Part shown: positions 1 through 64,000 of the stretch, one piece after another
Numbering within the stretch: the first letter of the stretch is position 1
Layout: each line of letters begins with the position of its first letter
DNA from: Synechococcaceae cyanobacterium
Lineage (GTDB): Bacteria; Cyanobacteriota; Cyanobacteriia; PCC-6307; Cyanobiaceae
Assembly (NCBI GenBank): GCA_046340895.1
Contig: JBKDSQ010000058.1
Span: 25,095-89,094, forward strand
Length of the DNA: 64,000 bases
Direction of reading: 5' to 3'
Position numbers and translations under genes: made by a program
The notes under the pieces: generated by a model
Told to the model about the DNA's origin: nothing
The model's input: the letters and a program-made list of their open reading frames with translations, nothing else
Database searches by the model: none

Positions 1-268
1 TTTGTCGCGCGGGGGGCATGGCGATGGATGCGCTCTGAAGGCAGCCATTCAGAACGGGAGAGCCCATCCTGCGGCCAGGGGGGCGAGGGCGGGCCAGACT
101 TGATTCTGGCTAGTCGCAATCAGGTCCCTTTAAAAGACCCGAAAAGAGACACGGCCAAGACGGCCGGGACGTCAGGGCATGGTCGACGCGGGAGGGCGCA
201 CGAGTTGAAGCGCATAAGTCTCATATGGGTCTGACTTTGAGTCCAGGCGCGAGTCTTGTCTGGGATCT

Positions 269-1309
269 TCAATTCTTGTCCGGTTCCCGCTGGCGGTACA
301 GCTCCTTCAGCAATTGGTAGGCCTCATTCAGGCGACGCATGGTTTCCACGGAGCCACCGGCATCCGGGTGGTGGCAGAGGGCCCGCTCCCGGTAGGCCTC
401 GCGGATCTGGGCCAGGGAGATCGCCTGGCCGGCGGCGGTGGGAAGCTGCAGCAGCTTCAGCGCCCCCTGCACCGTCATCGTGTGCTCCAGGGTCTGGAAC
501 GAGGTGCCCTGCGGCCGCTTGCGGAAGCGGTGCATGAAGCGGTGGATCAGGGTGGGGATGCGCACCGCCAGGGTGGCCGCGCTGAAGGGATCCTCGAGCA
601 CACCGGCGGTGATGATCACCCGCTCCAGGCTCGGTGGGGCATCGCTCCAGGCGGGCACCACCTCGCGCATCGCCCGGCAGGCCTCGCTCCAGCTGAAACG
701 CCGCCCCTCGCTTTGGTCACTCTGGGGCCAGATGTCGCGCGCCAGCCAGATCATCGCCGCCTCCACCACCGTGGCATTGGCCTCGCTTCCATAGAGGCCG
801 AGCCAGTGGTCGCGCACCTCCTGCAGCGCCTGCTGGGCCACGGCCGCCGAGAGCTGGGGCAGGGGAGCCAGCGGTGCTGGCGTGGGCGTCGCCTCCGCGC
901 GGAGGCTGCGGCGCATCTCGCTGGTGCGCCGCCGCACGAAACCCGGCAGTTCAATGCCCCCTCCCGCACGGGGGCCCGCAGCCATCGCCTGGTCATCGGG
1001 GAGGTCGAACTCCGGATCGGTAGGCGCCGCCTCCAGGGCGCCGCGTCCGACCAGCACCAGGGCCGCCTGCTCGTCGATCTCCCCCCCATGCCGGAGCGGC
1101 CCTTCGCCTGCGGCGGTGACGAAGGGCTCCTCCCCATCCTCCTGGGCCTCATCGCGGCCGACGCTGAGCAGCTCCTCAAGCAGCTGTTCCAGCACCCGAC
1201 CACGGCTGCGCAGGCCGAGTTCCTCCTTGAGCCGGTCGATCTGCTCGACCAGATCGGTGGCCAGGGTCACGGCGATCCGTTGGCTGCCTTCCCCCCCCCT
1301 CTGCGCCAT
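269..1309 (-). CDS. J-domain (DnaJ-like) protein with N-terminal ribbon-helix-helix-like segment
   Basis: 346-aa ORF with ATG at 1307-1309. C-terminal J domain with HPD motif (IREAYRERALCHHPDAGG...LNEAYQLLKELY). N-terminus RIAVTLATDLVEQIDRLKEELGL looks like a CopG/Arc strand plus helix. GC3-rich codons. Confidence 0.75.
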   Translation of the reverse strand: MAQRGGEGSQRIAVTLATDLVEQIDRLKEELGLRSRGRVLEQLLEELLSVGRDEAQEDGEEPFVTAAGEGPLRHGGEIDEQAALVLVGRGALEAAPTDPEFDLPDDQAMAAGPRAGGGIELPGFVRRRTSEMRRSLRAEATPTPAPLAPLPQLSAAVAQQALQEVRDHWLGLYGSEANATVVEAAMIWLARDIWPQSDQSEGRRFSWSEACRAMREVVPAWSDAPPSLERVIITAGVLEDPFSAATLAVRIPTLIHRFMHRFRKRPQGTSFQTLEHTMTVQGALKLLQLPTAAGQAISLAQIREAYRERALCHHPDAGGSVETMRRLNEAYQLLKELYRQREPDKN

Positions 1310-1330
1310 CGCCTTTGCCTCAACCGTGGC

Positions 1331-2971
1331 TCATGGGTTCTGCCAGCCCTGCATCATGCGGCGCTGTTCCTCGATCGCCTGACGGTAGCGATCCACGTAG
1401 TCGCCGCCGGAGAGGGGCGGCACTGCGGTACTGCGCAGCCGTGGGCGTGGCGGCGGAGGCGGGGGGGGCGTGCTCCAGCCAGGGCGGCTGGGGCTCTGGC
1501 CCGGGTTGACGAGCAGGGACGGTGGCGGCCGCAGCGGACCCGGCGTCGGCGGGGTGGCGGCGGCCGCCGGGGTAGGCGGCAGAAGGGGCGGTGGGGCGGC
1601 TGGGGTGGGCTCCGATCGGTTGAGGCGCGCAAGCTCCAGCTGCCGCTCCCGCTCCCTGAGCTCGGCCAGCTGTACGGAGGGCACGACGCTCAGCAGATGG
1701 CCGGGGGTGGCATCGGCCGGGTACACCATGCTGACGCGGATCGGCGTTGTGACTCCCGGCTGAAGGTCCAGGCTGGCGAGCGAGAGGCTCTGGCCGGAGC
1801 GCAGACCCACGTGAACATCCTTACGGCCAGCGGGGGTTTCGATCTCCAGGGAGCCTCGGAAGGCGGTGAAGTTGCGGCCGCCACTGGGGGATGGATGGCT
1901 CATCACGAGCTCGTGCGGACCGTTGCCGCGCAGCTGCAGATCGAGGTCGAAGCGCACGCCGTAGGTACCGACGTTGTCGAGCGAGGAATCCACCATGCGG
2001 CTGGCGAGTGGATTCACCTGCACTTCGCCGGTTCCGAAATGGTGGCGATCGGTGCTGGTGAAGGGCACGTGCAGGGGACCCTGTTGCTGCAGATCGTGGG
2101 AAACGGTGGCGCGGTAGGTGTCGCCCAGGGCGACCCCGCCCACGCGGGAGAAGATGCTGCGGTTGTTGATCTCCCACAGCCGCGCCAGGTAGACCCGGCC
2201 AGGGGCGAGCCGGCCGCTGTCGAGCACCGCCAGCACGTCGGCGTCGCTGCCCGCCGCGCGGGTGGCCACCACCGCCATCTGGAAAGGCCCGTCGCTGTGG
2301 CCGCGCAGCAGGGCATTGGCGATCCCCAGCGCCGGCAGGCGGGTGGTGAACAGCACAATGCGGCTGCGGGCCGGGATCGTGATCTCGTCGCTGAGGCGCG
2401 GATCGAGGCGCCGGCGCAGCATCTGCACGGCGGTGGCGTCGCCGGGGCCGGTGTTCCAGGGGCGGGGACCGAGCGGCTTGACCCCCATCAGATTGTTGGC
2501 CAGGTAGGGAGCCTCAAAGCTGTTGCGCACCGCGCCCATTTCGAAGCGGATGTGCACCGGCTTGATGCCGGGGTTGATCAGAATCGTGGCCAGGGTGAGC
2601 TCGGAGCGGCGGCCGTCAGGGCCGGCGGCGCCTCGGGTGGGCGAGTGATATTTGTGGTGAAGGTGCAGGCCGAATTCGCCGTTGAAGGTGAACTCGGCAT
2701 TGCGCAGCCACTGGCCTGTCTCCGCGGCCATGGCCTGGCCTGGGGCGGTGTTGATCAGGATGCCGGGTCCCTCCACCTCCTCGGGCTGGTTGGAGTGCAG
2801 CACCGGCACGTTGTTGAACACCCCGCGCAGCGGCCGGGCCCTCTGGCCGGCCATCAGGGCCACGTAGGCGTGGGCGGCGGGAATCTCCAGAACCGACACC
2901 ATCGCCATCGTTACTGCGACGAGGCCGGGGGAACCAGGAGGACGCACCAGGCGCAAACCGGAAACGGGCAA
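1331..2971 (-). CDS. Exported conserved cyanobacterial protein (DUF3370-like) with Pro-rich C-terminus
   Basis: 546-aa ORF with TTG start. N-terminal signal-like segment ending AHA. The VLHSNQPEEVEGPGILINT block resembles the DUF3370 signature as I remember it. Pro-rich tail. Confidence 0.65.
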   Translation of the reverse strand: MPVSGLRLVRPPGSPGLVAVTMAMVSVLEIPAAHAYVALMAGQRARPLRGVFNNVPVLHSNQPEEVEGPGILINTAPGQAMAAETGQWLRNAEFTFNGEFGLHLHHKYHSPTRGAAGPDGRRSELTLATILINPGIKPVHIRFEMGAVRNSFEAPYLANNLMGVKPLGPRPWNTGPGDATAVQMLRRRLDPRLSDEITIPARSRIVLFTTRLPALGIANALLRGHSDGPFQMAVVATRAAGSDADVLAVLDSGRLAPGRVYLARLWEINNRSIFSRVGGVALGDTYRATVSHDLQQQGPLHVPFTSTDRHHFGTGEVQVNPLASRMVDSSLDNVGTYGVRFDLDLQLRGNGPHELVMSHPSPSGGRNFTAFRGSLEIETPAGRKDVHVGLRSGQSLSLASLDLQPGVTTPIRVSMVYPADATPGHLLSVVPSVQLAELRERERQLELARLNRSEPTPAAPPPLLPPTPAAAATPPTPGPLRPPPSLLVNPGQSPSRPGWSTPPPPPPPRPRLRSTAVPPLSGGDYVDRYRQAIEEQRRMMQGWQNP

Positions 2972-3102
2972 GGGGGAACGGGCCGTGGGCCTCGGGAGGA
3001 TGATGCCGCCATCGGAGGGGAGATGGGGGCGTCCGCATCAGGAGCGGGCCCCGGCGGCGGCGTTGCGGTCGCTAGAACCGATCAGACCGCTCGCATCCTC
3101 CC

Positions 3103-3294
3103 ATGATTCCCCCCTTCGGCTGCTGCACCGGCCTGGACGACGGCCACGCCGGCCGCCGCCGTCACCAGGAGCGCAAGCTGCGCCTGCTGAGTGCCTGGCG
3201 CGACGGCCTGGAGCGCCAGCTGGCCGCCGTGAGCGCCGCGATCAGCACGCTGGAGCGCCAGATGGAGCGGGACGCTGCCACGCCGGGCAGCTGA
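3103..3294 (+). CDS. Small hypothetical coiled-coil protein
   Basis: 63-aa ORF with ATG start and strongly GC3-biased codons. Its 3' end overlaps the convergent sigma-factor gene by 53 nt. No family recognised. Confidence 0.4.
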   Translation: MIPPFGCCTGLDDGHAGRRRHQERKLRLLSAWRDGLERQLAAVSAAISTLERQMERDAATPGS

Positions 3295-4024
3295 GGGCCC
3301 CACTCTCGAGCTGGTTGCGCAGGCTCTCCAGACCCTGCTGGAGCAACCTCTTCACCGTGGGCGGAGTCACCCCCAGTTCCTGGGCAAGGCTGCGGTAGCT
3401 GCTTCCGGCCAGCACCATCTGGGACACCACCCGCCGCTGACGCGGCTCGAGGCCTTCCAGCATGGCCTTCAGAGACGCGGCGCTGGCGGGGGCCGGGGCA
3501 GGAGCCGGGTCAGGATCGGCGCCGGCCTCCAGGCTCTCCAGCAGCGCCCCTTCCAGCGGCAGCGGATGGCAGAGCGCCTGCTGACGGAGCAACACCGCCT
3601 TTTCCTCCGGGGCCAGCGTGATCCTGCCCGGCCCCGCCAGACCCCGCTCCTGGCGCCGCAGCAGCTGCAGCCGTTCGGCCTGGCGCCGCGGCAACCGCAC
3701 GCTCGGGGCCACATCGCGCAGGTGGTGCAGGATCGCGCCGCGGATGTGCGGCCGGGCAAAGGCAGGGAACGGGGTGCCCTGCTCCGGGCTGTAGCGCTCG
3801 GCGGCGCGGATCAGGCCGAGCAGGCCCACCTGGCGCAGATCCTCGTAGGGCTCGCCGCAGCAGCGGGCGTAGTGATGGGCGACCGGCGGCACCAGGTCGC
3901 CGTACTGCTCGACCAACCGGTTGCGGCGACGCAGGGCCTGGGCTGGGCGGGAGAGGCGGCGGCGGGATGGGGCCGCAGCGACGGGAGCGGCGTGGGATGC
4001 CGTTGCGAGAGACGGGGAGGCCAT
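3242..4024 (-). CDS. RNA polymerase sigma factor, sigma-70 family (alternative/group-3-like)
   Basis: Region 2 motifs (DLRQVGLLGLIRAAERY, FPAFARPHIRGAILHHLRD) and a region 4 HTH (SYRSLAQELGVTPPTVKRLLQQGLESLR). Start taken at ATG 4022-4024 (MASPSL); the ORF is open to 4129. Confidence 0.85.
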   Translation of the reverse strand: MASPSLATASHAAPVAAAPSRRRLSRPAQALRRRNRLVEQYGDLVPPVAHHYARCCGEPYEDLRQVGLLGLIRAAERYSPEQGTPFPAFARPHIRGAILHHLRDVAPSVRLPRRQAERLQLLRRQERGLAGPGRITLAPEEKAVLLRQQALCHPLPLEGALLESLEAGADPDPAPAPAPASAASLKAMLEGLEPRQRRVVSQMVLAGSSYRSLAQELGVTPPTVKRLLQQGLESLRNQLESGALSCPAWQRPAPSGAPAC

Positions 4025-4147
4025 GGACAAAAAATGGAAATAAAAAAGGAAATAGGCACCGGCCGATGACGATCCGGTGCTCTTTCCACGGAGCACCAGA
4101 CCGCGGCCACCGCGCAACCGTGAAACCACGCAATCCGCGCCAACCGC

Positions 4148-4975
4148 TCAGGCTCGCGGGGCGGCCACCTCCGCCAGCAGCCGCCAGGGGCCGTTCTGTT
4201 CCAGCCAGGTGCGATCGGAGTGATCGGTGCAGAGCAGGTAGCCGGCAAAGCCGAGGCCGTTGACGCTGAAGCCGGCGCAGTGCTCCCGCAGCCGCCGCAC
4301 GGTGAGGAACCAGCGGTCGTTGAACAGCAGGTTGTAGGCATGGCGGGGCGCGTCATCCGACGCCCGGCGGCCCAGGCCCAGTTCCTGGCAATGGCGGGCG
4401 TAGAGCTCCGGCAGATCCGACCACCCCTGTGGATCGAGGCGCGGGCTGAGACGGTAAGCCCACGGCCAGGGCTCCGCCCCAGCCAGCTGGGCCTCCAGGG
4501 CCGGCGCCAGGGGGCAGCTGGCCTCCCCGGCCCTGCGCGGCAACAGCTGCAGATGGCGGTGCGGCTGGCTGGCCCCGGCGGTGGCGCTGCTGTTGAAGAA
4601 CCACAGCCCACCGGTGTCGCCGGCCACAGCCGCCACCGCCTGCCAGTCGGCCGCTTCGATCCAGCCGCTCTGGGGCCGCCACTGCTGGCTGATCACCAGC
4701 AGATGGGCGGGCTGCACCGGGTATTTGTTGAGCAGCAGCACATGGCCGCTGGCGAGCCGGCCCACCTCCAGGGGGAGATCCCACGGCAGGAAGGGATTGG
4801 GCTTGGGACCCTCCGGCCGCAGGTGGCGGGGGGTGCGGCTGGTGAGCCGGCGGACCACGAACGGATCGACACCGGGGAGGGATACCAGCTCGGTGCCGAG
4901 GGGCACGAGCGCCCCGGCCTGGCGGGCGGCCTCGGAGACCGCCAGGGCCTGCCGCCAGTACCGCTCAGCCCGCAC
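4148..4975 (-). CDS. ATP adenylyltransferase / Ap4A phosphorylase II-like (HIT-like) protein
   Basis: 275 aa. The LLLNKYPVQPAHLLVIS block and the HRHLQLLPR (HxHxQ-type) motif are typical of the Apa2-like family. Confidence 0.7.
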   Translation of the reverse strand: MRAERYWRQALAVSEAARQAGALVPLGTELVSLPGVDPFVVRRLTSRTPRHLRPEGPKPNPFLPWDLPLEVGRLASGHVLLLNKYPVQPAHLLVISQQWRPQSGWIEAADWQAVAAVAGDTGGLWFFNSSATAGASQPHRHLQLLPRRAGEASCPLAPALEAQLAGAEPWPWAYRLSPRLDPQGWSDLPELYARHCQELGLGRRASDDAPRHAYNLLFNDRWFLTVRRLREHCAGFSVNGLGFAGYLLCTDHSDRTWLEQNGPWRLLAEVAAPRA

Positions 4976-6143
4976 CGGCCTGCAACCGGGCCAGGGAGGC
5001 GCCGCGGTAGTAGCGCCCCAGGATTTCGTTGAAGCGAAGCCCCTGCTGCGCTAGCTCCTGGGCGCCCGTCTGGCTCATGCTTGCCCCCAGGTGGCCATGG
5101 GCCTCGTCGACGATCTGCTGGGTGGCGGCGTAGAGGCTCTCGACGATGCCGCCCTGGTAGCTGAGGATCACCCCGGCCGTGCTGGTGGTGGCCTCGCGGG
5201 TGCGGCCGTTGACGGCGGCCAGGCCGGTGTAGTTCTGCCAGCGGGTGGTGTCGCCCAGGTGCCAGTGCTCATCGGCCGGGCGGGCCATGTGGGCCATGGC
5301 GTAGGAGCGGGCGGCCACGGCCTGGGCTCGGAGGGCCTCGATGTTCCAGTGGGTGGGCATCTCGCCGCCCACCACCGAGCTGATGTAGCGCTCCAGCGGC
5401 AGATGATTGACGACCCGCAGGCCGCCATCACCGCGGAGCAGGCGGAAGCGGCCCTCGTAGGGGCGGCCATCGGCCAGCAGGTGCTGGTCGGGGGCGGTTT
5501 CCAGCCAGAGCTCGGAGGCGCCGCCCAGGGCCGAGGACACCGGCACCGGCGCGCCAGCCCCGCCCTGCTGCAGCACCCGGCCGTCGCGGTCGCGCAGGCG
5601 CCAGGGGCCGCTGGCGCTCAGGGACGGCCAGGCGGAGAGCTTGAGCAGGGCGACCCGGATCTCCAGGTCGAGCGCCGGACCAGCGGCCGGAACCGCCAGG
5701 GCGTCGCCGCTGCGGGCGCCGCTGGCGCGCTGGGCCTGGAGCGAGCCGGTGGAGGAAGTCGTGGCGCCCGATGGCGCAGCAGCAGAGGCGGGGGCAGAAG
5801 CCGGACTGGAAGGAACGCTCCGCGCGGAGGGGGACGCCGGGCTGGGCTCGGCGATCAGCGCCTCCAGCAGGTGGCGGTCTGCGGCCCGCGGGGAGGGGGT
5901 GAGCAGGGCCTGGGCGGCGAAACCCACGCCAACGGCCAGGGCTGCCAGCGCCGCCACCGGCGCGGTGAGCACCACCGGATGGTGCCGGCCGGCGCGGATC
6001 AGCCTGCGCAGCGCAGGCCCTGCCAGGCCTCCGAAGCCGCCGATCCGGCGGCGCAGGGCCTCGGCCTGGCGAGCAAGGTTCCGTGCCACAGCAAACTGCC
6101 CGATCCGATCAGCCGGATTGTGGCGGAAGAAGCGGCCTCGCAC
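4965..6143 (-). CDS. SpoIID/LytB domain protein (exported or membrane-anchored)
   Basis: C-terminal SpoIID-like blocks (AQAVAARSYAMAH, GVILSYQGGIVESLYAA, MSQTGAQELAQQG) and an N-terminal hydrophobic anchor. The longest ORF (GTG 6143) overlaps phzF by 145 nt. An in-frame GTG at 5975 just before the TM segment is an alternative start. Confidence 0.8.
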   Translation of the reverse strand: MRGRFFRHNPADRIGQFAVARNLARQAEALRRRIGGFGGLAGPALRRLIRAGRHHPVVLTAPVAALAALAVGVGFAAQALLTPSPRAADRHLLEALIAEPSPASPSARSVPSSPASAPASAAAPSGATTSSTGSLQAQRASGARSGDALAVPAAGPALDLEIRVALLKLSAWPSLSASGPWRLRDRDGRVLQQGGAGAPVPVSSALGGASELWLETAPDQHLLADGRPYEGRFRLLRGDGGLRVVNHLPLERYISSVVGGEMPTHWNIEALRAQAVAARSYAMAHMARPADEHWHLGDTTRWQNYTGLAAVNGRTREATTSTAGVILSYQGGIVESLYAATQQIVDEAHGHLGASMSQTGAQELAQQGLRFNEILGRYYRGASLARLQAGAG

Positions 6144-6922
6144 ACCATCCCCCCAGGACGGTCAGAGCATTGCCAGCCCACCACGCGCGAGCGGCCGAGG
6201 CGCTCCATCCACCAGGGGGCAACCAGGGCGTGGGCCGATCCGGTGACGGGATCCTCCGGGATGCCGAGCCCGGGGGCGAAGAAGCGCAAGCGGTAGTCGG
6301 CCGCCTCCCCCGCCACCTGCGGGGCCGGGCCAGCCGGTGGCAGGGCCTGCATCGCCACCAATCCGTTGCGCAGCTCCTCCGGCAGCGCGTGCGCCAGAGC
6401 GGCCAGCTCCGCCAGGTCGGCCGTGGCCGGCAGCAGCGCCACGGCGTAGCCGAGCGAGGAACGCCAGAAGGCCTCGGCCCCCACGGCCAGCCGCCGCTGC
6501 AACAGCGCCTCAAGGGCGCCGGGAGAGGGAGCCTGCTGCAGGCCTCCAGCCGGAAGGGTGATGGCCCCCAGGCCCGGTCGCTCCGCGGCCGGCGCCCGCA
6601 ACAGCCGCACCGGCAACGGACCGCTGCGGCTGTGGAGCGCCAGCTCCTGGCCCGGCTCCAGCACCCCCCAGTACCCCAGCGCCAGCAGCGCCGCCAGCGT
6701 GGCGTGGCCGCACAGGGGCACCTCACAGCTGGGGGTGAACCAGCGCAGCAGCCAGCGCTCGCGCTCACGCAACAGGAAGGCGGTTTCCGATTGGCGCAGA
6801 CTGGCCGCCACCGCCTGCAGCCAGGTGTCGTCCACCGGATCCTCCAGCCGCACCACAGCCGCGCCGTTGCCGGCCCCGGGGAGCTCGCTGAAGGCCTCCA
6901 CATGCAGGGCGGCCAGGCTCAT
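5999..6922 (-). CDS. PhzF-family isomerase
   Basis: 307 aa. Contains GNGAAVV, SETAFL, CGHATLAAL and EDPVTGSAH blocks typical of PhzF. Its ATG overlaps the gpsA stop (ATGA). Confidence 0.85.
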   Translation of the reverse strand: MSLAALHVEAFSELPGAGNGAAVVRLEDPVDDTWLQAVAASLRQSETAFLLRERERWLLRWFTPSCEVPLCGHATLAALLALGYWGVLEPGQELALHSRSGPLPVRLLRAPAAERPGLGAITLPAGGLQQAPSPGALEALLQRRLAVGAEAFWRSSLGYAVALLPATADLAELAALAHALPEELRNGLVAMQALPPAGPAPQVAGEAADYRLRFFAPGLGIPEDPVTGSAHALVAPWWMERLGRSRVVGWQCSDRPGGMVCEAASSATIRLIGSGSLLWHGTLLARPRPCAAGSAASEAWQGLRCAG

Positions 6923-7839
6923 GCTTCCGCCTCCGCCCGCAGGTCGCGCTCCATCAGGGCCCGCACCGCCCGGGCCGGATCGATGCGGCCATCGAGCAGG
7001 GCCACCACCTGTTCGCTGATCGGCAACCGCCAGCCATGGCGGGCCGCCAGGGCCAGCACCGCCCGCGCCGTGGGGGCCCCTTCGACGGTGGCGCCCACCG
7101 CCGCCAGGGCCGTGGCCTCATCGGCCCCGCGGGCCAGTTGCACGCCGAAGCGGTGGTTGCGGCTGAGGTCGCTGTTGGCGGTGGCCAGCAGGTCGCCCAG
7201 GCCCGCCAGCCCGTACAGGGTGGTGCTCTGGCCGCCAAGGGCGCGCAGCACCAGACCCATCTCCGCCAGACCGCGGCAGAGCAGCGAGGCCTTGGCGTTC
7301 GCCCCCAGCCCCAGCCCATCGCTGACGCCGGCGGCGAGCGCCATCACGTTCTTCAGCGCCCCGGCGGCCTCGGTGCCGATCGGATCGCTGTTGGTGTAGA
7401 GCCGCAGGTTGGGGGCTGAGAGGGCGGCCTGCAGGTGGCGGGCCAGCCCCTCGTCGCCGCTGGCGACCACGCTGGCGGCGGGGAGGCCGCGTTCCAGCTC
7501 CGCCGCCAGGTTGGGGCCGCTCAGCACCGCCACGCCCACCGCCGGCAGCTGGCGGGCCCAGAGCTGGGCGGCGCTGCAGAGGCTTCCGCCGTCGATCCCC
7601 TTGCTGCAGCTCAACAGGGGCAGATCCGCCGGCCAGCCGGGGCCGAGCCGCTGTGCCAGGCCCTCCACCCCGGCCATCGACACGGCCGAGACGACCAGAT
7701 CCGCCCCATCCAGCAGCGGCTGCGGATCGCCACCGTCGCGGCGCGACCAGAGCCGCAGCTCATGGCCTCTGGCCTGCCAGAGATGCGCCAGGGTGCTGCC
7801 CCAGGCGCCGCGACCGAGCACAACGATGCGCAGAGCCAT
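6919..7839 (-). CDS. gpsA: NAD(P)H-dependent glycerol-3-phosphate dehydrogenase
   Basis: N-terminal Rossmann motif VLGRGAWGSTLA and conserved GALKNVMALAAG and NHRFG blocks. ATG at 7837-7839. Confidence 0.9.
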   Translation of the reverse strand: MALRIVVLGRGAWGSTLAHLWQARGHELRLWSRRDGGDPQPLLDGADLVVSAVSMAGVEGLAQRLGPGWPADLPLLSCSKGIDGGSLCSAAQLWARQLPAVGVAVLSGPNLAAELERGLPAASVVASGDEGLARHLQAALSAPNLRLYTNSDPIGTEAAGALKNVMALAAGVSDGLGLGANAKASLLCRGLAEMGLVLRALGGQSTTLYGLAGLGDLLATANSDLSRNHRFGVQLARGADEATALAAVGATVEGAPTARAVLALAARHGWRLPISEQVVALLDGRIDPARAVRALMERDLRAEAEA

Positions 7840-7905
7840 CAAGCCTCCCGGCGAGCCTCCTCCGGAGCTGGAGCGCTGCCATCATGCGCCATCTGCCGAC
7901 GCGCC

Positions 7906-8646
7906 ATGGCCGCTGCCCCCGATCCGCACGACTGGAGCCAGTGGCGGGGCCAGGCCCTGGTGGTGGGCCGCGGCGGCATTGGCCGGGCGCTGCTGGCGTC
8001 GTTGCCCCAGCACTGCCCGGAGCTGGAGATCTGGTCGGCGGGGCGGGATCCGCAGCAGCAGCGCCACCTCCAGCTCGACCTGGGCGACGACGCCAGCCTG
8101 GCGGCCTTCGCCGAGCAGGCGGCCCGGCACCTGCCCTGCCTGCGGCTGGTGATCCACACCAGCGGGCTTCTGCACGACGCCCAGCAGCAGCCGGAGAAGC
8201 GGCTGGCCCAGGTGCGGCGCGACTGGCTGGAGCGCAGCTTCGCGGTCAACGCCTGGGGGCCGCTGCTGCTCGCCCAGGCGCTGGAGGAGCGGCTGCCGCG
8301 CCAGCTGCCCTGCCGGTTCGCCAGCCTCTCGGCCCGGGTCGGCAGCATCGGCGACAACCGGCTCGGCGGCTGGTACGCCTACCGGGCCGCCAAGGCCGCC
8401 CAGAACCAGCTGCTCACCACCCTGGCGCTGGAATGGCGGCGCCGCCGGCCGCTCACCAGCGTGACCCTGCTGCATCCGGGCACCACGGCCACGTCCCTGT
8501 CGGAGCCGTTCCGCGGCGGTGTGGCGCCGGAGCGGCTGTTCAGCCCGGAGCAGGCCGCCGGGCACCTGCTGACGGTGCTGGCCGGACAGCGGCCGGAGAA
8601 CAGCGGTGCCTTCCTGGCCTGGGACGGCCAACCGATCCCCTGGTGA
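7906..8646 (+). CDS. Short-chain dehydrogenase/reductase (C-factor-like SDR)
   Basis: Real gene inside the long ORF 7435-8646. ATG at 7906 gives MAAAPD...ALVVGRGGIGRALL (cofactor-binding glycine motif) and YRAAKAA (YxxxK active site). Confidence 0.8.
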   Translation: MAAAPDPHDWSQWRGQALVVGRGGIGRALLASLPQHCPELEIWSAGRDPQQQRHLQLDLGDDASLAAFAEQAARHLPCLRLVIHTSGLLHDAQQQPEKRLAQVRRDWLERSFAVNAWGPLLLAQALEERLPRQLPCRFASLSARVGSIGDNRLGGWYAYRAAKAAQNQLLTTLALEWRRRRPLTSVTLLHPGTTATSLSEPFRGGVAPERLFSPEQAAGHLLTVLAGQRPENSGAFLAWDGQPIPW

Positions 8647-8681
8647 AACGCGGCGCAGCGGGCGGGGCCGCGGGGCCCGGC

Positions 8682-9095
8682 TCAGGCGGCGTGGGCGCGC
8701 AGCACCTCCAGCGGGATCACCTCCAGAGTGCTGGCTTCACAGGCCTCCAGGCGCACGGGCGGGGCCATGCCGTCTTCGTAGGCCTCCAGCCAGCGCGGGG
8801 CGCAGACGCACCAGGCATCGCCGGGGCGCAGGCCCGGGAAGCCGTAGGCCGGCGCCGGGGCGGTGAGGTCGTTGCCCTGGGCGCGGCTGTAGGAGAGAAA
8901 GCGCTCATCGACCACGCAGCAGACGGTGTGGCGGCCCAGGTCGGCGGGATCGGTGCGGCAGCTGCCATCGCGGAACCAGCCGGTCATCGGCTGGCAGCCG
9001 CAGACCTCGAGCGGGCCGCCGAGCACGTTGCGCGGGCCGCCCTGGGGTGCCGCCGCGGGGTGGGGATCGGTGGAGGGATCGGGGAGGGCGGCCAT
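8682..9095 (-). CDS. DUF2237 family protein
   Basis: ATG at 9093-9095. Sequence NVLGGPLEVCGCQPMTGWFRDGSCRTDPADLGRHTVCCVV...GNDLTAP...GLRPGDAWCVCAPRW matches the DUF2237 pattern I remember. Confidence 0.8.
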   Translation of the reverse strand: MAALPDPSTDPHPAAAPQGGPRNVLGGPLEVCGCQPMTGWFRDGSCRTDPADLGRHTVCCVVDERFLSYSRAQGNDLTAPAPAYGFPGLRPGDAWCVCAPRWLEAYEDGMAPPVRLEACEASTLEVIPLEVLRAHAA

Positions 9096-9230
9096 GGCCG
9101 GAGCGCGCACGGAACGGGGGTGAGTCTGCCGGCAGAAGGGCACAAAATGCGGCAGGGAGTTGACGGAATCCGGGGGGAGCGGGTTAAAGAACCTGTTACG
9201 ACACCCCGCGAGCAACCGCGCCGCCCCTTC

Positions 9231-9458
9231 ATGAGCTGGGATTTCACCGAGGACGCGGCCTTCCTGGCCCTCTGCGACGCCTACAAGGAGAGCGGTGAAC
9301 CCTCCGCGATGGAGTTCCTGGCCCACGGGGAGGGCGCCTTCCATTTCCAGGAGCTCACCCAGAACGCCGCCGGCGAAGGCCTCGACCTGTCGGACAGCAG
9401 CGATCTCGAGGAGTTCCAGCAGGAGGTGATCGACAGCCTGGAGCAGCTCTGCGACTGA
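9231..9458 (+). CDS. Small acidic hypothetical protein
   Basis: 75 codons starting at ATG 9231, inside the shadow ORF 7653-9458. Clean GC3-rich codon usage. No family recognised. Confidence 0.5.
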   Translation: MSWDFTEDAAFLALCDAYKESGEPSAMEFLAHGEGAFHFQELTQNAAGEGLDLSDSSDLEEFQQEVIDSLEQLCD

Positions 9459-9477
9459 CACCAGGCTGCCGAAGGGA

Positions 9478-9786
9478 TCAGCCGTAGTAGAAGGCCACCT
9501 CCTTGGCGCTCAGCCCGCTCCAGCCGGCGGCCTGCAGGCGGGCATCGAGGGTCTGCTGATCGAGGTGCTTGGCACCGCTGCGCACGATGCGGTTCCGCAT
9601 CGATTTGGTGACGCCGCTGCGGGGACGGGCGTTCTCCAGGTCCATCACCTCCCGGTAGAGGGCGAGCATCGGCGGCGGGATCGGGCTGCCATCGAGGTCG
9701 AGGCCGATGGCGATGGCGTCGTCGATGGCATTGGGTCCGGAGAGGGCCATGGGGCAGCCGGGGGAGAAACCCTCCGAGCCTGCCAT
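9478..9786 (-). CDS. Small conserved hypothetical protein
   Basis: Tail of ORF 9478-10062, downstream of the metH stop. ATG candidates at 9786 (MAGSEG) and 9750 (MALSGP). Good coding bias. Function not recognised. Confidence 0.5.
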   Translation of the reverse strand: MAGSEGFSPGCPMALSGPNAIDDAIAIGLDLDGSPIPPPMLALYREVMDLENARPRSGVTKSMRNRIVRSGAKHLDQQTLDARLQAAGWSGLSAKEVAFYYG

Positions 9787-9799
9787 GGGAGCCCGGTGC

Positions 9800-12700
9800 T
9801 CAGGCGCTGAAATAGCGGGCCTGGCTGTGCAGCGCCACAAGGGCGGTGGTGCTCTGCTCCGGTTCGAGCTGGTCGCTTTCGTCCATCGACAGGCCGATGC
9901 GCTCGGCACCGAGCCAGTCGAGCTGGGGGCGCGAATCGGCCACGTTCGGGCAGGCGGGGTAGCCGAAGGAATAGCGGCTGCCGCGGTAGCGCTGGGCGAG
10001 CACGTCGCGCAGGGGCATGGCGGCCGGATCGGCGAAGCCCAGCTCAGCGCGGATGCGGGCATGCACCCATTCCGCCAGCGCCTCGGCCATCTGCACGCCC
10101 AGGCCGTGGAAGTAGAGGTAATCGCTGTACTGGTCGGCGCGGAACAGCTCCTGGGCGAAGGCGGTGGCCTTCTCGCCCATCGTGACCGCCTGCATCGGCA
10201 ACACGTCGGTGGGGCGGGGGCTGCCGCTGGGGTCGCTGCGCAGATCGCGGTAGAAGTCGGCGATGCAGTAACGGTTGCCGGAGCGCTGGCGGGGCAACTG
10301 GAAGCGGCCCAGCTCGACGCCGGCCAAGGCCGGATCCGCGCCGGCCGCCGCTGCCGCCAGGGGGGCGGGATCGAACACCACCACGGCGTTGCCGCTGCGG
10401 CCGCAGGGGAAGTAGCCGTAGGCCACCCGGGGGGTGAGCAGCCGCTCGGCCTGGCAACGCTCCAGCCAGTGCTGCAGCACCGGCTCGGCCTTCTCGGCCA
10501 GCATCGCCTCGTACTCGGGGCGGCTCTGCTGTTGGCTCTTGCGCAGCTGCCACTGGCCGGCGAACAGCGCGTTGCGGTCGAGGTAGGCGATCACCTCCGC
10601 CAGGTCGATCTCGTGCTCCAGCAGCACGCGCGATCCCCAGAAGGGGGGAACGAGCGCGGGCTCCTCGGGAACCGCGGTCGAGCGGCTCTCGTCCGGGGGC
10701 GCCGGGCTGGCGGGGGGAGGGCTGGCTTCGGAGGGCTCTGCTGCCTCGGCTGGCACGGCTGGCTCGGCAGCCTGTGGAGCCTCCGCGACGCCTTCGGCCA
10801 GGCCCAGGCCCGGCGGCGGGCCGTCGAGGAAGCCCTGGCCGTCGTCCCAGCGGCCGGCGGCCTTGGCGTCCATCAACGCATCCATGAAACGCAGGTCGGC
10901 GAAGGCATCGCGGCCGTAGATCACCTGGCCGTCGTACACGGAGCGGCAGTCGCCATGGACGAAGCGGGGCGTGAGCGCCGCGCCGCCGAGGATCACCGGC
11001 ACGCGGATGCCCTGCTGGTTGAAGGTTTCGAGGTTGTCCTTCATGAAGGCGGTGGATTTCACCAGCAGGCCGCTCATGGCGATGCAATCCGCGTTGTGCT
11101 CGCGCTGGGCCTCCACGATCTGCTCGACACTCTGCTTGATGCCGAGATTGATTACCTCATAGCCATTGTTGGTGAGGATGATGTCAACCAGGTTCTTGCC
11201 GATGTCGTGCACATCGCCTTTGACGGTGGCGATCAGGAATTTGCCCTTACTGCTCGACTGACCCTCGATTTTCTCCATGTGGGGTTCGAGATGGGCCACG
11301 GCCGCCTTCATCGTTTCGGCGCTCTGCAGCACGAAGGGCAGCTGCATCTGGCCGGATCCGAACAGCTCGCCCACCACCTTCATGCCATCGAGCAGGAAGG
11401 TGTTGATGATCTGCAGCGGTGGATGGTTCTGGAGAGCTTCATCGAGCGCCGCCTCGAGGCCAATGCGCTCACCATCGATGATGTGCTGGGTGAGGCGCTG
11501 CTCCACCGGCAGATCCGCCAGCGAGGGTCCGCTGGCGCGGGCCTCCTTGGCGGACACCCCCTCGAACATCGTGGTGAGGGAGGTGAGCGGATCGAAAACG
11601 CAGATGTCCCCCTCGAAGCGGCGCTGGTCGTAGATCAGCTGGCGGCAGATCTGCTGGTGCTCGTCGCTGATCTTGGCCAGCGGCAGGATCTTGGCCGGGC
11701 TGACGATCGCCGCATCCATGCCCGCCTGGCAGCACTCGTGCAGGAATACGGAATTGAGAACAATCCGCGCAGCCGGCGAGAGGCCGAAGCTCACGTTGCT
11801 CACCCCGAGCACCACATGAACACCCGGCAGCTGCTGGCGGATCAGGCGGATCGCCTCCACGGTGGCAGCTCCGTTGTTGCGATCTTCCTCGATGCCGGTG
11901 GAGATCGGCAGGGCGAGGGGGTCGTAGAAGATCTCGTGGGCGGGGATGCCGTATTCGAGGATGTCGCGGTAGGCGCGCTGGGCGATCGCGAACTTGCGCT
12001 CGGCCGTGCGGGCCATGCCCTCCTCATCGATCGTGCCCACCACAATGCCGGCCCCGTAGGCCTTGGCCAGCTCCAGCACCTTGAAGAAGCGCTCGTCGCC
12101 GTCTTCGTAGTTGGTGGAGTTGAGGATGCACTTGCCGCCGGCCACCTTGAGGCCAGCCTCCATCTTCTGCCACTCGGTGGAATCGAGCATCAGCGGCAGG
12201 TTCACATTCGTGACCAGCCGGCTGACGAGATTGCGCATGTCACTGACGCCATCGCGGCCCACATAGTCGACGTTGACATCGAGAACATGGGCGTTTTCCT
12301 TCACCTGGCTGCGGGCCACCGCCACCAGGCCATCCCAGTCTTCCTCGTTGAGCAGCTCGCGCACCTTTTTCGAGCCGCTGGCGTTGAGGCGCTCGCCGAT
12401 GATCAGGAAGGAGTTGTCCTGCTGATAGGGGGTGACGCCATAGATCGAGGCGGCCGCGGGTTCGTAGTCGAGGGCGGGGCGGACATCGGCCGCTTCCGGG
12501 CTCCGTTCGCTGGCCTGGGTGCGGGAGCCGCGCACCAGGCGCGGCGCAGGCCGCAGCTCGCGGGCGAGCTCGGTGAGGCTGGCGATGTGGGCGGGGGTGG
12601 TGCCGCAGCAGCCGCCGATCACCTGCACGCCGAGATCCTCGACGAAGTGCATCAGCTGCATCTTCATTTCGGTGGGCGTGAGCCGGTAGTGGGCGACGCC

Positions 12701-13549
12701 GCCCACGTTCTCCGGCAGGCCGGCGTTGGGAATGCAGCTGACCACGAAGGGGCTGTGCTGGCTGAGGTAGCGCACGTGCTCCTTCATCTGCTCCGGGCCG
12801 GTGGCGCAGTTGAGGCCGAGCACATCGATCGCGAAGGGCTCCAGGATCGCCACCACCGCCGCGATGTCGGAGCCGACGAGCATCGTGCCCGTGGTTTCCA
12901 TCGTGACCGACACCATCAGCGGCAGGCGGGTGCCGGTGGCGGCGAAGGCGGCCTCGATCCCCTGCAGCGCGGCCTTGATCTGCAGAACGTCTTGGCAGGT
13001 TTCGACGATGAACAGGTCGACATCGCCGGCGATCAGACCCTCGGCCTGCTCCCGGAACGAAGCGGCCATCGTGTCGAAATCGATGTGGCCGAGGGTGGGC
13101 AGCTTGGTGGTGGGGCCGATCGAGCCGGCCACGAAGCGGGGATGGTCGGGGGTGCTGTAGGCATCGGCCATCTCGCGCGCCAGCTCGGCGGCGCGGCGGT
13201 TGAGGGCGAAGGCCTGATCCTCGAGGCCGTACTCCGCCAGCACGACCGAAGTGGCGCCGAAGGTGTCGGTTTCGATCACATCGCACCCCACCTCCAGAAA
13301 CTGACGGTGCACCGCCTGCACCGCGTCCGCCCGGGTGACGACCCGGTTGTCGTTGCAGCCCGCCAGGGCCGGGCAGCCGAAATCGGCGGCGGTGAGGTTC
13401 ATCTGCTGCAGCGACGTGCCGGTGGCGCCATCGAAGACGAGCACCGGCCGCTGGGGGCTGTGCAACCGCTCCAGAAAACCGGCGCGGGTAGGGCGGGGCC
13501 GCCCGCTCTCAGCCGGCGTCGCCAGGGTCCCGGGGGCGGAGAGCGCCAT
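9800..13549 (-). CDS. metH: Cobalamin-dependent methionine synthase
   Basis: 1249 aa with all modules visible: Hcy S-methyltransferase (GGCCGTTP), pterin-binding, B12-binding (GDVHDIGKN) and the AdoMet activation domain. Its ATG shares one base with the ilvE stop. Confidence 0.97.
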
Positions 13550-14466
13550 CAGTCGTCGATGCGGATGCGGGTGATCCAGTGTTCATACTCGGGATCCGCC
13601 CCTTCCGTGATCGATGTGAGGCGGTCGCGCAGCCGCTCCATGATCGGGCGGGGGCCGCTGAGATCGGTGGTTTCGATGCGGCGGATCGGTGTCACCCGCG
13701 CGGCGGTGCCGGTGAGAAACACCTCATCGGCAATGAACAGCTCGGTCTTGTCGACCGCGCGCTCCAGCACGGGGATGCCCATGTCGCGGGCCAGCTCGAG
13801 CACGCTGGCGCGGGTGATGCCTTCGAGGATGTCCTGGTCGACACCGGGGGTGATCAGCGCGCCGTCGCGCACCAGGAACAGGTTCATGCCGCTCGCCTCG
13901 CTCACCTTGCCGCGGCTGTTGAGCAGCAGGGCCTCATCAAAGCCGCTGCGCACCGCCTCCGTCTTGGCCAGGGAGCTGGTGATGTAGGCGCCGCTGATCT
14001 TGCCGCGCAGGGGAAGGGAGCGATCTTCCTGGCGGGTCCAGCTGCTGATGCGGCAGCTCACGCCTTCCGGGGAAAGGTAGTCGCCCAGTTCGATGCCGTA
14101 GATCAGGAAATCGCAGTGAATGTCGTGCAAACGCGGTGCGATGCCCAGGTCGGAGGTGTAGACGAAGGGCCGCATGTAAAACGGCGTAGTGGGACGATTC
14201 GCCTTCAGAAAGGCCCTCAGGGCGTTGTGGATCGTCTCCTCCGGCAGGTCCTGCAGCAGCAGCCGGGCGCTCTGGCTCAGGCGGCGGGCGTGGCGATCGG
14301 CCCGGAACAGCAGCACCTCCCCCGGATCGGCGGGATTGGGAATACCGCGCATGCCGCCGAAGGCCCCGGTGCCGTAGTGCAGAGCGTGGGTGGCCACCGA
14401 GAGGTTCGCCTCCGCGAAGGGCACGCACTCGCCGCCGAACCAGGCATAGGGGAGGAACTGGTGCAT
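13549..14466 (-). CDS. ilvE: Branched-chain amino acid aminotransferase
   Basis: ATG at 14464-14466 ([13 protein letters not shown]). Class IV aminotransferase blocks ([25 protein letters not shown]). Confidence 0.93.
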
Positions 14467-14519
14467 GGGGGGCGGAGAGGATCGCCCGATCTTCTCATCG
14501 CGGGCAGCAGGATGGGGGG

Positions 14520-17500
14520 ATGCACAGGCTTGCGGCGGTACCCGGCGACAGCGCGTTTCCCGCGGGTCCGCTTCCATATGTGGAGCAGCCGCCGGCGGAG
14601 GTGGTGCTGCTCAGCAGCGCCGACACCGACCTGCGGGCGATCGCGGCACTGCTGCGGCGCGAACCGGCTCGGCTGGGCGGCACGCTGCGGGCCCTGAACC
14701 TGGCGGCCCTCGGCGATCCGGCCGTGATCGACCACTACGTGGCCAGCACCCTCGAGCCCCCGCCGACCCGGATGGTGGTGGTGCGGCTGCTGGGGGGCCG
14801 CGGGCACTGGAGCTACGGCCTGGAGCGGCTGCGGGCCTGGGTGGCGCGGCCGGTGGCGGCGGGTCCCGCGCGGCAGCTGCTGTTGCTGGCGGGCACCGCC
14901 GAGGAGGAGGAGGCGCTGGCGGCCCTGGGCACGGTGCCGCCGGAGCTGGCCCTGGCCCTGGCCCGCGGGCTGCGGGAAGGGGGACCCCGCAACCTCGGCG
15001 CGTTCCTGGATGCCCTGGAGGCGCTGCGGAGCGGGGCGATGCCCGCGCCGCCGGCGGTGCAGCCCCTGGCCGATCCCCAGCCCCACGACTGGCGGCAGGA
15101 GGGCGGCCCGCGGGTGGGCCTGATCCTGTATCGCTCGCTTCTGCAGGCGGGGGACCTGGCCTTCGCCGAGGCGACGCTGGCGGCCCTGCGCGCGGCCGGC
15201 CTGGCGCCGCGGCTGCTGTGGGTCAGCGGCCTGCGCGAGGAGGCCGTGCAGCGCGGCGTCGCCGACCTGCTCGGCCGCGAGGGGGTGGAGGTGGTGCTGA
15301 CCGCCACCGGCTTCGCCTCGGTGCGGTTCGAGGAGGCGGGGCTGGGGGCACCGCTGTGGGAGCGGCTGGGGGTACCGGTGCTGCAGCTGCTCAGCAGCGG
15401 CCGGCCGCGGACGGCCTGGCAGGCCAGTCCGATCGGGCTGGGGCCGCTGGACCTGAGCCTGCAGGTGGCCCTGCCGGAGCTCGATGGCCGGCTGACCACG
15501 CGCGTGGGGGCGTTCAAGGAGGTGCGCGAGCGCAGCGATTCGCTGGCCACGGCGCTGCAGGAGCTGCGGCCCGATCCGGAGCGGCTGGCCTGGGTGGCGC
15601 AGCTGGCGGCGGCCTGGGCACGGCTGCGCACCACCGCCGCCGCCGAGCGCCGCGTGGCGCTGGTGCTGGCCAATTACCCCACGCGCAACAGCCGGCTGGC
15701 CAATGGGGTGGGGCTGGATACCCCCGCCAGCGCGGCGGCGATGCTGGGCTGGCTGGCGGGGGATGGCCACGATCTGGGCGATGCGCCACCGCCGGCGGAC
15801 GGCGAGGCGCTGATGGCGGCGCTCCTGGCGGGCCGCAGCAACGACCCCGAGAGCGGCCACCGCCCGGCGCTGACCCACCTGCCGCTGGCCACCTACCAGC
15901 GCTGGTACGAAGAGCTGCCCGCGGCGGGGCGGCAGCGGCTGGAGGCGGTGTGGGGTGCGCCGGAGCGCGATGGGGGGCTGGAGCGCGGCGGCTTCCCGAT
16001 TCGGGGGCTGCGCTTCGGCCAGGTGGTGGTGCTGGTGCAACCGGAGCGTGGCTACGACCGCGATCCCTCCCTCAGCTACCACAGCCCCGACCTGCCCCCC
16101 ACCCACGCCTACCTGGCCCAGTACCTGTGGCTGCGGGAGAGCTTCGGCGCGCACGTGGTGGTGCATGTGGGCAAGCACGGCAATCTCGAATGGCTGCCCG
16201 GCAAGGGGGTGGGCCTGGGGCCCGATTGCTTCCCGGAGTGGGCCCTGGGGCCGATGCCCCACCTGTATCCCTTCATCGTCAACGACCCGGGCGAGGGCAG
16301 CCAGGCCAAGCGCCGCGCCCAGGCCGTGATCCTCGACCACCTGACCCCACCGCTGGGTCGCGCCGGCCTGCATGGGGATCTGCTGGCGCTGGAGTCGCTG
16401 CTGGAGGAGTACTGGGAGGCGCGGTCGCTGGGGGGAGAGCGCGCGGAGGGGCTGCGGCGGGAGCTGGAGCGCCGGCTGGCGAGCCTGGAGCTGCCCCTGC
16501 CGCCGGGGGCGAGCGAGGGGGAGGCGCCGGGGGAGGCGCGGCTGGAGGCGGCCGACGGCTACCTGTGCGAGCTGAAGGAGGCCCAGATCCGGCTGGGGCT
16601 GCACACCTACGGCCAACTGCCGGAGCCGGAGAAGCGGGCGGAGCTGCTGCTGTGCCTGGCCCGGGCGCCGCTGCCGCGCCAGCCGGGGCTGGTGCAGGCC
16701 CTGGCGGCCGACCTGGGGCTGGCCCTCGATCCCTGGGCCGATCCGGAGGAGGAGCCCCTGGCGGAGGACGACCTGATCCGCCTGTTGCCGCTGGGACTGC
16801 CGAGCGCCGGCCGCCACCGGGGCGACGCGGTGGCGCTGCTGGAGCGGCGGGCGCTGGCGCTGGTGCGCGCCGAGCTGGGCCTGCCGCCCCGGCCGGAGGA
16901 CGGTCCGGCCTGGCCCTGCGGCGCCGCCACGGAGCAGGCCCTGGGCCATCTGCGCCAGCGGTTGCTGCCGCCGCTGCTGGCCTGCGGAGCGGCGGAGCAG
17001 CGCGCCTTCCTCGACGGCGTGGCGGGCCGTCGCATCGCCGCCGGGCCGTCGGGTGCGCCGACCCGCGGCCGGCCCGACCTGCTGCCGACGGGCCGCAACT
17101 TCTACAGCGTCGATCTGCGCGGCCTGCCGACGGAGGCCGCCTGGGACCTGGGCCGCCGCAGCGCCGAGCTGCTGCTGGAGCTGCACCGCCAGGAGGAGGG
17201 GGAGGATCTGCGCCGGCTGGCGTTGTCGGTGTGGGGCACGGCCACGATGCGCAACGGCGGCGAAGACATCGCCCAGGCCCTGGCGCTGATGGGGGTGCGG
17301 CCGGTGTGGGACGGCCCGACGCGGCGCATGGTGGACCTGGAGGTGATCCCCCTTTCGGCCCTGGGACGGCCGCGGGTGGATGTGACGCTGCGCATCTCCG
17401 GCCTGTTCCGCGACGCCTTCCCGCAGCTGGTGGCCTGGATGGACCGGGCCACGCGCCGCGTCGCCGCCCTCGAGGAACCGGAGGATCGCAATCCGCTGGC

Positions 17501-18281
17501 GGCGGCCGCGCGGCGCGAGGGCGACTGCGCCCGCATCTACGGCTCAGCGCCGGGGGCCTATGGCGCCGGCCTGCAGGGGCTGATCGACAGCGGCCAGTGG
17601 CAGGAGCGCGGCGACCTGGGCGAGGCGTTCCTGGCCTGGAGCAGCTGGCGCTACGGCGGCGACCCCGGCCGCGACGGCGACGCCATCGATGGGGAGACGA
17701 TCGCGGTGCAGGCCGACCGGGCGGGGCTGGAGCAGCGGCTGCGGCGGGTGCAGGTGGTGCTGCACAACCAGGACAACCGCGAGCACGACCTGCTCGATTC
17801 CGACGACTACTACCAGTTCCAGGGGGGCCTGAGCGCGGCGGCCGAGGCGCTGAGCGGCCAGCGGCCGCGGCTGTGGTTCGCCGACCATTCCCGCGCCGGC
17901 CGGCCGCGCCTGCACCGGCTGGAGAAGGAGTTCGACAAGGTGCTGCGCTCCCGCCTGCTCAACCCTCGCTGGATCGGGGCGATGGCGGAGCACGGCTACA
18001 AGGGCGGCTTCGAGATGGCCGCCAGCCTCGATTACCTGTTCGCCTACGACGCCAGCACCGGCCGGGTGCCGGACTGGAGCTACGGCGCCCTGTGCGACCG
18101 GTGGCTGAACGATGGTCAGGTGCTGGCGTTCCTGCGCCGCAGCAACCCCTGGGCGCTGCGGGACATGGCCGAGCGGCTGCTGGAGGCCAACAGCCGCGGG
18201 TTGTGGGAGGGGGCGAGCGCCGAGCAGCTGGAGCGGCTGCGGCAGCTGCTGCTCAGCAGTGAGGCGCTCACCGAGGGTTGA
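14520..18281 (+). CDS. cobN: Cobaltochelatase subunit CobN
   Basis: 1253 aa with CobN/Mg-chelatase H-like blocks throughout (HVGKHGNLEWLPGK, FIVNDPGEGSQAKRR, LHNQDNREHDLLDSDDYYQFQGG). Confidence 0.95.
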   Translation: MHRLAAVPGDSAFPAGPLPYVEQPPAEVVLLSSADTDLRAIAALLRREPARLGGTLRALNLAALGDPAVIDHYVASTLEPPPTRMVVVRLLGGRGHWSYGLERLRAWVARPVAAGPARQLLLLAGTAEEEEALAALGTVPPELALALARGLREGGPRNLGAFLDALEALRSGAMPAPPAVQPLADPQPHDWRQEGGPRVGLILYRSLLQAGDLAFAEATLAALRAAGLAPRLLWVSGLREEAVQRGVADLLGREGVEVVLTATGFASVRFEEAGLGAPLWERLGVPVLQLLSSGRPRTAWQASPIGLGPLDLSLQVALPELDGRLTTRVGAFKEVRERSDSLATALQELRPDPERLAWVAQLAAAWARLRTTAAAERRVALVLANYPTRNSRLANGVGLDTPASAAAMLGWLAGDGHDLGDAPPPADGEALMAALLAGRSNDPESGHRPALTHLPLATYQRWYEELPAAGRQRLEAVWGAPERDGGLERGGFPIRGLRFGQVVVLVQPERGYDRDPSLSYHSPDLPPTHAYLAQYLWLRESFGAHVVVHVGKHGNLEWLPGKGVGLGPDCFPEWALGPMPHLYPFIVNDPGEGSQAKRRAQAVILDHLTPPLGRAGLHGDLLALESLLEEYWEARSLGGERAEGLRRELERRLASLELPLPPGASEGEAPGEARLEAADGYLCELKEAQIRLGLHTYGQLPEPEKRAELLLCLARAPLPRQPGLVQALAADLGLALDPWADPEEEPLAEDDLIRLLPLGLPSAGRHRGDAVALLERRALALVRAELGLPPRPEDGPAWPCGAATEQALGHLRQRLLPPLLACGAAEQRAFLDGVAGRRIAAGPSGAPTRGRPDLLPTGRNFYSVDLRGLPTEAAWDLGRRSAELLLELHRQEEGEDLRRLALSVWGTATMRNGGEDIAQALALMGVRPVWDGPTRRMVDLEVIPLSALGRPRVDVTLRISGLFRDAFPQLVAWMDRATRRVAALEEPEDRNPLAAAARREGDCARIYGSAPGAYGAGLQGLIDSGQWQERGDLGEAFLAWSSWRYGGDPGRDGDAIDGETIAVQADRAGLEQRLRRVQVVLHNQDNREHDLLDSDDYYQFQGGLSAAAEALSGQRPRLWFADHSRAGRPRLHRLEKEFDKVLRSRLLNPRWIGAMAEHGYKGGFEMAASLDYLFAYDASTGRVPDWSYGALCDRWLNDGQVLAFLRRSNPWALRDMAERLLEANSRGLWEGASAEQLERLRQLLLSSEALTEG

Positions 18282-18307
18282 GGCCCGGCCGGTGGGCCGG
18301 AGCGACC

Positions 18308-18850
18308 TCAGAGGTTGAGGTCTTTCGCCATCGACTTGAACGGATCGATCGCGCCGGGCTTGGCCGCCGCCGGCGCCGTCTGGCTGGGCTGGGCCGTTTC
18401 CTCCTTCGGCTTGCGCAGGGCCGCCGGGGTGACGCCAGGGGCGTTGACCGCCACCGCCGAGCCCCGCTTGCGCTGATCCAGCTCCGCCTGGGTCATGGTC
18501 TGGGCGAAGGTTTTCTTCACCGGCTTGGGCACGCCATCGGTGAGCTTCACCTCCTGCTCCTCCGGGTTGATGCCGGCCAGGCCGGGGCTCATCTTCTCGA
18601 GGCGGGCCTCCATCGAGGCCACCTCCGCCACCATCTCCTTCTGGCCGGGGCTGTCGCTGGTGCCGGGGAAGGAGCGGCGGATCGTATTCGAGCGCCGCAT
18701 GAACTGAACGTCGCCGAGGCTCTTGGCGGAGTCGGCGTCAAGGAAGAAGGTGTCGTCCTTCTTGGTGGGGTTGGCTTCGGCGGCACTGCCGGCGACCTTG
18801 GGCCCGGAGGCGGCGCCGCCGTTGCCGCGGAAGCGATCGAACAGACCCAT
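18308..18850 (-). CDS. Hypothetical low-complexity protein
   Basis: ATG at 18848-18850 (MGLFDRFRGNGG). 180 aa, Lys/Ala/Pro-rich, with coding-like GC3 bias. No family recognised. Confidence 0.55.
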   Translation of the reverse strand: MGLFDRFRGNGGAASGPKVAGSAAEANPTKKDDTFFLDADSAKSLGDVQFMRRSNTIRRSFPGTSDSPGQKEMVAEVASMEARLEKMSPGLAGINPEEQEVKLTDGVPKPVKKTFAQTMTQAELDQRKRGSAVAVNAPGVTPAALRKPKEETAQPSQTAPAAAKPGAIDPFKSMAKDLNL

Positions 18851-18879
18851 CGCAGATGTTCGGTGAGGGTCTGCAAACC

Positions 18880-19608
18880 CTAGCGGCCATGGAGGGCGAG
18901 GCCATGGGTATCGGTGCCGCAACTCAGCAAAAGGCCACGGCGGCGCAGGTCGGCGGCGATCGCGTCGCACACCAGCGGCGTGGGCTGCCAGACGGGGCCC
19001 ATGGCGTAGTCGTACCAGGCCTCGGCGCCATCGAAGCCGAGATCGGCCGCAGCGGCGAGCAGGCGGCTGTGGGGCAGGCGGTAGCGGGCGGGATGGGCGA
19101 GCAGGGCGAGGCCGCCGGCGGCCTGGATCGCGGCGAGCACCGCCTCGGCCCGCAGCGCCGGGCCTACCACGGCCGTGCCCTCGAGATAGGGCAGCAGGGA
19201 GGGGTGGTGCTCGGCGAACCCGAGCGCCAACACGTGCACCAGACAGCCCTCCAGCAGGCAGCTGATCTCCACGCCCCGCCAGAGCTGGGGGGCGGGCCGG
19301 CCCGCGTCCGCGGCGGCGGCGAAGTGGTCGGCCGCCGCCGCATGGGCGGTGTGGGCGTGGTGGTCGGTGATCGCCAGGTGTTCGAGCCCCAGGGCCAGGG
19401 CCTGCTCGGCGAGCGCCTCGGGGGCGAGGCTGCCGTCGCTGCAGAGGGTGTGGCAGTGGAAGTTGAGCCGGCCGGGGCAGTGGGCCGGATCGGGATCGGC
19501 CAGCACCGCCGCCAGCGGATGGGCCCAGGCTTCAGGACGCAGCGCCACTGCCGCCGCCTCCCGCCGCCAGGGCCGCCGCCTCACCACGCAGCCGGCGCCA
19601 GCGGGCAT
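18880..19608 (-). CDS. PHP-domain metal-dependent phosphoesterase
   Basis: FHCHTLCSDGS, AITDHH and GTDTHG motifs are typical of the PHP (TrpH/YciV-like) family. Start uncertain, because the longest ORF overlaps the hemJ 3' end. Confidence 0.8.
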   Translation of the reverse strand: MPAGAGCVVRRRPWRREAAAVALRPEAWAHPLAAVLADPDPAHCPGRLNFHCHTLCSDGSLAPEALAEQALALGLEHLAITDHHAHTAHAAAADHFAAAADAGRPAPQLWRGVEISCLLEGCLVHVLALGFAEHHPSLLPYLEGTAVVGPALRAEAVLAAIQAAGGLALLAHPARYRLPHSRLLAAAADLGFDGAEAWYDYAMGPVWQPTPLVCDAIAADLRRRGLLLSCGTDTHGLALHGR

Positions 19609-20149
19609 AGAACTGGATCGAGGCGGCCATCGCCACCACCAACGCCACCAGGAACCAGGTGGCGGCGCCGGTGGGGAACTGGTCTTTGAACACCACCAGC
19701 ATCACCACGATCACCAGCAACAGGGTGGGCAGCTCGTTGAGGGCGCGCAGCTGGCGGCCGCTCCAGGTGCAGTCGCCGCGCTGCAGGCGGCCCATCAGCC
19801 GGTAGCAGAAGGCGTGGTAGGCGAGCAGGGCGACCACGAAGCCGAGCTTGGCGTGCATCCAGCCCTGCTGCAGCCAGCCGGGGTTCACGCTCAGCAGGCC
19901 GATGGCGCAGGCCACGGCCACCACCATGCCGGGGGTGGTGATGATGTTGGCCAGGCGTTTCTCCATCAGACCGTACTGCTGCTGGAAGGCGGAACGCAGC
20001 GGCGGGTCGAGGTCTTCGGCCTCGCGGTGGTAGATGAACAGCCGCACGAGATAGAAGAGGCCGGCGAACCACACCACCACGCCCACGATGTGGAGGGTCT
20101 TGAACCAGAGGTAGGCCTCGGGCGGCCAGACGAAGGCGAGGGGCGGCAT
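19532..20149 (-). CDS. hemJ: Protoporphyrinogen IX oxidase, HemJ type
   Basis: Polytopic membrane protein. The YLWFKTLHIVGVVVWFAGLFYL... and WMHAKLGFV blocks match the HemJ (slr1790-like) family. ATG at 20147-20149. Confidence 0.85.
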   Translation of the reverse strand: MPPLAFVWPPEAYLWFKTLHIVGVVVWFAGLFYLVRLFIYHREAEDLDPPLRSAFQQQYGLMEKRLANIITTPGMVVAVACAIGLLSVNPGWLQQGWMHAKLGFVVALLAYHAFCYRLMGRLQRGDCTWSGRQLRALNELPTLLLVIVVMLVVFKDQFPTGAATWFLVALVVAMAASIQFYARWRRLRGEAAALAAGGGGSGAAS

Positions 20150-20186
20150 GGGCAACGGAGGGCCGGTGGCGGCGGGTGCGCTCAGG

Positions 20187-21731
20187 CTACGGGCCCTCGG
20201 CGAGGCTGGCGGCGGCGCTGGCGCGGATCGCGGCCAGCTCGCTGGCGGGGATCTTCTCCAGCTGCCGCAGCACCAACGCCATGCGCGGGTTGGCGCGCAG
20301 GGAGTCGTGATGGCGGGCGAGGAAATCCCAGTAGAGGCTGGTGAAGGGGCAGGCGTCGGGGCCGCTGCGCTGCTTGGTGCTGTAGCGGCAGCCTTTGCAG
20401 TAGGTGCTCATCCGCTGGATGTAGGCGCCGCTGGCGGCGTAGGGCTTGCTGGCGAGGCGGCCACCGTCGGCGAAGAGACCCATTCCGAGCACGTTGGTCT
20501 GCATCACCCAATCGAAACCGTCGATGAACATGCGCTGGAACCAGGCCGTGAACGCCTGCGGATCGAGGCCGGCGAGCAGGCCGTAGTTGGCGAGCACCAT
20601 CAGGCGCTGGATGTGGTGCGCGTAGCCGCTGGCATGGAGTTCAGCGAGCACGGTGTCGAGGCAGGCCATGCCGCTGGTTCCCAGGCTGTCCAGCCAGTGG
20701 GGCAGCGGCCGGGTGGTGCCGAAATGGTTGAGCGCCGTGTAGTCGGCGCCGAACCAGTGGTAGAGGCCGTGGGTGTATTCGCGCCAGCCCAGGATCTGGC
20801 GGATCACGCCCTCCAGGCTGGCGAGCGGCGTGCCGCGCTCCAGCCCGGCGGCTTCGAGCCGGCGGATCACCTCCAGCGGATGGAGCAGGCCGAGGTTGAG
20901 GTAGGGGCTGAGCAGCGCATGCCAGAGGGTGGGCTGGCCGCTCACCATCGCGTCCTGGTAAGGCCCGAAGCCATCGAGGCGGGTGGCGATGAAGTGCTCC
21001 AGCACCTGCAGCGCCTGGGCGCGCGACACGCCCCAGCCAAAGGGCCGCGCAACCCCGGGCAGTGGCGGCAGGCCGGCGGCAAGGCGTTCCGCTGCGAGCG
21101 CTTCCACGCGCGCGATCACGGCCTCGGTGATGGCATCGGGCTGGAACTGCAGCGGCGGCGGCCCCTGCAGCCCCTTGGGCGGCGCCTTGCGGTTGTCGTG
21201 GTCGTAATTCCACTGGCCGCCCAGCGGCTCCGGCCCATCCATCAGCACCTCGAAGCGGCGCCGCCCCTCGCGGTAGAAGAACTCCATCCGCAGCTGCTTG
21301 TAGCGGCCGGCCCAGGCGGCGAAGTCTTGTCGGCTCCAGAGGAAGGCGTTGGAGGGATGCCACAGCAGCCGCAGCGGCCGGTGGGCGGCGATGGCGGCGA
21401 CGGCGCGTTCGATGGCGGCGCGGAAGGGCCGATCGGCCGGCTCCATCAGGTGGAGTTCCTCGATGCCGTGTTCGGCGCACCAGGCGTCGAGGGCGGTGGA
21501 GAAGCTCTCCGCCTCCAGGGCATCCACCTGCCAGCCGTTCAGGCGCAGCTCGGCGGCGAAGTGGCGCATGGCGCTCCACACCAGCACCAGTTTCTGTTGG
21601 TGGAAGGCATGGCGGGCCAGAACTGACGTGCTCTCGATCAGCAGCACCCGCGCCGCGCCGGGCTGGTGGGCCGCCAGGGCGCTCTGGCCGGCATGGAGCT
21701 GATCCCCCAACACCCAGACGCCGATGCTCAT
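20187..21731 (-). CDS. Cryptochrome/photolyase-family protein, FeS-BCP / (6-4) photolyase-like
   Basis: ATG at 21729-21731 (MSIGVWVLGDQL, the COG3046-type N-terminus). The C-terminus has four Cys (CKGC...C...C, in YCKGCRYSTKQRSGPDACPF), as expected for the 4Fe-4S cluster of this subfamily. Confidence 0.85.
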   Translation of the reverse strand: MSIGVWVLGDQLHAGQSALAAHQPGAARVLLIESTSVLARHAFHQQKLVLVWSAMRHFAAELRLNGWQVDALEAESFSTALDAWCAEHGIEELHLMEPADRPFRAAIERAVAAIAAHRPLRLLWHPSNAFLWSRQDFAAWAGRYKQLRMEFFYREGRRRFEVLMDGPEPLGGQWNYDHDNRKAPPKGLQGPPPLQFQPDAITEAVIARVEALAAERLAAGLPPLPGVARPFGWGVSRAQALQVLEHFIATRLDGFGPYQDAMVSGQPTLWHALLSPYLNLGLLHPLEVIRRLEAAGLERGTPLASLEGVIRQILGWREYTHGLYHWFGADYTALNHFGTTRPLPHWLDSLGTSGMACLDTVLAELHASGYAHHIQRLMVLANYGLLAGLDPQAFTAWFQRMFIDGFDWVMQTNVLGMGLFADGGRLASKPYAASGAYIQRMSTYCKGCRYSTKQRSGPDACPFTSLYWDFLARHHDSLRANPRMALVLRQLEKIPASELAAIRASAAASLAEGP

Positions 21732-22102
21732 GCCGGCGGACCCTCGATCTGGCTGAGCCGGCAGGCGCGCCGCGCCACGGCGGCGCCATAGCCGCGCTCC
21801 ACAGAGCCGAACTCGGGGCTGATGCGTCCGTCGCGGCAGTCGACGGTGATGCGTTCGTGGTGGCCGCGCTGGTCGCTGAGGCGCAGCCGCAACTGATAGG
21901 GGCGGGCGGGGTTGCGGTGGAAGTCGTCGCCGCACACCGGACCCACGCAGAGACCGGGTGCGGCGCGGGCAGGGCTCGGGCCAGCGAAGGCGAACAGCAG
22001 CAGGAGCGCCAGGGCCGCCAGAGCCTCCCCGCCGCCTGCCAGAGCAGGCCAGCGGGGCCTTTCCGGTGGCCGCGAACCGAAGCGGAGGCGAAGGCAAGGC
22101 AA
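21728..22102 (-). CDS. Small exported Cys-containing hypothetical protein
   Basis: High GC3. Signal-like ALAALALLLLFAFAGPSPARA. Its stop overlaps the photolyase ATG (ATGA), which suggests translational coupling. The start is unclear: TTG at 22102 is my guess, and the ORF is open to 22225. Confidence 0.5.
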   Translation of the reverse strand: MPCLRLRFGSRPPERPRWPALAGGGEALAALALLLLFAFAGPSPARAAPGLCVGPVCGDDFHRNPARPYQLRLRLSDQRGHHERITVDCRDGRISPEFGSVERGYGAAVARRACRLSQIEGPPA

Positions 22103-22158
22103 GGGTGCAGCCCCGGGCAGGATCGCTGCATCCTGATGCCTCGTGGCGGGTGAGGGGC

Positions 22159-22470
22159 TCAGCTCTCCCCCTCGCCGACGGGTTCCGTGGATGCCGTACC
22201 CAGGAAGGCCCGGTTCTGGGCCCAATAGATGTGGATCGGCTTTTCATTGCGCAGGAGATCCAGCACGCTCTGGAACATGGTGCTCGGGAGGTGCATCAGG
22301 ATCATGCCGCCGTTGTTGGCATCTGCCTCGAAGGCCATGCCGGGGTCGTTGAAGCGCACGTAGGCGATCGGTGTGCCCGTGGTGCCGTAGAGGGTGATCT
22401 GGGAACGGTTCGTCTGGTAGCCGCTTGGGCCGCCGTAAACGAGCACGTGGTAGTTGGTGACTTCGGCCAT
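22159..22470 (-). CDS. Hypothetical 103-aa protein
   Basis: ATG at 22470 preceded by AGGAG about 7 nt upstream (minus-strand sequence ...gcaggagaatcccATG). Coherent codon usage. No family recognised. Lies at the left border of the AT-rich island. Confidence 0.6.
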   Translation of the reverse strand: MAEVTNYHVLVYGGPSGYQTNRSQITLYGTTGTPIAYVRFNDPGMAFEADANNGGMILMHLPSTMFQSVLDLLRNEKPIHIYWAQNRAFLGTASTEPVGEGES

Positions 22471-22797
22471 GGGATTCTCCTGCCTCGAATGGCATGTGGC
22501 ACTGAATTCAGGCTAGAGCTGATAGGCGCGAATCAACGATGAACTTTGGTGACGGATACCACGACTTGCGATGTGAACATGAATGACAACAGCAAAGTCG
22601 GCAAGAAATCAGATGCAATGATCGGTAGGCTGGATCTCAATCTTTGGCCACGCGCAAGTTCGGCATTTCCCCGGGACAATCACAGCCTGAAAACGGAAAC
22701 ACATAGAAACCTCCATGTGGACGGATGCGAGCTGGTGGCAGGCGAGCAGGCCTCGCTGGCACTCCTCGTGAGGCATCCATCAAATCAGGCAGAGAGC

Positions 22798-23541
22798 TCA
22801 GCCCCCCACCACCAGGGCATCGGCAATCTCATAGCGCTCACCATTCTCCCCAAGACGGATCACAGAGAGATCACCCCGCCGCTGCACCAAAAGCTTCTCC
22901 GGTTGATCGGAAGCCACCGCTTTGCCATTCACGAACAGAAACTGCCGCTTCTGGCCCTCGGGATTGGTGACCACCACAGTGCCGCTTTTGTTGGCCCTGC
23001 GAATCACGCTGGCTTTGCACCAGGCGGCCTTACCACTGCTCCCAGACGCACAGGCCACTTCCCCTGAGGCGTGATAGGGAGTGCCGGGAACCAGAGCATC
23101 CTGGGAAGCCGGCACAGGAACGAGGGAGGTGCCGCTGATCCCCACACGAAGGCTGTAGCGGCTCGATTCCTTGCGGCGCGCCGCTGCACGCATCAGATAC
23201 ACCCGCACCGTTACATCGCCATCACTGGGCAGGAGGCCACGGAAGCTATTGTCTGAGCTGCTGCCGATGAACAGGGCGCTCTCCGCACCCGCCGCCATCA
23301 CGTTGAAATAGTTCTGGGGGTTGGAACCCTTCAGTTCCACCGTCAGGGTTTGACCAGCGCCTGCTCGCAGTTTGTAGTCGACGGTCTGGTAGCCCTTGAG
23401 CTGGCCTTGGAGCAGGGTGGAATCGGTGCCGACTCGAAAGTTGACCCTTTGGCTCTGGATTGCAGGCTGGGCAACGCCAATCGCAGCCGGGAGGGTGGTT
23501 GCCAGGAGGCAAGCGGCAACGGTGGCGAGCAATGCACGCAT
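22798..23541 (-). CDS. Exported hypothetical protein (island ORF D)
   Basis: ATG at 23539-23541 gives MRALLATVAACLLATTLPAAIGVAQP, a signal peptide. Beta-rich mature part with paired Cys (VACASGSSGKAAWC). Intermediate G+C. Confidence 0.65.
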   Translation of the reverse strand: MRALLATVAACLLATTLPAAIGVAQPAIQSQRVNFRVGTDSTLLQGQLKGYQTVDYKLRAGAGQTLTVELKGSNPQNYFNVMAAGAESALFIGSSSDNSFRGLLPSDGDVTVRVYLMRAAARRKESSRYSLRVGISGTSLVPVPASQDALVPGTPYHASGEVACASGSSGKAAWCKASVIRRANKSGTVVVTNPEGQKRQFLFVNGKAVASDQPEKLLVQRRGDLSVIRLGENGERYEIADALVVGG

Positions 23542-23687
23542 CGGACGCTTAGGAGTGGGGCTTTCGGAGACTAGCCCGCTTGCTCTCTGAAATACTAGCC
23601 GCCGCATATCAACTGACGCGAATGGTTAGTCACCATGCCTGGATACATTGAGGAGGATACATATTAAACCACCAAATGACAGATATT

Positions 23688-24092
23688 CTAACGGATAAGT
23701 TCAGCGGTTGACGCGGGCGTATGCGTCAATCCGCAGCAACGCCGGGCTGGAACAGGCGTGCGGCCAATGGAATAAAACACTGGTGTGCAAGCATGGAAGG
23801 AATAATCACCTTTCGGCCGCAATAATGCAATTATCGCAACGATGACTAGATAGTCAGGCTTAAGACGAAGGAAGAAGGTGGGTTCACCGCACTTTGATTT
23901 TCCAAAGCCCACGCAGAACTCGAATACCCATTGAAGATGACTTTCGAGTGGCGGGGAGGAAATCTGACTTATCGCTGCCATAGCATACAGTCCGGCGAAT
24001 ACGAGAAAGACATTTATCCCGATATACCAAGCCTCTCCGATTTCTTCACGATATAGCGGTTTTCGTGTGCGAATCCATTCATAGCCTTTCAT
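23688..24092 (-). CDS. Small membrane protein (island ORF C)
   Basis: 134-aa ATG ORF in the AT-rich region. Hydrophobic segments WYIGINVFLVFAGLYAMAAISQI and YLVIVAIIALL. No family recognised. Confidence 0.5.
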   Translation of the reverse strand: MKGYEWIRTRKPLYREEIGEAWYIGINVFLVFAGLYAMAAISQISSPPLESHLQWVFEFCVGFGKSKCGEPTFFLRLKPDYLVIVAIIALLRPKGDYSFHACTPVFYSIGRTPVPARRCCGLTHTPASTAELIR

Positions 24093-24267
24093 GCGTCAGA
24101 AAGCTACCCACGCTATCATTGCGGACGGAACAAATAAGAGAAGTATGCTCATAAGACTTGCGGGGTGCGTCTAACGCCCTTGATCTAGCGCGTAAGTATG
24201 TTGGCATGGCTTTTGCGCCCTTTGGAAAAGGAATGACGACATACTTTCTTCGCTCAGGATCGGTTTA

Positions 24268-25563
24268 CTAGGCATGATCATCACCTACACCTAAACCTCT
24301 AAGAATCTCCCAGACAGGAAGAAATGCTCGCAGCGTGCCATATGAGTACATTGGCAAATCATCATGGTAATAAAGACCCTCCTTCATCTCGAACATGTGG
24401 CTGACATATCTTGAGTAAATGTCTCTTAGAAGTCCTGTTTGAAATATATCTAGATTGTGAGTGAACACGGAGCTGATCATCGATGTCTTAACTCCATACC
24501 AATCAGGGAGCGAGATCTCGCAGCGTACACTCTTCCCGTGACGGTTGAGAAAGCACTTATCAAACTCGTCCTTTACCGCTCTTATTGCGAAATCATGAAA
24601 GCCTGACTCCATAGATTCTAGCCAGAGATCTTTCTCATGCTCGTCTAACTGGTCGTAGATAGCTTGTATTTCAGTAACCCTACCCTCCCTAGTCTCGCCA
24701 AATATCTCTCCCTCATGGCAGGACCCTCGAAAAGAAGCAAAAGGATTGACGAAAACCGCATATATAGCATTTGGGTATGGGAAGATCTGGCCAATTTCAC
24801 CCCATTGTTGCGTCGCATAGACAAGAGAGTGGAAACCTTGTGCCTCCAAACGATGAGAAATCGCGCTCGAGATTGTGTTTAGGGCACTCTTGGAGTATTC
24901 GGGAATTTGTCCCCCGTTCTCTACATCTATGTCGATCCATCCCTTTACTTCTTCGAACTCTATTGCGACGACATACATTGAACGATCGTCAAGGAGGTTA
25001 TTCTCAAACCATTGATAGTACGACGCATCAGGATAGTAGATTTCTAGATTTATCTTGCTGTTCTCTTCCCTTGGGACAAGAGCGAGTGATGATTTTCCAT
25101 TTCCGAGCACTTCCTGCACATAAGCATCTCTAACTGTTCTGCTCTCCATTGGTGCAACAAGGACAGTATTGATAGCTTTTTCAGTAAGCCCCGGGAAGAT
25201 TGAGCAGAAGTGATTCGAATAAGCAAGCAACTCCGTGAAAGCCTGCCGCTCAGTTTGTTTCGACTTCTTTAACTCAATGATCGTGAGTCCAATGCATTCT
25301 GAGTTCCCGAATAAGTCTATTCGTGTTGTTGAGTCTCCAGTTCTTTCTAGCCTAAGCTCTCGTGCGGACAGAACCAGAGATTCAAGTCCAGCAACAATCG
25401 AGTTAATTCTTGTTTCCACAATTTGCTGCAATAGTATGCTTATCGGAGGGAATTCTTCCTTTGCCCATGAAATTGGCTCTCGTCGTCCACGAATGAGCCT
25501 GTGAAACGACTCTTTGTAATTCTCAAAGAGATGGTCTCTTAACTGGTTCTCGGTGTGTAACAT
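24268..25563 (-). CDS. PD-(D/E)xK nuclease-like protein, NucS/DUF1016-like N-terminal core plus unknown 300-aa region (island ORF B)
   Basis: 431-aa ATG ORF in the lowest-G+C part of the window. Residues about 5-120 read ENQLRDHLFEN...TRIDLFGNSECIGLTIIELKKSKQTERQAFTELLAYSNH, i.e. D83...E97-x-K99...Q107...Y115. This is the layout I know from NucS-C/YhcG-type endonucleases. The assignment is by eye only. Confidence 0.7.
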   Translation of the reverse strand: MLHTENQLRDHLFENYKESFHRLIRGRREPISWAKEEFPPISILLQQIVETRINSIVAGLESLVLSARELRLERTGDSTTRIDLFGNSECIGLTIIELKKSKQTERQAFTELLAYSNHFCSIFPGLTEKAINTVLVAPMESRTVRDAYVQEVLGNGKSSLALVPREENSKINLEIYYPDASYYQWFENNLLDDRSMYVVAIEFEEVKGWIDIDVENGGQIPEYSKSALNTISSAISHRLEAQGFHSLVYATQQWGEIGQIFPYPNAIYAVFVNPFASFRGSCHEGEIFGETREGRVTEIQAIYDQLDEHEKDLWLESMESGFHDFAIRAVKDEFDKCFLNRHGKSVRCEISLPDWYGVKTSMISSVFTHNLDIFQTGLLRDIYSRYVSHMFEMKEGLYYHDDLPMYSYGTLRAFLPVWEILRGLGVGDDHA

Positions 25564-25698
25564 GAAAGATCACTTTATTTTTTGAGTTTACGCCTATTGC
25601 CTAACGCCGAAGTTAATCTGCAAAGCCGGGTGCGCTGGACCGGAACTGCCGAGGAGGGATGGCCGGCTTTGTCATTTTCAACGTCACGTTAGACAACT

Positions 25699-26856
25699 CT
25701 ACTGAGATACCCGGACTGCTTCATCATACAGACCGTACGCCCGAAGTAGCCGCAGGGAGTCGCGACCGTCGATTAAGCAGTAGCGGCGCGACCTGCCCGG
25801 ATGCACCGCGAATGCGCGCAAGGTCGCACGCACAGGCGGGGTGATCTCGTGTGAATGCTGAACAAAGAGAACGTCGGCTGGCTCTTGTGCCAATCGGTAT
25901 ATCTGGTCGTTGTTCTTGCCGAGGTGATTCAGACCCATTGGAGCGAACCTCGCGGGACCCTTCAACAAGAATGCCCCGGAGACTCGGCGCCCGCCGAGAT
26001 GTAGATGAGCAGTGAAGTGGTCCGACTGTTCTCCGCCCCAGTCCTTGGTTACCGGGTCTCCAAGAATCCGCGCAAGGCTCACCTTGAACGCATTCTCCGA
26101 AACAAGCTTCATGGGTTCAACGGAATCCGGCACCGGTTCGTCATTGACCTTGTCGAACTCACAAAAGTCTTCGATGAAGTGCTCAAAAAAGTCTTGTGTC
26201 CACCAAATGATCTCGTCAGCCCAAGCGGGGTCCTCCGACCGTAACCACGGTGCCCCGATGATCAAGGGCCTGAAGTAGAGACTGTTCCCTTCCTTGCGGT
26301 TGAATACGGCGATGATGGACTGCAGGGCACCAGTAGTAAGCTCCGTGCGCGTGGTGTCAGCATGGATGTGCTTCGTTGAATACTCAAGTAGGACTCGGTA
26401 CTCCGTCGTCCCGGCTGGCTTGATCTCGCTCGAGGTCCGTTCCGACTCGTAAACAGCCCCGTTCGGAAGCAACTGCTCGGTCGAGCAGAACATCCTCCCG
26501 GCCCCAGCGCTGAGCAACTGTGCGAGCGTGGGAATCCTATTGACGTTGCAGAACGCCAGCATGACGTCCGTGTAGATGTGATCGAGACGGATAGATGCTT
26601 GCCACTCGGGATGGGGTGGCAGCCGAGTGGTCATTTCGTCGACGACCTTGATGCCGGCTGGCCCGAGCACGCTCTGGACTGCCCGGCGGTTCACGAAGCC
26701 GGGGTCGATTGTGTGTTCAAGCGGGAGCGCCCGCTTGGATGGTGATAGTTGCTGCCGGATGGGTGAGCCGTCTGTCATCGACCGTGTGGGTTGTCTAACG
26801 ATTATGGATAAATCGCGCTCAGTCGAGATCTTATCCGAAGTTGAACAAGCCGTCAA
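25699..26856 (-). CDS. Restriction-endonuclease-like protein with unknown N-terminal domain (island ORF A)
   Basis: 385-aa ORF from TTG 26856, or 359 aa from ATG 26778. The C-terminal block KDWGGEQSDHFTAHLHLGGRRVSGAFLLKGP...LFVQHSHE has an E/D...xK arrangement (E276, D279, K299, with later acidic E337) that resembles a type II/IV REase catalytic core. No P-loop or methylase motif. Confidence 0.65.
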   Translation of the reverse strand: MTACSTSDKISTERDLSIIVRQPTRSMTDGSPIRQQLSPSKRALPLEHTIDPGFVNRRAVQSVLGPAGIKVVDEMTTRLPPHPEWQASIRLDHIYTDVMLAFCNVNRIPTLAQLLSAGAGRMFCSTEQLLPNGAVYESERTSSEIKPAGTTEYRVLLEYSTKHIHADTTRTELTTGALQSIIAVFNRKEGNSLYFRPLIIGAPWLRSEDPAWADEIIWWTQDFFEHFIEDFCEFDKVNDEPVPDSVEPMKLVSENAFKVSLARILGDPVTKDWGGEQSDHFTAHLHLGGRRVSGAFLLKGPARFAPMGLNHLGKNNDQIYRLAQEPADVLFVQHSHEITPPVRATLRAFAVHPGRSRRYCLIDGRDSLRLLRAYGLYDEAVRVSQ

Positions 26857-27201
26857 CCAAGAAGCCCCGGTCTACTGCAGAAAGATCAGGCCCTTCCTCA
26901 GGCTTTCTTTGGATTTCCGAATAGGCACAAGAGCCTAGGGCTGGCGGTTGGTGCGTTCCCTGCTGTCTTTGCGAGCAATGTAACGGCACAGCGGCTGACG
27001 ACCAGTCTATTCCCATGGCAAGCTGTCCGCGATTGTCTTGAGCGGCTACAGGCTAAGGTCTATTTCCCTTCTTGGGGTAGACGGATCAGCCCGGAGCTGG
27101 ACTGCTCTCCCGCACCCGCACCGCCACGATCTCCATCACCCCGCCACAGAGCGGACAGTAGATCGGAGGCCTGGGTTGCTGTAGTCGGGGCTCCGGCAGC
27201 A

Positions 27202-29274
27202 TCACATGGCAGCTGCCACCCCCTCCCCCGCCTCAACCACCACCGCCATCCCACCCCTGCTCTCCTCACCCTCTTCCCCCTCCACCACCCCATCCCCCTC
27301 CGGATGGAAATACTCCCAAACCTGCCGCGCCAGCGCCGGCCCCATCCCGGGCGCCTGGGCGAGGGTTTCAGGGCTGGCCAGCTGAATCGCATCGATCGAG
27401 CGGAAGTGGGCCAGCAGGTCGCGCACGCGCTTGGGGCCCAGGCCGGGGATGTCGCTGAGGCGGGAGCGCTTCATGCGCTCGCCCCGCTGCTGGCGGTGGA
27501 AGCTCACCGCGAAGCGGTGCGCCTCATCGCGCAAGCGGCGCAGCAGCGCCACGCCCAGTTGGTCGGGGTCGCTTTCCAGCGGTTGCTTGGCGCCGGGCAC
27601 GAACACCTCCTCGCGTTGCTTGGCCAGCGAGCACACCACCAGATCGCCGGCCAGGTTCAGCTCGCGCAGGGCCTCCATCACCGCCGACAGCTGGCCCTTG
27701 CCGCCGTCGATCATCACCACATCCGGCCAGTCGCCCATGCCGTCGGTGGCCAGGGCCGTGGCGCTGCGTTTGCGCAGCTCCCCCAGATCCGCTCCCTCCG
27801 CCTTCGCCTGCGCCCAGCGCCGGAACCGCCGCCGGATCACCTCCGCCATCGCCATAAAGTCATCAGAATGGCCGGCGCGGATGCTGCTGCTGCGGATCTT
27901 GTACTTGCGGTAGTGCTGCTTCGCCGGCAACCCATCCACAAACACCACCTGCGACGCCACCGCATCGCTGCCCTGGATGTGGCTGATGTCATACCCCTCG
28001 ATTCGCCGCGGCGGCTCATTCAGCTCCAGCAGCTGGGCCAGGTCTTCAATCGCCAGCTGGTTTTGCTCGCTCGCCCGCTGGGCCCGCTGCAGCTCATAGC
28101 CGGCGTTGCGCTCCACCAGCTCGATCAGTTCCGCCTTCTGCTGCCGCTGCGGCACCGCCAGCTTCACCTTGCGGCCCCGCAATTCCGCCAGCCACGCCTC
28201 GATCAGCCCCTGCTGCGGCAGCGCCTCCTGCAACAACAGCTCCGGCGGGATCTCCACCGCCTCCACCTGGCCGTAGTGCTCCTCGATCACCCGCTGCAAA
28301 ATCAGCCCCGGCGGCAGCGGCTCCTGATCCGGCCCCAGCGCATCCGCCGTGAACCCCAGCCGGCCCACCAACTTTCCAGCCCGCATCTGGAACAGCTGCA
28401 CCGCCGCCACCCGGCCATCACTGGCCAGCCCCAGCACATCGCGGCTCACCGAGCTGTCGCCCAGGCTCATCTTCTGATCCGCCGTGAGCGTGTCGAGCCC
28501 CTGGATCTGGTCGCGCACCCGTGCCGCCGCCTCGAAATCCAGCCGCTCCGCCAGCCGCGCCATCTGCTCCTGCAGCAGCCGCATCAACTCCTCATTCCTT
28601 CCCTGGAACACCATCGCCACCTTGCGCAGCGTGCGGTGGTAATCCTCCGAGCTGATCTTCTGCTGGCACACGCCCGGGCAGCGGCCGATGTCGTAATTCA
28701 GGCAGGGGCGGTCGCGGTGCAGCGGTTGCGGGCGCTGGCGCAGCGGAAACACCCGCTTCACCAGCGACAACGTGCGCCGCAGCAGGCCCACATCCACATA
28801 CGGCCCATAAAACCGATCCAGCGGGCTGCGCAGCCGCCGCCGCCGCGTGATGAAGATCCTTGGATAGGCCTCGCTCCAGGTGATGCACAGATACGGGTAT
28901 TTCTTGTCGTCTTTCAGCAGCACGTTGAAATGCGGCTGGTGCGCTTTGATCAGATTTGATTCCAGCGCCAGCGCTTCGGCTTCGCTATCGGTAACAATAA
29001 ACTCGATCTCGCATACCTGGCGCACCATCAGGCGGATGCGCGGGCTATGGCCGTGGCCCGAGCCGCTCTGGAAATAGCTGCGCACCCGGTTGCGCAGCAC
29101 CTTCGCTTTACCGATATAGAGAATGCGGTCGTCGCCGTCGCGAAACAGGTAACAGCCCGGCTCCACCGGCAGGTTCTGCAGCCGCTCCTTCAGCCGCAGC
29201 GGCCGCTGCAGCAGCGGCCCCGCCCCAGGCTCACGCGACGCCGCGATCCCCTCGGTCACCGTCGCCTCGCTCAC
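27202..29274 (-). CDS. uvrC: Excinuclease ABC subunit C
   Basis: 690 aa. GIY-YIG N-terminus ([24 protein letters not shown]), UVR domain, endonuclease V-like region and a C-terminal HhH. GTG start overlaps the stop of the next gene (GTGA). Confidence 0.95.
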
Positions 29275-29762
29275 CCCCCGTACTGCCAGCCCGTGCCGGC
29301 CAGCTCCAGCGCCTCGCCATCGCGGTGCAGCACCGCGTTCTTCACCTCACCCACAAACACGGTGTGGTCGCCAGCGGCCACCTGCCCCACCAGCTCGCAC
29401 TCCACCGCCCCCAACCCTCCCTCCAGGATCGGCAGGCCCAGCTCGCCCAGCTGGTACGGCGCCGCGTCAAAACGGCCGCCGATCGCCTTCTGCGGCTTGA
29501 AGAACACCGCCGCCAGGTCCTTCTGGTCGGCGCTGAGCACATTCAGCGAGAAGCGGCCGGTGCGCTGGAGGATGCCGTTGCTGGTGGAATCGCTCCGCAC
29601 CGCCATCACCACCAGCGGCGGCTCGAACGACCCCTGCGTCACCCAGCTGGCCGTGAAGCCGTTCACCTCGCCGTTCTCCGCCACACCGCAGATGAACACG
29701 CCGTGGGGGATCTTGCGCAGCAGGGTTTTCTTGGCGGCAGCAGCGGCGTCGGCAAGGGCCAT
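29271..29762 (-). CDS. Flavin reductase-like (DIM6/NTAB family) protein
   Basis: ATG at 29760-29762. The [32 protein letters not shown] and [10 protein letters not shown] blocks are typical of the flavin reductase domain. Confidence 0.85.
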
Positions 29763-29835
29763 GGGGCAGGCACACAGGGCAGAGCACGACTGTAGGCAGC
29801 GATGCCCAGGGGCAGCGCCCCCATAGGCTGGCCCC

Positions 29836-30327
29836 ATGCGCGCCCTCTACCCCGGCAGCTTCGATCCGCTCACCCTCGGCCACCTCGACCTGATCGAGCG
29901 GGCCGCCCGCCTCTTCGACGGCCTGGTGGTGGCGGTGCTGCGCAACCCGGCCAAGCAGCCCGCCTTCCCGCTGGAGCGCCGCCTCGAGCAGATCCGCGCC
30001 GCCACCGCCCACCTGCCGGCCGTGCAGGTGGACAGCTTCGATGGCCTCACCGTGGCCTTCGCCCGCTCCTGCGGCGCCAACGTGATCCTGCGCGGCCTGC
30101 GCGCCCTGAGCGACTTCGAGTTCGAGCTGCAGATCGCCCACACCAACAAGTCCCTCGCCCCCGACCTCGAGACCCTCTTCCTCGCCACCGCCGTGCACCA
30201 CAGCTTTCTCAGTAGCTCGGTGGTGAAGGAAGTGGCCCGCGTCGGCGGCGATGTGGGCCATCTCGTGCCGCCGGTGGTGGCGGCCGACCTCGGGAGGCTC
30301 TTTAATCGTGCATCCCCTCCCGCCTGA
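29836..30327 (+). CDS. coaD: Phosphopantetheine adenylyltransferase
   Basis: 163 aa. [23 protein letters not shown] is the canonical CoaD N-terminus, and ISSSVVKE-like motifs are present. Confidence 0.95.
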
Positions 30328-30328
30328 C

Positions 30329-31267
30329 ATGTCCGAGGTCCGCATCACCGTCCTCGAGCAGCTCGACCAGCTCGAAGACATCGTGCTCGAGGGCAGCAAG
30401 ATCCCCTTCAGCGGTGGTCGCCTGGTGAACGAGCAGGACGCCATCGAGATGATGGATGCCCTGCGCGAGGCCCTGCCGCTCCAGATCACCCAGGCCGACG
30501 AGCTGATCCGCCAGCGCGAGGGCTTCATCGAGAAGGCCCGCCAGCAGGCCGAGGAGATCGTGGCCCAGGCCCGGCGCGAGCGCGAGCAGCTGATCAGCGC
30601 CGCCGCCATCCGCCAGGAGGCCGAGCGCCAGGTGGCCGAACTGCGCGACCAGGCCCGCCAGCAGTGCGAACAGATGCTCCTGCAGACCCGCCAGCAGGTG
30701 GCCCAGACCGAGCAGGAGCACCAGAGCCGCATGGCCCAGATGGAGCAGCAGTACGCCAGCCGCCGCCAGCAGCTCGAGCAGGAGGCGCAGAACCGCCGCC
30801 AGCAGCTGGAGCAGGAAGCCGCCGAGCGCAACCGTCAGCTGGTGGAACAGCACGAGCGTGCCCGCCAGCAAGCGATGCAGGAACTGGAAACCATCCGCCA
30901 GGAGGGCCTGCGCATCCAGCGGGAAAGCCAATCGGAGGCGGAGCGGCTGCACAGCGATGCGCTCCAGTTCGGCAAGCAGACCCAGCAGCAGTGCGAGGCC
31001 CTGGTGGCCCGCACCCGCCAGGAGGCATCCACCATCCAGGAGGGCGCCAACCGCTACGCCGAACAGGTGCTAGGCGAACTGGAGGTGCGGCTCAAGGAGC
31101 TCAGCCAGGTGGTGCTCGGCGGCCGCCAGGAGCTGGGCCGGCTGCAGGGCACCGATCTGTCTGCCCCGCGGCCCGTGGCCAGCAGCGAGGCCGCCCCTGC
31201 CCCCTCCGCCGCCCGCCGCGCCACCAGCAAGTTGCGGCGCGCCGTGGGTCGGGGGCTGGCCAGCTGA
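30329..31267 (+). CDS. Gln/Glu/Arg-rich coiled-coil protein
   Basis: ATG at 30329, two nt after the coaD stop. Long heptad-like QQ/EE/RR-rich sequence with an internal duplication (RRQQLEQEA twice). The 454-aa antisense ORF 29467-30831 is its shadow. Confidence 0.65.
   Translation: MSEVRITVLEQLDQLEDIVLEGSKIPFSGGRLVNEQDAIEMMDALREALPLQITQADELIRQREGFIEKARQQAEEIVAQARREREQLISAAAIRQEAERQVAELRDQARQQCEQMLLQTRQQVAQTEQEHQSRMAQMEQQYASRRQQLEQEAQNRRQQLEQEAAERNRQLVEQHERARQQAMQELETIRQEGLRIQRESQSEAERLHSDALQFGKQTQQQCEALVARTRQEASTIQEGANRYAEQVLGELEVRLKELSQVVLGGRQELGRLQGTDLSAPRPVASSEAAPAPSAARRATSKLRRAVGRGLAS
30761..30820 (+). repeat. In-frame tandem duplication (27-nt unit, 33-nt period) inside the coiled-coil gene
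   Basis: cgccgccagcagctcgagcaggaggcg at 30761-30787 and cgccgccagcagctggagcaggaagcc at 30794-30820. Confidence 0.8.
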
Positions 31268-32647
31268 GTACGGCAGGGCGCCAAGGCTGTCTCTGGCTCC
31301 GCCGCACAGCCCCACGTTCTGCACCTGCCGCAGGATGGCCCCGATCGTTTGGTTCGGGGCGCCGGCACCGTTGGCGATCGCGCTCACGAAGCGCACGCCA
31401 TCACCGGTCTGCAGCACGCCACTGATCGCCCGCACACCCGTGAGCGTGCCGGTCTTGGCGAACAGATTGCCATCCAGCGACGTGCCCCGATACAGGTTGC
31501 GCAAGGTGCCGCGCCGCCCCGCCACCGACATCGAGGCCACGTAGTTGCGGGCGTAGGGGTGCTGGTTCATCCGCAGCAGCAGCGCCGTCAGGAAGCGGCT
31601 GGTCAGGCGGTTGGAGCGATCCAGACCGCTGCCGTCGGCGATGCGCACACCCTCCATCGGCAGGCCCTGGCGGCTCAGCCACAGGGTTTCCTGCCGCGCC
31701 GCCTCGGGCAGATCCCAGGTGCCCGCGGCGCTGCGCAGCAGTACCTCGGCGGTGAAGTTATGGCTTTCGGTGTTCGCCAGGCTCAGCAGCCCGTGCATGT
31801 CGATCGAGGGCTCCTCGTGGATCAGCACCGCATCGGCCCCGAGCGGGGCGGTCGCCGGCACCATCACCAGCTGCGCCTGGCCGCCCTCGCGGGCCATCGT
31901 TTTCGCCAGCAGCGTGCGCAGCCGCGACGGCGGATTCATCACCGCCTCATTGATCACATTGCTGGTGATCGCCAGCCGCGTGACCGGCGCGCCGTAGGCG
32001 GCGCTGCGGTCGGCCCAGTGCCAGCCCTGCGGCCACCAGTTGCCCGAGGCCTCCTCGGCCAGCTCCAGCCGCACCGGCCCCGGCGCCGCCGCCGGGCCGC
32101 CACCGGACTGCAGCGCCAGGCGGGCAAAGCGCTGCAGCTGCGGCAGCGCCAGGTCGGGATCGCCGGAACCCACCAGCCGGAAGCGGCCGTCCGGCAGGCG
32201 CCAGAGCTGGGTGGACAGCCGGAAATCAGGGCCCAGTCGATCCAGCGCGAAGGCGGTGCTCAGCAGCTTCTGGTTCGACGCGGGCACGCGCGGGCGGGTG
32301 CCGTTGACATCGGCGAGCAGCCTGCCGCCGGTGTCGGCCACCGTGATGCTCCAGGCCGAGGATTCGCCGGACACCAGCGACAGCACCCGCTGCTGCAGCG
32401 ACGGGCAACTCACCTGCGCCTGCAGCATCGGCGCGCCCGTGGGCGGCGGCAGGGCGGGCAGGCTGACGGCGCTCAGCGGCGCCAGGCCGGTGTTCGGCGG
32501 CAGGGCCGGGTGGGCGCTGGTGGCCCCATCGCGGGCCAGGACCGCCGCGGGCAGGGACAGCGCCGACAGGCCCAGGGAGCCGGCCAGGGCCAGGGGCACC
32601 AGCCGCGCCGGACGCGCCGACGCCGGAATCAGGGAGTTCGGCATCAT
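31070..32647 (-). CDS. dacB: D-alanyl-D-alanine carboxypeptidase/endopeptidase (PBP4, peptidase S13)
   Basis: Signal peptide, and the SNQK (SxxK), SHNF (SxN) and KTGT motifs in the right order. The last roughly 65 aa are Gly/Ala-rich and overlap the convergent coiled-coil gene. Confidence 0.85.
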   Translation of the reverse strand: MMPNSLIPASARPARLVPLALAGSLGLSALSLPAAVLARDGATSAHPALPPNTGLAPLSAVSLPALPPPTGAPMLQAQVSCPSLQQRVLSLVSGESSAWSITVADTGGRLLADVNGTRPRVPASNQKLLSTAFALDRLGPDFRLSTQLWRLPDGRFRLVGSGDPDLALPQLQRFARLALQSGGGPAAAPGPVRLELAEEASGNWWPQGWHWADRSAAYGAPVTRLAITSNVINEAVMNPPSRLRTLLAKTMAREGGQAQLVMVPATAPLGADAVLIHEEPSIDMHGLLSLANTESHNFTAEVLLRSAAGTWDLPEAARQETLWLSRQGLPMEGVRIADGSGLDRSNRLTSRFLTALLLRMNQHPYARNYVASMSVAGRRGTLRNLYRGTSLDGNLFAKTGTLTGVRAISGVLQTGDGVRFVSAIANGAGAPNQTIGAILRQVQNVGLCGGARDSLGALPYSAGQPPTHGAPQLAGGAAGGGGGRGGLAAGHGPRGRQIGALQPAQLLAAAEHHLAELLEPHLQFA

Positions 32648-33168
32648 CAGGACGCCCCGAGGCGCAGATCGGTCACGGTGCCGTTGAAGCGGTAGTTGCT
32701 CCCCTCCAGCTCCACCGGCGCGCCGATTTTGAGGGTGGTGTTGCCCAGCACCACCCCGCCCTCGGCGCGGCGGCCCTCGCCGCTGAGCACGTAGCGGCCG
32801 TCAAAGGTGCCGAAGGTCCTCTGGTTCGGATCGGGGGCGCTCACCAGCCGGCCATCCGGCGTGAGGATCGAGAGGCGCCGTTGCAGCGGGATGATCCGCT
32901 CGATCGTCACCGAGCCGTGGGGCTGGTTGCGGATCACGAATTTCACCTTCCCCTCCTTCTCGATGCTGGCGAGCATCGCCGCCGGATCCGCCACCGGCTC
33001 GCCCCTCACGTCCACGGTCACGGTGATCGGCTGCACGTCGCCGGTGGCGCGGGCCACCGCGTTGCTGAGCTTGGGGCTCCAGACCACGCCCGCCAACGCG
33101 AGCAGGACGGCGGCGCCGGCTCCAAGGTCCACAAGGGTCCAGGAGCGGGTGGGGGAGTCGCTGGCCAT
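32647..33168 (-). CDS. DUF4330-like membrane-anchored protein
   Basis: 173 aa. N-terminal TM (LVDLGAGAAVLLALAGVVW) followed by a beta-rich region. Resembles the cyanobacterial DUF4330 family as I recall it. Confidence 0.65.
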   Translation of the reverse strand: MASDSPTRSWTLVDLGAGAAVLLALAGVVWSPKLSNAVARATGDVQPITVTVDVRGEPVADPAAMLASIEKEGKVKFVIRNQPHGSVTIERIIPLQRRLSILTPDGRLVSAPDPNQRTFGTFDGRYVLSGEGRRAEGGVVLGNTTLKIGAPVELEGSNYRFNGTVTDLRLGAS

Positions 33169-33223
33169 GGGAAACCGAGAGTGGGCGAAGTGTACGCAGA
33201 CCCAGCCGGCCGCACCAGCGGTC

Positions 33224-33901
33224 TCAGCGCTGCAACCCCTCGATCAGCTGGCCCAGCGAGCGCAGGCCGGCCGCAGCGCCCCCCTGGCCGAGGGCTTCGG
33301 CCTGCTGCTCCCCATCCGGCTTCTGCTCGAAGCTGGCCACCGCGCGAAAGCCGTCCGGGTCGAGCCGGTACAGCTCCCAGGGATCGGGGAAGGCGCGGCG
33401 CAGGGCGCTGTCGGCCTGGGGCAGCAGCGCATAGGCCGCCTGCCACTGCGAGAGGAAGCCGCGGCGACGGGAGCGGGCGACGCTGCCGATGCCCACGCCC
33501 GCATCCTCCAGGGCCGGATTGAGCAGCACCACCGGCCCGCGATGCCGCCCGCACAGGGCCTCCACCGTTTCGTACTCCGCCTGGCTGGGGGCCACGAGCA
33601 ACAGCAGGCCCTCGCTGCCAGCTTCCCCCTGGCGGCGGAGATGGTCGGCGACGCTGGCCACGCCGGCGGCCAGGTCGGGGGCATCGCGGCGGGCCAGGGC
33701 GGCGGCGCCGGCATCGGGCAACAGCAGGCTGGTGTCGCCGCGCTCGGCCAGGGCGGCCGCCAGCCGCAGGGCCACCGGCAGCAGCCGCAGGCCTTCGAAA
33801 CGCAGTTCCACGGTCCAGCGGCCCGTGGGCTCGGCCGCCAGCGCGGCCTTCAGGGCGCTGAGGAGCTGGGCCTCGGCGGTGCGGAGATCGGCCGGCAGCA
33901 T
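33224..33901 (-). CDS. DUF1995-like protein
   Basis: ATG at 33899-33901 (the ORF is open to TTG 33919). The LLLPDAGAAALA and VVLLNPALED blocks resemble the cyanobacterial/plastid DUF1995 family. Confidence 0.65.
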   Translation of the reverse strand: MLPADLRTAEAQLLSALKAALAAEPTGRWTVELRFEGLRLLPVALRLAAALAERGDTSLLLPDAGAAALARRDAPDLAAGVASVADHLRRQGEAGSEGLLLLVAPSQAEYETVEALCGRHRGPVVLLNPALEDAGVGIGSVARSRRRGFLSQWQAAYALLPQADSALRRAFPDPWELYRLDPDGFRAVASFEQKPDGEQQAEALGQGGAAAGLRSLGQLIEGLQR

Positions 33902-33950
33902 GGCCCGGAGCAGACGCAAGAGATGGCCGCGACCTTACCCCTGCCGCCCC

Positions 33951-35144
33951 TCAGCCGACGGGTTCGCCGGCCATCACCCGCTGGCGGGCCCGCTCCAGCG
34001 CCGCCGGCACCCCCTCCAGTTCGGCGGCCGTGAGCCAATGGCCGAGGCTCAGGCGCAGGCCGGTGGCGGCTTCGTGTTCGTCGTAGCCCATCGCCAGCAG
34101 GATCGGGCTGGGGGCCAGGCCGTAGGGATTGGCGCCCCGGCCGCTGCTGCAGGCCGAGCCGCTGCTCACGGCGTAGCGCTGCTGCCACATCGTCTGCACC
34201 AGGCGGCGCCCGGACAGGGGCCGGCCGCTGGGGGTGGCCATCAACAGGCTGATGTGGTGCGGCAGGCGCGCCTCCGGCTCGGCGGGATCGGGGCCGGACA
34301 GGCGCACCCCCGGCAGGGCCAGAAGCTGGGCGAGCAGGCTGTCGCGCAGCTCCCCGATCGGGTCGATGCCGCCGTTCAGCCGCAGCCGGTCGTCGGCCAG
34401 CTCGAGGGCGCGGGCGAAGCCGGCCGCCAGGGCCACCGGCTCGGTGCCGCCGCGCCGGCCGCCCTCCTGGCCGCCACCGCCGATCAGCGGCGTGAGCCGC
34501 AGGCCGTTGCGCACCAGCAGCGCGCCGATGCCCCGCGGCCCCTGCAGCTTGTGGGAGGCGCAGCTGAGCAGATCCACCGGCAGGGTGGCGAACTCCACCG
34601 GCAGGTGGCCGGCCACCTGCACCGCATCCACGTGCAGCAGCACCCCGGCCGCACGACACAGGGCGCCGATCGTGGCCACGGGCTGGATCGTGCCCACCTC
34701 GCTCTGGCCCCAGATCAGCGACATCAGCCGGGTGGGCGGCTCCAGCAGGCGCTGGAGGCTGTCGAGGTCGATCACGCCACTGCGGTCGACCGGCAGCTTG
34801 CGCACCTCCCAGCCCCGCAGCCGCAGCATCTCGGCGGCGGCGACCGTGGCCGGATGCTCCACCGCCGAGATCAGCAGCCGGCCGGGCTCCATGCCGCCGG
34901 CGGCCCCGAGCAGCGCCGTGTGGATCGCCTCGCTGCCGCCTGAAACGAGCAGCACCTCCGTGGCCTCGGCGCCGAGCACCCGGGCGATCGTGTGGCGGCT
35001 GCGCTCCAGCCGCTCGGCCGCCGCCACGCCGAAGCCGTGGGTGCTGGAGGGGTTGGCCCAGGCCTCGTCATTGGCGGCGGCCATCGCCGCCAGCACCTCC
35101 GCGGCCGGGGGTGTGGTGGCGCAGGCGTCGAGGTAGATCGCCAT
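33951..35144 (-). CDS. Cysteine desulfurase (class V aminotransferase, NifS/IscS-like)
   Basis: MAIYLDACATTP N-terminus, SHKLQGPRGIGAL (PLP lysine) and SSGSACSSG (active-site Cys loop). Confidence 0.9.
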   Translation of the reverse strand: MAIYLDACATTPPAAEVLAAMAAANDEAWANPSSTHGFGVAAAERLERSRHTIARVLGAEATEVLLVSGGSEAIHTALLGAAGGMEPGRLLISAVEHPATVAAAEMLRLRGWEVRKLPVDRSGVIDLDSLQRLLEPPTRLMSLIWGQSEVGTIQPVATIGALCRAAGVLLHVDAVQVAGHLPVEFATLPVDLLSCASHKLQGPRGIGALLVRNGLRLTPLIGGGGQEGGRRGGTEPVALAAGFARALELADDRLRLNGGIDPIGELRDSLLAQLLALPGVRLSGPDPAEPEARLPHHISLLMATPSGRPLSGRRLVQTMWQQRYAVSSGSACSSGRGANPYGLAPSPILLAMGYDEHEAATGLRLSLGHWLTAAELEGVPAALERARQRVMAGEPVG

Positions 35145-35150
35145 CTCAGC

Positions 35151-36314
35151 TCAGGTCTCCGGGGTGCCCAGGTCGCGCAGGATCCGCTCGCGGCTCCGCG
35201 ACTCGGCGGTGCTGGCGGCGATCTGCACCAGTTCGTCGAGGGAGCGGCTGCCGAGCAGCTCCTCCACCCTGGCACGCGCCTCCGCGCTCGGGCAGGCGTC
35301 GGGCCGCACGCAGCCCTCCACGCACACGACCGAGCAGTCGATCGCCGCCACCACCGCCGCCGCAGGGCCCGCCAGCGCCGGATCCGCCCCGGTCGGCGGC
35401 GCCGCCTGCCTCGCCTCCGGCTCCGGATCCAGGTCCGGCTCCGCCAGGAGGCCCTCCAGCAGCGAAGGCGCCACCACCGCATCAAACACAGGCTCCGCCG
35501 GGCCCGTCATCAGCACCGGCTGACCCGGGCCATCCCAGCGGATCTCCAGCGGGCCGCCCGGCAGATCCACCCGGGCGCGGCTCTCGCACAACCCGAGCCG
35601 ATGGCAGGCCACCAGCGTGGCGCAGGCGCCGGTGCCGCAGGCCAGCGTCGGCCCCGCGCCCCGCTCCCACACCCGCATCGCCAGGTGGTCGGGGGCGAGC
35701 ACCTGCACGAAATGAACGTTGGTGCGCGCCGGGAACGCGGGGTGGCTTTCCAGCGCCGGCCCCAACCGCTCCAGATCCACCGCCGCCAGATCCGCCACCG
35801 GGATCACCACATGCGGGTTGCCCATGCCCGCGGCCGCCACCGCGAGCCGCTCGCCCGCCACCTCCAGCTCGCCCTGGGGCAGCCCGGCCTCCCCCACCGC
35901 CAGGGTGGTGGGCACCGCAGCCGGCTCCAGGAACGGCGCCCCCATGTCGACCCGGATCCGGCCATCGGCCATCAGCTCGGGCACGATCCGCCCCGCCAGC
36001 GTCTCCACCTGCCACACGCGCCCGGGCAGGTCGCCGTCGCTGTCGGCCAGGAACCGGGCCAGGCAGCGGATGCCGTTGCCGCACATCTCCGGCTCGCTGC
36101 CATCGGCGTTGAAGATGCGCATGCGCAGCTCGCCGTCGCCCTCGGGCGGCACGGCCACGATCACGCCATCGCCGCCCACGCCGAAGCGGCGATCACACAG
36201 CCGCTGCACCGCCTCAGGGGTCAGACCGAAACAGGGGTCGCCATTCTGCGGCGCGCGACCATCGAGGATCAGAAAGTCGTTGCCCAGACCTTGATATTTG
36301 CTGAAAGGGAGCAC
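35151..36314 (-). CDS. dapF: Diaminopimelate epimerase with about 106-aa C-terminal extension
   Basis: GTG at 36312-36314 gives (M)LPFSKYQGLGNDFLILD. Both catalytic Cys motifs are present (CGNGIRC, ACGTGACA). The core of about 281 aa runs in frame into a Cys-rich tail. Confidence 0.9.
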   Translation of the reverse strand: MLPFSKYQGLGNDFLILDGRAPQNGDPCFGLTPEAVQRLCDRRFGVGGDGVIVAVPPEGDGELRMRIFNADGSEPEMCGNGIRCLARFLADSDGDLPGRVWQVETLAGRIVPELMADGRIRVDMGAPFLEPAAVPTTLAVGEAGLPQGELEVAGERLAVAAAGMGNPHVVIPVADLAAVDLERLGPALESHPAFPARTNVHFVQVLAPDHLAMRVWERGAGPTLACGTGACATLVACHRLGLCESRARVDLPGGPLEIRWDGPGQPVLMTGPAEPVFDAVVAPSLLEGLLAEPDLDPEPEARQAAPPTGADPALAGPAAAVVAAIDCSVVCVEGCVRPDACPSAEARARVEELLGSRSLDELVQIAASTAESRSRERILRDLGTPET

Positions 36315-36344
36315 CGCTCTAACCTGGCTTGACCGCCCGATCCT

Positions 36345-36584
36345 ATGCAGAGTTACTTCGAGCGCCGTGGCCCCAGGCTCGATACCAGCCTGCCAAGTGT
36401 GCGGCATGTGCGAGAGCTGATCCGCAACCGCACCATGGTCAGCATCCTGATGGTGGGCGGGCACGAACTGGAAGGCACGATCAAATGGCAGGACAACCAG
36501 TTCCTCGCCCTGCGCCAGGACACCAGCCTGCCCCTGGTGCTGATCAATCGCGACGCAATCGCGGTGCTGCGGGCCCTGATCTGA
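36345..36584 (+). CDS. hfq: Cyanobacterial Hfq-like Sm protein
   Basis: 79 aa. LPSVRHVRELIRNRTMVSILMVGGHELEGTIKWQDNQFLAL closely parallels the Synechocystis Ssr3341-type Hfq (LPSVRQVQ...G.I.WQD). Divergent from dapF, as is typical in cyanobacteria. Confidence 0.8.
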   Translation: MQSYFERRGPRLDTSLPSVRHVRELIRNRTMVSILMVGGHELEGTIKWQDNQFLALRQDTSLPLVLINRDAIAVLRALI

Positions 36585-36669
36585 ACACCATCTGAACACC
36601 GCCGCCTGAACCAGCCGATCGGAGCGCTGTGGCACCATCGCCCCAGGCCCCGCGGCAGAAAACGACCCT

Positions 36670-39321
36670 GTGAGCGACCCCGCCCCCTTCGAGAGCGCCC
36701 CCTACGATCCCGCCGCGATCGAAGCGCGCTGGCAGAGCCGCTGGCAGGACCAGTCCCTCGACGCCACCCCCGCGGCACCGGACGATCGGCCGCCGTTCTA
36801 CGCCCTCTCGATGTTCCCCTATCCCTCGGGGAGCCTGCACATGGGCCATGTGCGCAATTACGTGATCACCGATGTGATCGCTCGCCTGCAGCGCCTGCGC
36901 GGCCATGCGGTGCTGCACCCGATGGGCTGGGACGGCTTCGGCCTGCCGGCGGAGAACGCCGCGATCGAACGGGGCAGCGATCCGGCCGAGTGGACCGACC
37001 GCAACATCGCCCAGATGCGCGCTCAGCTGCAGCGGCTCGGCCTCTCGATCGACTGGGACCGCGAGGTCGCCACCTGCCACGCCGATTACTACCGCTGGAC
37101 CCAGTGGCTGTTCCTGCAGTTCCTGGATGCCGGCCTGGCGTACCAGAGCGAGGCGCTGGTGAACTGGGATCCCATCGATCAAACCGTCCTCGCCAACGAG
37201 CAGGTGGATGCCGACGGCCGCTCCTGGCGCTCCGGAGCGCTGGTGGAAAAGCGCCGCCTGCGGCAGTGGTTCCTGCGCATCACCGCCTACGCCGGTGAAC
37301 TGCTCGACAGCCTGCCGGCCCTGGAGGGCTGGCCGGAGCGGGTGCGCACGATGCAGGCCAACTGGATCGGCCGCTCCAGCGGCGCCGAGCTGCACTTCCC
37401 CCTGCTCGATGCCCAGGGCGAGCCGAGCGGCGATCAGCTCACGGTGTTCACCACCCGGCCGGAAACCATCTACGGAGCCTCCTACGTGGTGCTGGCGCCG
37501 GAGCATCCGCTGGTGCCCACCCTCACCGCCGCTGCCCAGCGCGAGGCCGTGGCCGCCTTCTGCGATCTGGTGGGGCGGCAAAGCGAGCAGGAACGCACCG
37601 CCGAAGACCGCCCCAAGCGCGGCGTGCCGATCGGCGCCAGCGTTCGCAACCCGGCCAGCGGCGAAACGATCCCCCTCTGGATCGCCGATTACGTTCTGGC
37701 CGACTACGGCACCGGCGTGGTGATGGGCGTTCCCGCCCACGACCGGCGCGACTTTCTGTTCGCCCGCCAGTACGAGCTGCCGGTGCGCCAGGTGATCATC
37801 CCCGAAGGCAGCGATGAGCACGCCTTCGAGGGCGACGCCTGGGTGGAGCCCGGCGTGATGATCCACTCCGGCCCCTACAACGGCCTGCCCTCCGCGGCGG
37901 CGAAGCAGCGGATCGTGGCCGATGCGGAGGCGGATGGCTGGGGCGCGGGCCGGGTGCAGTACCGCCTGCGCGACTGGCTGATCTCCCGCCAGCGCTACTG
38001 GGGCTGCCCGATTCCAGTGATCCACTGCGAGGCCTGCGGCGTGGTGCCCGTGCCCGAGGAGCAGCTGCCGGTGCGCCTGCCCACCGGCCTGCGGCTGGAG
38101 GGCCGCGGCGGCTCGCCGCTGGCGAAGCTCGAGAGCTGGGTGCAGGTCAGCTGCCCCTGCTGCGGCCAGCCGGCCCGGCGTGAGACCGACACCATGGACA
38201 CCTTCATGTGCTCCAGCTGGTACTACCTGCGCTACGCCGATCCGCGCAACGACTGCCTGCCCTTCCGCCGCGAGGCGGTGGACCGCTGGCTGCCGGTCGA
38301 CCAGTACGTGGGCGGCATCGAGCACGCAATCCTGCATCTGCTGTATTCCCGCTTCTTCACCCGCGTGCTGCGCGACCGCGGCCTGCTCGGCTTCGAGGAA
38401 CCCTTCGCCCGCCTGCTCACCCAGGGAATGGTGCAGGGCGTCACCTATCGCAACCCCCACAGCGGCCGCTATGTGGCCCCAGCCGATGTGGCCGACCCCA
38501 GCGATCCGCGCGACCCGATCGATGGCCAGCGGCTCGAGGTGAGCTACGACAAGATGTCCAAATCGAAGTACAACGGCGTCGATCCGGCGGCGGTGATCGA
38601 GCGCTACGGCGCCGACACCGCGCGCATGTTCATCCTGTTCAAGGCGCCTCCGGAAAAGGATCTCGAGTGGGACGACGCCGATGTGGAGGGGCAGTACCGC
38701 TTCCTGCAGCGCCTCTGGCGGCTGGTGGAGGGGGCGCGCCGGCGCGGCCTGAGCCTGGTGGACCGCCGCGAGGCGGCCGAAGATCCGCTGCCCGGGTCGC
38801 TCAGCGAGGCGGAGCGGGAGCTGCGCCGGGCCGTGCACACCGCCATCCAGGAGGTGAGTGAGGATCTTCTCGGCTCGTTGCAGTGCAACACCGCCGTGTC
38901 CGAGCTGATGAAGCTGGCCAACGCCATGGCCACCCATCTGGAGGCGGCGGGCGATGCGGTGGCCCGCGAGGCCCTGCGCACCCTGCCGGTGCTGCTGGCC
39001 CCATTCGCCCCCCACCTGGCCGAGGAGCTGTGGCATCGCCTCGGCGCCAACCCCGATCCCGACAGCGACAACGGATCAGCCAGCGTGCACCGCCAGCGCT
39101 GGCCCCAGCTCGACCCCACCGCCCTGCTGCGGGACACGATCCCGCTGGTGATCCAGGTGAAGGGCAAGGTGCGCGGCAGCCTCGAGGTGCCGGCCGACGC
39201 CGACGCCGCCACCCTCGAGCGGCTCGCCCTGGCCAGCGAGGTGGCCGCCCGCTGGCTGGAGGGTCAGCCGCCGCGGCGGGTGATCGTGGTGCCCGGCAAG
39301 CTCGTGAACCTGGTGCCCTAG
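36670..39321 (+). CDS. leuS: Leucyl-tRNA synthetase
   Basis: 883 aa. HMGH (HIGH-type) and KMSKS motifs, and a CP1 editing domain. GTG start. Confidence 0.97.
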
Positions 39322-39328
39322 GCGCGGC

Positions 39329-40927
39329 TCAGGCCCGCCGCACCCGCAGGCTGGCGGGATCGCCCCAGGAGCCCTCGGCCTGGTAACCGCGCGGGTTGGC
39401 GCACAGGTGACGCAGCGCCCAGAACAGCGGCTCGGGGCTCGGCACCGCCAACGCCGCCTGCAGCTCCGCCAGCGAGCGGTCCCGCCCATCGGCCAGTTCC
39501 GCCTCCAGCCGCCCCTGCAGCTCCAGAACCGCCGCAGCCGCCTTCTTGCCCGCTTCCACCCCGGGTTGGTCGTAGGCGTTGATGTCCACCAGTTCGGCAT
39601 AGAGGCCCACAGCCCGCTCAAACAGGGCGATCAGGGCACCGAGGCTGCGCTCCTCGAAGCGGGCCAGGGTGATGGTGAGGCTCTGGCGACCCCCTTCGCC
39701 GAGGGCGGCGCGGGTGCCCTGCAGGAAGCCCTCCAGGAAATCGGCGGGCTGCTCGCCGTGGAGGCTGGGCACATCGGCGGGATCGTCGAGGGCCTCCAGG
39801 AAGCTCACGAAGAAGTTGTCCAGGCCATCGCGCAGCTGCTGCACGTAGGCGTGCTGATCGGTGGAGCCCTTGTTGCCATACACGGCCAGGCCCTGGTGCA
39901 CCACCTGCCCCTGCCGATCGAGCCGCTTGCCCAGGCTCTCCATCACCAGCTGCTGCAGGTAACGGCTGAACACCTCCAGCCGGTCGCGGTAGGGGAGCAC
40001 CACCATGTCGCGGCGACCGCGGCCATCGCCGGCCACGAACCAGGCCGCCGCCAGCAGCGCAGCGGGGTTGCGGCGCAGCTCCGGCAGCCTGGTGGCCCGA
40101 TCCATCGCGGCGGCACCGTCGAGGAAGCCGCGCACGTCGGCGCCGATCAGGGCGGCCGGCAGCAGGCCCACGGCGCTGGTGATCGAGGTGCGCCCGCCCA
40201 CCCAGTCGGGCATGTCGAAGCGGGCCAGCCAGCCCTCCCCCTCCGCCAGCCGATCCAGCTGGCTGCCCACCATCGTCACGGCAACAGCCTGGCGGCCCCA
40301 CACGCCGCCCGCCGCCTCGAGGCGGGCGCGGCTCTGCTCCATGCCCAGGCGCGGCTCCGGCGTGCCGCCGGACTTGCTGACCACAATCACCAGGGTGGTG
40401 CGCAGGCGCTCGCCCAGCCCGGCCAGGGTGCGGCTGATGCCCTGGGGGTCGACGTTGTCGAGGAAGTGGAAGGGCAGCCCCACCCCATGGCGCTGCAGGG
40501 CGCGCAGGACCAGCAGCGGCCCGAGGCCGGAGCCGCCGATGCCGATCCACAGCACATCGCTGAACCGCCCGGCGGGGCCGCTGATCGCGCCATCGATCAC
40601 CTGGCGGCCGAAGCTCTCGATCCGCTCCACCTCGGCGGTGATGTGGGCGGTGATGGCGGGATCGGGGGCCAGCTCCGGCGCGCGCAGCCAGTAGTGGCCC
40701 ACCATGCGCTGCTCATCCACGTTCGCGATCGCGCCGGCCTCGAGGGCCTGCATCGCCGCGAAGGCCGGCGCGAAGCGGGGTTCGAGGGCCTCCAGATCGG
40801 CCTGGCCGATCGCCATGCGGCTGATGTCCAGCCAAAGACCGAGCTCCGCGTCGTGCCAGAGAAGGGAGCAGAAGCGCTGCCACAGCGCATCGGGATCCTG
40901 GCCGTCCAGCGGCGGAAGGGGGGGCAT
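39329..40927 (-). CDS. pgi: Glucose-6-phosphate isomerase
   Basis: ATG at 40925-40927. IGIGGSGLGP, VSKSGGTPE and GSTDQHAYVQQLRDG blocks are typical of PGI. Confidence 0.93.
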   Translation of the reverse strand: MPPLPPLDGQDPDALWQRFCSLLWHDAELGLWLDISRMAIGQADLEALEPRFAPAFAAMQALEAGAIANVDEQRMVGHYWLRAPELAPDPAITAHITAEVERIESFGRQVIDGAISGPAGRFSDVLWIGIGGSGLGPLLVLRALQRHGVGLPFHFLDNVDPQGISRTLAGLGERLRTTLVIVVSKSGGTPEPRLGMEQSRARLEAAGGVWGRQAVAVTMVGSQLDRLAEGEGWLARFDMPDWVGGRTSITSAVGLLPAALIGADVRGFLDGAAAMDRATRLPELRRNPAALLAAAWFVAGDGRGRRDMVVLPYRDRLEVFSRYLQQLVMESLGKRLDRQGQVVHQGLAVYGNKGSTDQHAYVQQLRDGLDNFFVSFLEALDDPADVPSLHGEQPADFLEGFLQGTRAALGEGGRQSLTITLARFEERSLGALIALFERAVGLYAELVDINAYDQPGVEAGKKAAAAVLELQGRLEAELADGRDRSLAELQAALAVPSPEPLFWALRHLCANPRGYQAEGSWGDPASLRVRRA

Positions 40928-41143
40928 GGCCACGGCGGCGCCGGCTCTGGGCCCCCAGACCGTATCCAGACGGGTCCCAGCTCGGCAAGCCGCCACAGCC
41001 CTGTGTGGGCCAGAGGACTTTCTGCGCAGTGGCCTCTGGAGGAATCCGGAAAAAACGTTAGGGTTCAAGGGCTGGCCGATTTCGCGTCGGCTGCCATTCA
41101 CCGCACCGATCTCCGCATCGCTCCCCGTCTGCCGCTTGCCATC

Positions 41144-41977
41144 GTGGCCCGTTCGTGCCGTCGGTTCGCTCCCCTGGCGCTGCTTGGAGCCAGTGCCCTT
41201 GGTTGTTCGATCTTCGCTGTGGCTGCCGCCCTGCGACCGCCGTCACCTGTGCTGCTCACCGAGCGGGGCCTTCTCGAGAGCGTCGGCAGCCGCGGCAGCG
41301 ATCCCTCCGCCTCCCCGAGCGAGGGCCTGCGCCCCGATCCGCTCGACTTCAGCCCCTCCGAGCTGCGCGAACTCCACCGCCGCTTCGGCGTCCACGGCCC
41401 CCAACCGCGGCTGGCGCAACTGTTCACCGAAGGCCTCGATCAGTTCCAGCCCCTGCGCGCCCACACCATGGCCCGGCTCGAGGAACTGCGGCCGGTGATC
41501 CTGCGCGAGTCGGCGCGCCATCGCATCAATCCGATGCTGGTCTGCGCCGTGCTGTTCGATGAAATGCAGCACGCCAAGCCGGGGGAAAACATGCCCCTGG
41601 CGGCCCACTCGGGCCTGTTCAGCACCCATGGACCGGCCCAGCTGAGCCTGGGGGAACTGGTGAAGCAGGGCCTGCTGCCCGCAGACGCCAGCCCCGAGGA
41701 GCAGATGGCCGCCCGCGACCGCCTGCTCGATCCCGATGGCAACGTGGCGGTGCTGGTGGGCAAGTTCGTGCGGCTGCGCCGCGAACTCGGCCTGCCCAGC
41801 CACCGCACCCTCAGCGCCAGCCGCTCCCCGCGCGACGCCAAGGCGTTGGCCACCCTCGCCTATCTCCACAACGGCAAGCTCGATTACCCGGGCCGCATCC
41901 TGCGCCACATGCAGGATCCGGGCCTCCACGCCGTGCTGTACGGCGTGCGGCGCGAACCCACCAGCCCACTGATCTGA
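41144..41977 (+). CDS. Exported hypothetical protein (possibly transglycosylase-like)
   Basis: C-terminal part of the shadow-fused ORF 39407-41977. GTG at 41144 precedes a hydrophobic segment (FAPLALLGASALGCSIFAVAAA). The INPMLVCAVLFDEMQH block is vaguely SLT-like. The function is inferred only. Confidence 0.45.
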   Translation: MARSCRRFAPLALLGASALGCSIFAVAAALRPPSPVLLTERGLLESVGSRGSDPSASPSEGLRPDPLDFSPSELRELHRRFGVHGPQPRLAQLFTEGLDQFQPLRAHTMARLEELRPVILRESARHRINPMLVCAVLFDEMQHAKPGENMPLAAHSGLFSTHGPAQLSLGELVKQGLLPADASPEEQMAARDRLLDPDGNVAVLVGKFVRLRRELGLPSHRTLSASRSPRDAKALATLAYLHNGKLDYPGRILRHMQDPGLHAVLYGVRREPTSPLI

Positions 41978-42001
41978 TGCCGGCGGCCGCGAAGCGGTCG
42001 C

Positions 42002-42889
42002 TCAGCAGAGCAGACCCAGGGCCGCCAGGCGGCTTTCCAGCTCGCGCCAATCAAAGCTGCGCGGATCGCCGCGCTCGCCGCCCAGATCCACGTGACGGTG
42101 GGTGGTGATCGCCTGGGGGGAGATGTTGAACCGCCGCATCCAGTCGGCCACCACAAGGGCCGCGGCGTCGTACTGGGCCTGGGTATAGCCGCTGTGCGCG
42201 GGATCCTGGTCCTCCCCGTCGGCCGGGGTTTCGAGGCTGAGGTGCAGGGCGAAGTTGTTGATCGAGCCCCCCACCGACGGGTTCGTCACCACCCACTGGC
42301 CGTTGAACGCGGAATTGCCGGCCCCGAAGGCCCGCTGCTCCGGCGGCACCGCCTCCACGATCTCGCCGCGCTGGCCCACCAGCGTGTGATAACTCACCTG
42401 GTCCTCATCGCGCGGATGGGGCGTCTTGAAGGTGTTGAGGGCCGAGCCGAGGCTATACACGGTCTCGTGCAGCACCACCACCCGTGGTGTCGGATCGACG
42501 GGGTTGCCGAAGGCGTCCTGGCGGTAGCGGTTGCCGAAGTTGGTGGGGTCGATCGGCACCCGCTGGCGCAGGCTGGGCAGGTTGGCCAGGGCCACCGAGA
42601 GGCGTTGGCTGAGCTGGGGATCGCTGGCCGGGCAGGACTGGGCCAGGGGGCTGCTCCAACGCAGGGGATCGGGCGGCAGGGGCGCGGCGCGGCGCGGGCT
42701 GGCCGGGGGGCTGCTGCTGCTGCCGCCGGGGCGGCCCACGTCCTCCAGCAGATCGAGCAAGGAGGGGCGGGCATCGGCGCGGCTGGACGCGTTGCCGAAC
42801 AGTTCACGCCCCAGCCAGCCGAGGGCCGCCAGGCTCACCGTGGCGGCACCGGCCATCGCCCAGATCAGCGGCTGAACCCGGCTGTTCAT
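42002..42889 (-). CDS. N-acetylmuramoyl-L-alanine amidase (amidase_2/PGRP fold)
   Basis: N-terminal anchor, then VVVLHETV...SYHTLVGQRGEIVE...AFGAGNS...THRHVD, typical of AmpD/amidase_2. Its ATG overlaps the upstream stop (ATGA). Confidence 0.85.
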   Translation of the reverse strand: MNSRVQPLIWAMAGAATVSLAALGWLGRELFGNASSRADARPSLLDLLEDVGRPGGSSSSPPASPRRAAPLPPDPLRWSSPLAQSCPASDPQLSQRLSVALANLPSLRQRVPIDPTNFGNRYRQDAFGNPVDPTPRVVVLHETVYSLGSALNTFKTPHPRDEDQVSYHTLVGQRGEIVEAVPPEQRAFGAGNSAFNGQWVVTNPSVGGSINNFALHLSLETPADGEDQDPAHSGYTQAQYDAAALVVADWMRRFNISPQAITTHRHVDLGGERGDPRSFDWRELESRLAALGLLC

Positions 42890-44622
42890 GGCCGCAGCGC
42901 CAGCCAGCGCCGCCGCCGCTCCAGCTGCTCCAGCGTGGGATCGGGCATCGTCTCGAGCCGCCAGCGGACCACCACCGGTGGATCGGCCTGCAGGGTTGTC
43001 TGCCGCACCTGGCCATCGCGGCAGAAGAGCACCGCCACCGGCCGCAACGGCTTGGGCAGTCCTAGCAGGGGGGGCAGATCCTCCTCGCTGCGCACCCGCT
43101 GGCCATCGATTGCCAGCAGTTCATCCCCCACCGCCAGGCCCGCCCGTTGGGCGGCTCCGTCGCGGTCGACCCGCCGCAGCACCAGACCCGCGCTTCCCTG
43201 CGGCTCAGGCTGCCAACCTGCGAACGGATGGCATCCGGTTTCTGGCACGAGCCGCAGACCCACCTCAGCCAGGCATTCATCGATGGGCGGATCATCGGTG
43301 CTCTCCAGCCACTGCGGCAGAAGGGTGGACAGATCGGGGGCGTGGTCGGCGAAGGCGGCGATCAGATCGCTGGGGCCGTAGCCGCGGCGGTGGCGGCCAT
43401 GGCTGTGCCACAGCTGGCGCAACACCGCGCCGATCCAGGAGCCGTGGCGGCGCAGATGCAGGTCGAGCACCAGCGCCAGCACCGCCCCCTTGAGGTAGTA
43501 GCTGATCTGGGTGTCGTGGGAGTGCGCATCCTGGCGATAGAGCTTCACCCAGGCCTCCTCGGCGCTGGCCTGAAGGCTCTGCACACGACGGCCGGCGGTG
43601 AGGCGGTAGCGGCTGAGATCGGCGCCGAGATCCTCCAGCAGCTCCGCCTCCTCCACCAGGCCCGCCGCCACCGGCAGCAGCGGATCGAGGTAGCTCGTCA
43701 CCCCCTCGGCAAACCAGAGGCTGGAGACGATCGTGGGCCGGTCGTAGTCGATCGGCGTCAGCTCCGCCGGCCGCAGCCGCCGCACGTTCCACTGGTGCAG
43801 GTATTCATGGGCCACCAGCTGCAGCAGCTTGCGCCGACCGTCCGGCCGCCGCAGCGCCCGCCGGCTGAACTGCAGCACACAGCTGCGGTCGTGCTCCAGG
43901 CCACCGAAGCCCTGCTCGAGCAGGTGCAGCACGAACAGGTAGTCGTCTGCTGGCGGATGCTCCTGGCCCATCAACCGGCAACAGGCCAGGCACACCTGCT
44001 CCACATCCGCCAGCCAGGTGGGATGGTCGAGCACCGGATCGCCTCCCCAGCTCACCCAGCGATGCGGGCGCCCCGCCACCTGGAAGCTGTGGCAAGGGTG
44101 GGGGCCCAGCTCCAGCGGTGTGTCGAGCAGCGTGTCGAAATCGGGCGCCAGCCAGGTGCCATCCTCCTGCCGGGGCAGGGACACGAACGGCTGCCAGCCG
44201 CCCGGCAGGAGCAGCGTCAGCCGATGCGGCCGCCAGCGCTCCCCCTCCACCTGCAACACCACGCCGGCCAGGGCGAGAAAGCCGTGGTCGCCGCTGAGGT
44301 GGCACGTGCGCACCGTGAGCTCGGTGGCCAGGATGCGCCAGCGGATCTCCAGCGGCTCCAGGCTCTCCAACCGCAGGCTCCAGGCCGCCACCTCACGCCG
44401 CCGCAGGGGCAGCCTGCGGCCCGCCTGCAGGACCTCCAGCCCCTCCAGGGTGCGCACGTAATCGCGGATCAGATAGGAGCCCGGCGTCCAGGCCGGCAGG
44501 CGCAGCACCAGCTCAGGCCGTTGCGGCTGGATGCGGAGCCGGGCCTGCACCAGATGGCGCTGGGGCTCGCGTAGATCGAGCTCCAGATCCAGCGGCGCGG
44601 CAGCGGTTGCCCCCTCAGGCAC
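42886..44622 (-). CDS. M61 family metallopeptidase with C-terminal PDZ domain
   Basis: FGGLEHDRS and HEYLHQWN (HExxH) motifs, and a PDZ-like AGLAVGDELLAIDGQRV. Start taken at GTG 44620-44622 just after the ycf35 stop; the ORF is open to 44772. Confidence 0.85.
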   Translation of the reverse strand: MPEGATAAAPLDLELDLREPQRHLVQARLRIQPQRPELVLRLPAWTPGSYLIRDYVRTLEGLEVLQAGRRLPLRRREVAAWSLRLESLEPLEIRWRILATELTVRTCHLSGDHGFLALAGVVLQVEGERWRPHRLTLLLPGGWQPFVSLPRQEDGTWLAPDFDTLLDTPLELGPHPCHSFQVAGRPHRWVSWGGDPVLDHPTWLADVEQVCLACCRLMGQEHPPADDYLFVLHLLEQGFGGLEHDRSCVLQFSRRALRRPDGRRKLLQLVAHEYLHQWNVRRLRPAELTPIDYDRPTIVSSLWFAEGVTSYLDPLLPVAAGLVEEAELLEDLGADLSRYRLTAGRRVQSLQASAEEAWVKLYRQDAHSHDTQISYYLKGAVLALVLDLHLRRHGSWIGAVLRQLWHSHGRHRRGYGPSDLIAAFADHAPDLSTLLPQWLESTDDPPIDECLAEVGLRLVPETGCHPFAGWQPEPQGSAGLVLRRVDRDGAAQRAGLAVGDELLAIDGQRVRSEEDLPPLLGLPKPLRPVAVLFCRDGQVRQTTLQADPPVVVRWRLETMPDPTLEQLERRRRWLALRP

Positions 44623-44956
44623 GGACGTGGACAACGGCGTCGCCAAGCAGCGCACGGGCCTCGGCCACGGCCTGGTGGGCGGCGTAGGCACGGGTGATGC
44701 GCCCCAACAGACGCTGCAGGGGCCGGGAACGGCTGAGCCGCTGCAGATCGCCCACCAGCGCCAGCGAGCCATCCCCCTGGCGGCTCCAGCCGAGGTCCTG
44801 GCCGTCGGCGAGCCGCACGCGCACCTCGACCGGCAGCTCCTGATCGAACCCGCGCACGCTGCCGCCGCGCTGCGGTTGGAGCTTCAGGCTGGCGAGGCTG
44901 GCGACCAGAAGGTCGGCATCGCGCAAGACCGTTGGCAGGATAGAGAGGTGGGACAT
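44615..44956 (-). CDS. ycf35: DUF1257 / Ycf35-like protein
   Basis: 113 aa. The MSHLSILPTVLRDADLLVASLASL N-terminus matches the Ycf35/DUF1257 pattern. Confidence 0.75.
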   Translation of the reverse strand: MSHLSILPTVLRDADLLVASLASLKLQPQRGGSVRGFDQELPVEVRVRLADGQDLGWSRQGDGSLALVGDLQRLSRSRPLQRLLGRITRAYAAHQAVAEARALLGDAVVHVRA

Positions 44957-44962
44957 GGAGCA

Positions 44963-45670
44963 ATGCCCGCTTTGCCCGACGGTAGCGGCAATTCAGCCGG
45001 GGTCGATTCCGACGTGAGCATTCAGTGGCCCCTGCCGCCGACCGATCCGCCTGCCCATCGGCCGGTGCGGCTGGCGGTGATGGCCTCCGGCGACGGCAGC
45101 AATTTCGAAGCCCTGGTGCACTCCTGCCGCAGCGGCCAGGTGCTGGGGGATGTGGTGCTGCTGGTGGTGAATGAAGCCAACTGCGGCGCCCGCCAGCGCG
45201 CCGAACGGCTGGCGGTGCCCTGCCGGCTGCTCGACCACCGCCTGCAGCCGAGCCGCGATGCCCTCGACGGGGAGCTGGTGGCGGCCTTCGAGGCGGTGGG
45301 GGCGGATCTGGTGGTGATGGCGGGCTGGATGCGGATCGTCACGCCACGGCTGATCGAGGCGTTCCCCAACCGGCTGCTCAATCTCCATCCCTCGCTGCTG
45401 CCCAGCTTCCGCGGCCGCGACGGCATCGCCGCCGCCCTGGCGGCGCAGGTGACGCTGGCGGGCTGCACCGCCCACCTGGTGGTGCCGGAGGTGGATGCGG
45501 GGCCCATCCTGGTGCAGGCCGCCGTGCCCGTGCTGCCCGGCGATGACCGCGCCAGCCTGCATGCGCGGATCCGGGTGCAGGAACACCGCATCCTCCCCCT
45601 GGCGGTGCGCCTGGCGGCCGAAGGGCTCGATGCCGAGCGGAGGGCGGCCGAGGAGGGTTCTCAGGGATAG
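44963..45670 (+). CDS. purN: Phosphoribosylglycinamide formyltransferase
   Basis: RLAVMASGDGSNFEAL, LVVMAGWMRI, LNLHPSLLPSFRG and VDAGPIL motifs. ATG at 44963 (GTG 45014 is an alternative). Confidence 0.9.
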   Translation: MPALPDGSGNSAGVDSDVSIQWPLPPTDPPAHRPVRLAVMASGDGSNFEALVHSCRSGQVLGDVVLLVVNEANCGARQRAERLAVPCRLLDHRLQPSRDALDGELVAAFEAVGADLVVMAGWMRIVTPRLIEAFPNRLLNLHPSLLPSFRGRDGIAAALAAQVTLAGCTAHLVVPEVDAGPILVQAAVPVLPGDDRASLHARIRVQEHRILPLAVRLAAEGLDAERRAAEEGSQG

Positions 45671-46725
45671 AAGGGAAGCAGCGGCAGGCCGGTGCCGGCC
45701 TCCAGTCCCGCCATCAGGTTCAGGCACTGCAGCCCCTGGCCCGCCTGACCCTTGATCAGGTTGTCGATCGCGCTCATCAGGATCAGCTGGCCTGTGCGCT
45801 TGTCCACCTGCACCGAGAGCAGGCAGCGGTTCGTCTGCCGCACCCACTTCGTGGAGGGGTAGGTGCCGGTGGGCAGCACAGCCACGCAGGGGCTATGGCG
45901 GTAGGCCGCCTGCAGCAGCGTGGTGCAGTCTTCCGCGGTCAGGCCGGGATCGCGCAGGCGCGCGTACACCGTGGCCAGCAGGCCGCGCACCATGGGCATC
46001 AGATGCGGCGTGAACTGCAGGCGGATCGGCTGGCCGGCCTCGCGCGAAGCCAGCTGCTCGATCTCGCTGGTGTGGCGGTGGCCCACCACGCCGTAGGGGG
46101 CCACCGCCTCGGCGGCCTCCGCCAGCAGCAGGTGCTCCTTGGCGGCGCGGCCGCCGCCGGAGGTGCCGGTCTTGGCGTCGATCACGATTCCGCCCGGCTC
46201 GATCAGGCCCTGCTTGAGGAAGGGGAGCAGGGCCAGGAGACTGGCGGTGGGGAAACAGCCCGGTGCCGCCACCAGCCGGGCCTGGCGAATGCGCTCCTGC
46301 TCCCACTCCACCAGGCCGTAAACCGCCTCGCGGCAGAGCTCGGCGTCGTGGCGGGGAACGGCGCGGGCCTCGCTGGCGTACACCTCCTGCCACTGCGCCA
46401 GGTCGCGGTAGCGGTAGTCGGCGGAGAGATCCACCACCTTCACGCCGCGCTCCAGCAGGGCGGGCACCAGGCCGGCGGCCAGGCCGTTGGGCAGGCTCAG
46501 CACCGCCAGGTCGGCCGCCGCCGCGATGGCATCCGGATCGGGGCTGGCCACCTGCGGGTCCCCGGGCAGGGGCAGGAAGGGCACCAGCTCGCTCCAGCGC
46601 TTGCCGCTGCTGCGTTCGCCACCAAGGAAGCCGACCGTGAAGTGCGGATGGCCCTGCAGCAGCCGCAGGGTCTGCAGGCCGCCGTAGCCACTGGCACCGA
46701 TCACCGCGACGCTGCTGGCTGCCAT
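45661..46725 (-). CDS. argC: N-acetyl-gamma-glutamyl-phosphate reductase
   Basis: 354 aa. VAVIGASGYGG N-terminus, active-site PGCFPTA, and the LIKGQAGQ C-terminal block. Confidence 0.95.
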   Translation of the reverse strand: MAASSVAVIGASGYGGLQTLRLLQGHPHFTVGFLGGERSSGKRWSELVPFLPLPGDPQVASPDPDAIAAAADLAVLSLPNGLAAGLVPALLERGVKVVDLSADYRYRDLAQWQEVYASEARAVPRHDAELCREAVYGLVEWEQERIRQARLVAAPGCFPTASLLALLPFLKQGLIEPGGIVIDAKTGTSGGGRAAKEHLLLAEAAEAVAPYGVVGHRHTSEIEQLASREAGQPIRLQFTPHLMPMVRGLLATVYARLRDPGLTAEDCTTLLQAAYRHSPCVAVLPTGTYPSTKWVRQTNRCLLSVQVDKRTGQLILMSAIDNLIKGQAGQGLQCLNLMAGLEAGTGLPLLPFYP

Positions 46726-46788
46726 GGCGCTGGGGGGACTGCCGGATCGTACCGGGCTTTATAAAGGACTCCGCGGCCCCCTCCGACC

Positions 46789-48471
46789 CTGCTGACCCGC
46801 ACCGACCCCCCGGCCTCGCCCACCATCCGGTTCGACACGATCCCCGACGCGCTGGCGGCGATCCGCAACGGCGAGTCGATCGTTGTCGTCGACGATGAAA
46901 ACCGGGAGAACGAAGGCGATGTGATCTGCGCGGCCCAGTTCGCCACGCCACAGCAGATCAATTTCATGGCAACCGAGGCGCGGGGCCTGATCTGCCTGGC
47001 GATGGAGGGCGAGCGGCTCGATGGGCTCGATCTGCCGCTGATGGTCGATCGCAACACCGACAGCAACCAGACCGCCTTCACCGTCAGCATCGACGCCGGC
47101 CCGGAGAACGGCGTCAGCTCGGGCATCTCCGCCGAAGACCGCGCCCGCACGATCCAGGTGGCGATCCATCCGGCCACCCGTCCGGGCGACCTGCGCCGGC
47201 CCGGCCACATCTTCCCGCTGCGGGCCCGCGACGGCGGCGTGCTCAAGCGCGCCGGCCACACCGAGGCAGCCGTGGACCTGGCCCGCCTGGCGGGGCTCTA
47301 TCCGGCCGGCGTGATCTGCGAGATCCAGAACCACGACGGGTCGATGGCGCGTCTGCCCCAGCTGGTGAGCTATGCCCAGCGCCACGGGCTGCGGCTGATC
47401 TCGATCGCCGACCTGATCCGCTACCGGCTCGAAACGGAGCGCTTCGTGCGCCGCCAGGCCGAGGCCAGCCTGCCGAGCGCCTTCGGCCGCTTCCGGGCGA
47501 TCGGCTACCGCAACGAGCTCGACGGCAGCGAGCATGTGGCGATCGTGAAGGGCCATCCGGAGCGCGCGGCCGGGCCGGTGCTGGTGCGGGTGCACTCCGA
47601 GTGCCTCACCGGCGATGCCTTCGGCTCGCTGCGCTGCGACTGCCGCCCCCAGCTGGAGGCCGCCCTGCGGCTGATCGAGGCCGCCGGCGAGGGCGTGGTG
47701 GTGTACCTGCGCCAGGAGGGGCGCGGCATCGGCCTGGTGAACAAGTTGCGCGCCTACAGCCTGCAGGACGGCGGCCTCGACACCGTGGAGGCCAACGAGC
47801 GGCTGGGCTTTCCGGCCGATCTGCGCAACTACGGCGTGGGGGCCCAGATCCTCAGCGACCTGGGGGTGCAGCGGCTGCGGCTGATCACCAACAACCCGCG
47901 CAAGATCGCCGGCCTGGGGGGCTATGGGCTGGAGGTGGTGGATCGGGTGCCGCTCGTGATCGATGCCGGCGACCACAACGCGGCCTACCTGCAGGCCAAG
48001 CGCACCAAGCTCGGCCACCTGATGGAGGAGAGCGCCGCCGCCAGCGCCGAAGAGCCGGCGGCCTGCGGACCCACCGCGGTGCTGGCCTGGCAGGGGGAAG
48101 CCGACCCGGCCGAGCTGGCGGAGCGCCTGGAGGCGCTGCGACAGGAGCAGCTCGAGCGGGGTCTTGTGCTGGAGCGGGAGGAGCATCCCCGCCTGCTGGC
48201 CCTGCTGGCCCAGCCCCGCCTGGCGCTGCTGCTGCGGGCCTGCGAAGGCCGGCCGCTGCAGCCGGCCGATCTGGCGGCGGTGTTGCAGCGGGTGGCGGCC
48301 TGGTCCGGCAGCCGGGCGGTGAGCCTGCTGTTGGCCCCCGATGGCCGGCGTGTGGAGCACCCCAGCGCCGACCTGGAGCCGGAGCGCCGACCCCTGGTCG
48401 AGCTGGGCGCCAGCGCCACGGCCTGCCCGCGCCTGAGCATCACCCCCGGCGCCTTCGTGGTCTGGCGCTGA
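46789..48471 (+). CDS. ribBA: Bifunctional 3,4-dihydroxy-2-butanone-4-phosphate synthase / GTP cyclohydrolase II
   Basis: DHBP synthase blocks ([20 protein letters not shown]) and GCH II blocks ([15 protein letters not shown]). The long C-terminal extension is as in other cyanobacterial RibBA. The conserved N-terminus begins upstream of the first GTG (46921). The start is uncertain (see findings). Confidence 0.88.
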
Positions 48472-48475
48472 GGGC

Positions 48476-48916
48476 TCAGGCCTCGATTGTGACCTTCTGA
48501 ATGCGGCTGCCGTTTTTGAGCTTCAGCACCACATCGAGGTCGCCGGTGTGGCCGAACACGGTGTGCAGGCCGTCGAGGTGGGGCTGGGCGCCGTGGCAGA
48601 GGAAGAATTGGCTGCCGCCGGTGTTCGGCCCGGCGTGGGCCATCGACAGGCTGCCGGCCTGGTGCTTGTTGCGGTTGATCTCGCAGGGGATCGTGTAGCC
48701 CGGGCCGCCGGTGCCGGCAACGCCACGGGCGCCCTCGCGGCTGTTGGGACAACCCCCCTGGGCCATGAAGCCGTCGATCACCCGGTGGAAGGCCAGGCCG
48801 TCGTAGAAGCCGTCGTTGGCGAGTTTCACGAAGTTCGCCACGGTGCCCGGGGCGTCGGCGTCGAACAGCTCGAGATGAATGGTGCCGGCGTCGGTCTCCA
48901 TCAGGGCCTTGGTCAC
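48476..48916 (-). CDS. Peptidyl-prolyl cis-trans isomerase, cyclophilin type
   Basis: [13 protein letters not shown] and GSQFF blocks. GTG 48916 or ATG 48901 as start. Confidence 0.92.
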
Positions 48917-49017
48917 GGGCGGGAAGGGGCGAAAGCCCGACTGTATCGACCAGGGTCGCCTGCGGTAGAACAGTTGCCCTGCTTCTTCGGTGCCCCTCGC
49001 ACCGGCACCGCGCTTCG

Positions 49018-50004
49018 ATGGGTTCCTCCTCCGCCCCCCCTACCGCCAGCTCCGGCGGCGCCCCCAGCGGCAGCGCCGATCTCGGCACCGCCAGGCTCGG
49101 CGTTCTGGGTGGCAGCGGCCTCTATTCGATGGAGGGGCTGGAGGTGCTCGAAGAGCGCAGCATCGAAACCCCCTACGGCAGCCCCTCCGACAGCCTGCGC
49201 CTCGGCCGCATCGGGGATCTGGAGGTGGTGTTCCTGGCCCGCCACGGCCGCCATCACAGCTACACGCCCACCGAGGTGCCGTACCGGGCCAACCTCTGGG
49301 CCCTGCGCTCGCTCGGGGTGCGCTGGATCCTGTCGGTCTCGGCGGTGGGCTCGCTGCAGGAGGAGGTGCGCCCGCTCGACATGCTGGTGCCTGATCAGTT
49401 CATCGACCGCACCCACCAGCGGCCGCTCAGCTTCTTCGGCGAGGGGGCGGTGGCCCACGTGACCGCCGCCGATCCCTACTGCGCCGTGCTCAGCCGCATG
49501 CTGGCCGATGTGGGCGAGAGCCTGATGCCCGAGGGCCGTCGGCTGCACCGCGGCGGCACCTACCTCTGCATGGAGGGTCCGGCGTTCTCCACCAGGGCCG
49601 AGTCGGAGCTCTACCGCTCCTGGGGCTGCGATGTGATCGGCATGACCAACCACACCGAAGCGCGCCTGGCACGGGAGGCGGAGATGGCCTACGCCACCCT
49701 GGCGATGGTCACCGATTACGACTGCTGGCACCGCGAGCACGAGTCGGTGACGGTGGAGATGGTGATCGACAACCTGCGCGCCAACGCCGAGCTGGCCCAG
49801 CGCATCGTGCGCCTGGCGGCCGAGCGGGTAGGGGCCATCCGCCCCCCCAGCCGGGCCCATCACGCCCTCCGCAACGCCCTGATGACCCCTCCGCACGTGG
49901 TGCCGGCCGAAACCCGCCGCCGCACCGAGCTGTTCACCGCCCCCTACTGGGGAGCCTTCGGGGAAGGGGCGGAGGCCGCAGAGGGCGCCGCGGCGAGCGA
50001 GTAG
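49018..50004 (+). CDS. mtnP: S-methyl-5'-thioadenosine phosphorylase
   Basis: [10 protein letters not shown]...TPYG...FLARHGR.H...[10 protein letters not shown] and GMT motifs of the MTAP/PNP family. Confidence 0.9.
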
Positions 50005-50939
50005 CCCAGGGCGGTGAGGGTGTCGCGCAGGCCGGGGCCGTGCTCGGCCAGGGCGGCCCGTGCCGCTTCGGCCCCGAGGCCGCTGGCCTGCATCAGCAAC
50101 GCCAGCTTCACCGAGCCACCCGCCGCCGCCAGCTGGGCCGCCGCTGCAGGGCGCTCGATGCCGCTCAGGTCGGTGAGGATCCGCAGGGCCCGGTCTTCGA
50201 GCTTGGCGTTGGTGACCGCCACATCCACCATGCGGTTGCCAGACACCTTGCCCAGGCGCACCATCACGCCGGTAGAGAGAATGTTCAGCGCCATCTTGGT
50301 GGCGGTGCCGGCCTTGAGGCGGGTGGAGCCGGTGAGCAGCTCCGGCCCGGTGAGCAGGCGGATGTCGATTTCGCAGGGCATGGGCGCCTGCTCGGCCGGA
50401 ACGCAGGCCATGGCGATCGCCAGGGCACCGAGGGAGCGGGCGTATGCCAGGCCGCCGAGCACGTAAGGGGTAGTGCCGCCGGCGGCGATGCCCACCAGCG
50501 CATCCGCCGCTCCAAAGCCACGCTGCTCGAGGTCGGTGCGGCCGGCCTCCGCCAGGTCTTCCAACCCCTCGGAGCTGCGCAGCAGCGCCGGCGCGCCGCC
50601 CGCCAGCACACCTTGCACGAGCTCCGGCGGCGAGCAGAAGGTGGGCGGGCACTCAGCCGCATCGAGCACCCCGAGGCGGCCGGAGGTGCCGGCGCCGAGA
50701 TAGAACAGCCGTCCTCCGGCGCGCAGGCGGGCGGCGATCGCCTCCACGGCGGCCGCCAGGGCGGCGCTGGCGCCGGCCACCGCCCGCTGCGGCTCGAGCT
50801 CGTTGCGGCAGAACAGGTCCACCAGCGCCGGCGCATCGAGCTGATCGAGCTGTTCGCTGGCGGGATTGGCCTGCTCGGTGAGCAGGTGGCCGCGGCTGCG
50901 CAGCGGCTCCCCGCTGCCGCTGGGTGTCGCCGGGCTCAC
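49944..50939 (-). CDS. murQ: N-acetylmuramic acid 6-phosphate etherase
   Basis: SIS domain with GRLFYLGAGTSGRLGVLDAAECPPTF. GTG at 50937-50939 overlaps the upstream stop (GTGA); the ORF is open to 51008. Confidence 0.88.
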   Translation of the reverse strand: MSPATPSGSGEPLRSRGHLLTEQANPASEQLDQLDAPALVDLFCRNELEPQRAVAGASAALAAAVEAIAARLRAGGRLFYLGAGTSGRLGVLDAAECPPTFCSPPELVQGVLAGGAPALLRSSEGLEDLAEAGRTDLEQRGFGAADALVGIAAGGTTPYVLGGLAYARSLGALAIAMACVPAEQAPMPCEIDIRLLTGPELLTGSTRLKAGTATKMALNILSTGVMVRLGKVSGNRMVDVAVTNAKLEDRALRILTDLSGIERPAAAAQLAAAGGSVKLALLMQASGLGAEAARAALAEHGPGLRDTLTALGYSLAAAPSAASAPSPKAPQ

Positions 50940-51322
50940 AGCAGCCCCTCGAGGCGGCGGCGGAAGGCCTCCAGCTCCGGATCGCGGTCCTCGGCCGGCT
51001 CCCGCCACTGGCTCACGTCCATGTTCTGCTCCGGCGGGGCAATCAGCAGGCGGTCCTCCTCGCTGCGGGGCAGGAAGCCGGCGGGCACATGGCGGGCTTC
51101 GTAGCCGGCCTCGGTGCAGAAGCGCTCGATTTCATCACGATCCAGAGCCTCCACCGTGGGCATCGGAAAATCCTGGGCCTCCAGCAGGCCGGCGTAGCGT
51201 TCGGCGTCGTCGGGATCTTCGAACAGCAGCACCACGGTGCGGCCGTTGAGCTCGAGGGAATGGATCCCTTCGGTGTCGCTGCCGGCATCAAACAGCAGCA
51301 CGTGCACCGGTTCGGAACTCAC
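50936..51322 (-). CDS. DUF3110-like protein
   Basis: 128 aa. VHVLLFDAGSDTEGIHSLE...VLLFEDPDDAERYAGLLEAQDFPMPTVEALD matches my memory of the cyanobacterial/plant DUF3110 family. Confidence 0.7.
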   Translation of the reverse strand: MSSEPVHVLLFDAGSDTEGIHSLELNGRTVVLLFEDPDDAERYAGLLEAQDFPMPTVEALDRDEIERFCTEAGYEARHVPAGFLPRSEEDRLLIAPPEQNMDVSQWREPAEDRDPELEAFRRRLEGLL

Positions 51323-51372
51323 GGATGGGCGAGAGAGGCTGGGGCTCAGTGTCTCATCCGTGGTGCCGCGGC

Positions 51373-52281
51373 TCAGCCGTCCGCTCGTTCCTCGGCCAGC
51401 TCGCGCAGGCGGCGGTACAGGGCCTGCTCGGCCTCGCTGAGGGGATCCTCCACGACGATCCGCAGTTCCACCAGCTGGTCGCCCCGCTCCCCCCGGTGCT
51501 CCAAGCCCCGACCGCGCAGACGCAGCAGCCGCCCGCTGGAGGAGCCGGGCGGCACGCGCAGCCGCACGGGGCCATCGAGGGTGGGCACCACCGCCTGGCA
51601 GCCGAGCGCGGCATCGGCGGGGGAAAGCTCAAGCTGGAAGTGCACCCGCAGGCCGTCGATGCGCAGCCCGTCGGCGGTGCGCACCTGCAGCTGCAGGAAA
51701 TGGTCGCCCCCCCCTGGTCCGACCCCCGCCAGCCGCAGCCGCCAGCCATCGCCGGCCAGGGGGGGCGTCCACAGCTCCACCACCGTGCCATCGGGCAGTT
51801 CGAGCTCCACGCAGGCGCCGGCGAGGGCCTGCTCGGGGCTGAGGGCCACGACGCTCTCCAGGTCGTCGGCCGCGCGCACCGGCGGCGGCGATGCGGGTCG
51901 GGCGGCCACCTCGCTGCCCGGTTCGGGCGAGGACGGGGGCTGCTCCGGGTCGCCATGCTCCCCGAACAGGGCCGCCAGATACTCCTCGAAGGGGGGGAAG
52001 CCGCTGGCGAAGGGGTCCTGGTCGTGTGCGGACCCGTCGCCATCGATCCCCGCCTCCCAGGCCTGGCGGCGGCGGGGATCGGAGAGCACCGCATAGGCCT
52101 CGTTGACGAGCTTGAAGCGCTCCTCGGCGACCGGGTCGTTGCCGTTGAGGTCGGGGTGCCAACGGCGGGCCTGCTGCCGGAACGCCCGCTTCAGCGCCTC
52201 GGCATCGGCGCCGGGGTCCAGGCCCAGCACCGCCCAGAAATCGGGCCGGCCCTCCACGGCTGTTGTGGTCGAGCGGCTCAC
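51373..52281 (-). CDS. dnaJ: DnaJ-family co-chaperone (J domain plus C-terminal substrate-binding domain, no Zn finger)
   Basis: J domain DFWAVLGLDPGADAEALKRAFRQQARRWHPDLN. DnaJ_C-like beta region. GTG start overlaps the dnaK stop (GTGA). Confidence 0.85.
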   Translation of the reverse strand: MSRSTTTAVEGRPDFWAVLGLDPGADAEALKRAFRQQARRWHPDLNGNDPVAEERFKLVNEAYAVLSDPRRRQAWEAGIDGDGSAHDQDPFASGFPPFEEYLAALFGEHGDPEQPPSSPEPGSEVAARPASPPPVRAADDLESVVALSPEQALAGACVELELPDGTVVELWTPPLAGDGWRLRLAGVGPGGGDHFLQLQVRTADGLRIDGLRVHFQLELSPADAALGCQAVVPTLDGPVRLRVPPGSSSGRLLRLRGRGLEHRGERGDQLVELRIVVEDPLSEAEQALYRRLRELAEERADG

Positions 52282-54635
52282 GGGGCGTCCGCGTCGGCCC
52301 AGGGATCCTCCGCCGCATGCGGCGCGGGTCGGCGCGGGTCGACCGGCGTGGGCTCGACGGCCAGGGGTTGGCGGCGCCGCGGCAACGGACCCGGATCGGA
52401 TCCGTAGCCATCGTCAAGCTCTTCCCGCTCCCGTTCGGCGTCGGGCACGGGGGAGCGCTCAAGGCCGTAAGGATCGCTGCTGGTGGAAAACCGCTCATCG
52501 GATTCGCGCCAAGCTGGGGTGCGGCCGTTGGGCTGCCTGCCGGAACGGTCGTCCAGGTCCTGGGAGCGGCCGAAGCGGTCTTCGCTGAAACGCTCTTCTC
52601 GGAAGCGGTCTTCTCTGAAACGGTCTTCGCCGTATCGCTCTGGGCCGTAGGTCTCTGGGCCGTAGGGCAACCCGCCATAGCCAGCCCCGCCCCGCGGGCT
52701 CGACCAGGGATCGCTGCGCCGCGGGCTGTCCCAGTCGTCCCAGTCGTCTTCGGCGAACAATTCGTCTTTCAGCGACCCCAGCGTGTTGCGCAGGCCCTGC
52801 AAAGGACCGCTCTCCGCCCGCCGCTCGCTCATCAAACGACGGTTCAGGCCGAACAGCGACTCCTGCAGCTGGCTCACGGCCAGCTCCAGCTCGGCGGCGT
52901 CCCCCCCGGCCAGCAGATCCTGCACATCCCGCAGCGCCACCTCCACCGCCCGCTGCTGCCGCTCGGCGCCGTAGGGCCCCAGCTCCAGGGTGGCGTCCCG
53001 CAGCCGCCGCTCCGCCTGGGCCACCAACGTCTGGGCCCGGTTGCGACGGTCGATCTCACTGCGCTTGCGGCGATCCTCGGCCGCCTTCTGCTCGGCCTCC
53101 TCCAGCAGGCGCTGGATCTCCTCCTCGCTCAGGTTGGAGCCACCCTGGATGGTCACGCTCTGCTGGCGGCCGGTGGTGCGATCGGTGGCCGACACCTGCA
53201 GCAGACCGTTGGCGTCGATGTCGAACGACACCTGCACCTGGGGCACGCCCCGGGGGGCCGGCGGGATCCCCGAGAGGCGGAAGCGGCCCAGCGATTTGTT
53301 ATCGGCCGCCATCTGCCGCTCGCCCTGCAGCACATGGATCTCCACCGAGTTCTGGTTGGCGGCCGAGGTGCTGAACACATCCGACTTGCGCACCGGAATC
53401 GCCGTGTTGCGCGGAATCAGCACCTTCATGACCCCGCCGATCGTCTCCAGTCCCAGCGACAGCGGCGTGACGTCGTTGAGCATCAGATCGCGCAGCTCGC
53501 CGGTGAGAATTCCTGCCTGCACCGCCGCCCCGATCGCCACCACCTCATCCGGGTTGACCGACTGGCAGGGCTCGCGCGGCACCAGGGTGCGCACCATCTC
53601 CTGCACCATCGGCATGCGGGTTGAACCGCCCACCAACACCACATCGTCGATGTCGTCGGCGGCCAGGCCCGAATCGCGCAGGGCCCGCTGCACGGGCCGC
53701 AGCAGCCGGTCGAGCAGGTCGGGGCAGAGGCTCTCGAACGTGCCGCGCTCCAGGGTGGTCTCGATGTGCAGCGGCCCCTCCGGACCGGTGGCGATGAACG
53801 GCAGCGAGATCGGCGTGCTGCGCACCCCGGAGAGCTCCTGCTTGGCCTTCTCCGCGGCCTCGCTCAGGCGTTGCAGGGCCTGGCGATCGCGACGCAGATC
53901 GAGGCCGTGCTCCTTGGCGAAGGCATCGGCCAGCCAGTCGACGATGCGGCGGTCCCAGTCGTTGCCACCGAGCTGGGTGTCACCGCTGGTGGCCTTCACA
54001 TCGAAAACGCCATTGGCGATGCGCAGCACGGATACGTCAAACGTGCCGCCGCCAAGGTCGAAGACCAGCACCCGGCGGGCGGCGCTGCGGTCGAAGCCGT
54101 AGGCCAGCGCCGCCGCGGTGGGCTCGTTCAGAATTCGTTCCACCTGCAGCCCCGCCAGGCGGCCGGCATCGCGGGTGGCCTGACGCTGGGCATCGTTGAA
54201 GTAGGCCGGCACGGTGATCACCGCCGCCTCCACCGGTTCGCCGAGGTAGGTGGCCGCGTCGTCGACCAGCTTGCGCAGGATCGCCGCCACCAGCTCTTCC
54301 GGTGCGTATTCCCGCTCGGTGGCCGGGGCGACGATGCGCACATTGCCCTGGTCGTTGGCGCGCACCGTGTAGGGAACACTGAGGCTGCCCTCATCGAGCT
54401 CCTCCCAGCTGCGGCCCACGAACCGCTTCAGGTTGGCGAAGGTGTTGCGCGGGTTGAGCACCAGCTGGCGCCGTGCCAGCTGCCCCACCAACAGCTCCTT
54501 CTCCCGGCTGAATCCGACCACCGAAGGGGTGGTGCGGCCCCCTTCCGCACTGGCGATCACCTGCGGGCGGCCACCTTCGAGCACCGCCACCACCGAATTG
54601 GTGGTGCCCAGGTCGATGCCAACGATCCGCCCCAT
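52278..54635 (-). CDS. dnaK: Hsp70 chaperone, DnaK3-like with long repetitive C-terminal tail
   Basis: 785 aa. IVGIDLGTTNS, DLGGGTFD and VLVGGSTRMP Hsp70 signatures. About 170-aa acidic/aromatic repeat tail. Confidence 0.95.
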   Translation of the reverse strand: MGRIVGIDLGTTNSVVAVLEGGRPQVIASAEGGRTTPSVVGFSREKELLVGQLARRQLVLNPRNTFANLKRFVGRSWEELDEGSLSVPYTVRANDQGNVRIVAPATEREYAPEELVAAILRKLVDDAATYLGEPVEAAVITVPAYFNDAQRQATRDAGRLAGLQVERILNEPTAAALAYGFDRSAARRVLVFDLGGGTFDVSVLRIANGVFDVKATSGDTQLGGNDWDRRIVDWLADAFAKEHGLDLRRDRQALQRLSEAAEKAKQELSGVRSTPISLPFIATGPEGPLHIETTLERGTFESLCPDLLDRLLRPVQRALRDSGLAADDIDDVVLVGGSTRMPMVQEMVRTLVPREPCQSVNPDEVVAIGAAVQAGILTGELRDLMLNDVTPLSLGLETIGGVMKVLIPRNTAIPVRKSDVFSTSAANQNSVEIHVLQGERQMAADNKSLGRFRLSGIPPAPRGVPQVQVSFDIDANGLLQVSATDRTTGRQQSVTIQGGSNLSEEEIQRLLEEAEQKAAEDRRKRSEIDRRNRAQTLVAQAERRLRDATLELGPYGAERQQRAVEVALRDVQDLLAGGDAAELELAVSQLQESLFGLNRRLMSERRAESGPLQGLRNTLGSLKDELFAEDDWDDWDSPRRSDPWSSPRGGAGYGGLPYGPETYGPERYGEDRFREDRFREERFSEDRFGRSQDLDDRSGRQPNGRTPAWRESDERFSTSSDPYGLERSPVPDAEREREELDDGYGSDPGPLPRRRQPLAVEPTPVDPRRPAPHAAEDPWADADAP
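52571..52667 (-). repeat. In-frame short tandem repeats in the dnaK tail
   Basis: A 30-nt unit occurs twice (52571-52600 and 52601-52630, 4 mismatches). Each unit consists of two 15-nt subunits encoding (E/D)RF(R/S)E. A 15-nt unit ctctgggccgtagg occurs twice (52638-52667), encoding YGPE(T/R). Confidence 0.85.
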
Positions 54636-54708
54636 GGAGGAAGTACAGGTCTGTGCGGTCCCAGGGTCCGCGAGCGTGGTGGCCCCAAGCTACCGGGCTC
54701 GGCCAACC

Positions 54709-54727
54709 GTTAAACGCAGCTTAAACA
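54709..54727 (+). promoter_or_regulatory. Putative Pho box (two 8-bp direct repeats at 11-bp spacing) upstream of pstC
   Basis: gTTAAACg cag cTTAAACa, ending 85 nt upstream of the pstC ATG. The cyanobacterial PhoB/SphR site consensus is reported as PyTTAAPyPy(T/A) repeats with 11-bp periodicity. Only two of the usual three units are visible. Confidence 0.35.
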
Positions 54728-54811
54728 GCAGCGGCGAGGGGGCTACCTAGAGTCAGTGCCGGGAGCGGTTCCCGCCTTCCAGACGCCTCCCCTTGCCCCC
54801 GCACCGCCCGC

Positions 54812-55810
54812 ATGCCAAGCCAGGCCACAGAGCATGGGCCGAGCTCCGGAGGGAACGCACCGGAGATCCGGCTCGAGGATGCCTTCTCGCTCCGCATCCG
54901 TCCCGCCAGCGAACGGCTCCTCGACAGCGGCTTCCGCTGGCTGACCCTGCTGCTCGCCGCCCTGGTGGCCCTGGTGCTGGCGGGAATCTTTGTCACGGTT
55001 CTGCAGGGCGCCCGCGAGGCGATCGGCAGCTTCGGCCTTTCTTTCCTCACCACGTCCGCCTGGGATCCGGTCAATAACAGCTACGGCGCCTTCACCGCCA
55101 TCTACGGCACCCTGGTGAGCTCCCTGCTGGCCTTGCTGATCGCCGTGCCACTCGGTCTGGGAACCGCCGTGTTCATCACCGAGGATCTGATCCCGGCGGC
55201 CCTCTGCGAGGCGATCGGGTTGATGGTCGAGCTGCTGGCGGCCATTCCTTCGGTGGTGCTTGGGCTGTGGGCGATCTTCGTGATGGAGCCGATGATCCGG
55301 CCGGCCCTACTGGCGCTGCATCAACTGTTGGGCTGGATGCCCTTCTTCTCCACCGTTCCCCAGGGCCCCGGCATGGCGCCCGCGGTTCTGATTCTGGTGG
55401 TGATGATCCTGCCGATCATCACCGCCATCTCCCGCGATGCCCTGCGCCAGGTGCCGATCGAGCTGCGCCAGGGCGCCTACGGCGTCGGCACCACCCGCTG
55501 GGGGGCGATCATCCACATCATTCTGCCAGCGGCCGTTTCGGCGATCACCGGTGGCGTGATGCTGGCCCTGGGCCGGGCGATGGGCGAAACGATGGCCGTC
55601 ACGATGATCATCGGCAACTCGCTGAATTTCTCCCCTTCCCTGTTGGCTCCCGGCAACACAATCGCCTCCCTGCTTGCCAACCAGTTCGGCGAGGCCGATG
55701 GCATCCAGGTCTCCGCCCTGATGTATGCCGCGCTGATCCTGATGGTGCTCACCTTCAGCGTCAACGTTCTGGCCCGCTGGGTGGTGCGAAAACTCAGCCT
55801 GCGCTACTGA
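54812..55810 (+). CDS. pstC: Phosphate ABC transporter permease PstC
   Basis: 332 aa, polytopic. The EAIGSFGLSFLTTSAWDP and IIGNS blocks are typical of PstC. Confidence 0.93.
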   Translation: MPSQATEHGPSSGGNAPEIRLEDAFSLRIRPASERLLDSGFRWLTLLLAALVALVLAGIFVTVLQGAREAIGSFGLSFLTTSAWDPVNNSYGAFTAIYGTLVSSLLALLIAVPLGLGTAVFITEDLIPAALCEAIGLMVELLAAIPSVVLGLWAIFVMEPMIRPALLALHQLLGWMPFFSTVPQGPGMAPAVLILVVMILPIITAISRDALRQVPIELRQGAYGVGTTRWGAIIHIILPAAVSAITGGVMLALGRAMGETMAVTMIIGNSLNFSPSLLAPGNTIASLLANQFGEADGIQVSALMYAALILMVLTFSVNVLARWVVRKLSLRY

Positions 55811-55824
55811 GCCAGCCCCATCCC

Positions 55825-56739
55825 ATGACCCGCAGCGTCCCCACCCCCCGCCTGGCCCAGCCCAGCTTTGAGCGACATTCGCTGTTCTTTGATCCCGGTC
55901 TTGGCCGCAACCGCTGGAACCGTCTGCTCACGGGTCTGGCAGCCCTGTTCGCCGCCTTGGCGGTCCTGCCGCTCGTCCTGGTGCTGGTGTACGTGCTCGT
56001 GCAGGGGGGCCGGCTGCTCAGCCTGCAGCTGCTCACCCAGCTGCCTCCTGCTCCTGGATTCACTGGCGGAGGCATCGGCAACGCGATCCTCGGCACCCTG
56101 CTGGTGTCCCTGATCGCCTCCCTGATCGCCATCCCCGTGGGCGTGGGCGGCGGCATCTATCTGAGTGAATATGCGGGCCGGGGCTGGTTTCCGCCCTTTG
56201 TGCGCTTCGGCAACGATGTGCTGGCGGGTGTTCCCTCGATTGTCTGCGGCGTGTTCGTGTACGGGATCATCGTGGCCACCCGCTTCTTCTTCGGCCAGAG
56301 CTACAGCGCCATGGCCGGCGGCATCGCCCTGGCGGTGCTGATGCTGCCCACCGTGATCAAAACCACCGATGAGGGTCTGCAGCTGGTGCCGCAGGAGATG
56401 CGCTGGGGCGCCTACGGAGTCGGTGCCTCGCGATTCGTCACGATCACGCGGGTGGTGCTGCCGGCGGCCCTCACGCCGATCGCCACCGGGGTGGTGCTGG
56501 CGATCGCCCGGGCCGCCGGAGAAACGGCACCGCTGATCTTCACCGCCCTGTTCTCCCCCTTCTGGCCGGAGGGCGTTTTCAACCCGATCGCCACGATGTC
56601 GGTGTTGATCTACAACTTCGCGATCATGCCCTACGAGGCCCAGAACGCCCTGGCGTGGGCCGCCTCCTTCGTGCTCGTTCTGATGATCCTGGCCGCCAAC
56701 CTGCTGGCCCGTTGGCTGGGCCACCGCAGCCGCGCCTGA
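55825..56739 (+). CDS. pstA: Phosphate ABC transporter permease PstA
   Basis: ATG at 55825 inside the longer ORF 55267-56739. [11 protein letters not shown] and [10 protein letters not shown] (EAA-loop) blocks. Confidence 0.93.
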
Positions 56740-56771
56740 ACCCTCGATCCGCCCTTTCCTCCTCCCCTCCC

Positions 56772-57596
56772 ATGACCGCCTCCCCCCTCGCCGCTCCCGC
56801 CGCCACCCCCCGCGGTCACGACATCTGCATGTCCCTCCAGGACGTGACGATCTCCTACGGCAGTTTCGTGGCTGTGCGCGGCGTGTACATGGACATCCCG
56901 CGCGGGCGGGTAACGGCCTTCATCGGCCCCTCGGGATGCGGCAAGAGCACCGTGCTGCGGGCCCTCAACCGCATGAACGATCTGATTCCCGGCTGCAGCC
57001 TCAAGGGCCGGGTGCTGTTCGATGGCCAGGATCTCTACCAACCCCGCGTCGACCCGGTGGAGGTGCGGCGACGGATCGGCATGGTGTTCCAAAAACCGAA
57101 TCCCTTCCCGAAAACCATCTACGAAAACATCGCCTTCGGGGCCCGCATCAACGGTTTCCGTGGCGATATGGACGAACTGGTGGAACGCTCATTGCGCAAG
57201 GCAGCCGTCTGGGAGGAGTGCAAGGACAAACTGCAGGAAAGCGGCCTGGCTCTCTCCGGCGGCCAGCAGCAACGGCTGTGCATCGCCCGCGCCATCGCCA
57301 CCGAGCCGGAGGTGATTCTGATGGATGAACCCTGCTCCGCTCTCGACCCGATCTCCACCCTCAAAATCGAGGAGACGATGCATGAACTCAAACGCAGTTA
57401 CACGATCATCATCGTCACCCACAACATGCAGCAGGCCGTCCGCGTGGCCGACATGACAGCCTTTTTCAATGCCGAAGCGGTCGACGGCGGCACCGGCAAG
57501 CTCGGCTATCTGGTGGAGTACAGCGAAACCGAGAAAATCTTCAATGCCCCTGGCCAGCAGGCCACTCTGGATTATGTGAGCGGCCGCTTCGGCTAA
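56772..57596 (+). CDS. pstB: Phosphate ABC transporter ATP-binding protein PstB
   Basis: Walker [10 protein letters not shown], signature LSGGQQQRL, Walker B ILMDEP, and the PstB-typical C-terminus YVSGRFG. Confidence 0.96.
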
Positions 57597-57918
57597 TCGG
57601 CTTCGCCGCAAGGCTGTTGCTGGCGGATCCAACATCGCGGCCTTGAAGAAAGGGTGCCGAGGTTCCAAAGAGCCAACTTGAGAGGGCAGGCAGAAACCGT
57701 ATCGCCGGATCCGACGCGATCCGCACGGAGGTGGCATTGGTGCAGAGCAGCGGTGGATGCATGCCCCACTCCGGGTTCACAGCCACGCTGCGAACAGTAA
57801 TCGCCGAACCTCCGCACGTCTGGTGACTTTCTGTCGGCAATCGGCAGGCCCGAACCCCAGCAGGCTGCAAATACGCCCCACCGAAACCACGCAGCGGCTT
57901 CTGCGCGGTCTACAGCAG

Positions 57919-57942
57919 AAAAAAACCGGCCCGAAGACCGGT
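57919..57942 (-). terminator. Rho-independent terminator downstream of tRNA-Ser
   Basis: Minus strand reads ACCGGTC-TTCG-GGCCGGT, a 7-bp stem (one G-U pair) with a tetraloop, followed directly by TTTTTTT. It starts 7 nt after the tRNA 3' end. Confidence 0.65.
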
Positions 57943-57949
57943 GAAAGAA

Positions 57950-58036
57950 CGGAGAGGGAGGGATTCGAACCCTCGATAGAGTTGCCCCTATACAGCATTT
58001 CCAGTGCTGCGCCTTCGACCACTCGGCCACCTCTCC
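57950..58036 (-). tRNA. tRNA-Ser (anticodon GGA)
   Basis: Minus strand: GGAGAGG-TG-GCCGAGTGGTCGAAGGC-G-CAGCA-CTGGAAA-TGCTG-long variable arm-GAGGG-TTCGAAT-CCCTC-CCTCTCC-G. This is a class II cloverleaf with a GGA anticodon. CCA is not encoded. Confidence 0.93.
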
Positions 58037-58089
58037 ATGGGCAGAATGGGGCCTGAGGCAATGTAGCAGGCAGCCATGCCCCGGCATCC

Positions 58090-58458
58090 ATGACCCGCAG
58101 CTTCCCGATCACCGTGCACTGGCGACAGGCCGGGCGGGTGATCCGCCACGACGTCCCCGAGGGCGAAACCATCCTGCACAGCTTTGAGCGCCAGGGAGAT
58201 CCCCTCCCCTTCAGCTGCCGCAACGGCTGCTGCACCGCCTGCGCCGTGCGGGTGATCTCCGGCGAGATCGACCAGCGCGAGGCCCTCGGCCTCTCGCGCG
58301 AGCTGCGCGCCCGCGGTTACGGCCTGCTCTGCGTGGCCCGGGCCACCGGCCCGCTGGAGGTGGAAACCCAGGACGAGGACGAGGTCTACGAGCTTCAGTT
58401 CGGCCGCCACTTCGGCCGGGGCAAGGTGCGGCCAGGCCTGCCGCTGGACGAGGAGTGA
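58090..58458 (+). CDS. Plant-type [2Fe-2S] ferredoxin-like protein
   Basis: 122 aa. The Cys pattern SCRNGCCTAC...C (C-x4-C-x2-C...C) is typical of 2Fe-2S ferredoxins. Confidence 0.85.
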   Translation: MTRSFPITVHWRQAGRVIRHDVPEGETILHSFERQGDPLPFSCRNGCCTACAVRVISGEIDQREALGLSRELRARGYGLLCVARATGPLEVETQDEDEVYELQFGRHFGRGKVRPGLPLDEE

Positions 58459-58469
58459 GGAACGACGCC

Positions 58470-59363
58470 ATGAACGATCTGAGTCTGAGCGCGCGGGCAC
58501 GGCAGGAGTGCGGCCTGCCGGAGGCGGAGCTCGACCGCCTGGCCGGGGTGGCCCGCCGTGCCGCAGCGGCGGGCGCCGAGCCGCTGCGGCGCCTGTTCGG
58601 CCAGCTGGAGCACATCCGGGCCAAGGGCAGCGCCGGCAATCTCGTCACCGAGGCGGATCTGGCGGCAGAGGCCGCCGTGCTCTCGGTGCTGGAGGCTGAC
58701 ACACCCCACTTCCCGGTGCTGGCCGAGGAGAGTGGGCGCCGCAGTGGCCAGGGCGAGCTGGAGTGGTGCGTCGATCCCCTCGATGGCACCACCAACTACG
58801 CCCACGGCTTTCCGGTGTTCGCCACCTCGGTGGGGCTGCTGTGGCGGGGTCTGCCCCTGCTCGGCGCGCTGGAGCTGCCCGCCCTGGAGCAGAGCTTCTG
58901 GGCCGCCGCCGGCCAGGGAGCCTGGCGCAACGGCGCCCGCCTCCAGGTGAGCGCCTGCTCCCAGATCAGCGATGCCCTGCTGGGCACCGGCTTCGCCTAC
59001 GACCGCACCAGCCGGCGCGACAACAACTACGCCGAGTTCGCCCTGTTCACGCACCGCAGCCACGGCGTGCGGCGAGCCGGGGCGGCGGCGGTGGACCTGG
59101 CCTGGGTGGCCGCCGGGGCGCTTGATGGCTACTGGGAGCGCGGCCTCTCCCCCTGGGATCTGGCGGCGGGGGTGGTGCTGGTGGAGGAGGCCGGTGGTGT
59201 GGTCAGCGCCTACGACGGCAGCCTCCTCACAGTGGCCGACGGACGCCTGATTGCCTGCGCCCCGGGGCTGCACCGGCCGATGGTGGAAGCGCTGGCCCAG
59301 TGCCGCCCCCTCGCCGGCAGCAGCTATGGCGCCCCCGAACTCGACCGCGAGCAAACCGCCTGA
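58470..59363 (+). CDS. Inositol monophosphatase family protein (SuhB-like)
   Basis: VTEADLAAE, EESG, WCVDPLDGTTNY and WDLAAG motifs. ATG at 58470. Confidence 0.88.
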   Translation: MNDLSLSARARQECGLPEAELDRLAGVARRAAAAGAEPLRRLFGQLEHIRAKGSAGNLVTEADLAAEAAVLSVLEADTPHFPVLAEESGRRSGQGELEWCVDPLDGTTNYAHGFPVFATSVGLLWRGLPLLGALELPALEQSFWAAAGQGAWRNGARLQVSACSQISDALLGTGFAYDRTSRRDNNYAEFALFTHRSHGVRRAGAAAVDLAWVAAGALDGYWERGLSPWDLAAGVVLVEEAGGVVSAYDGSLLTVADGRLIACAPGLHRPMVEALAQCRPLAGSSYGAPELDREQTA

Positions 59364-59421
59364 CCCCCGCGCCAGGCGCTCCATAGGATCGCCCCGCCGG
59401 AACCGCACCCCTTCCCCGTCC

Positions 59422-60597
59422 ATGGCCCTGCAACCCGCCGCCGGCGTCCGCGACCTCAACCCGCGCGAGGTCGACCGCAACCGCCGCCTGTGCGAGCTGC
59501 TGGCGGAGGTGTATCGGCTCTGGGGATACCAGGAAGTGGCGCCGCCCGCGATCGAGCGGCTCGACACCCTCGAGGCCGGCGGGGCGATCGAGGAGCGCGA
59601 ACTGGTGCGCCTGGTGGCGGATGAACCCCTCGGCCTGCGGCCGGAGCTCACCGCCTCGATCGCCCGTGCCGCCAGCACCCGCATGGCCGACCGTCCCCGG
59701 CCGCTGCGGCTGTGGGCCTGTGGCAGCACCTTCCGCAGCGCCACCAGTGAGGGGGGAGGCCTGCGCTTCGGCGAGGAGCTGCAAAGCGGGGTGGAGTTGC
59801 TCGGCGTTCCCTCCCCCGCAGCCGACACGGAGCTGATGCATCTGCTGCTGGCGGCGGTGGCCACCCTTGGTCTGCGCAGCGAACACCGGCCCACCCTGCT
59901 GGTGGGGCACCACGGCCTGCTCAACGCCCTGCTCGGCCAGGTGTCCGCCGGTCAGCGGGGCCCCGTGCGCTCCGCCCTCACCGACTTCGACCCACTCGTG
60001 CTGGAGGCGCTGCCCCTGGCCGCCAGTGAGCGGCAGCGGCTGGGGGCTCTGCTGGCCCTGCGGGGCGAGCCGGCGCAGGTGCTCTACCAACTGGAGCAAT
60101 GGCTTGGACCGATGCCGCTGCTGGAGAGCCTGGCCCGCACGCTGGAGAGCGTGGTGCCCCAGGCCACGGCGCTGGGGGTGCGGCTGCAGCTCGATCCCAC
60201 CTTCCAGCCGCACTTCGATCTCTACGACGGGCTGGTGTTCAAGTTAGTCTGCCAGGGGAGCGAGGCACCGGTGGCAATTGCCAGTGGCGGCCGCTACGAC
60301 GCCCTGGTGGGGCATTTCTGCAACGATCCGGCCCTGCGGGCGGGCACCGGCTTCGCCTTCGCGGTCGAGGCGATCCGCGAACTGCTTGGTGCCATCCCTC
60401 CCGCCGAGGCGGAGAATCCCTGGCTGGTGGCCGCCAGCGCCGAGGCGGGGCTGGGCTCTGCCCTGGCCCGCATGGCCGAGCTGCACGCCCGTGGCGAGAG
60501 CGCCGAACTGTGCCCGGAGCCCCTGGCCAGCGCCGCTGAAGCGGAGCGCGTCGCCGCCCTGCGCGGCTGCCGCGGCGCCGTTTGGCTGGCTGCCTAG
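59422..60597 (+). CDS. hisZ: ATP phosphoribosyltransferase regulatory subunit
   Basis: HisRS-like catalytic-core paralogue. LQPAAGVRDLNPREV and YDGLVF.....ASGGRYD blocks. ATG at 59422. Confidence 0.88.
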   Translation: MALQPAAGVRDLNPREVDRNRRLCELLAEVYRLWGYQEVAPPAIERLDTLEAGGAIEERELVRLVADEPLGLRPELTASIARAASTRMADRPRPLRLWACGSTFRSATSEGGGLRFGEELQSGVELLGVPSPAADTELMHLLLAAVATLGLRSEHRPTLLVGHHGLLNALLGQVSAGQRGPVRSALTDFDPLVLEALPLAASERQRLGALLALRGEPAQVLYQLEQWLGPMPLLESLARTLESVVPQATALGVRLQLDPTFQPHFDLYDGLVFKLVCQGSEAPVAIASGGRYDALVGHFCNDPALRAGTGFAFAVEAIRELLGAIPPAEAENPWLVAASAEAGLGSALARMAELHARGESAELCPEPLASAAEAERVAALRGCRGAVWLAA

Positions 60598-60624
60598 GAT
60601 CCCCAACGCCGCTGCCGAGACCCG

Positions 60625-60849
60625 ATGGCCCACACGATCGTCACCGAGATCTGCGAAGGGGTGGCCGATTGCGTGGATGCCTGTCCGGTGGCCTGCATCC
60701 ACCCTGGCCAGGGCACCAACACGCGGGGCCTGCCCTTCTACTGGATCGACGCCGACACCTGCATCGACTGCGGCATCTGCCTGCAGGTGTGCCCGGTGGC
60801 CGGCGCGATCCTGCCCGAGGAGCGGCCAGAGCTGCAGAAAGCCGGCTGA
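60625..60849 (+). CDS. 4Fe-4S ferredoxin
   Basis: 74 aa with CEGVADCVDACP and CIDCGICLQVCP cluster motifs. Confidence 0.85.
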   Translation: MAHTIVTEICEGVADCVDACPVACIHPGQGTNTRGLPFYWIDADTCIDCGICLQVCPVAGAILPEERPELQKAG

Positions 60850-60865
60850 GCGGCAGGAGCGCAAG

Positions 60866-61591
60866 GTGCTCTACCTGCGTCCGTACCAGCTGGTCTACGT
60901 CAAGAGCATCAAAACGGCCTCCACCAGCGTGGAGCTGGCCCTCGAAACCCTGATTCGCCCCGACAGCCGCCCTTCCACACCCTTCACGGAACTGGATGGC
61001 TCGCTGATCGGCTTCCGGGGGCGCGATCCGGCGGAGGATCCGCAGCATGGCAGCGCTCGCTTCTGCTGGAACCACATGCCCCTGGCCCAGATCCGGGAGC
61101 GGATCGGCCACGAAGCCTTCACGGATTGTCTGAAGGTCTCCAGCCTGCGCAATCCCTACGAACAGGTGATCTCAGCTTTTCACTTCTTCACCCCGTTCAA
61201 AGTGGGCGATGCTGTCGCCGCCCTGGCCGAAGGCAGACCCGAACGGATCCGCCAGCGCTTTGCGGAGTACGTGCTGGAGGGAGAGGCGCCTCTTTACAAC
61301 GGCGACGAGCACTTCAGCCTCGATGGACAGCTGGCCATCCATCACTTCGTGCGTCTGGAGTCGCTGATCTCGGATCTCAGCATCGTGCTCGATCGGATCG
61401 GTGCCGGAGATCGGCGGCAGGAGCTGGTGGCGGGCCTTCGCCATTGCAAGAATTCACGCCGACGCGAGACACCCCTCGAACGCCGCCATTACTACGACGC
61501 AGCAAGCCTGGAGCGGGTAAACCAGCGCCTTGGGCCTTGGTTCGCCTATGGCGGCTACAGCCGATGGAGCGGTGGGGATCTGGGCGGCTGA
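60866..61591 (+). CDS. Sulfotransferase-family protein (tentative)
   Basis: GTG at 60866 with GGAG 7 nt upstream. The N-terminal VYVKSIKTASTSVELAL resembles the PAPS-binding hIPKtgGTS motif of sulfotransferase family 2, and RNPYEQVIS resembles its second motif. G+C is somewhat lower than in neighbouring genes. Confidence 0.55.
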   Translation: MLYLRPYQLVYVKSIKTASTSVELALETLIRPDSRPSTPFTELDGSLIGFRGRDPAEDPQHGSARFCWNHMPLAQIRERIGHEAFTDCLKVSSLRNPYEQVISAFHFFTPFKVGDAVAALAEGRPERIRQRFAEYVLEGEAPLYNGDEHFSLDGQLAIHHFVRLESLISDLSIVLDRIGAGDRRQELVAGLRHCKNSRRRETPLERRHYYDAASLERVNQRLGPWFAYGGYSRWSGGDLGG

Positions 61592-61710
61592 GCCGGTGCA
61601 AGGGGGGCTTGGACCCCAGCCGGGTCGGGGTTCGGGGACCACGCCAGAGCCAACGCCGGGAACGCCGCCTACAGCTCGCTAAACTCGTGTTCGAGCACGT
61701 CAATTTCGCC

Positions 61711-63618
61711 ATGCCGGTTCTGGAAGAACAGGGTCAGATCCAGATCCATACGGAAAATATCTTTCCGATCATCAAGAAGGCCGTCTACAGCGGCCATGAG
61801 GTTTTTCTGCGGGAGCTGGTCAGCAACGGCGTCGATGCCATCAGTAAGCGGCGCATGGCCGCGATGGCGGGCGACTGCACAGAAGGCCCGGAGGGATGCA
61901 TCAACATTCGCCTGGATCGCGAAGCCAAAACTCTCACCATCTCCGACAACGGCATCGGCATGGATGCCGAGGAGGTGAAGCGCTACATCAACCAGGTGGC
62001 ATTCTCGAGCGCAGAAGAGTTTCTCGAGAAGTACAAACAGGAGGGCGACGCCATCATCGGCCATTTCGGCCTCGGCTTCTACTCCAGCTTCATGGTGGCC
62101 CGCCAGGTGGAGCTGGTCAGCCTCTCGGCGCGCGAGGGGAGCGAAGCCGTGCGCTGGAGCTGCGACGGATCGCCCCGTTTCCAGCTCAACGCCGCGGAGC
62201 GCAGCGAACCCGGTACCGATGTGATCCTCCACCTGCTGGAGGAGGAGCTCGAATACATCGAGCCTTCCCGGATCCGCACCCTGATCTCCACCTACTGCGA
62301 CTTCCTGCCGGTGCCGGTGCAACTGGAGGGAGAAACGGTCAACAAGCGGGAGGCCCCCTGGCGCTCCAGCCCCCGTGAGCTCACCGACAACGACTACATC
62401 GAGCTCTATCGCTACCTGTATCCCTTCCAGGGCGATCCCCTGCTCTGGGTGCACCTCAACACCGATTACCCCTACAGCCTGCAGGGAATCCTCTATTTCC
62501 CCCGCATCAGCGGCCGCGCCGACTGGGAGAACGGCGAGATCCGCCTTTACTGCAACCAGGTGTTCGTTTCCGATTCGATCAAGGAGGTGGTGCCCCGCTA
62601 CCTGCTGCCCCTGCGCGGCGTGATCGATTCGCCCGACATCCCGCTCAATGTGAGCCGCAGCGCCCTGCAGACCGACCGGCGCGTGCGCTCGATCGGTGGC
62701 TTCGTGGCCAAGAAGATCGGCGACCGCCTCAAGGAGCTGCGACGCGAGGATCCGGCCCGTTATGCGGAGATCTGGGATTCGCTGGCCCCCTTCATCAAGA
62801 TAGGGGCCATGGAGGACGACAAATTCGCCGAGCAGGTGGCCGATCTGGTGCTGTTCCGCACCACCGCCCCCGCGGCCGGCGAAGGTGAGCAGGCCGATCC
62901 GGTTGCTGCCGGCGAGCACGCCTACACCACCCTGGCCGGGTACCGCAGCCGTCTCAACCAGGCCGATGCGCAGCGCATCCTCTACTGCACCAACGAGGCC
63001 GCCCAGGCCGGAGCGCTGGCGCTCTGGCAGGCGCAGGGGGCCGAGGTGCTGCTGGCCGACACGTTGATCGATGCCCAGTTCATCCCCTGGCTGGAGCACC
63101 GCCACGGCGAGCTGCGCTTCCAGCGCGTCGATGCCGAGCTCGATGCGAGCCTGCACGACGATGCCCCTGATCTGGCTGAGGCTGATGGCCAGCAGACGGG
63201 CGAGAAGCTGCGCGAGCTCTTCCGCGCCGCCCTCGGCGATGAGCGCATCACCGTGAAGGTGGAGGCGCTCAAGGGCGAACAGGCGCCGGCGGCCCTGATC
63301 CTGCTGCCCGAGCAGATGCGCCGCATCAACGACATGGGCGCCCTGATGGAGCAGCGCCTGCCCGGCCTGCCCGACCACCACGTGCTGCTCGTGAACCGGC
63401 GCCATCCGCTGGTGGAAGGCCTGCGCAAGCTGGAGTCGGGCGCCGTGATCACCGGCTCCAGCGACGACTCCCCCAGCCATCGACTCGCGCTCGACCTCAG
63501 CCGCCATCTCTACGAGATGGCTCGCTTGGCCGTGGGCGGCCTGGAGCCCAACCAACTGGCGGGCTTCCAACAGCGCAGCGCTGATGTGATGGGCCGGTTG
63601 ATGGAGCGGGGCCTCTGA
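61711..63618 (+). CDS. htpG: Molecular chaperone HtpG (Hsp90)
   Basis: ATG at 61711. GHKL ATPase motifs (FLRELVSNGVDA, DNGIGM, GHFGLGFYS) and Hsp90 middle/C-terminal domains. Confidence 0.96.
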   Translation: MPVLEEQGQIQIHTENIFPIIKKAVYSGHEVFLRELVSNGVDAISKRRMAAMAGDCTEGPEGCINIRLDREAKTLTISDNGIGMDAEEVKRYINQVAFSSAEEFLEKYKQEGDAIIGHFGLGFYSSFMVARQVELVSLSAREGSEAVRWSCDGSPRFQLNAAERSEPGTDVILHLLEEELEYIEPSRIRTLISTYCDFLPVPVQLEGETVNKREAPWRSSPRELTDNDYIELYRYLYPFQGDPLLWVHLNTDYPYSLQGILYFPRISGRADWENGEIRLYCNQVFVSDSIKEVVPRYLLPLRGVIDSPDIPLNVSRSALQTDRRVRSIGGFVAKKIGDRLKELRREDPARYAEIWDSLAPFIKIGAMEDDKFAEQVADLVLFRTTAPAAGEGEQADPVAAGEHAYTTLAGYRSRLNQADAQRILYCTNEAAQAGALALWQAQGAEVLLADTLIDAQFIPWLEHRHGELRFQRVDAELDASLHDDAPDLAEADGQQTGEKLRELFRAALGDERITVKVEALKGEQAPAALILLPEQMRRINDMGALMEQRLPGLPDHHVLLVNRRHPLVEGLRKLESGAVITGSSDDSPSHRLALDLSRHLYEMARLAVGGLEPNQLAGFQQRSADVMGRLMERGL

Positions 63619-63623
63619 ATCCC

Positions 63624-64000
63624 GTGCCGCTGGCCGCCCCGCGCCTGCGGGGCCTTGTCTTCCCGGGGCGCTCGCGGCTGCTGGCGGCGGTTCTTTCTCT
63701 GGTTGTGACGGTGCTGCTGTTGGCACCGCTGGCCCTGGCCCGGCGCTCCCCGCTCCGCCCCGGCGCCTCAGCCCCCCCTGCCGCACCGGGGCCGGCGGTA
63801 ACCGTGCGGGTGCTGATGCCAGCCCCCTTCGCCGACGCCACCGCTGCGCCGGTGCGGCAGTTCAACGCCAGCCATCCCGGCCTGCGCCTGGAGGTGGTTC
63901 GCGGTCCCCTTGACAGCGAGGTGCTCTCCGATCTGGCGGTGAGCAGCCTGCTGCTCGGCGACACCCCCTACGACCTGCTGCTGGTCGATCAGACCTGGAC
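63624..64000 (+). CDS. ABC transporter substrate-binding protein, N-terminal fragment (runs off the window)
   Basis: Open frame from GTG 63624 with no stop before 64000. Signal/anchor LLAAVLSLVVTVLLLAPLALA, then VRVLMP...FNASHPGLRLEVV...YDLLLVDQTW, typical of family-1 solute-binding proteins. Absent from the ORF track because it is unterminated. Confidence 0.5.
   Translation, partial: MPLAAPRLRGLVFPGRSRLLAAVLSLVVTVLLLAPLALARRSPLRPGASAPPAAPGPAVTVRVLMPAPFADATAAPVRQFNASHPGLRLEVVRGPLDSEVLSDLAVSSLLLGDTPYDLLLVDQTW

Follow-up and report, generated by a model that had tools for sequence, protein, structure and literature searches.

A low-G+C islet without mobility genes at a variable site downstream of uvrC in a freshwater picocyanobacterium carries a PliG-like gene and two candidate nuclease genes

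In a freshwater picocyanobacterium of the Cyanobium/Synechococcus type, with about 71% G+C, a block of some 5.1 kb between uvrC and a photolyase-related gene is probably an islet without mobility genes of its own, assembled in two or more steps in an insertion hotspot and carrying protective cargo. The block lies in a 64,000-nucleotide stretch of DNA, here called the window, that was analysed as a whole. At least two steps of assembly are proposed: the older layer, common to close relatives, would consist of orfA and the PliG-like orfB, and the younger, strain-specific one of orfD, orfC and possibly orfX. We infer that illegitimate recombination brought foreign genes into one genome at an intergenic site, and that homologous recombination in the flanks (uvrC on one side, a small gene and the photolyase-related gene on the other) may then have spread or replaced them among related strains, a route that would leave no integrase, attachment site or repeat behind. 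The cargo would serve to protect the cell.

Compared to the rest of the window (mean G+C 0.709, sd 0.039, lowest value 0.584, in 500-bp windows), G+C remains below -2 sd without a break over positions 22101 to 27300. In the same 500-bp windows the feature averages 0.559 and reaches a minimum of 0.434 at 25.1 kb, approximately 7 sd under the background. Tetranucleotide usage departs as well: its L1 distance to the background rises to 0.91, where the background itself has a mean of 0.218 and never exceeds 0.347. The compositional island of the original prediction is therefore upheld, although its G+C of 45-50% applies to 23.6-25.7 kb and not to 22.2-23.6 kb and 25.7-27.1 kb, where we measured 0.54-0.62. 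Because nucleotide homology with relatives stops at positions ~21965-22016 on one side and ~27300 on the other, the inserted block spans about 22103 to 27201, or ~5.1 kb. The end predicted earlier, 27201, is kept, but the start at 22471 omitted a fifth ORF, orfA (22159-22470), and has been moved accordingly.

On the right, the block adjoins uvrC (27202-29274, minus strand; Pfam GIY-YIG, UVR, UvrC_RNaseH and HHH domains), which is 74-89% identical to its picocyanobacterial relatives and ends in a variable tail rich in Gly and Glu, ~33 codons long (27202-27300). The right-hand boundary lies in the spacer that separates the stop codon of uvrC from the start of orfD (26779-27201, minus strand, G+C 0.574). 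G+C falls in this spacer from ~27.08 kb, and it holds a promoter-like TTGACG-17-TAAGAT at 26856-26828, recognised by its match to the consensus alone. The left flank is a small conserved gene, ACK55X_11625 (21728-22102, minus strand, 124 aa; cluster of 17 members), directly upstream of the gene for a deoxyribodipyrimidine photolyase-related protein (DPRP; 20187-21731, minus strand; Pfam PF04244, 7e-68). DPRP is 69-76% identical in 19 close relatives, where it also comes after uvrC; two further matches, partial and located at the ends of contigs, reach 56-64%. As predicted, every islet ORF has the orientation of the flanking genes, all of them, like uvrC and DPRP, being on the minus strand. Measured from annotated starts, the spacers are 423 nt (uvrC-orfD), 135 nt (orfD-orfC), 175 nt (orfC-orfX), 146 nt (orfX-orfB), 327 nt (orfB-orfA) and 56 nt (orfA-small flank gene). 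GC3, the G+C at third codon positions, is 0.86 in orfA, 0.69 in orfB, 0.47 in orfX, 0.45 in orfC and 0.70 in orfD, the flanks having 0.87-0.91. The islet is thus a mosaic of layers differing in composition, and for this reason an old, ameliorating island, one of the two origins first considered, is only part of the answer.

The window derives from a metagenome-assembled genome and in several assemblies the sequence breaks off at 23.6-23.8 kb and at 26.7-27.0 kb, as might be seen if the islet were an assembly or binning chimera. However, the order orfD-orfC-orfB-orfA-small gene-DPRP...CobN is repeated over 10,967 bp in an independent NCBI assembly (L192), in which the small flank gene is also called, and orfD-orfC-orfX recurs on short contigs from three more samples. 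In addition, the GC3 of orfA is like that of the host and orfB is a gene typical of picocyanobacteria, and we give a chimera almost no credence. The right-hand junction, uvrC-orfD, is seen in the window sequence only, the four other contigs ending before uvrC. The layers also differ in their distribution. orfA and orfB are each represented by 9 variants at >=90% identity, and these share contigs. orfC and orfD are represented by the identical sequence only, followed by next-best homologues at 76-78% identity. From these database cluster statistics, strains with orfA and orfB but without orfC and orfD are likely to exist.

Two signs of core DNA named in the original prediction, unremarkable composition and the same genes syntenic in relatives, were both looked for: the deviation is strong, and tblastn found none of the islet genes in any of the 80 uvrC loci fetched from relatives. 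In the closest of these (L013), 217 bp stand opposite ~5.3 kb here. The order uvrC, small gene, DPRP, CopD-like, PHP, CobN, the ancestral one, is kept from marine Synechococcus to Cyanobium, and the same core genes thus surround the site across relatives. As for the small flank gene, a family of ~100-aa ORFs (F3) comes after uvrC in 23 relatives. DPRP is retained by 21 relatives, and in 13 of these the uvrC-DPRP gap amounts to no more than 310-430 bp. At the uvrC-3' position of other picocyanobacteria we found at least ten distinct ORF sets (differing loci include L014, L016, L021/L043, L019, L027/L035, L036, L051/L063 and L065). Among those identified are a SHOCT protein with a phytase-like protein, a GT2 glycosyltransferase, a pyridine-nucleotide oxidoreductase (Pyr_redox), and ORFs of no identified kind with a SAM methyltransferase (Methyltransf_23). 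With so many cargo sets at one position, the uvrC-3' site is therefore a recurrent insertion hotspot. Conserved flanks, the short gap and unrelated inserts elsewhere favor exchange at a hypervariable locus, the second of the origins first considered, as the better supported. Since in other picocyanobacteria the slot is often occupied by genes for metabolism or the envelope, it is a general flexible hotspot rather than a dedicated defence hotspot. The islet does lie between two repair-related genes, uvrC and the DPRP gene, as had been pointed out, but the connection to repair is incidental, cargo elsewhere having no conserved link to either gene.

The most foreign part of the islet is orfC (24268-25563, minus strand, 431 aa; G+C 0.444, GC3 0.454), for which 344 homologues at 55-77% identity were found in cyanobacteria, Pseudomonas, Halopseudomonas, Methylococcaceae, Sulfuricurvum and Guyparkeria. 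An N-terminal PD-(D/E)xK nuclease domain is followed by ~260 aa of alpha/beta and helical domains without assignment. Residues E50, D83 and E97-L-K99 do not vary among 38 sequences, giving a complete catalytic motif, and in the AF2 model (pLDDT 81.9) D83 and E97-L-K99 sit on strands 79-88 and 92-98. Foldseek matched the model to EndoMS/NucS (5gke and 2vld, prob 1.0) and also to AdnA, SfsA, SduA, Card1 and Can2. In Pfam, HSDR_N was hit by 31 of the 38 members and NucS_C by 15, all under the gathering score. On motif and predicted fold, orfC belongs to the PD-(D/E)xK superfamily. No structural or profile match was better than those to NucS/EndoMS and HSDR_N, which share the D...ExK catalytic motif and core fold of orfC, although every orfC score lies under the family thresholds. 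Membership in NucS/EndoMS itself was rejected, as orfC scores 12.9 bits against the 216-bit cut-off of PRK04247 (NCBIfam) and has its nuclease domain at the N-terminus, whereas in NucS the N-terminal domain binds DNA and the nuclease is C-terminal. Nor does orfC have a helicase or methyltransferase partner, as type I R subunits do. Assignment to Shedu (SduA, DUF4263) was likewise rejected: there was no PADLOC or Pfam match and the sole link was Foldseek 8ps5 at E 0.079.

Resemblance to NucS, a mismatch endonuclease, and a location flanked on both sides by co-oriented repair-related genes are what would be expected if orfC and orfD were host DNA-repair nucleases acting with UvrC and DPRP, and the block a lineage-specific extension of a repair operon. 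We regard this as highly unlikely, given that both genes are missing at the locus in 80/80 relatives and are compositionally foreign, that their homologues elsewhere stand beside unrelated, plasmid or defence genes and not repair genes, and that orfC departs from NucS in score and domain order as described above.

The second candidate nuclease gene, orfD (25699-26778, minus strand, 359 aa; ORF open up to a TTG at 26856; GC3 0.703), has 929 homologues at 52-78% identity and 1137 representative clusters, and gave no Pfam, PADLOC or NCBIfam match. The AF2 model (pLDDT 90.8) has an N-terminal helical part, an OB-like beta-barrel (residues ~96-180) and a C-terminal alpha/beta domain. Invariant residues are E228, D246-WGGE250-x-SD253, F270-LLK273-G and Q307-H-x-H310. 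Against the PDB, Foldseek returned generic OB folds only, with no nuclease in the top 50. Among viral proteins it gave weak matches (E 4e-3 to 0.18) to three entries named 'Restriction endonuclease' and to Rpb5. In the C-terminal domain, the order of secondary-structure elements and the invariant E228, D253 and K273 are compatible with a restriction-endonuclease-like fold and its alpha-beta-beta-beta-alpha-beta core, but against it the canonical acidic position two residues before K273 is occupied by Leu. The compatible features and the viral matches suggest, weakly, that the C-terminal domain is a putative restriction-endonuclease-like domain. The beta-barrel could act as a reader of modified DNA.

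In other organisms, orfC and orfD keep different company. orfC homologues are found on a TrfA plasmid with toxin-antitoxin pairs, in an inovirus context, and on a Rhizobium plasmid between Shedu, an ATPase with UvrD, and SLATT with a nucleotidyltransferase. Homologues of orfD lie amid NACHT, type I RM and GmrSD genes and beside a type ISP enzyme. Across 31 loci, type IIG RM, DrmA and a type I methyltransferase are among the genes next to them, a raw listing in which many neighbours are housekeeping genes. The two occur together in none of the 15 orfC loci and none of the 91 orfD loci from other organisms, each being solitary, with its own set of neighbours and no conserved partner. We conclude that orfC and orfD are independent, widely transferred single genes that occur in defence islands, on plasmids and at the ends of prophages. 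Sequenced phage genomes have essentially no members of either family. In the islet the two are neighbours in the same orientation with 135 nt between them, and both are present on the short contigs from three samples, an arrangement also expected of one two-gene system of sensor and effector gained as a unit. Their separate occurrence elsewhere, the differing neighbour sets and the difference in GC3 (orfD 0.70, orfC 0.45) make such a system extremely unlikely.

At orfC loci, similarity in nucleotide sequence extends no more than a few bases past the ORF at either end, and the gene stays at 0.35-0.39 G+C in hosts of 0.49-0.68. A selfish homing-type nuclease gene, copying itself by cutting new sites, would also move as a single ORF and need no integrase, and orfC (or orfD) might be one. 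This, too, seems highly improbable: the insertion sites have no common sequence or neighbour gene, in contrast to site-specific homing, there is no intron or intein context, and the genes are large and multi-domain.

Searches with Pfam, NCBIfam, PADLOC and PHROGs detected no integrase, recombinase or transposase domain in any islet ORF. The nearest tRNAs in the window are at 57.2 and 57.9 kb, no repeats or repeat pairs were found at the islet boundaries, there were no Rfam matches, and no phage gene or integrase fragment was found in or near the islet. Domain, tRNA and repeat searches thus bear out the predicted lack of integrase, transposase, tRNA and terminal repeat. Of the marks of a genomic island, atypical composition and patchy presence are both seen, and classification as a classical genomic island or integrative element was rejected on the missing integrase and tRNA or direct repeats. 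The islet could instead be a decayed integrative element, such as a prophage satellite or genomic island, that has lost its integrase and attachment sites. In this direction point orfC homologues that adjoin an integrase and a Toprim primase-like gene (L099, L100) or lie at a prophage terminase end (L101), and the integrases that make up 2 of 131 neighbours of orfD homologues. Yet nothing of such an element was detected at the locus, its composition falls into several layers and not one, the orfC loci share no element backbone beyond the ORF ends, and unrelated integrase-less cargo occupies the same site in other genomes. We consider a decayed element unlikely.

The type of islet proposed here, an integrase-less, low-G+C hotspot flanked by core genes, is already known. 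The core defence hotspots (cDHS) of Pseudomonas aeruginosa (Johnson et al. 2023; PMC10250203) have conserved core flanks and contents varying from genome to genome, with G+C under the genome average, no hallmarks of any single mobile element, a median size of 26 kb and proposed spread by flank recombination (PMC10250203). Our islet resembles cDHS and other integrase-less flexible islets in its conserved flanks, variable content, low G+C, lack of mobile-element hallmarks and proposed flank recombination. It differs from cDHS in its size of 5 kb and in a cargo without a recognised defence system, and the uvrC-3' slot differs in often holding GT2, phytase-like or oxidoreductase genes in other picocyanobacteria. 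The islet is a clean, small case of integrase-free gene gain through a fixed slot by a streamlined high-G+C picocyanobacterium, and bears on the turnover of flexible genes in abundant freshwater phototrophs.

PADLOC, Pfam and NCBIfam matches to anti-phage systems in the islet were all sub-threshold; PADLOC gave only E~0.02 matches to PDC-S11 for orfC and none for the other islet ORFs. A type II restriction-modification system was rejected, since no adjacent cognate methyltransferase, and no methyltransferase domain in the islet at all, was found with Pfam. Closer parallels are the type IV enzymes Mrr and MspJI and Shedu SduA. Like orfC and orfD, they are single genes combining a PD-(D/E)xK-type nuclease domain (putative in orfD) with other domains, have no cognate methyltransferase, and are patchily distributed across phyla in defence islands, plasmids or prophages. 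In contrast to them, neither orfC nor orfD is matched by any PADLOC, Pfam or NCBIfam model for these families, and no modified-base reader domain was identified in either. orfC and orfD would be independent single-gene DNA nucleases, most likely restricting phage or plasmid DNA as it enters the cell, much as a type IV restriction enzyme or an abortive-infection nuclease does. Few defence systems are known in picocyanobacteria. The practical value of the islet lies in this cargo: two large, undescribed families without Pfam, NCBIfam or PADLOC annotation (at least 344 orfC homologues and 929 for orfD) which, with confident models and a complete catalytic motif in orfC, are reasonable candidates for stand-alone restriction or defence nucleases. 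More tentatively, and at somewhat less than even chance, orfC and orfD may found two widespread families of single-gene anti-phage or anti-plasmid nucleases, with the uvrC-3' site serving as an integrase-less hotspot at which protective genes are exchanged through flank recombination. Taken together under that same tentative reading, orfC would join a NucS-like PD-(D/E)xK domain to a novel C-terminal module, and orfD an OB-like barrel to a divergent restriction-endonuclease-like domain.

The remaining ORFs include one doubtful gene, orfX (23688-24092, minus strand, 134 aa, G+C 0.489), with hydrophobic stretches. It is called in JGI, Logan and ENA assemblies and not by NCBI, forms a singleton cluster, and had no tblastn match in any fetched locus and no family matches; alternatively, 23542-24267 is a 726-nt non-coding spacer. 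orfA (minus strand, 103 aa), inside the inserted block, has a host-like codon composition (GC3 0.856), and no family or structure match was found for it. Its variants in the 90%-identity cluster lie on the same contigs as those of orfB, which suggests that it travels with orfB in close relatives.

PliG is a periplasmic inhibitor of g-type lysozyme. orfB (22798-23541, minus strand, 247 aa; ORF open up to 23607; GC3 0.685) is predicted to carry a signal peptide, a PliG-like domain (residues 31-135) and a C-terminal domain of ~110 aa. Residues 31-135 align to 7-113 of the 114-residue chain of PliG 4dzg (E=1.3e-17), with further PDB matches to 4dy5, 4dxz and 4dy3 and a match to PHROG 2177 at 3e-15. 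The N-terminal hydrophobic signal, read in the sequence, is MRALLATVAACLLATTLPAAIG. With homology across the PliG domain and an export signal, orfB appears to be a secreted or periplasmic PliG-like protein, common in picocyanobacteria: its 995 homologues (74-93% identity) are found in Prochlorococcaceae, Vulcanococcus and Synechococcus, in other genomic contexts. It probably guards peptidoglycan against GH23 (g-type) lysozymes. That such an inhibitor is common in free-living picocyanobacteria raises the question of the source of the lysozyme it counters, be it grazer, phage or competitor. The entire PliG chain aligns, and orfB differs in its additional C-terminal domain and in its host, a free-living phototroph, whereas PliG hosts are animal-associated proteobacteria.

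The low-G+C block lying 3' of uvrC differs sharply from its surroundings in composition. In 500-bp windows, the 64-kb window minus this feature has a G+C content of 0.709 ± 0.039 (lowest value 0.584); the feature itself averages 0.559; its lowest point, 0.434, lies at 25.1 kb, some 7 sd under background, and an unbroken run below −2 sd extends from 22101 to 27300. Tetranucleotide L1 distance to background rises to 0.91 within the feature, whereas the background averages 0.218 and never exceeds 0.347. Both measures confirm the compositional deviation of the original prediction. Its figure of 45–50% G+C holds for 23.6–25.7 kb only and not for the two shoulders, which lie at 0.54–0.62. Milder dips (0.58–0.63, just past −2 sd) occur elsewhere in the window at 10801–11700, 28501–29200, 56901–58200 and 60901–62500. 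The first two fall inside long ORFs, that at 28.5–29.2 kb within uvrC, and the dip at 56.9–58.2 kb holds two tRNA-Ser genes (57211–57302 and 57949–58037).

The island comes from a metagenome-assembled Synechococcaceae cyanobacterium (locus tags ACK55X_11625–11645) and, as first described, all of its ORFs are oriented like the flanking genes, on the minus strand. Downstream of uvrC (27202–29274, minus strand, 690 aa, confirmed by Pfam) lie orfD (25699–26778, minus strand, 359 aa), orfC (24268–25563, minus strand, 431 aa), orfX (23688–24092, minus strand, 134 aa), orfB (22798–23541, minus strand, 247 aa) and orfA (22159–22470, minus strand, 103 aa), then a small conserved gene (21728–22102, minus strand, 124 aa) and the gene for a deoxyribodipyrimidine photolyase-related protein (DPRP; 20187–21731, minus strand, 514 aa; PF04244, 7e-68). 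The successive spacers from uvrC to the small gene measure 423, 135, 175, 146, 327 and 56 nt. orfX is doubtful, being called as a gene by some pipelines and not by that of NCBI. A 686-aa ORF at 20187–22247 (minus strand) was rejected as spurious, a result of stop codons being scarce in DNA of 72% G+C; the true DPRP gene begins near 21731, and the stretch upstream of this start overlaps the small gene in another frame. The UvrC C-terminal tail (27202–27300, minus strand), which abuts the island, is Gly/Glu-rich and not conserved in relatives.

For comparison, 80 uvrC loci from relatives were retrieved, each with 10 kb on either side. The uvrC of the window shares 89% identity with the gene of a Lake Loclat Synechococcaceae MAG and 80–87% with those of Cyanobium and Vulcanococcus MAGs. 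Using tblastn, homologues of orfA, orfB, orfX, orfC and orfD were found in none of the 80 loci. Nucleotide homology with the closest relatives continues through uvrC to about 27300 and returns at 21965–22016, inside the small gene; one relative (locus L013) has 217 bp in place of the roughly 5.3 kb of the window. In 13 of the 21 relatives with DPRP after uvrC, the gap between these genes is just 310–430 bp. According to a rough gene-family map downstream of uvrC, the ancestral order, which spans marine Synechococcus to Cyanobium, is uvrC, a gene of about 100 aa, DPRP, a CopD-like gene, PHP, a gene of about 190 aa and CobN. The neighbourhood ORF caller was crude and, where G+C is high, called antisense shadow ORFs (families F4, F9 and F11); reading of the map was limited to recurrent sense-strand ORF families.

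In different genomes, at least 10 unrelated ORF sets are inserted directly 3' of uvrC or of the small gene. They include a SHOCT protein with a phytase-like esterase (L016), a GT2 glycosyltransferase (L036) and a pyridine-nucleotide-disulphide oxidoreductase (L051 and L063). A second low-G+C insert in the same hotspot is carried by a Cyanobium MAG whose uvrC is 87% identical (L014, 4034–7284; 3.25 kb, G+C 0.58 versus 0.67), with several unknown ORFs and a Methyltransf_23 SAM methyltransferase. Because the island genes are missing from all 80 loci and the cargo at the site varies, the possibility that the same genes are syntenic in all relatives fails, and the original reading of a hypervariable locus is supported. 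That the orfC–orfD block is an extension of a repair operon is unlikely: it is absent from these relatives, and the contexts of these genes elsewhere, described below, contradict it. DPRP and the small gene upstream of it vary in presence among picocyanobacteria, and several loci (L039, L048, L066, L068 and others) have uvrC followed directly by the CopD-like gene, PHP and CobN, with no DPRP in between. Where kept between uvrC and DPRP, from marine Synechococcus to Cyanobium (family F3, 23 loci), the small gene mostly encodes about 97–100 aa rather than the annotated 124 aa and has a hydrophobic N-terminal segment; the copy at 21728–22102 had no family match.

Searches for mobility signals in the island bore out the reported lack of mobility genes, tRNA and boundary repeats. 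No integrase or transposase domains were found with Pfam, NCBIfam, PADLOC or PHROGs, no tRNA or tmRNA lies in the island (the closest tRNA in the window is at >57 kb), and the search for att sites and boundary repeats gave short chance matches only, none located at the island borders. Rfam gave no structured-RNA match in the island, even at a permissive threshold, and promoter and terminator scans returned no more sites than shuffled sequence. The island could possibly be a decayed integrative element, although not a single remnant supports this. We conclude that it is a multi-layer foreign insert in a conserved, repeatedly used slot, without mobility machinery, and very probably a horizontally acquired islet in a hotspot. 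New DNA may enter the slot 3' of uvrC by illegitimate recombination; homologous recombination, acting in uvrC on one side and in the small gene and DPRP on the other, would then swap cargo among related strains. The core defence hotspots of Pseudomonas aeruginosa, for which the same exchange route has been proposed, likewise lie between core genes, have low G+C and cannot be assigned to any single mobile element (PMC10250203).

The layers of the insert differ in codon usage and in database representation. G+C at third codon positions (GC3) is 0.87 in uvrC and 0.91 in DPRP, compared with 0.856 in orfA, 0.685 in orfB, 0.467 in orfX, 0.454 in orfC and 0.703 in orfD. orfA and orfB have nine variants each (90%-identity clusters), found together on contigs of 15,671, 5,297 and 3,251 bp that also carry variants of the small flanking gene. 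For orfC and orfD the database holds the identical sequence only, the next-best homologues being 76–78% identical. From these sequence comparisons we infer an older, species-level layer consisting of orfA and orfB, and a later, strain-specific addition of orfD, orfC and possibly orfX. An assembly chimera is unlikely, as independent assemblies contradict it: four more contigs, all from other samples (L192–L195), encode the identical orfC protein with gene order unchanged. These contigs stop at one or both edges of the orfD–orfC–orfX block; three short ones end at about 23.6–23.8 kb and 26.7–27.0 kb, where the edges lie. This fits the coexistence of strains with and without the block, or it could be due to low coverage as an effect of low G+C.

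At E≤1e-3, orfC has 344 homologues. Of these, the top 120 are 55–77% identical along their full length, belong to cyanobacteria, Pseudomonas, Halopseudomonas, Methylococcaceae, Sulfuricurvum and Guyparkeria, and carry no precomputed Pfam domain. A sequence search of the orfC profile against PDB gave chance matches only. Residues E50, D83 and E97-L-K99 are invariant and, in an AlphaFold2 model (pLDDT 81.9), fall on the helix and strands where a PD-(D/E)xK core would place them. The best Foldseek matches in PDB are weak but coherent, with EndoMS/NucS (5gke and 2vld, prob 1.0) followed by AdnA, SfsA, DrdV, SduA, Card1, Can2 and N.BspD6I. When 38 members were scanned singly, HSDR_N was matched in 31 and NucS_C in 15, all under the gathering score. 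Outside the nuclease core, about 260 residues have no domain assignment.

In every context examined, orfC is solitary. In Halopseudomonas, Limnothrix and another Cyanobium MAG, homologues have unrelated chromosomal genes as neighbours. One is carried by a TrfA plasmid of 11.4 kb together with RelB/YafQ, TacA/TacT and IS630; others adjoin an integrase and a Toprim protein, a terminase gpA end or a SMEK protein, or lie within an inovirus. On a Rhizobium plasmid, a 26%-identical relative is surrounded by Shedu, an ATPase plus a UvrD helicase, and SLATT plus a nucleotidyltransferase. When other orfC loci are compared with the window, nucleotide similarity goes no further than the ORF ends, and a homing-type selfish nuclease is unlikely, since the insertion sites have nothing in common. 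A conserved partner was also sought, and the small downstream ORFs in L001, L093, L191 and L010 proved unrelated to one another and to the window. Homologues in L001, L002, L010, L093 and L095 have a G+C of 0.35–0.39 and GC3 of 0.27–0.37 in hosts of 0.49–0.68. The window copy, at 0.444, has the highest G+C seen, possibly reflecting partial amelioration.

orfD has 929 homologues and 1137 representative clusters at 50% identity, with no match in Pfam, NCBIfam, PADLOC or PHROG and chance matches only in a profile search of PDB sequences. Its high-confidence AlphaFold2 model (pLDDT 90.8, pTM 0.88) has an N-terminal helical part, a beta-barrel at about 96–180 and a C-terminal alpha/beta domain. Foldseek returned only OB folds from PDB (LysRS anticodon-binding domain, RPA, CST and HIN); in BFVD it matched three 'Restriction endonuclease' entries as well as Rpb5 and ssDNA-binding proteins, each with E>1e-3. 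The invariant residues (E228, D246-WGGE250-x-SD253, F270-LLK273-G and Q307-H-x-H310) fit a putative divergent restriction-endonuclease-like core; because a leucine occupies the canonical acidic position, we rate the assignment as probable. Homologues of 518–543 aa (P0174, P0188, P0229 and P0240) have an extra conserved N-terminal domain of about 150–160 aa with no Pfam match, and in P0370, P0379 and P0338 the C-terminal domain alone is fused to unrelated N-terminal regions; Pfam searches of the longer relatives and fused representatives were uninformative.

orfD homologues lie inside islands with NACHT, type I RM, GmrSD, M78/HTH and DUF4411, between DUF6650 and a type ISP enzyme with SLFN_AlbA_2, and on actinobacterial plasmids. 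Neighbours in 31 metagenomic loci are housekeeping genes together with type IIG RM, DrmA, a type I methyltransferase, M78/HTH and two integrases. In L004/L113 (36.9–174 kb contigs, G+C 0.30) the homologue belongs to a dense defence island that also contains NACHT, type I HsdM/HsdS, GmrSD with HNH, unknowns of 219 and 179 aa, M78/HTH and DUF4411. In L121, a 380-aa ORF lies downstream of the homologue on the same strand, 1.6 kb off compared with 1.3 kb for the M78/HTH gene of L004/L113. Unlike in orfC, G+C of orfD homologues follows the host (0.31 in a 0.29 host, 0.60 in hosts of 0.62–0.69).

orfC and orfD are independent cargo. A two-gene system is unlikely, as their co-occurrence was never found (0 of 15 orfC loci and 0 of 91 orfD loci hold both), and profile–profile comparison detected no relationship between them (probability 0.6%). 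Nor are they phage core genes, since 50,697 phage genome records gave no match to orfC and one to orfD, and viral contigs carry them in six and two loci, respectively, mostly at contig ends. The plasmid collection holds distant homologues only (26–36% identity). Most plausibly, orfC and orfD restrict foreign DNA: they are spread patchily across phyla, occur in defence islands, on plasmids and at prophage ends, are nearly absent from phage genomes and have no methyltransferase partner, this last point also arguing against a classical type II enzyme. We regard the case for a defence role of the two genes as evenly balanced. The type of island is already known and in that respect the finding is ordinary; the novelty lies in its two nuclease-like cargo genes, both from large unannotated families, which are plausible, testable candidates for new single-gene defence nucleases.

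orfA and orfX had no informative match in Pfam, PADLOC, NCBIfam or PHROGs. orfB has an N-terminal signal peptide, and its residues 31–135 cover the whole chain of PliG, the g-type lysozyme inhibitor (PDB 4dzg, E=1.3e-17; also 4dy5, 4dxz and 4dy3); it also matches PHROG 2177, and its C-terminal ~110 aa form a domain with no assignment. Taken together, the cargo may be protective, comprising a predicted periplasmic lysozyme inhibitor and two putative stand-alone nucleases. The 995 orfB homologues are 74–93% identical and found in Prochlorococcaceae, Vulcanococcus and Synechococcus; where checked, they lie at other genome positions, one beside SNase, HsdM, SIR2 and DUF87 and one beside an amidase. 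orfB is a clade-level flexible gene. In a picocyanobacterial MAG (L187, 6001–12765), an orfB homologue is followed by an SNase gene, a PliG-like paralogue (33% identical), HsdM, SIR2-like and DUF87 genes, a flexible region rich in defence-type genes.

Follow-up and report, generated by a model that had tools for sequence, protein, structure and literature searches.

Two genes of the minus strand, designated A and B, lie head to tail in the most AT-rich part of the 64,000-nucleotide stretch of Synechococcaceae DNA analysed here (the window), which raises the question of whether they act as one system. A preliminary description had read them as a pair of orphan nuclease-like genes forming a candidate undescribed defence module. 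Findings discussed below lead us to a different view, to which we give an even chance in its entirety, namely that A and B are two unrelated, independently acquired, stand-alone candidate defence nucleases that lie side by side in this genome. We regard them as a moderate lead, and not as a new two-gene system.

Gene models and composition of the island

The open reading frames of the window confirmed the arrangement originally given, with B at 24268-25563 and A at 25699-26856, both on the minus strand and separated by a 135-nt spacer. Also confirmed was the AT-rich setting: GC content reaches its minimum for the window, 0.455, at 24-25 kb, compared to ~0.70 overall. Homologues at E < 1e-200 show that A and B are both real genes. 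The start of A required revision, as the 385-aa reading frame is over-extended; its homologues and the NCBI gene call begin at M27, leaving a protein of 359 aa. A promoter-like site at 26856-26828 falls within the supposed N-terminal extension; it is a consensus match only, and such sites are no commoner in the region than in shuffled sequence. Features of the island are as follows:

23688..24092, minus strand: 134-aa low-GC ORF downstream of B, an uncertain gene (GC3 0.47)
24268..25563, minus strand: gene B, stand-alone protein of 431 aa
25039..25377, minus strand: predicted PD-(D/E)xK nuclease core of B, residues ~63-175 (fold and motif)
25596..25697, minus strand: imperfect hairpin of ~100 nt in the A-B spacer (MFE -39.7 kcal/mol, z -1.86)
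25699..26778, minus strand: gene A, stand-alone protein of 359 aa, its true start being M27 of the 385-aa ORF
25738..26097, minus strand: conserved C-terminal alpha/beta module of A, residues ~228-347 (invariant columns)
26239..26493, minus strand: predicted OB-fold beta-barrel of A, residues ~96-180 (Foldseek)
26828..26856, minus strand: promoter-like site 5' of the M27 start of A (TTGACG-17-TAAGAT, 9/12 matches)

The low-GC island is more than one compositional unit. GC3 is 0.70 in A and 0.45 in B, compared to 0.84-0.94 in host genes, and a 200-nt GC profile places the change from A-like to B-like composition within the spacer. This difference in GC3 indicates separate acquisitions. Thus, the foreign composition noted earlier stands in that both are foreign accessory genes, but not in the sense of one unit. 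They occupy a variable spot downstream of uvrC, which adjoins them. No att-like repeats, tRNA or integrase were found at the island edges when the window was searched, Rfam returned no match in the island, and the window's flanking genes were present in none of the fetched loci. In agreement with the preliminary description, no island ORF matched a methyltransferase, P-loop or helicase family in Pfam, PADLOC or NCBIfam. The 134-aa ORF is called as a gene by other pipelines and had no family match in Pfam, NCBIfam, PADLOC or PHROGs; a homologue was absent from all fetched A and B loci, and it is not a conserved partner of B.

Domain architecture of B and A

B comprises an N-terminal helical region, a NucS-like PD-(D/E)xK domain and a family-specific C-terminal region of ~250 aa without a match (AlphaFold model, pLDDT 78, pTM 0.78). 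By its modelled core fold and D...(D/E)xK motif, the segment spanning residues 63-175 is assigned to the PD-(D/E)xK superfamily. Residues E69, D83, E97-L-K99 and Q103 were invariant across 40 homologues, down to 24% identity; the three positions singled out previously (D83, E97 and K99) are among them. The best Foldseek PDB matches of the core were the NucS/EndoMS structures 5gke and 2vld (prob 1.0, E 1e-3), with further matches to the AdnAB nuclease, SfsA, Card1 and Shedu SduA, the top matches of B all being PD-(D/E)xK domains. Sub-threshold HMM matches to HSDR_N, NucS and PDC-S11 likewise support the NucS-like core originally proposed, and B matched phrog_30092, a PHROG of unknown function, at E 3.5e-7. 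As judged from its sequence, B carries an intact NucS-type PD-(D/E)xK site for which cleavage is predicted, and it is probably a nuclease.

NucS/EndoMS (PF01939, NF003270) is a mismatch endonuclease of archaea and actinobacteria, and B shares its C-terminal PD-(D/E)xK fold with the D...ExK motif over residues ~63-175. The closest structural relatives of B (NucS/EndoMS and AdnAB) are repair nucleases, which favours an alternative in which A and/or B are accessory nucleases that serve DNA repair or recombination instead of defence, with B perhaps acting on mismatches or flaps as a NucS-like endonuclease. However, B reached just 12.9 bits against NF003270, over residues 80-146 only and relative to a cut-off of 216, and gave no match to Pfam NucS. 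Furthermore, it is without the NucS N-terminal architecture, possesses ~250 extra unmatched C-terminal residues, and has a patchy, horizontally mobile distribution (72-76% identity between phyla), unlike a lineage-wide repair gene.

B also has features in common with Shedu and other single-protein PD-(D/E)xK defence nucleases, in that it is a single polypeptide of ~400 aa that joins a PD-(D/E)xK domain to family-specific regions and occurs alone in defence islands. Matches to SduA (8ps5, E 0.054) and to the PADLOC candidate PDC-S11 (E 0.02) were both weak. In contrast to Shedu, B had no significant DUF4263/SduA match in PADLOC or Pfam, and its nuclease domain lies N-terminal to the unmatched region. 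Since the Rhizobium island that carries a B homologue also has a true Shedu gene at another position, B and Shedu are distinct.

The model of A (pLDDT 89.7, pTM 0.86) partly fills in an N-terminal region formerly considered unplaceable. Top Foldseek PDB matches of residues 96-180 were the LysRS/AsnRS anticodon-binding domain, RPA and OBody, each weak (E ~1e-2), and a phage SSB in BFVD also matched at E ~1e-2; these consistent though individually weak matches identify the modelled segment as an OB fold. Although this central beta-barrel resembles OB-fold single-stranded DNA-binding proteins such as SSB and RPA (weak matches, E ~1e-2 or worse), and although the exonuclease VII large subunit (XseA) gave low-probability full-length BFVD matches at ranks 40 and 47, A has no sequence-level relationship to SSB, RPA or ExoVII, from which its domain order and C-terminal module differ. 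Some repair exonucleases pair an OB fold with a nuclease module. The joining of an OB fold to a nuclease-like module in A consequently lends the repair alternative further support, with A as an OB-fold nuclease that could process single-stranded DNA ends.

The C-terminal module of A is also found behind other N-termini. Its invariant positions, seen both across a diverse alignment and at 88 loci, are E228, G249-E250, D253, K273, Q292, R295, Q307-H308 and D337-G338. They include the residues first listed as E276, D279 and K299; renumbered for the 359-aa protein as E250, D253 and K273, these do not vary among 88 homologues. Two residues before K273 stands a conserved leucine instead of the canonical acidic residue, such that A can be at most a variant PD-(D/E)xK protein whose acidic residue has been relocated. 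The module has a glycine-rich loop carrying acidic residues, followed by a beta-hairpin that ends in the invariant lysine, and these give it what we take to be a likeness to the motif arrangement of Mrr-like and type IV restriction endonucleases. Unlike Mrr, A failed to match Pfam Mrr_cat and has leucine in place of Q/E two residues before the lysine, while for its N-terminal part an OB fold is predicted in place of a winged helix or a known reader of modified bases.

Whether A is a nuclease at all must be weighed against the possibility that it is an OB-fold nucleic-acid-binding protein whose C-terminal module plays another catalytic or regulatory role. Consistent with the latter, no PD-(D/E)xK nuclease appeared among its top 50 PDB matches, where OB folds dominate the full-length query. 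Pfam gave no match for A and nothing consistent for 10 of its variant architectures or for all 44 A3 members at E up to 10; comparing profiles of A1, A2 and A3 with PDB sequences yielded nothing meaningful, and NCBIfam and PADLOC were equally without a match. In addition to the leucine before K273, Q307-H308-x-H310 is invariant and would be compatible with metal-dependent chemistry of another kind. Against it, three BFVD proteins annotated 'Restriction endonuclease' matched A, albeit weakly (prob 0.44-0.89, E 7e-3 to 0.15), and together with several RPB5 entries these matches cover ~150-160 columns. Moreover, the order of elements in the module, alpha (E228), beta (D253 at its start), beta (K273) and alpha (D291-Q292), follows that of the PD-(D/E)xK core. 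Based on these comparisons of models, we consider a non-nuclease role for A unlikely and its C-terminal module to be probably restriction-endonuclease-like. The REase-like core ascribed to A at the outset is thus retained in part, with weak BFVD structure matches in its favour and the top 50 PDB matches against it.

Neither A nor B matches a named defence system. No significant match for either was found in Pfam, NCBIfam, PADLOC or PDB sequences; in PADLOC-DB v2, A had no match and B matched only PDC-S11 (E 0.02-0.04). Neither contained a significant match to a component of Gabija, Lamassu, Wadjet, Hachiman or other PADLOC-DB v2 systems, which bears out the earlier statement that the genes fit none of these, nor Shedu. 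No methyltransferase stands beside A or B, as would be the case for classical type I-III restriction-modification, and Pfam and PADLOC detected no modified-base reader (SRA, EVE/YTH, McrB-N, GmrSD DUF262 etc.) in either protein. Our literature search on NucS-like or DUF91 defence genes turned up nothing relevant, and no description of the A or B family was found.

Co-occurrence and genomic context

The two genes are not orphans: B has 344 homologue clusters, all unnamed, and A has 929, with 1,129 representatives at 50% identity. With flanks of up to 10 kb, A was encoded at none of 34 B loci and B at none of 82 A loci, 39 of which have at least 1.5 kb of downstream sequence. The gene downstream of A was variable or absent across loci. 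Nearest neighbours of A and of B were heterogeneous, neither family having a recurrent partner, and the largest neighbour cluster was found at 6 of the 116 A and B loci combined. Elsewhere the A-B pair was found only on several near-identical contigs of the same population, which for that reason are not independent evidence. The two proteins are themselves unrelated (hhalign probability 0.5%).

Several candidate counterparts were rejected. A 382-aa gene upstream of B in locus L002 is unrelated to A, as is a 210-aa gene downstream of A in L003 to B, and a 269-aa gene that follows B in L143 is unrelated to the 269-aa ORF of the window. DUF6650 accompanies A in two lineages only and is absent from the window, while the DUF6650 protein of DefensePredictor has 299 aa and is unlike A.

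These findings bear directly on the two-gene module, whether construed as a sensor and effector, as a nuclease and its regulator or as a toxin and its immunity protein. The genes share a strand and lie just 135 nt apart, and examination of the spacer revealed no canonical terminator between them; its hairpin is without a U-tract, and 7 of 200 shuffles folded equally well. The pair is also kept on the contigs noted above, although these are near-identical. Set against this are the failure of A and B to co-occur at any of 116 independent loci, a difference of 25 points in GC3, and the presence of each gene alone in many phyla. Taken together, these results make the module very improbable, and it is highly likely that A and B were acquired independently and are adjacent here by chance. 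The defence module first proposed is therefore not upheld as a pair, whereas each gene separately is a reasonable candidate, given that the genes are foreign, that B has a predicted intact site, that no named system accounts for them, and that defence and toxin-antitoxin genes are found among their neighbours.

PADLOC matches are present among the nearest neighbours of A and B homologues. Five of the A contexts are annotated, and each of them lies among genes of defence or toxin-antitoxin systems; they include type I R-M/GmrSD on one side with a Gabija-like pair on the other; NACHT with type I R-M and GmrSD; type ISP R-M with SLFN_AlbA_2 and DUF6650; and PemK/Fic/HicA/Shedu. Some B contexts are similar, including an island on a Rhizobium plasmid that contains Shedu, an ATPase and UvrD pair and SLATT with an NTase, and a separate locus with a KAP NTPase and ParE/RelB. 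In L002, B is cargo of an element with a P4-alpha-type primase. The P4 psu-int hotspot is defined by psu on one side and int on the other (PMC9122126). No psu was detected in L002, and we accordingly describe B there only as integrase-adjacent cargo. Only a few of the 96 genes nearest to B belong to methyltransferase families, and none of the neighbour families listed for A is of this kind. In raw occurrences, A and B homologues are each met repeatedly in defence or toxin-antitoxin islands and in cargo positions of mobile elements. The expectation that homologues lie near known defence genes thus holds for some A and B loci, but at many B loci and several scanned A loci the neighbours are housekeeping genes, with no defence gene nearby.

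The latter loci favour the repair alternative, as does the position of A and B next to uvrC in the window. However, only one other locus (L082) has uvrC near A, at a distance of ~5 kb. The low NucS score of B, the patchy spread of the families across phyla at 72-76% identity, their foreign composition and their recurrence in defence and toxin-antitoxin islands all argue against repair, which we likewise view as unlikely.

Equally doubtful is an origin of A and/or B as selfish or addiction genes of mobile elements, acting, for example, as solitary toxic nucleases or in exclusion, to the benefit of the element and not of the host. The integrase-adjacent position of B in L002, the occurrence of some homologues on conjugative or mobilizable plasmids and the frequency of toxin-antitoxin genes as neighbours are consistent with such an origin. 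In contrast, the window contains no integrase, tRNA or att-like repeats, and members of both families are seldom found on plasmids and viral contigs and hardly at all in sequenced phages, a scarcity that also counts against our preferred reading. Moreover, unlike type II toxin-antitoxin systems, neither A nor B has a conserved small antitoxin-like neighbour at its loci; the toxin-antitoxin genes near their homologues are complete pairs of other families.

Proposed roles and significance

Each family is widespread, strongly conserved and horizontally mobile, and is a single-protein unit. In our preferred reading of two unrelated stand-alone nucleases, A and B would have inserted separately into the variable spot downstream of uvrC, and each protein alone would cut invading DNA; we hold a defence-nuclease role for each of the two to be a realistic prospect, just short of evenly balanced. 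In B, the N-terminal helices and the ~250-aa C-terminal region may sense or gate, with the PD-(D/E)xK domain cutting DNA. In A, the OB fold may bind nucleic acid that is single-stranded or exposed in some other way, placing the C-terminal module for cleavage. Since no methyltransferase is present, self-protection would need cutting that is activation-dependent or modification-dependent.

We consider it possible, though less likely than not, that at least one of the families is an undescribed single-gene anti-phage or anti-plasmid system. A is the stronger candidate, based on its combination of an OB fold with a portable module, its more than 1,100 clusters at 50% identity without a curated model, and the recurrence of its genes between those of R-M, GmrSD, Gabija-like and Shedu systems. 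Next would come B, as a nuclease of NucS type whose C-terminal region would be a novel sensor.

More generally, two adjacent foreign genes in one genome do not make a system; here, the co-occurrence test and per-gene composition told A and B apart. Both families fall outside Pfam, NCBIfam and PADLOC, and if either were confirmed, the known single-protein nuclease defences would gain one or two widespread families. If the proposed role of A is correct, its C-terminal module would represent a portable effector domain of a new kind, and a part in sensing would be suggested for an OB fold.

Two genes in a low-GC stretch

Whereas the GC content of the window, which comes from a Synechococcaceae MAG, is ~70%, per-kb values fall to 0.455-0.57 across 23-27 kb. 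Genes A and B, which the preliminary description had flagged as a candidate orphan two-nuclease defence module, lie here head to tail on the minus strand, separated by a gap of 135 nt. Judged from their sequences both are real genes, with homologue E values reaching 1e-227 (B) and 1e-191 (A), bearing out the picture of two genuine minus-strand genes in a foreign, low-GC stretch.

22798-23607, minus strand: 269-aa ORF of intermediate GC3 (0.685), from ORF and composition
23688-24092, minus strand: 134-aa ORF downstream of B (GC3 0.47), called as a gene by other pipelines
24268-25563, minus strand: gene B, a 431-aa ORF
25596-25697, minus strand: imperfect hairpin of ~100 nt in the A-B spacer (-39.7 kcal/mol, z -1.86, no U-tract)
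25699-26856, minus strand: gene A as a mechanical ORF of 385 aa; corrected to 25699-26778, ~359 aa, from homologues and the NCBI gene call

As a 385-aa ORF, A is too long: its homologues, nearly without exception, and the NCBI call for this protein have ~359 aa and a start at M27, and the extra N-terminal stretch contains a promoter-like site. Residues of A are numbered below in the shorter form.

A has a GC3 of 0.70 and B one of 0.45, against 0.84-0.94 in surrounding host genes, and the step from A-like to B-like DNA falls within the spacer. The spacer hairpin with its compositional junction may be the relic of an insertion junction. The simplest reading is that A and B arrived in two separate events at a variable site lying between uvrC and a photolyase-related gene; a search at the edges of the low-GC region revealed neither an integrase nor a tRNA nor an att-like repeat. 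The variable region may be a mosaic that reaches past A and B. Searches with the 134-aa ORF turned up neither a family match nor a homologue among the fetched loci, and it counts as an uncertain gene.

Lowered GC sets in as early as ~22.2 kb, in the minus-strand stretch 22159-23607. Other dips in the window occur at 11001-12000 (to 0.62), 57001-58000 (to 0.60) and 61001-63000 (to 0.62-0.65); in that at 57-58 kb ARAGORN predicts two tRNA-Ser genes, of which only the one at 57950-58036 passed the Rfam gathering score.

Independence of A and B

If A and B formed one module, as originally proposed, they would be expected to travel together. We collected 34 B loci (32 from one genome per species, plus two more) and 82 A loci (80 metagenome loci, plus two more), with flanking sequence of at most 10 kb per side. 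By tblastn, A was found in 0/34 B loci and B in 0/82 A loci, 39 of which hold at least 1.5 kb downstream. The pair recurred solely in near-identical contigs of the same population, and the two were mutually unrelated when compared. When all flanking ORFs were clustered, the largest neighbour family occurred in no more than 6 of 116 loci, and the gene downstream of A differed in length and family between loci, or was missing. A Pfam scan of the two nearest genes on each side (24 non-redundant B loci, 16 A loci) returned a heterogeneous list, with many housekeeping genes and scattered R-M, GmrSD, integrase, IS110, PIN and HTH families. Together with the difference in GC3, these counts argue against a two-nuclease module: A and B are independent of each other, and the best-supported reading is that of two single-protein units. 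Neither is an orphan, as homologues form 344 (B) and 929 (A) clusters at 90% identity.

The B and A proteins

The AlphaFold model of B (pLDDT 78, pTM 0.78) gave best PDB matches that are all PD-(D/E)xK nuclease domains, namely NucS/EndoMS (5gke and 2vld), AdnAB, SfsA, Card1 and Shedu SduA, each spanning ~120-160 columns only. The same residues are hit below threshold by the HMMs for HSDR_N, NucS and PDC-S11, and are also matched by phrog_30092 (E 3.5e-7), a family without an assigned function. Across 40 homologues with identities as low as 24%, residues E69, D83, E97-x-K99 and Q103 do not vary. The B core has the fold of a PD-(D/E)xK nuclease; the other ~250 residues gave no reliable match. 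Although B shares this fold with NucS/EndoMS, its NucS score lies far under the cut-off (12.9 bits vs 216), and NucS orthology was rejected. Assignment to Shedu was likewise rejected, on Pfam and PADLOC searches. We propose that the family-specific region would gate an active NucS-type nuclease; a rival reading, to which the NucS-like fold is relevant, is that one or both of A and B are repair nucleases.

A yielded no match in Pfam, NCBIfam, PADLOC, PHROG or PDB sequences, while its model was confident (pLDDT 89.7, pTM 0.86). Full-length Foldseek searches against the PDB matched the central barrel (residues ~96-180) to OB folds. In BFVD the matches included three entries with the annotation 'Restriction endonuclease', the best of them at probability 0.89 across 152 columns, together with several for RPB5 and one for an SSB; the N-terminal domain of RPB5 has a restriction-endonuclease-like fold. 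Invariant positions in the C-terminal module (residues ~228-347) are E228, G249-E250, D253, K273, Q292, R295, Q307-H308 and D337-G338. In other proteins this module follows unrelated N-terminal regions, an arrangement typical of portable effector domains, and it appears to be portable.

P0372 (517 aa), P0380 (625 aa), P0316 and P0349 share with A only this module (profile positions 198-350), and their differing N-termini are also unannotated. Six A-family proteins of ~520 aa (P0174, P0188, P0213, P0229, P0237 and P0240) carry a conserved N-terminal extension of ~160 aa without a Pfam match.

A PD-(D/E)xK signature had been ascribed to both proteins. For B, fold matches and invariant residues uphold it; in A, the residue two positions ahead of K273 is leucine, so the C-terminal module is a probable, putative nuclease, and a non-nuclease role for A is the competing reading. 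With a nuclease module, the OB fold would bind exposed nucleic acid and hand the substrate to the restriction-endonuclease-like module. The fold of B's core, the invariant residues, the independence of A and B, and their mobility and contexts are shown by the data; nuclease activity in either protein, along with its target, its trigger and any role in defence, is inferred.

Genomic contexts and spread

All five annotated A contexts (5/5) held defence or toxin-antitoxin genes:

Context 1: NACHT, type I R-M and GmrSD, then A, then M78/DUF4411
Context 2: type I R-M and GmrSD, then A, then a Gabija-type OLD-TOPRIM ATPase and UvrD pair
Context 3: DUF6650, then A, then type ISP R-M and SLFN_AlbA_2
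Context 4: PemK, Fic, HicA, DUF2971 and Shedu
Context 5: DUF6650 and an IS110 fragment

DUF6650 lies directly upstream of A in two lineages only (fetched loci L003, 6479-6952; L004, 51-524; L138, 7417-7923). DUF6650 has its own link to defence: it serves as the ThsG effector in type VI Thoeris (bioRxiv 10.64898/2025.12.03.692087), and the supplementary tables of DefensePredictor (PMC13092281) list a DUF6650 protein of 299 aa. Where DUF6650 adjoins A, no neighbouring TIR gene was noticed.

B contexts were more mixed than those of A:

Rhizobium gallicum plasmid pRgalR602a (L135, record 5143-18381): distant B homologue in a dense defence island with DUF2971, Shedu, an ATPase and UvrD helicase pair, SLATT with nucleotidyltransferase, and an XRE regulator
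Pseudomonas syringae group: KAP NTPase and ParE/RelB
Element with a P4-alpha-type primase: integrase-adjacent cargo position
Four other loci: plain housekeeping surroundings

PADLOC models matched some nearest neighbours of both A and B. At the integrase-adjacent locus no psu gene was detected, so its identity with the psu-int hotspot of PMC9122126 is unsupported.

Homologues of A and B were labelled hypothetical in every source, and an exhaustive profile search counted 1,129 A-family representatives at 50% identity. Both genes are mobile. Cyanobacterial B is 72-76% identical to homologues from Pseudomonadales, Halopseudomonas, Victivallales and Ozemobacteraceae (L005-L007, L016 and the homologue list) and 58% identical to that of an archaeal Methanogenium MAG, a pattern that points to recent horizontal transfer, with strong purifying selection acting on the gene. 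Conservation of B is unusually strong for a spread over such distant lineages. Bearing on the rival reading that A and B are selfish-element genes, plasmids seldom carry either family (3 and 2 of 72,556 records) and viral contigs seldom do (2 loci for each); sequenced phages are almost devoid of both.

Taken together, these findings do not support an orphan two-nuclease module. It is reasonable to regard the A and B families, both widespread and uncharacterised, as single-gene defence candidates, and they amount to a lead of moderate interest that belongs to a familiar class.

Follow-up and report, generated by a model that had tools for sequence, protein, structure and literature searches.

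The window analyzed here is a stretch of 64,000 nucleotides, within which ORF B occupies positions 24268..25563 on the minus strand and, per the ORF list, encodes 431 aa plus a stop codon from an ATG start. Translated codon by codon, it contains the residues named by the original prediction under their correct numbers (E5, D83, E97, K99, Q107, Y115, D193, E205, and K207) as well as the strings TRIDLFG, IIELK, and LLDDRSMYVVAIEFEEVK, and its C-terminus reads ...WEILRGLGVGDDHA. The GC content of ORF B is 0.444 versus 0.695 for the whole window, its GC3 is 0.454 versus 0.84-0.87 in host genes, and the lowest-GC 1296-bp segment of the window starts at position 24291, within ORF B, which bears out the earlier statement that this gene has the lowest G+C of the window. 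ORF B is a real gene, and a foreign-looking one. Its leader, read directly as ...GTAAACTCAAAAAATAAAGTGATCTTTC-ATG, is A-rich and contains no GGAGG-like SD, as had been described. No sigma-70-like site was scored in this leader and intergenic region (25564..25698, minus strand, GC 0.489), and no ncRNA was found by Rfam over positions 21500-27500.

ORF B lies in a low-GC island of ~5 kb between a photolyase-related gene and uvrC, and metagenome read depth over the island is far lower than over its flanks. A search of the island borders for direct repeats gave nothing convincing, and the closest tRNAs lie at 57 kb. An island-less allele was sought using an 18-nt junction from one metagenome, which retrieved 22 matches, all unrelated to the window. 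Upstream of ORF B is an orphan ORF of 359 aa (25699..26778, minus strand; the mechanical ORF extends to a TTG at 26856), which has 929 homologues, no Pfam domain, and gene calls that begin at M27. This ORF was found beside no other ORF B relative in the loci compared, and we treat it as context, not as a partner. Downstream, a 134-aa ORF (23688..24092, minus strand) has a GC3 of 0.467, low like that of ORF B; it retrieved no family match, is not conserved near other family members, and is of doubtful reality.

The N-terminal ~160 aa of ORF B are very probably a PD-(D/E)xK (restriction-endonuclease-like) nuclease, a reading that draws on motif conservation, on the predicted topology, and on the best fold and profile matches, which are weak and all of the PD-(D/E)xK type. 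The predicted catalytic signature, D83...E97-L-K99...QTERQ...E111-L-L-A-Y115, is encoded at 25219..25317 (minus strand; codons checked). Across the main conservation set (A2; 46 homologues with a mean column identity of 25%), D83 and Y115 are present in all 46 sequences, E97 and K99 in 45 each, and E5 in at least 90%. In a wider set of 22 sequences (A6), which includes ~700-aa relatives at 16-21% identity, E5, D83, E97, K99, R106, E111, and Y115 are invariant, and down to 16-25% identity there is little or no variation at E5, D83, E97, K99, E111, and Y115. Judging from its retention across 46 homologues at that mean column identity, the motif exceeds chance.

Two details of the predicted motif did not hold up. 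Q107, which had been listed with the motif residues, is variable among the 46 homologues (Q in 23, E in 17, N in 4, and S in 2), and by its sequence pattern E111-x3-Y115 fits a RecB-type [QE]xxxY motif better, the E111 column containing E in 40 homologues, Q in 5, and D in 1. Additionally, a tentative second motif, D193...E205-x-K207 (24943..24987, minus strand), is refuted by the variability of its residues: D193 is found in 12, E205 in 6, and K207 in 3 of 46 homologues, and E205 and K207 differ already among close homologues. By the general PD-(D/E)xK mechanism, D83 and E97 would hold the catalytic metal and K99 would position the attacking water, while E5 and E111-x3-Y115 may complete the active site.

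The PD-(D/E)xK superfamily includes catalytically inactive derivatives, and one family member, P0152, has M/H instead of E97/K99. A catalytically dead scaffold that only binds, such as a regulator or adaptor, is nevertheless an extremely unlikely description of ORF B, given that the D...ExK triad is kept in 45-46 of 46 homologues and that the triad, E5, E111, and Y115 are the most conserved residues at ~22% identity.

The AlphaFold2 (AF2) model of the full-length protein, of moderate confidence (pLDDT 74), has the alpha-beta-beta-beta-alpha-beta topology of the core PD-(D/E)xK fold. Residues 1-23 (25495..25563, minus strand), containing the previously noted 'E..LrD.L..N' helix and E5, are modelled as helices at 5-16 and 20-23. 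The predicted core follows at residues 41-158 (25090..25443, minus strand; alpha-beta-beta-beta-alpha-beta-alpha, placed by AF2, Foldseek, and weak profile matches) and consists of a helix (41-60), three strands (64-73, 79-88, and 92-98), a helix (105-122), a strand (131-136), and a final helix (142-154). In the model, D83 is on strand 2, E97 ends strand 3, and K99 is just beyond it. In the PDB, the top Foldseek matches were the AdnA nuclease domain (E 2.8e-3) and EndoMS/NucS (5gke; E 4.4e-3, prob 1.00), with XisH, SfsA, and Card1 among further matches, none at E <= 1e-3. Foldseek against viral proteins retrieved a restriction endonuclease, an MmcB-like protein, and Cas4, likewise none at E <= 1e-3.

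Profile searches with the 46 members yielded only sub-threshold matches, to HSDR_N (20 members), NucS_C (4), NERD (3), HSDR_N_2 (2), and MmcB-like (1), which we take to be families of one Pfam PD-(D/E)xK clan. The weak HSDR_N, NucS, and PDC-S11 matches fall on residues 45-149, and Cas4 models of PADLOC were matched by 2 of the 46. Neither the single protein nor the family profile retrieved a relative from the sequences of the PDB, the one match being to PAC2 at chance level (E 1.6).

Of the original prediction of a NucS/YhcG-type endonuclease core, the PD-(D/E)xK core at the N-terminus stands and the NucS/YhcG label falls, as no score came up to a curated threshold. For YhcG/DUF1016 (PF06250) and DUF4263 (PF14082), there was no ORF B match at E <= 1 and none among the 46 members at E <= 0.1. 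With NucS/EndoMS (PF01939, NF003270, 5gke), ORF B appears to share the minimal PD-(D/E)xK core, in which D...ExK is followed by a helix of the [QE]xxxY type. The label implies a host DNA-repair endonuclease specific for mismatched or branched DNA, and several observations are consistent with one: EndoMS 5gke is the second-best Foldseek match, the NCBIfam NucS model matches residues 80-146 at E 0.043, one truncated homologue has a UniRef name beginning 'DUF91 domain', and uvrC and the photolyase-related gene are nearby in the window. We consider this role very unlikely, however. ORF B scores 12.9 bits against the 216 bits of NF003270, and PF01939 (cut-off 24 bits) matches only 4 of the 46 members, with a best E of 0.036. 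Whereas the nuclease of NucS/EndoMS is C-terminal and comes after an N-terminal DNA-binding/dimerisation domain, ORF B lacks that N-terminal domain, and its predicted nuclease comes first, after the short helices, and is followed by an unrelated C-terminal module of ~270 aa. Furthermore, NucS/EndoMS is a repair gene of particular lineages, in contrast to the sporadic, horizontally transferred ORF B family with its foreign composition, and proximity to uvrC recurs in no other locus. A literature search found no paper linking NucS-like proteins to anti-phage function, and the papers retrieved for DUF91 and defence appeared unrelated from their titles and abstracts.

The commonest weak Pfam match is instead HSDR_N (PF04313), a nuclease domain from the N-terminus of type I restriction R subunits, which matches over the D...ExK core with a best E of 1.1e-4 among the members. 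All of these matches are below the gathering score of 25.1 bits, ORF B itself reaching 14.8 bits (E 0.026, residues 63-118) and its best relative 22.0 bits. The helix carrying E5 resembles a feature typical of the HSDR_N group, in which a leading helix contains a conserved Glu ahead of the core. Unlike type I R subunits, ORF B is without ResIII/helicase domains and has no conserved HsdM/HsdS partner.

The family itself is rare, unannotated, and, judging by sequence similarity, spread over many phyla. ORF B has 344 homologues, every one of them named 'hypothetical' and most of them ~432 aa long, and 231 of 1.84 billion representative clusters match it at E <= 1e-3. Homologues at 55-76% protein identity come from cyanobacteria, Pseudomonas, Victivallales, Ozemobacteraceae, Sulfuricurvum, and a Methanogenium MAG. 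In 38 of 42 loci, the family gene has a lower G+C content than its flanks (median difference -10 points), and blastn similarity between homologous loci ends at the ORF ends, neither flanks nor leader being conserved.

We compared 758 neighbour ORFs from 46 loci all against all and found recurrence only by synteny within the Pseudomonas putida group. A two-gene system with the upstream ORF was rejected, as these loci hold no recurrent partner and the upstream gene in the window is unrelated to the upstream gene in P. kilonensis. The three neighbours in the window, compared to all loci by tblastn, gave no match. A toxin-antitoxin pair was also rejected, as there is no conserved small ORF up- or downstream. 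The ORF B family travels as a solitary ORF without a methyltransferase, antitoxin, or other fixed partner. This would suit a stand-alone, horizontally mobile DNA endonuclease that moves as a single cassette, whose landing sites may be variable islands, prophages, satellites, and conjugative plasmids.

Family members often reside in prophages and satellites or have Shedu, Gabija-like, CBASS, Septu-like, or type I RM genes as neighbours. The Rhizobium gallicum plasmid pRgalR602a carries, in this order, Shedu, an ATPase and UvrD helicase, a hypothetical gene, the family member, and SLATT with a nucleotidyltransferase. In Pseudomonas kilonensis, the family gene has a Toprim-domain protein on one side and, on the other, the integrase of an element with an Ogr/Delta protein, which we read as a P4-like satellite. 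One further locus carries a PLD nuclease, Abi_alpha, and IS110, and another carries a KAP NTPase. On one viral contig, the gene is between HipA and an HNH and AAA_15 pair, read as Septu-like, and on another it adjoins SMEK. In aggregate counts, the 150 nearest ORFs include PADLOC matches to type I RM, GajA, CBASS cyclase, effector, and SAVED, SduA, and mad2; distal control ORFs, likewise counted in aggregate and forming an uncalibrated background, also match defence models (type I S, LmuB, and AbiEi). Many loci are not obviously defence islands, with the family gene between housekeeping genes in Anabaena, beside TonB and ClpB genes in Limnothrix, and among metabolic genes in Halopseudomonas.

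Per sequence comparison, phrog_30092 is the sole library family with which ORF B really belongs. This PHROGs v4 family of phage and prophage proteins gave a significant collinear match to ORF B (E 3.5e-7), and four relatives from viral contigs matched it at E 1e-11 to 2.6e-5; the matches cover up to 290 of 408 profile positions. Since phrog_30092 has no functional annotation, it adds occurrence in phages and prophages and no mechanism. A search of 50,697 GenBank phage records with ORF B and two of the viral-contig relatives yielded no match.

In another reading, the nuclease would serve mobile elements and not host defence, either as a free-standing homing-type enzyme or as a prophage or satellite gene for competition between elements, degradation of host DNA, or recombination. 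Besides the PHROG match, such a role would be in keeping with conservation between loci being limited to the ORF itself, and with one relative being located between the terminase large subunit and portal genes of a lambda-like viral contig, a typical moron/homing slot, while other relatives are beside Zot or on the presumed P4-like satellite. On the other hand, no target site is conserved, each locus having different flanking genes, and free-standing homing endonucleases are not typically proteins of 430 aa that carry a second, large conserved domain. As most copies are chromosomal or plasmid-borne and adjoin defence genes, we regard a selfish or element-serving nuclease as improbable.

The remainder of the protein, residues 159-431 (24271..25089, minus strand), is a conserved region of pI 4.7 consisting of a predicted beta-hairpin, an alpha/beta sandwich, and a helical part. 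Its earlier description as acidic and aromatic-rich is correct (pI 4.7-5.0 and 14% F+W+Y for the C-terminal part). P178, E240, N273, and P274 are invariant, N265, T376, G377, and R380 are nearly so, and W355 is found in 41 of 46 homologues. Modelled alone with AF2, residues 156-431 yield a pLDDT of 88.2 and a pTM of 0.83. A fold search with this model matched no solved structure significantly, the best PDB matches (E 0.02, TM <= 0.34) all being generic ferredoxin-like folds. The C-terminal ~270 aa are, per the model, a conserved acidic alpha/beta-plus-helical module without a recognisable fold. Such a module may control or target the nuclease, perhaps keeping it inactive or responding to a phage cue, and would not be a classical basic DNA-binding domain.

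One could also imagine that the module recognises a phage-type DNA modification and thereby licenses the nuclease, making ORF B a modification-dependent, type IV-like restriction endonuclease. This would account for a gene without an accompanying methyltransferase, as no conserved methyltransferase or other partner was found in the 46 loci, and it would agree with the solitary mobility and defence-island neighbours. The type IV enzymes PvuRts1I and AbaSI have the nuclease first and an accessory domain after it, and ORF B would by analogy follow the same order. Nevertheless, an acidic region is unusual in a DNA-reading domain, and the fold search revealed no likeness to SRA, YTH, or other modified-base readers, leaving this an unlikely specialization.

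We slightly favour the view that ORF B, a solitary mobile PD-(D/E)xK nuclease with a C-terminal module, provides single-gene defence against phages or other mobile elements. This candidate role is suggested by the movement of a single gene between very different microbes together with its frequent anti-virus neighbours, and the defence would follow a logic like that of Shedu or of type IV restriction enzymes. It is from the ORF, its motif conservation, the predicted fold, the solitary mobility, and the neighbourhoods, all observed or computed, that we infer catalysis, substrate, the C-terminal role, and defence. Shedu (SduA, DUF4263) offers an analogy for how ORF B might work, being a single-gene PD-(D/E)xK nuclease with a variable or sensor region, and Shedu genes are direct neighbours of a family member in several loci. 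Relatedness is a different matter, as there is no sequence match between ORF B and SduA/DUF4263, and Foldseek retrieved SduA (8ps5) only at E 0.28. The nuclease is not first in SduA, so that the domain order is reversed relative to ORF B.

None of the PADLOC models of validated defence systems was matched. The PADLOC family PDC-S11 is an unvalidated phage-defence candidate found by 'guilt by embedding' (PMC10855318; bioRxiv 10.1101/2024.01.29.577857). It was matched by 14 of the 46 members (best E 7.3e-6) at the same N-terminal position and is of similar size (profiles of 358-379 positions). The matches extend over profile positions ~30-120, which is the nuclease core only; ORF B itself matches at just E 0.02, and most distant members do not match.

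More tentatively, and at a little less than even chance, we propose that these proteins form an unrecognised single-gene anti-phage family in which a new acidic sensor domain, one that lacks a structural relative, gates the nuclease. Spread by horizontal transfer and carried by mobile elements (prophages, satellites, and conjugative plasmids), such a family would range from freshwater picocyanobacteria to Pseudomonas, Bacteroidota, Elusimicrobia, and possibly archaea. If confirmed, a compact one-gene nuclease system of ~430 aa would join the catalogue of prokaryotic immunity, and the window would hold a defence-like island, small and variable between strains, in an abundant lineage of freshwater picocyanobacteria whose defence repertoires are poorly known. 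The C-terminal regulatory or sensor domain, with a confident model that matches no solved structure, would then give structural and mechanistic studies a concrete object for asking how stand-alone nucleases distinguish foreign DNA from self without a methyltransferase. Even if its role is not defence, this is an unannotated and widely transferred nuclease family that is without a Pfam, NCBIfam, or PADLOC model and merits one. As regards the upstream 359-aa ORF, we would like to note that a homologue with 52% identity sits inside a type I RM and GmrSD-HNH island.

The gene ORF B (24268..25563, minus strand) stands in the ORF list with an ATG start and a product of 431 aa, and codon-by-codon translation agrees with the numbering of residues E5, D83, E97, K99, Q107, Y115, D193, E205, and K207 in the original prediction, which had read the protein as a NucS/YhcG-type nuclease with a possible second D...ExK motif. 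ORF B has the lowest G+C in the window (GC 0.444 and GC3 0.454, against a window GC of 0.695), as had been claimed; the 1296-bp interval with minimum GC starts at 24291, within the gene, and the adjoining host genes have a GC3 of 0.84-0.87. Read from the sequence, the leader (...AACTCAAAAAATAAAGTGATCTTTC-ATG) is rich in A and lacks a GGAGG-type SD; in the C-terminal half, the pI is an acidic 4.7-5.0 and aromatic residues make up 14%. This first observation on ORF B is confirmed.

A search of 5.8 billion proteins retrieved 344 homologues, nearly all of ~432 aa and aligning end to end; those with a name are all called "hypothetical protein", and the UniRef name of one truncated copy starts with "DUF91 domain". 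The family is rare, since only 231 clusters at E <= 1e-3 came out of 1.84 billion representatives in a profile search, comprising full-length relatives (~430-480 aa, identity down to ~22%), fragments, and ~700-aa proteins that have the family's N-terminal part in common with it. Pfam, NCBIfam, and PADLOC hold no model for it; the PHROGs model is phrog_30092, of unknown function, for which the E-value is 3.5e-7 with ORF B and as low as 1e-11 with viral-contig relatives. ORF B is a real gene of a conserved, unannotated family, whose hosts include cyanobacteria, Gamma-, Beta-, and Alphaproteobacteria, Campylobacterota, Victivallales, Ozemobacteraceae, Chloroflexia, Elusimicrobia, Bacteroidota, and one Methanogenium MAG. 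The copy in this MAG (locus L016, 8001-9287) is 58% identical, and the 28-kb contig that bears it was assigned to a methanogenic archaeon, through either a transfer from bacteria to archaea or a binning error. Pseudomonas ulcerans 147P carries two copies on separate contigs (L017 and L029), which are 55% and 52% identical to ORF B.

Conservation was counted across 46 diverse full-length family members with a mean column identity of 25%. D83, Y115, P178, E240, N273, and P274 are invariant (46/46), E97 and K99 are each present in 45/46, and E5, E105, R106, and T110 are at least 90% conserved, while position 111 is E in 40 members, Q in 5, and D in 1. Q107, named ahead of Y115 in the original prediction, does not act as its conserved partner, being Q in only 23 members (E in 17, N in 4, S in 2). 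With fifteen ~700-aa relatives (16-21% identity) added, E5, D83, E97, K99, R106, E111, L112, Y115, P274, and G377 stay invariant. The longest-surviving residues of ORF B are therefore those expected of a PD-(D/E)xK active site, in order a leading-helix Glu (E5), an Asp (D83), ExK (E97/K99), and a helix bearing [EQ]xxxY (E111/Y115), the last with the spacing of the RecB-family motif. Beside these counts, an inactive scaffold is highly improbable.

The predicted fold is consistent with this reading. An AlphaFold2 model of full-length ORF B (25-sequence alignment, pLDDT 74, pTM 0.72) runs from a helix at 41-60 through strands at 64-73, 79-88, and 92-98 to a helix at 105-122, a strand at 131-136, and a helix at 142-154, placing D83 on the second strand, E97 at the end of the third, and K99 just beyond. 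Foldseek against the PDB put PD-(D/E)xK nucleases at the top, namely the AdnA nuclease domain (E 2.8e-3) and EndoMS/NucS 5gke (E 4.4e-3, probability 1.00), with XisH, SfsA, DrdV, Card1, and Nt.BspD6I lower in the list; against viral models, the named top matches were a cyanophage restriction endonuclease, MmcB-like, and Cas4-family proteins. No match in either set reached E <= 1e-3, and no sequence relative was found in the PDB. Scanned singly against Pfam, the 46 members matched HSDR_N (20/46, best E 1.1e-4), NucS_C (4/46), NERD (3/46), HSDR_N_2 (2/46), and MmcB-like (1/46), all in one common region and all below the gathering score; PADLOC gave the unvalidated candidate PDC-S11 in 14/46 (best E 7.3e-6) and Cas4 in 2/46, confined to the nuclease core. 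From conservation, predicted fold, and these weak matches together, the N-terminal part of ORF B is very probably a PD-(D/E)xK nuclease. The nuclease core of the original prediction therefore stands, supported by conservation, model, and Foldseek, while membership in NucS or YhcG/DUF1016 does not: the NucS_C matches stay below the curated threshold, and DUF1016 gives no match. Membership in HSDR_N or Shedu was likewise considered and rejected, and ORF B is a member of no curated family. A NucS-like repair enzyme, which the 5gke match would recall, is quite improbable, NucS_C being matched in only 4/46 members and below threshold.

The alleged second D...ExK motif is refuted by the same alignment, as D193 is found in 12/46 members, E205 in 6/46, and K207 in 3/46, the latter two differing already between close homologues. 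Modelled separately (residues 156-431, 53-sequence alignment), the C-terminal module yields a confident structure (pLDDT 88.2, pTM 0.83) with a beta-hairpin, an alpha/beta sandwich, and a helical part. Foldseek found nothing significant for it in the PDB (best E 0.02, TM <= 0.34), listing ferredoxin-like folds of unrelated proteins: AAV Rep (origin-binding domain), M20 amidohydrolases (dimerisation domain), SAM lyase, mCpol, and MoaC. Besides the invariant E240, N273, and P274, its own set of conserved polar residues includes N265, T376, G377, and R380 (at least 90%) and W355 (41/46). P274, W355, and G377 can still be aligned in the ~700-aa relatives, which carry long added segments past about residue 390. 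In the wider alignment, this sister group (P0230-P0269) also keeps E5, D83, E97, K99, E111, and Y115; its added part amounts to ~300 residues, and none of five members scanned contains a Pfam domain. We infer that the module's acidity speaks against a classical DNA-binding role.

The family moves without fixed partners. An all-against-all comparison of 758 neighbour ORFs from 46 loci found no gene family recurring beside the homologues, save for synteny within the Pseudomonas putida group, and the three neighbours of ORF B in the window are absent from every other homologous locus. At every homologous locus, DNA similarity to the window starts and stops inside ORF B, and the family gene is AT-richer than its flanks in 38/42 loci (median difference -10 points). 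Frequently, family members reside in defence islands and mobile elements. On the Rhizobium gallicum conjugative plasmid pRgalR602a, a Shedu nuclease, a Gabija-like pair (ATP-binding protein and UvrD helicase), and a hypothetical gene precede the family member, which is followed by SLATT and a nucleotidyltransferase. In Pseudomonas kilonensis, the copy abuts an integrase and comes after a Toprim-domain protein (903 aa) plus two small ORFs; its upstream genes are unrelated to those of ORF B. This element also carries Ogr/Delta, and we read it as a P4-like satellite, a class in which the integrase-proximal region is a known defence hotspot. Elsewhere the company is a PLD-family nuclease, Abi_alpha, and IS110 (an uncultured lineage), a KAP NTPase (P. 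congelans), or, on IMG/VR contigs, HipA on one side and an HNH plus AAA_15/AAA_21 pair (Septu-like) on the other, Zot, or SMEK-domain proteins. Among 150 ORFs within two genes of a family member, an uncalibrated list of PADLOC matches at E <= 1e-5 includes type I REase and MTase, GajA, SduA, mad2, and a CBASS cyclase, CBASS effector, and SAVED protein; matches more than 4.5 kb away include type I S, LmuB, AbiEi, mad5, and PDC-S02. Several family loci are entirely free of defence genes. A relative with 40% identity (L063:7989-9476), on a lambda-like IMG/VR contig, lies between a gpA-type terminase large subunit gene and an ORF6N protein plus portal gene, a moron or homing-type position within the packaging module. 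A selfish nuclease, or one serving its mobile element, would suit such a position, and we regard it as unlikely for the family beside its frequent residence in defence islands.

We favor, by a little over even chances, a stand-alone nuclease with a control module that excludes phages or other mobile DNA. The basis of this mechanism is the conserved D-ExK site, the predicted restriction-endonuclease fold, the conserved second module, the solitary mobility, and the many copies found in defence islands and mobile elements. D83, E97, and K99 would carry out metal-dependent DNA cleavage, assisted by E5 and E111/Y115, and the acidic C-terminal module would control the nuclease. The protein would by itself tell self from non-self, whether by depending on modification, by preferring certain structures or ends as Shedu does, or by being activated by a phage factor; the sub-case of a type IV-like enzyme has a small probability. 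ORF B is best described as a stand-alone defence-island nuclease with an accessory domain that is confidently modelled and without a known structural relative. As a candidate it is well defined and can be tested, but it is not surprising.

About 20 runs, nearly all of them freshwater metagenomes and drawn from at least 12 studies, contain detectable ORF B. In four freshwater metagenomes, flanking core genes have a depth of 20-220x, whereas the island at 21835-27174 has just ~1-12x, which places it in a minor or variable sub-population and suggests that this low-GC stretch is a strain-variable island. Upstream of ORF B, a 359-aa ORF (25699-26778, minus strand; the mechanical ORF reaches a TTG at 26856) represents an orphan family of its own, which is well conserved (929 homologues) and has no match in Pfam, NCBIfam, PADLOC, PHROG, or the PDB. 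It holds a ...KDWGGEQSDHF...AFLLKG... stretch, and its GC3 of 0.70 falls between host and ORF B values. One homologue, 52% identical to it, is embedded in an island of type I RM genes with a GmrSD-HNH protein and an ImmA/DUF4411 pair. The 359-aa ORF may therefore be another defence candidate, and for the same reason the ~5-kb low-GC stretch between the DPRP gene and uvrC has the appearance of a small defence-type island. Immediately downstream of ORF B, a 134-aa ORF (23688-24092, minus strand) with two hydrophobic stretches is of similarly foreign composition (GC3 0.467); it has no family match, is missing beside all other family members, and may have come with ORF B or not be a gene.

Within the island, contig depth peaks at 23437-23970 (23-211x, against ~1-12x in the rest, in the four metagenomes), spanning the 3' half of the 134-aa ORF and the 5' end and upstream region of a 269-aa secreted-protein ORF; this ~0.5-kb piece is common to much more abundant genomes and has no Rfam match. 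A contig joint from 27764 to 22959 with 18 extra bases might represent an island-less allele; the 18-mer retrieved only unrelated sequences from metagenome contigs. The low-depth stretch is flanked by the DPRP gene and by what we take, from our own reading of its translation, to be uvrC. The mechanical ORF at 20187-22247 (minus strand, 686 aa) runs too long: on the public contig of the same genome, the gene is called at 514 aa with PF04244 (DPRP, photolyase-related). Long spurious ORFs overlap this gene on either strand, a usual effect of ~70% GC.
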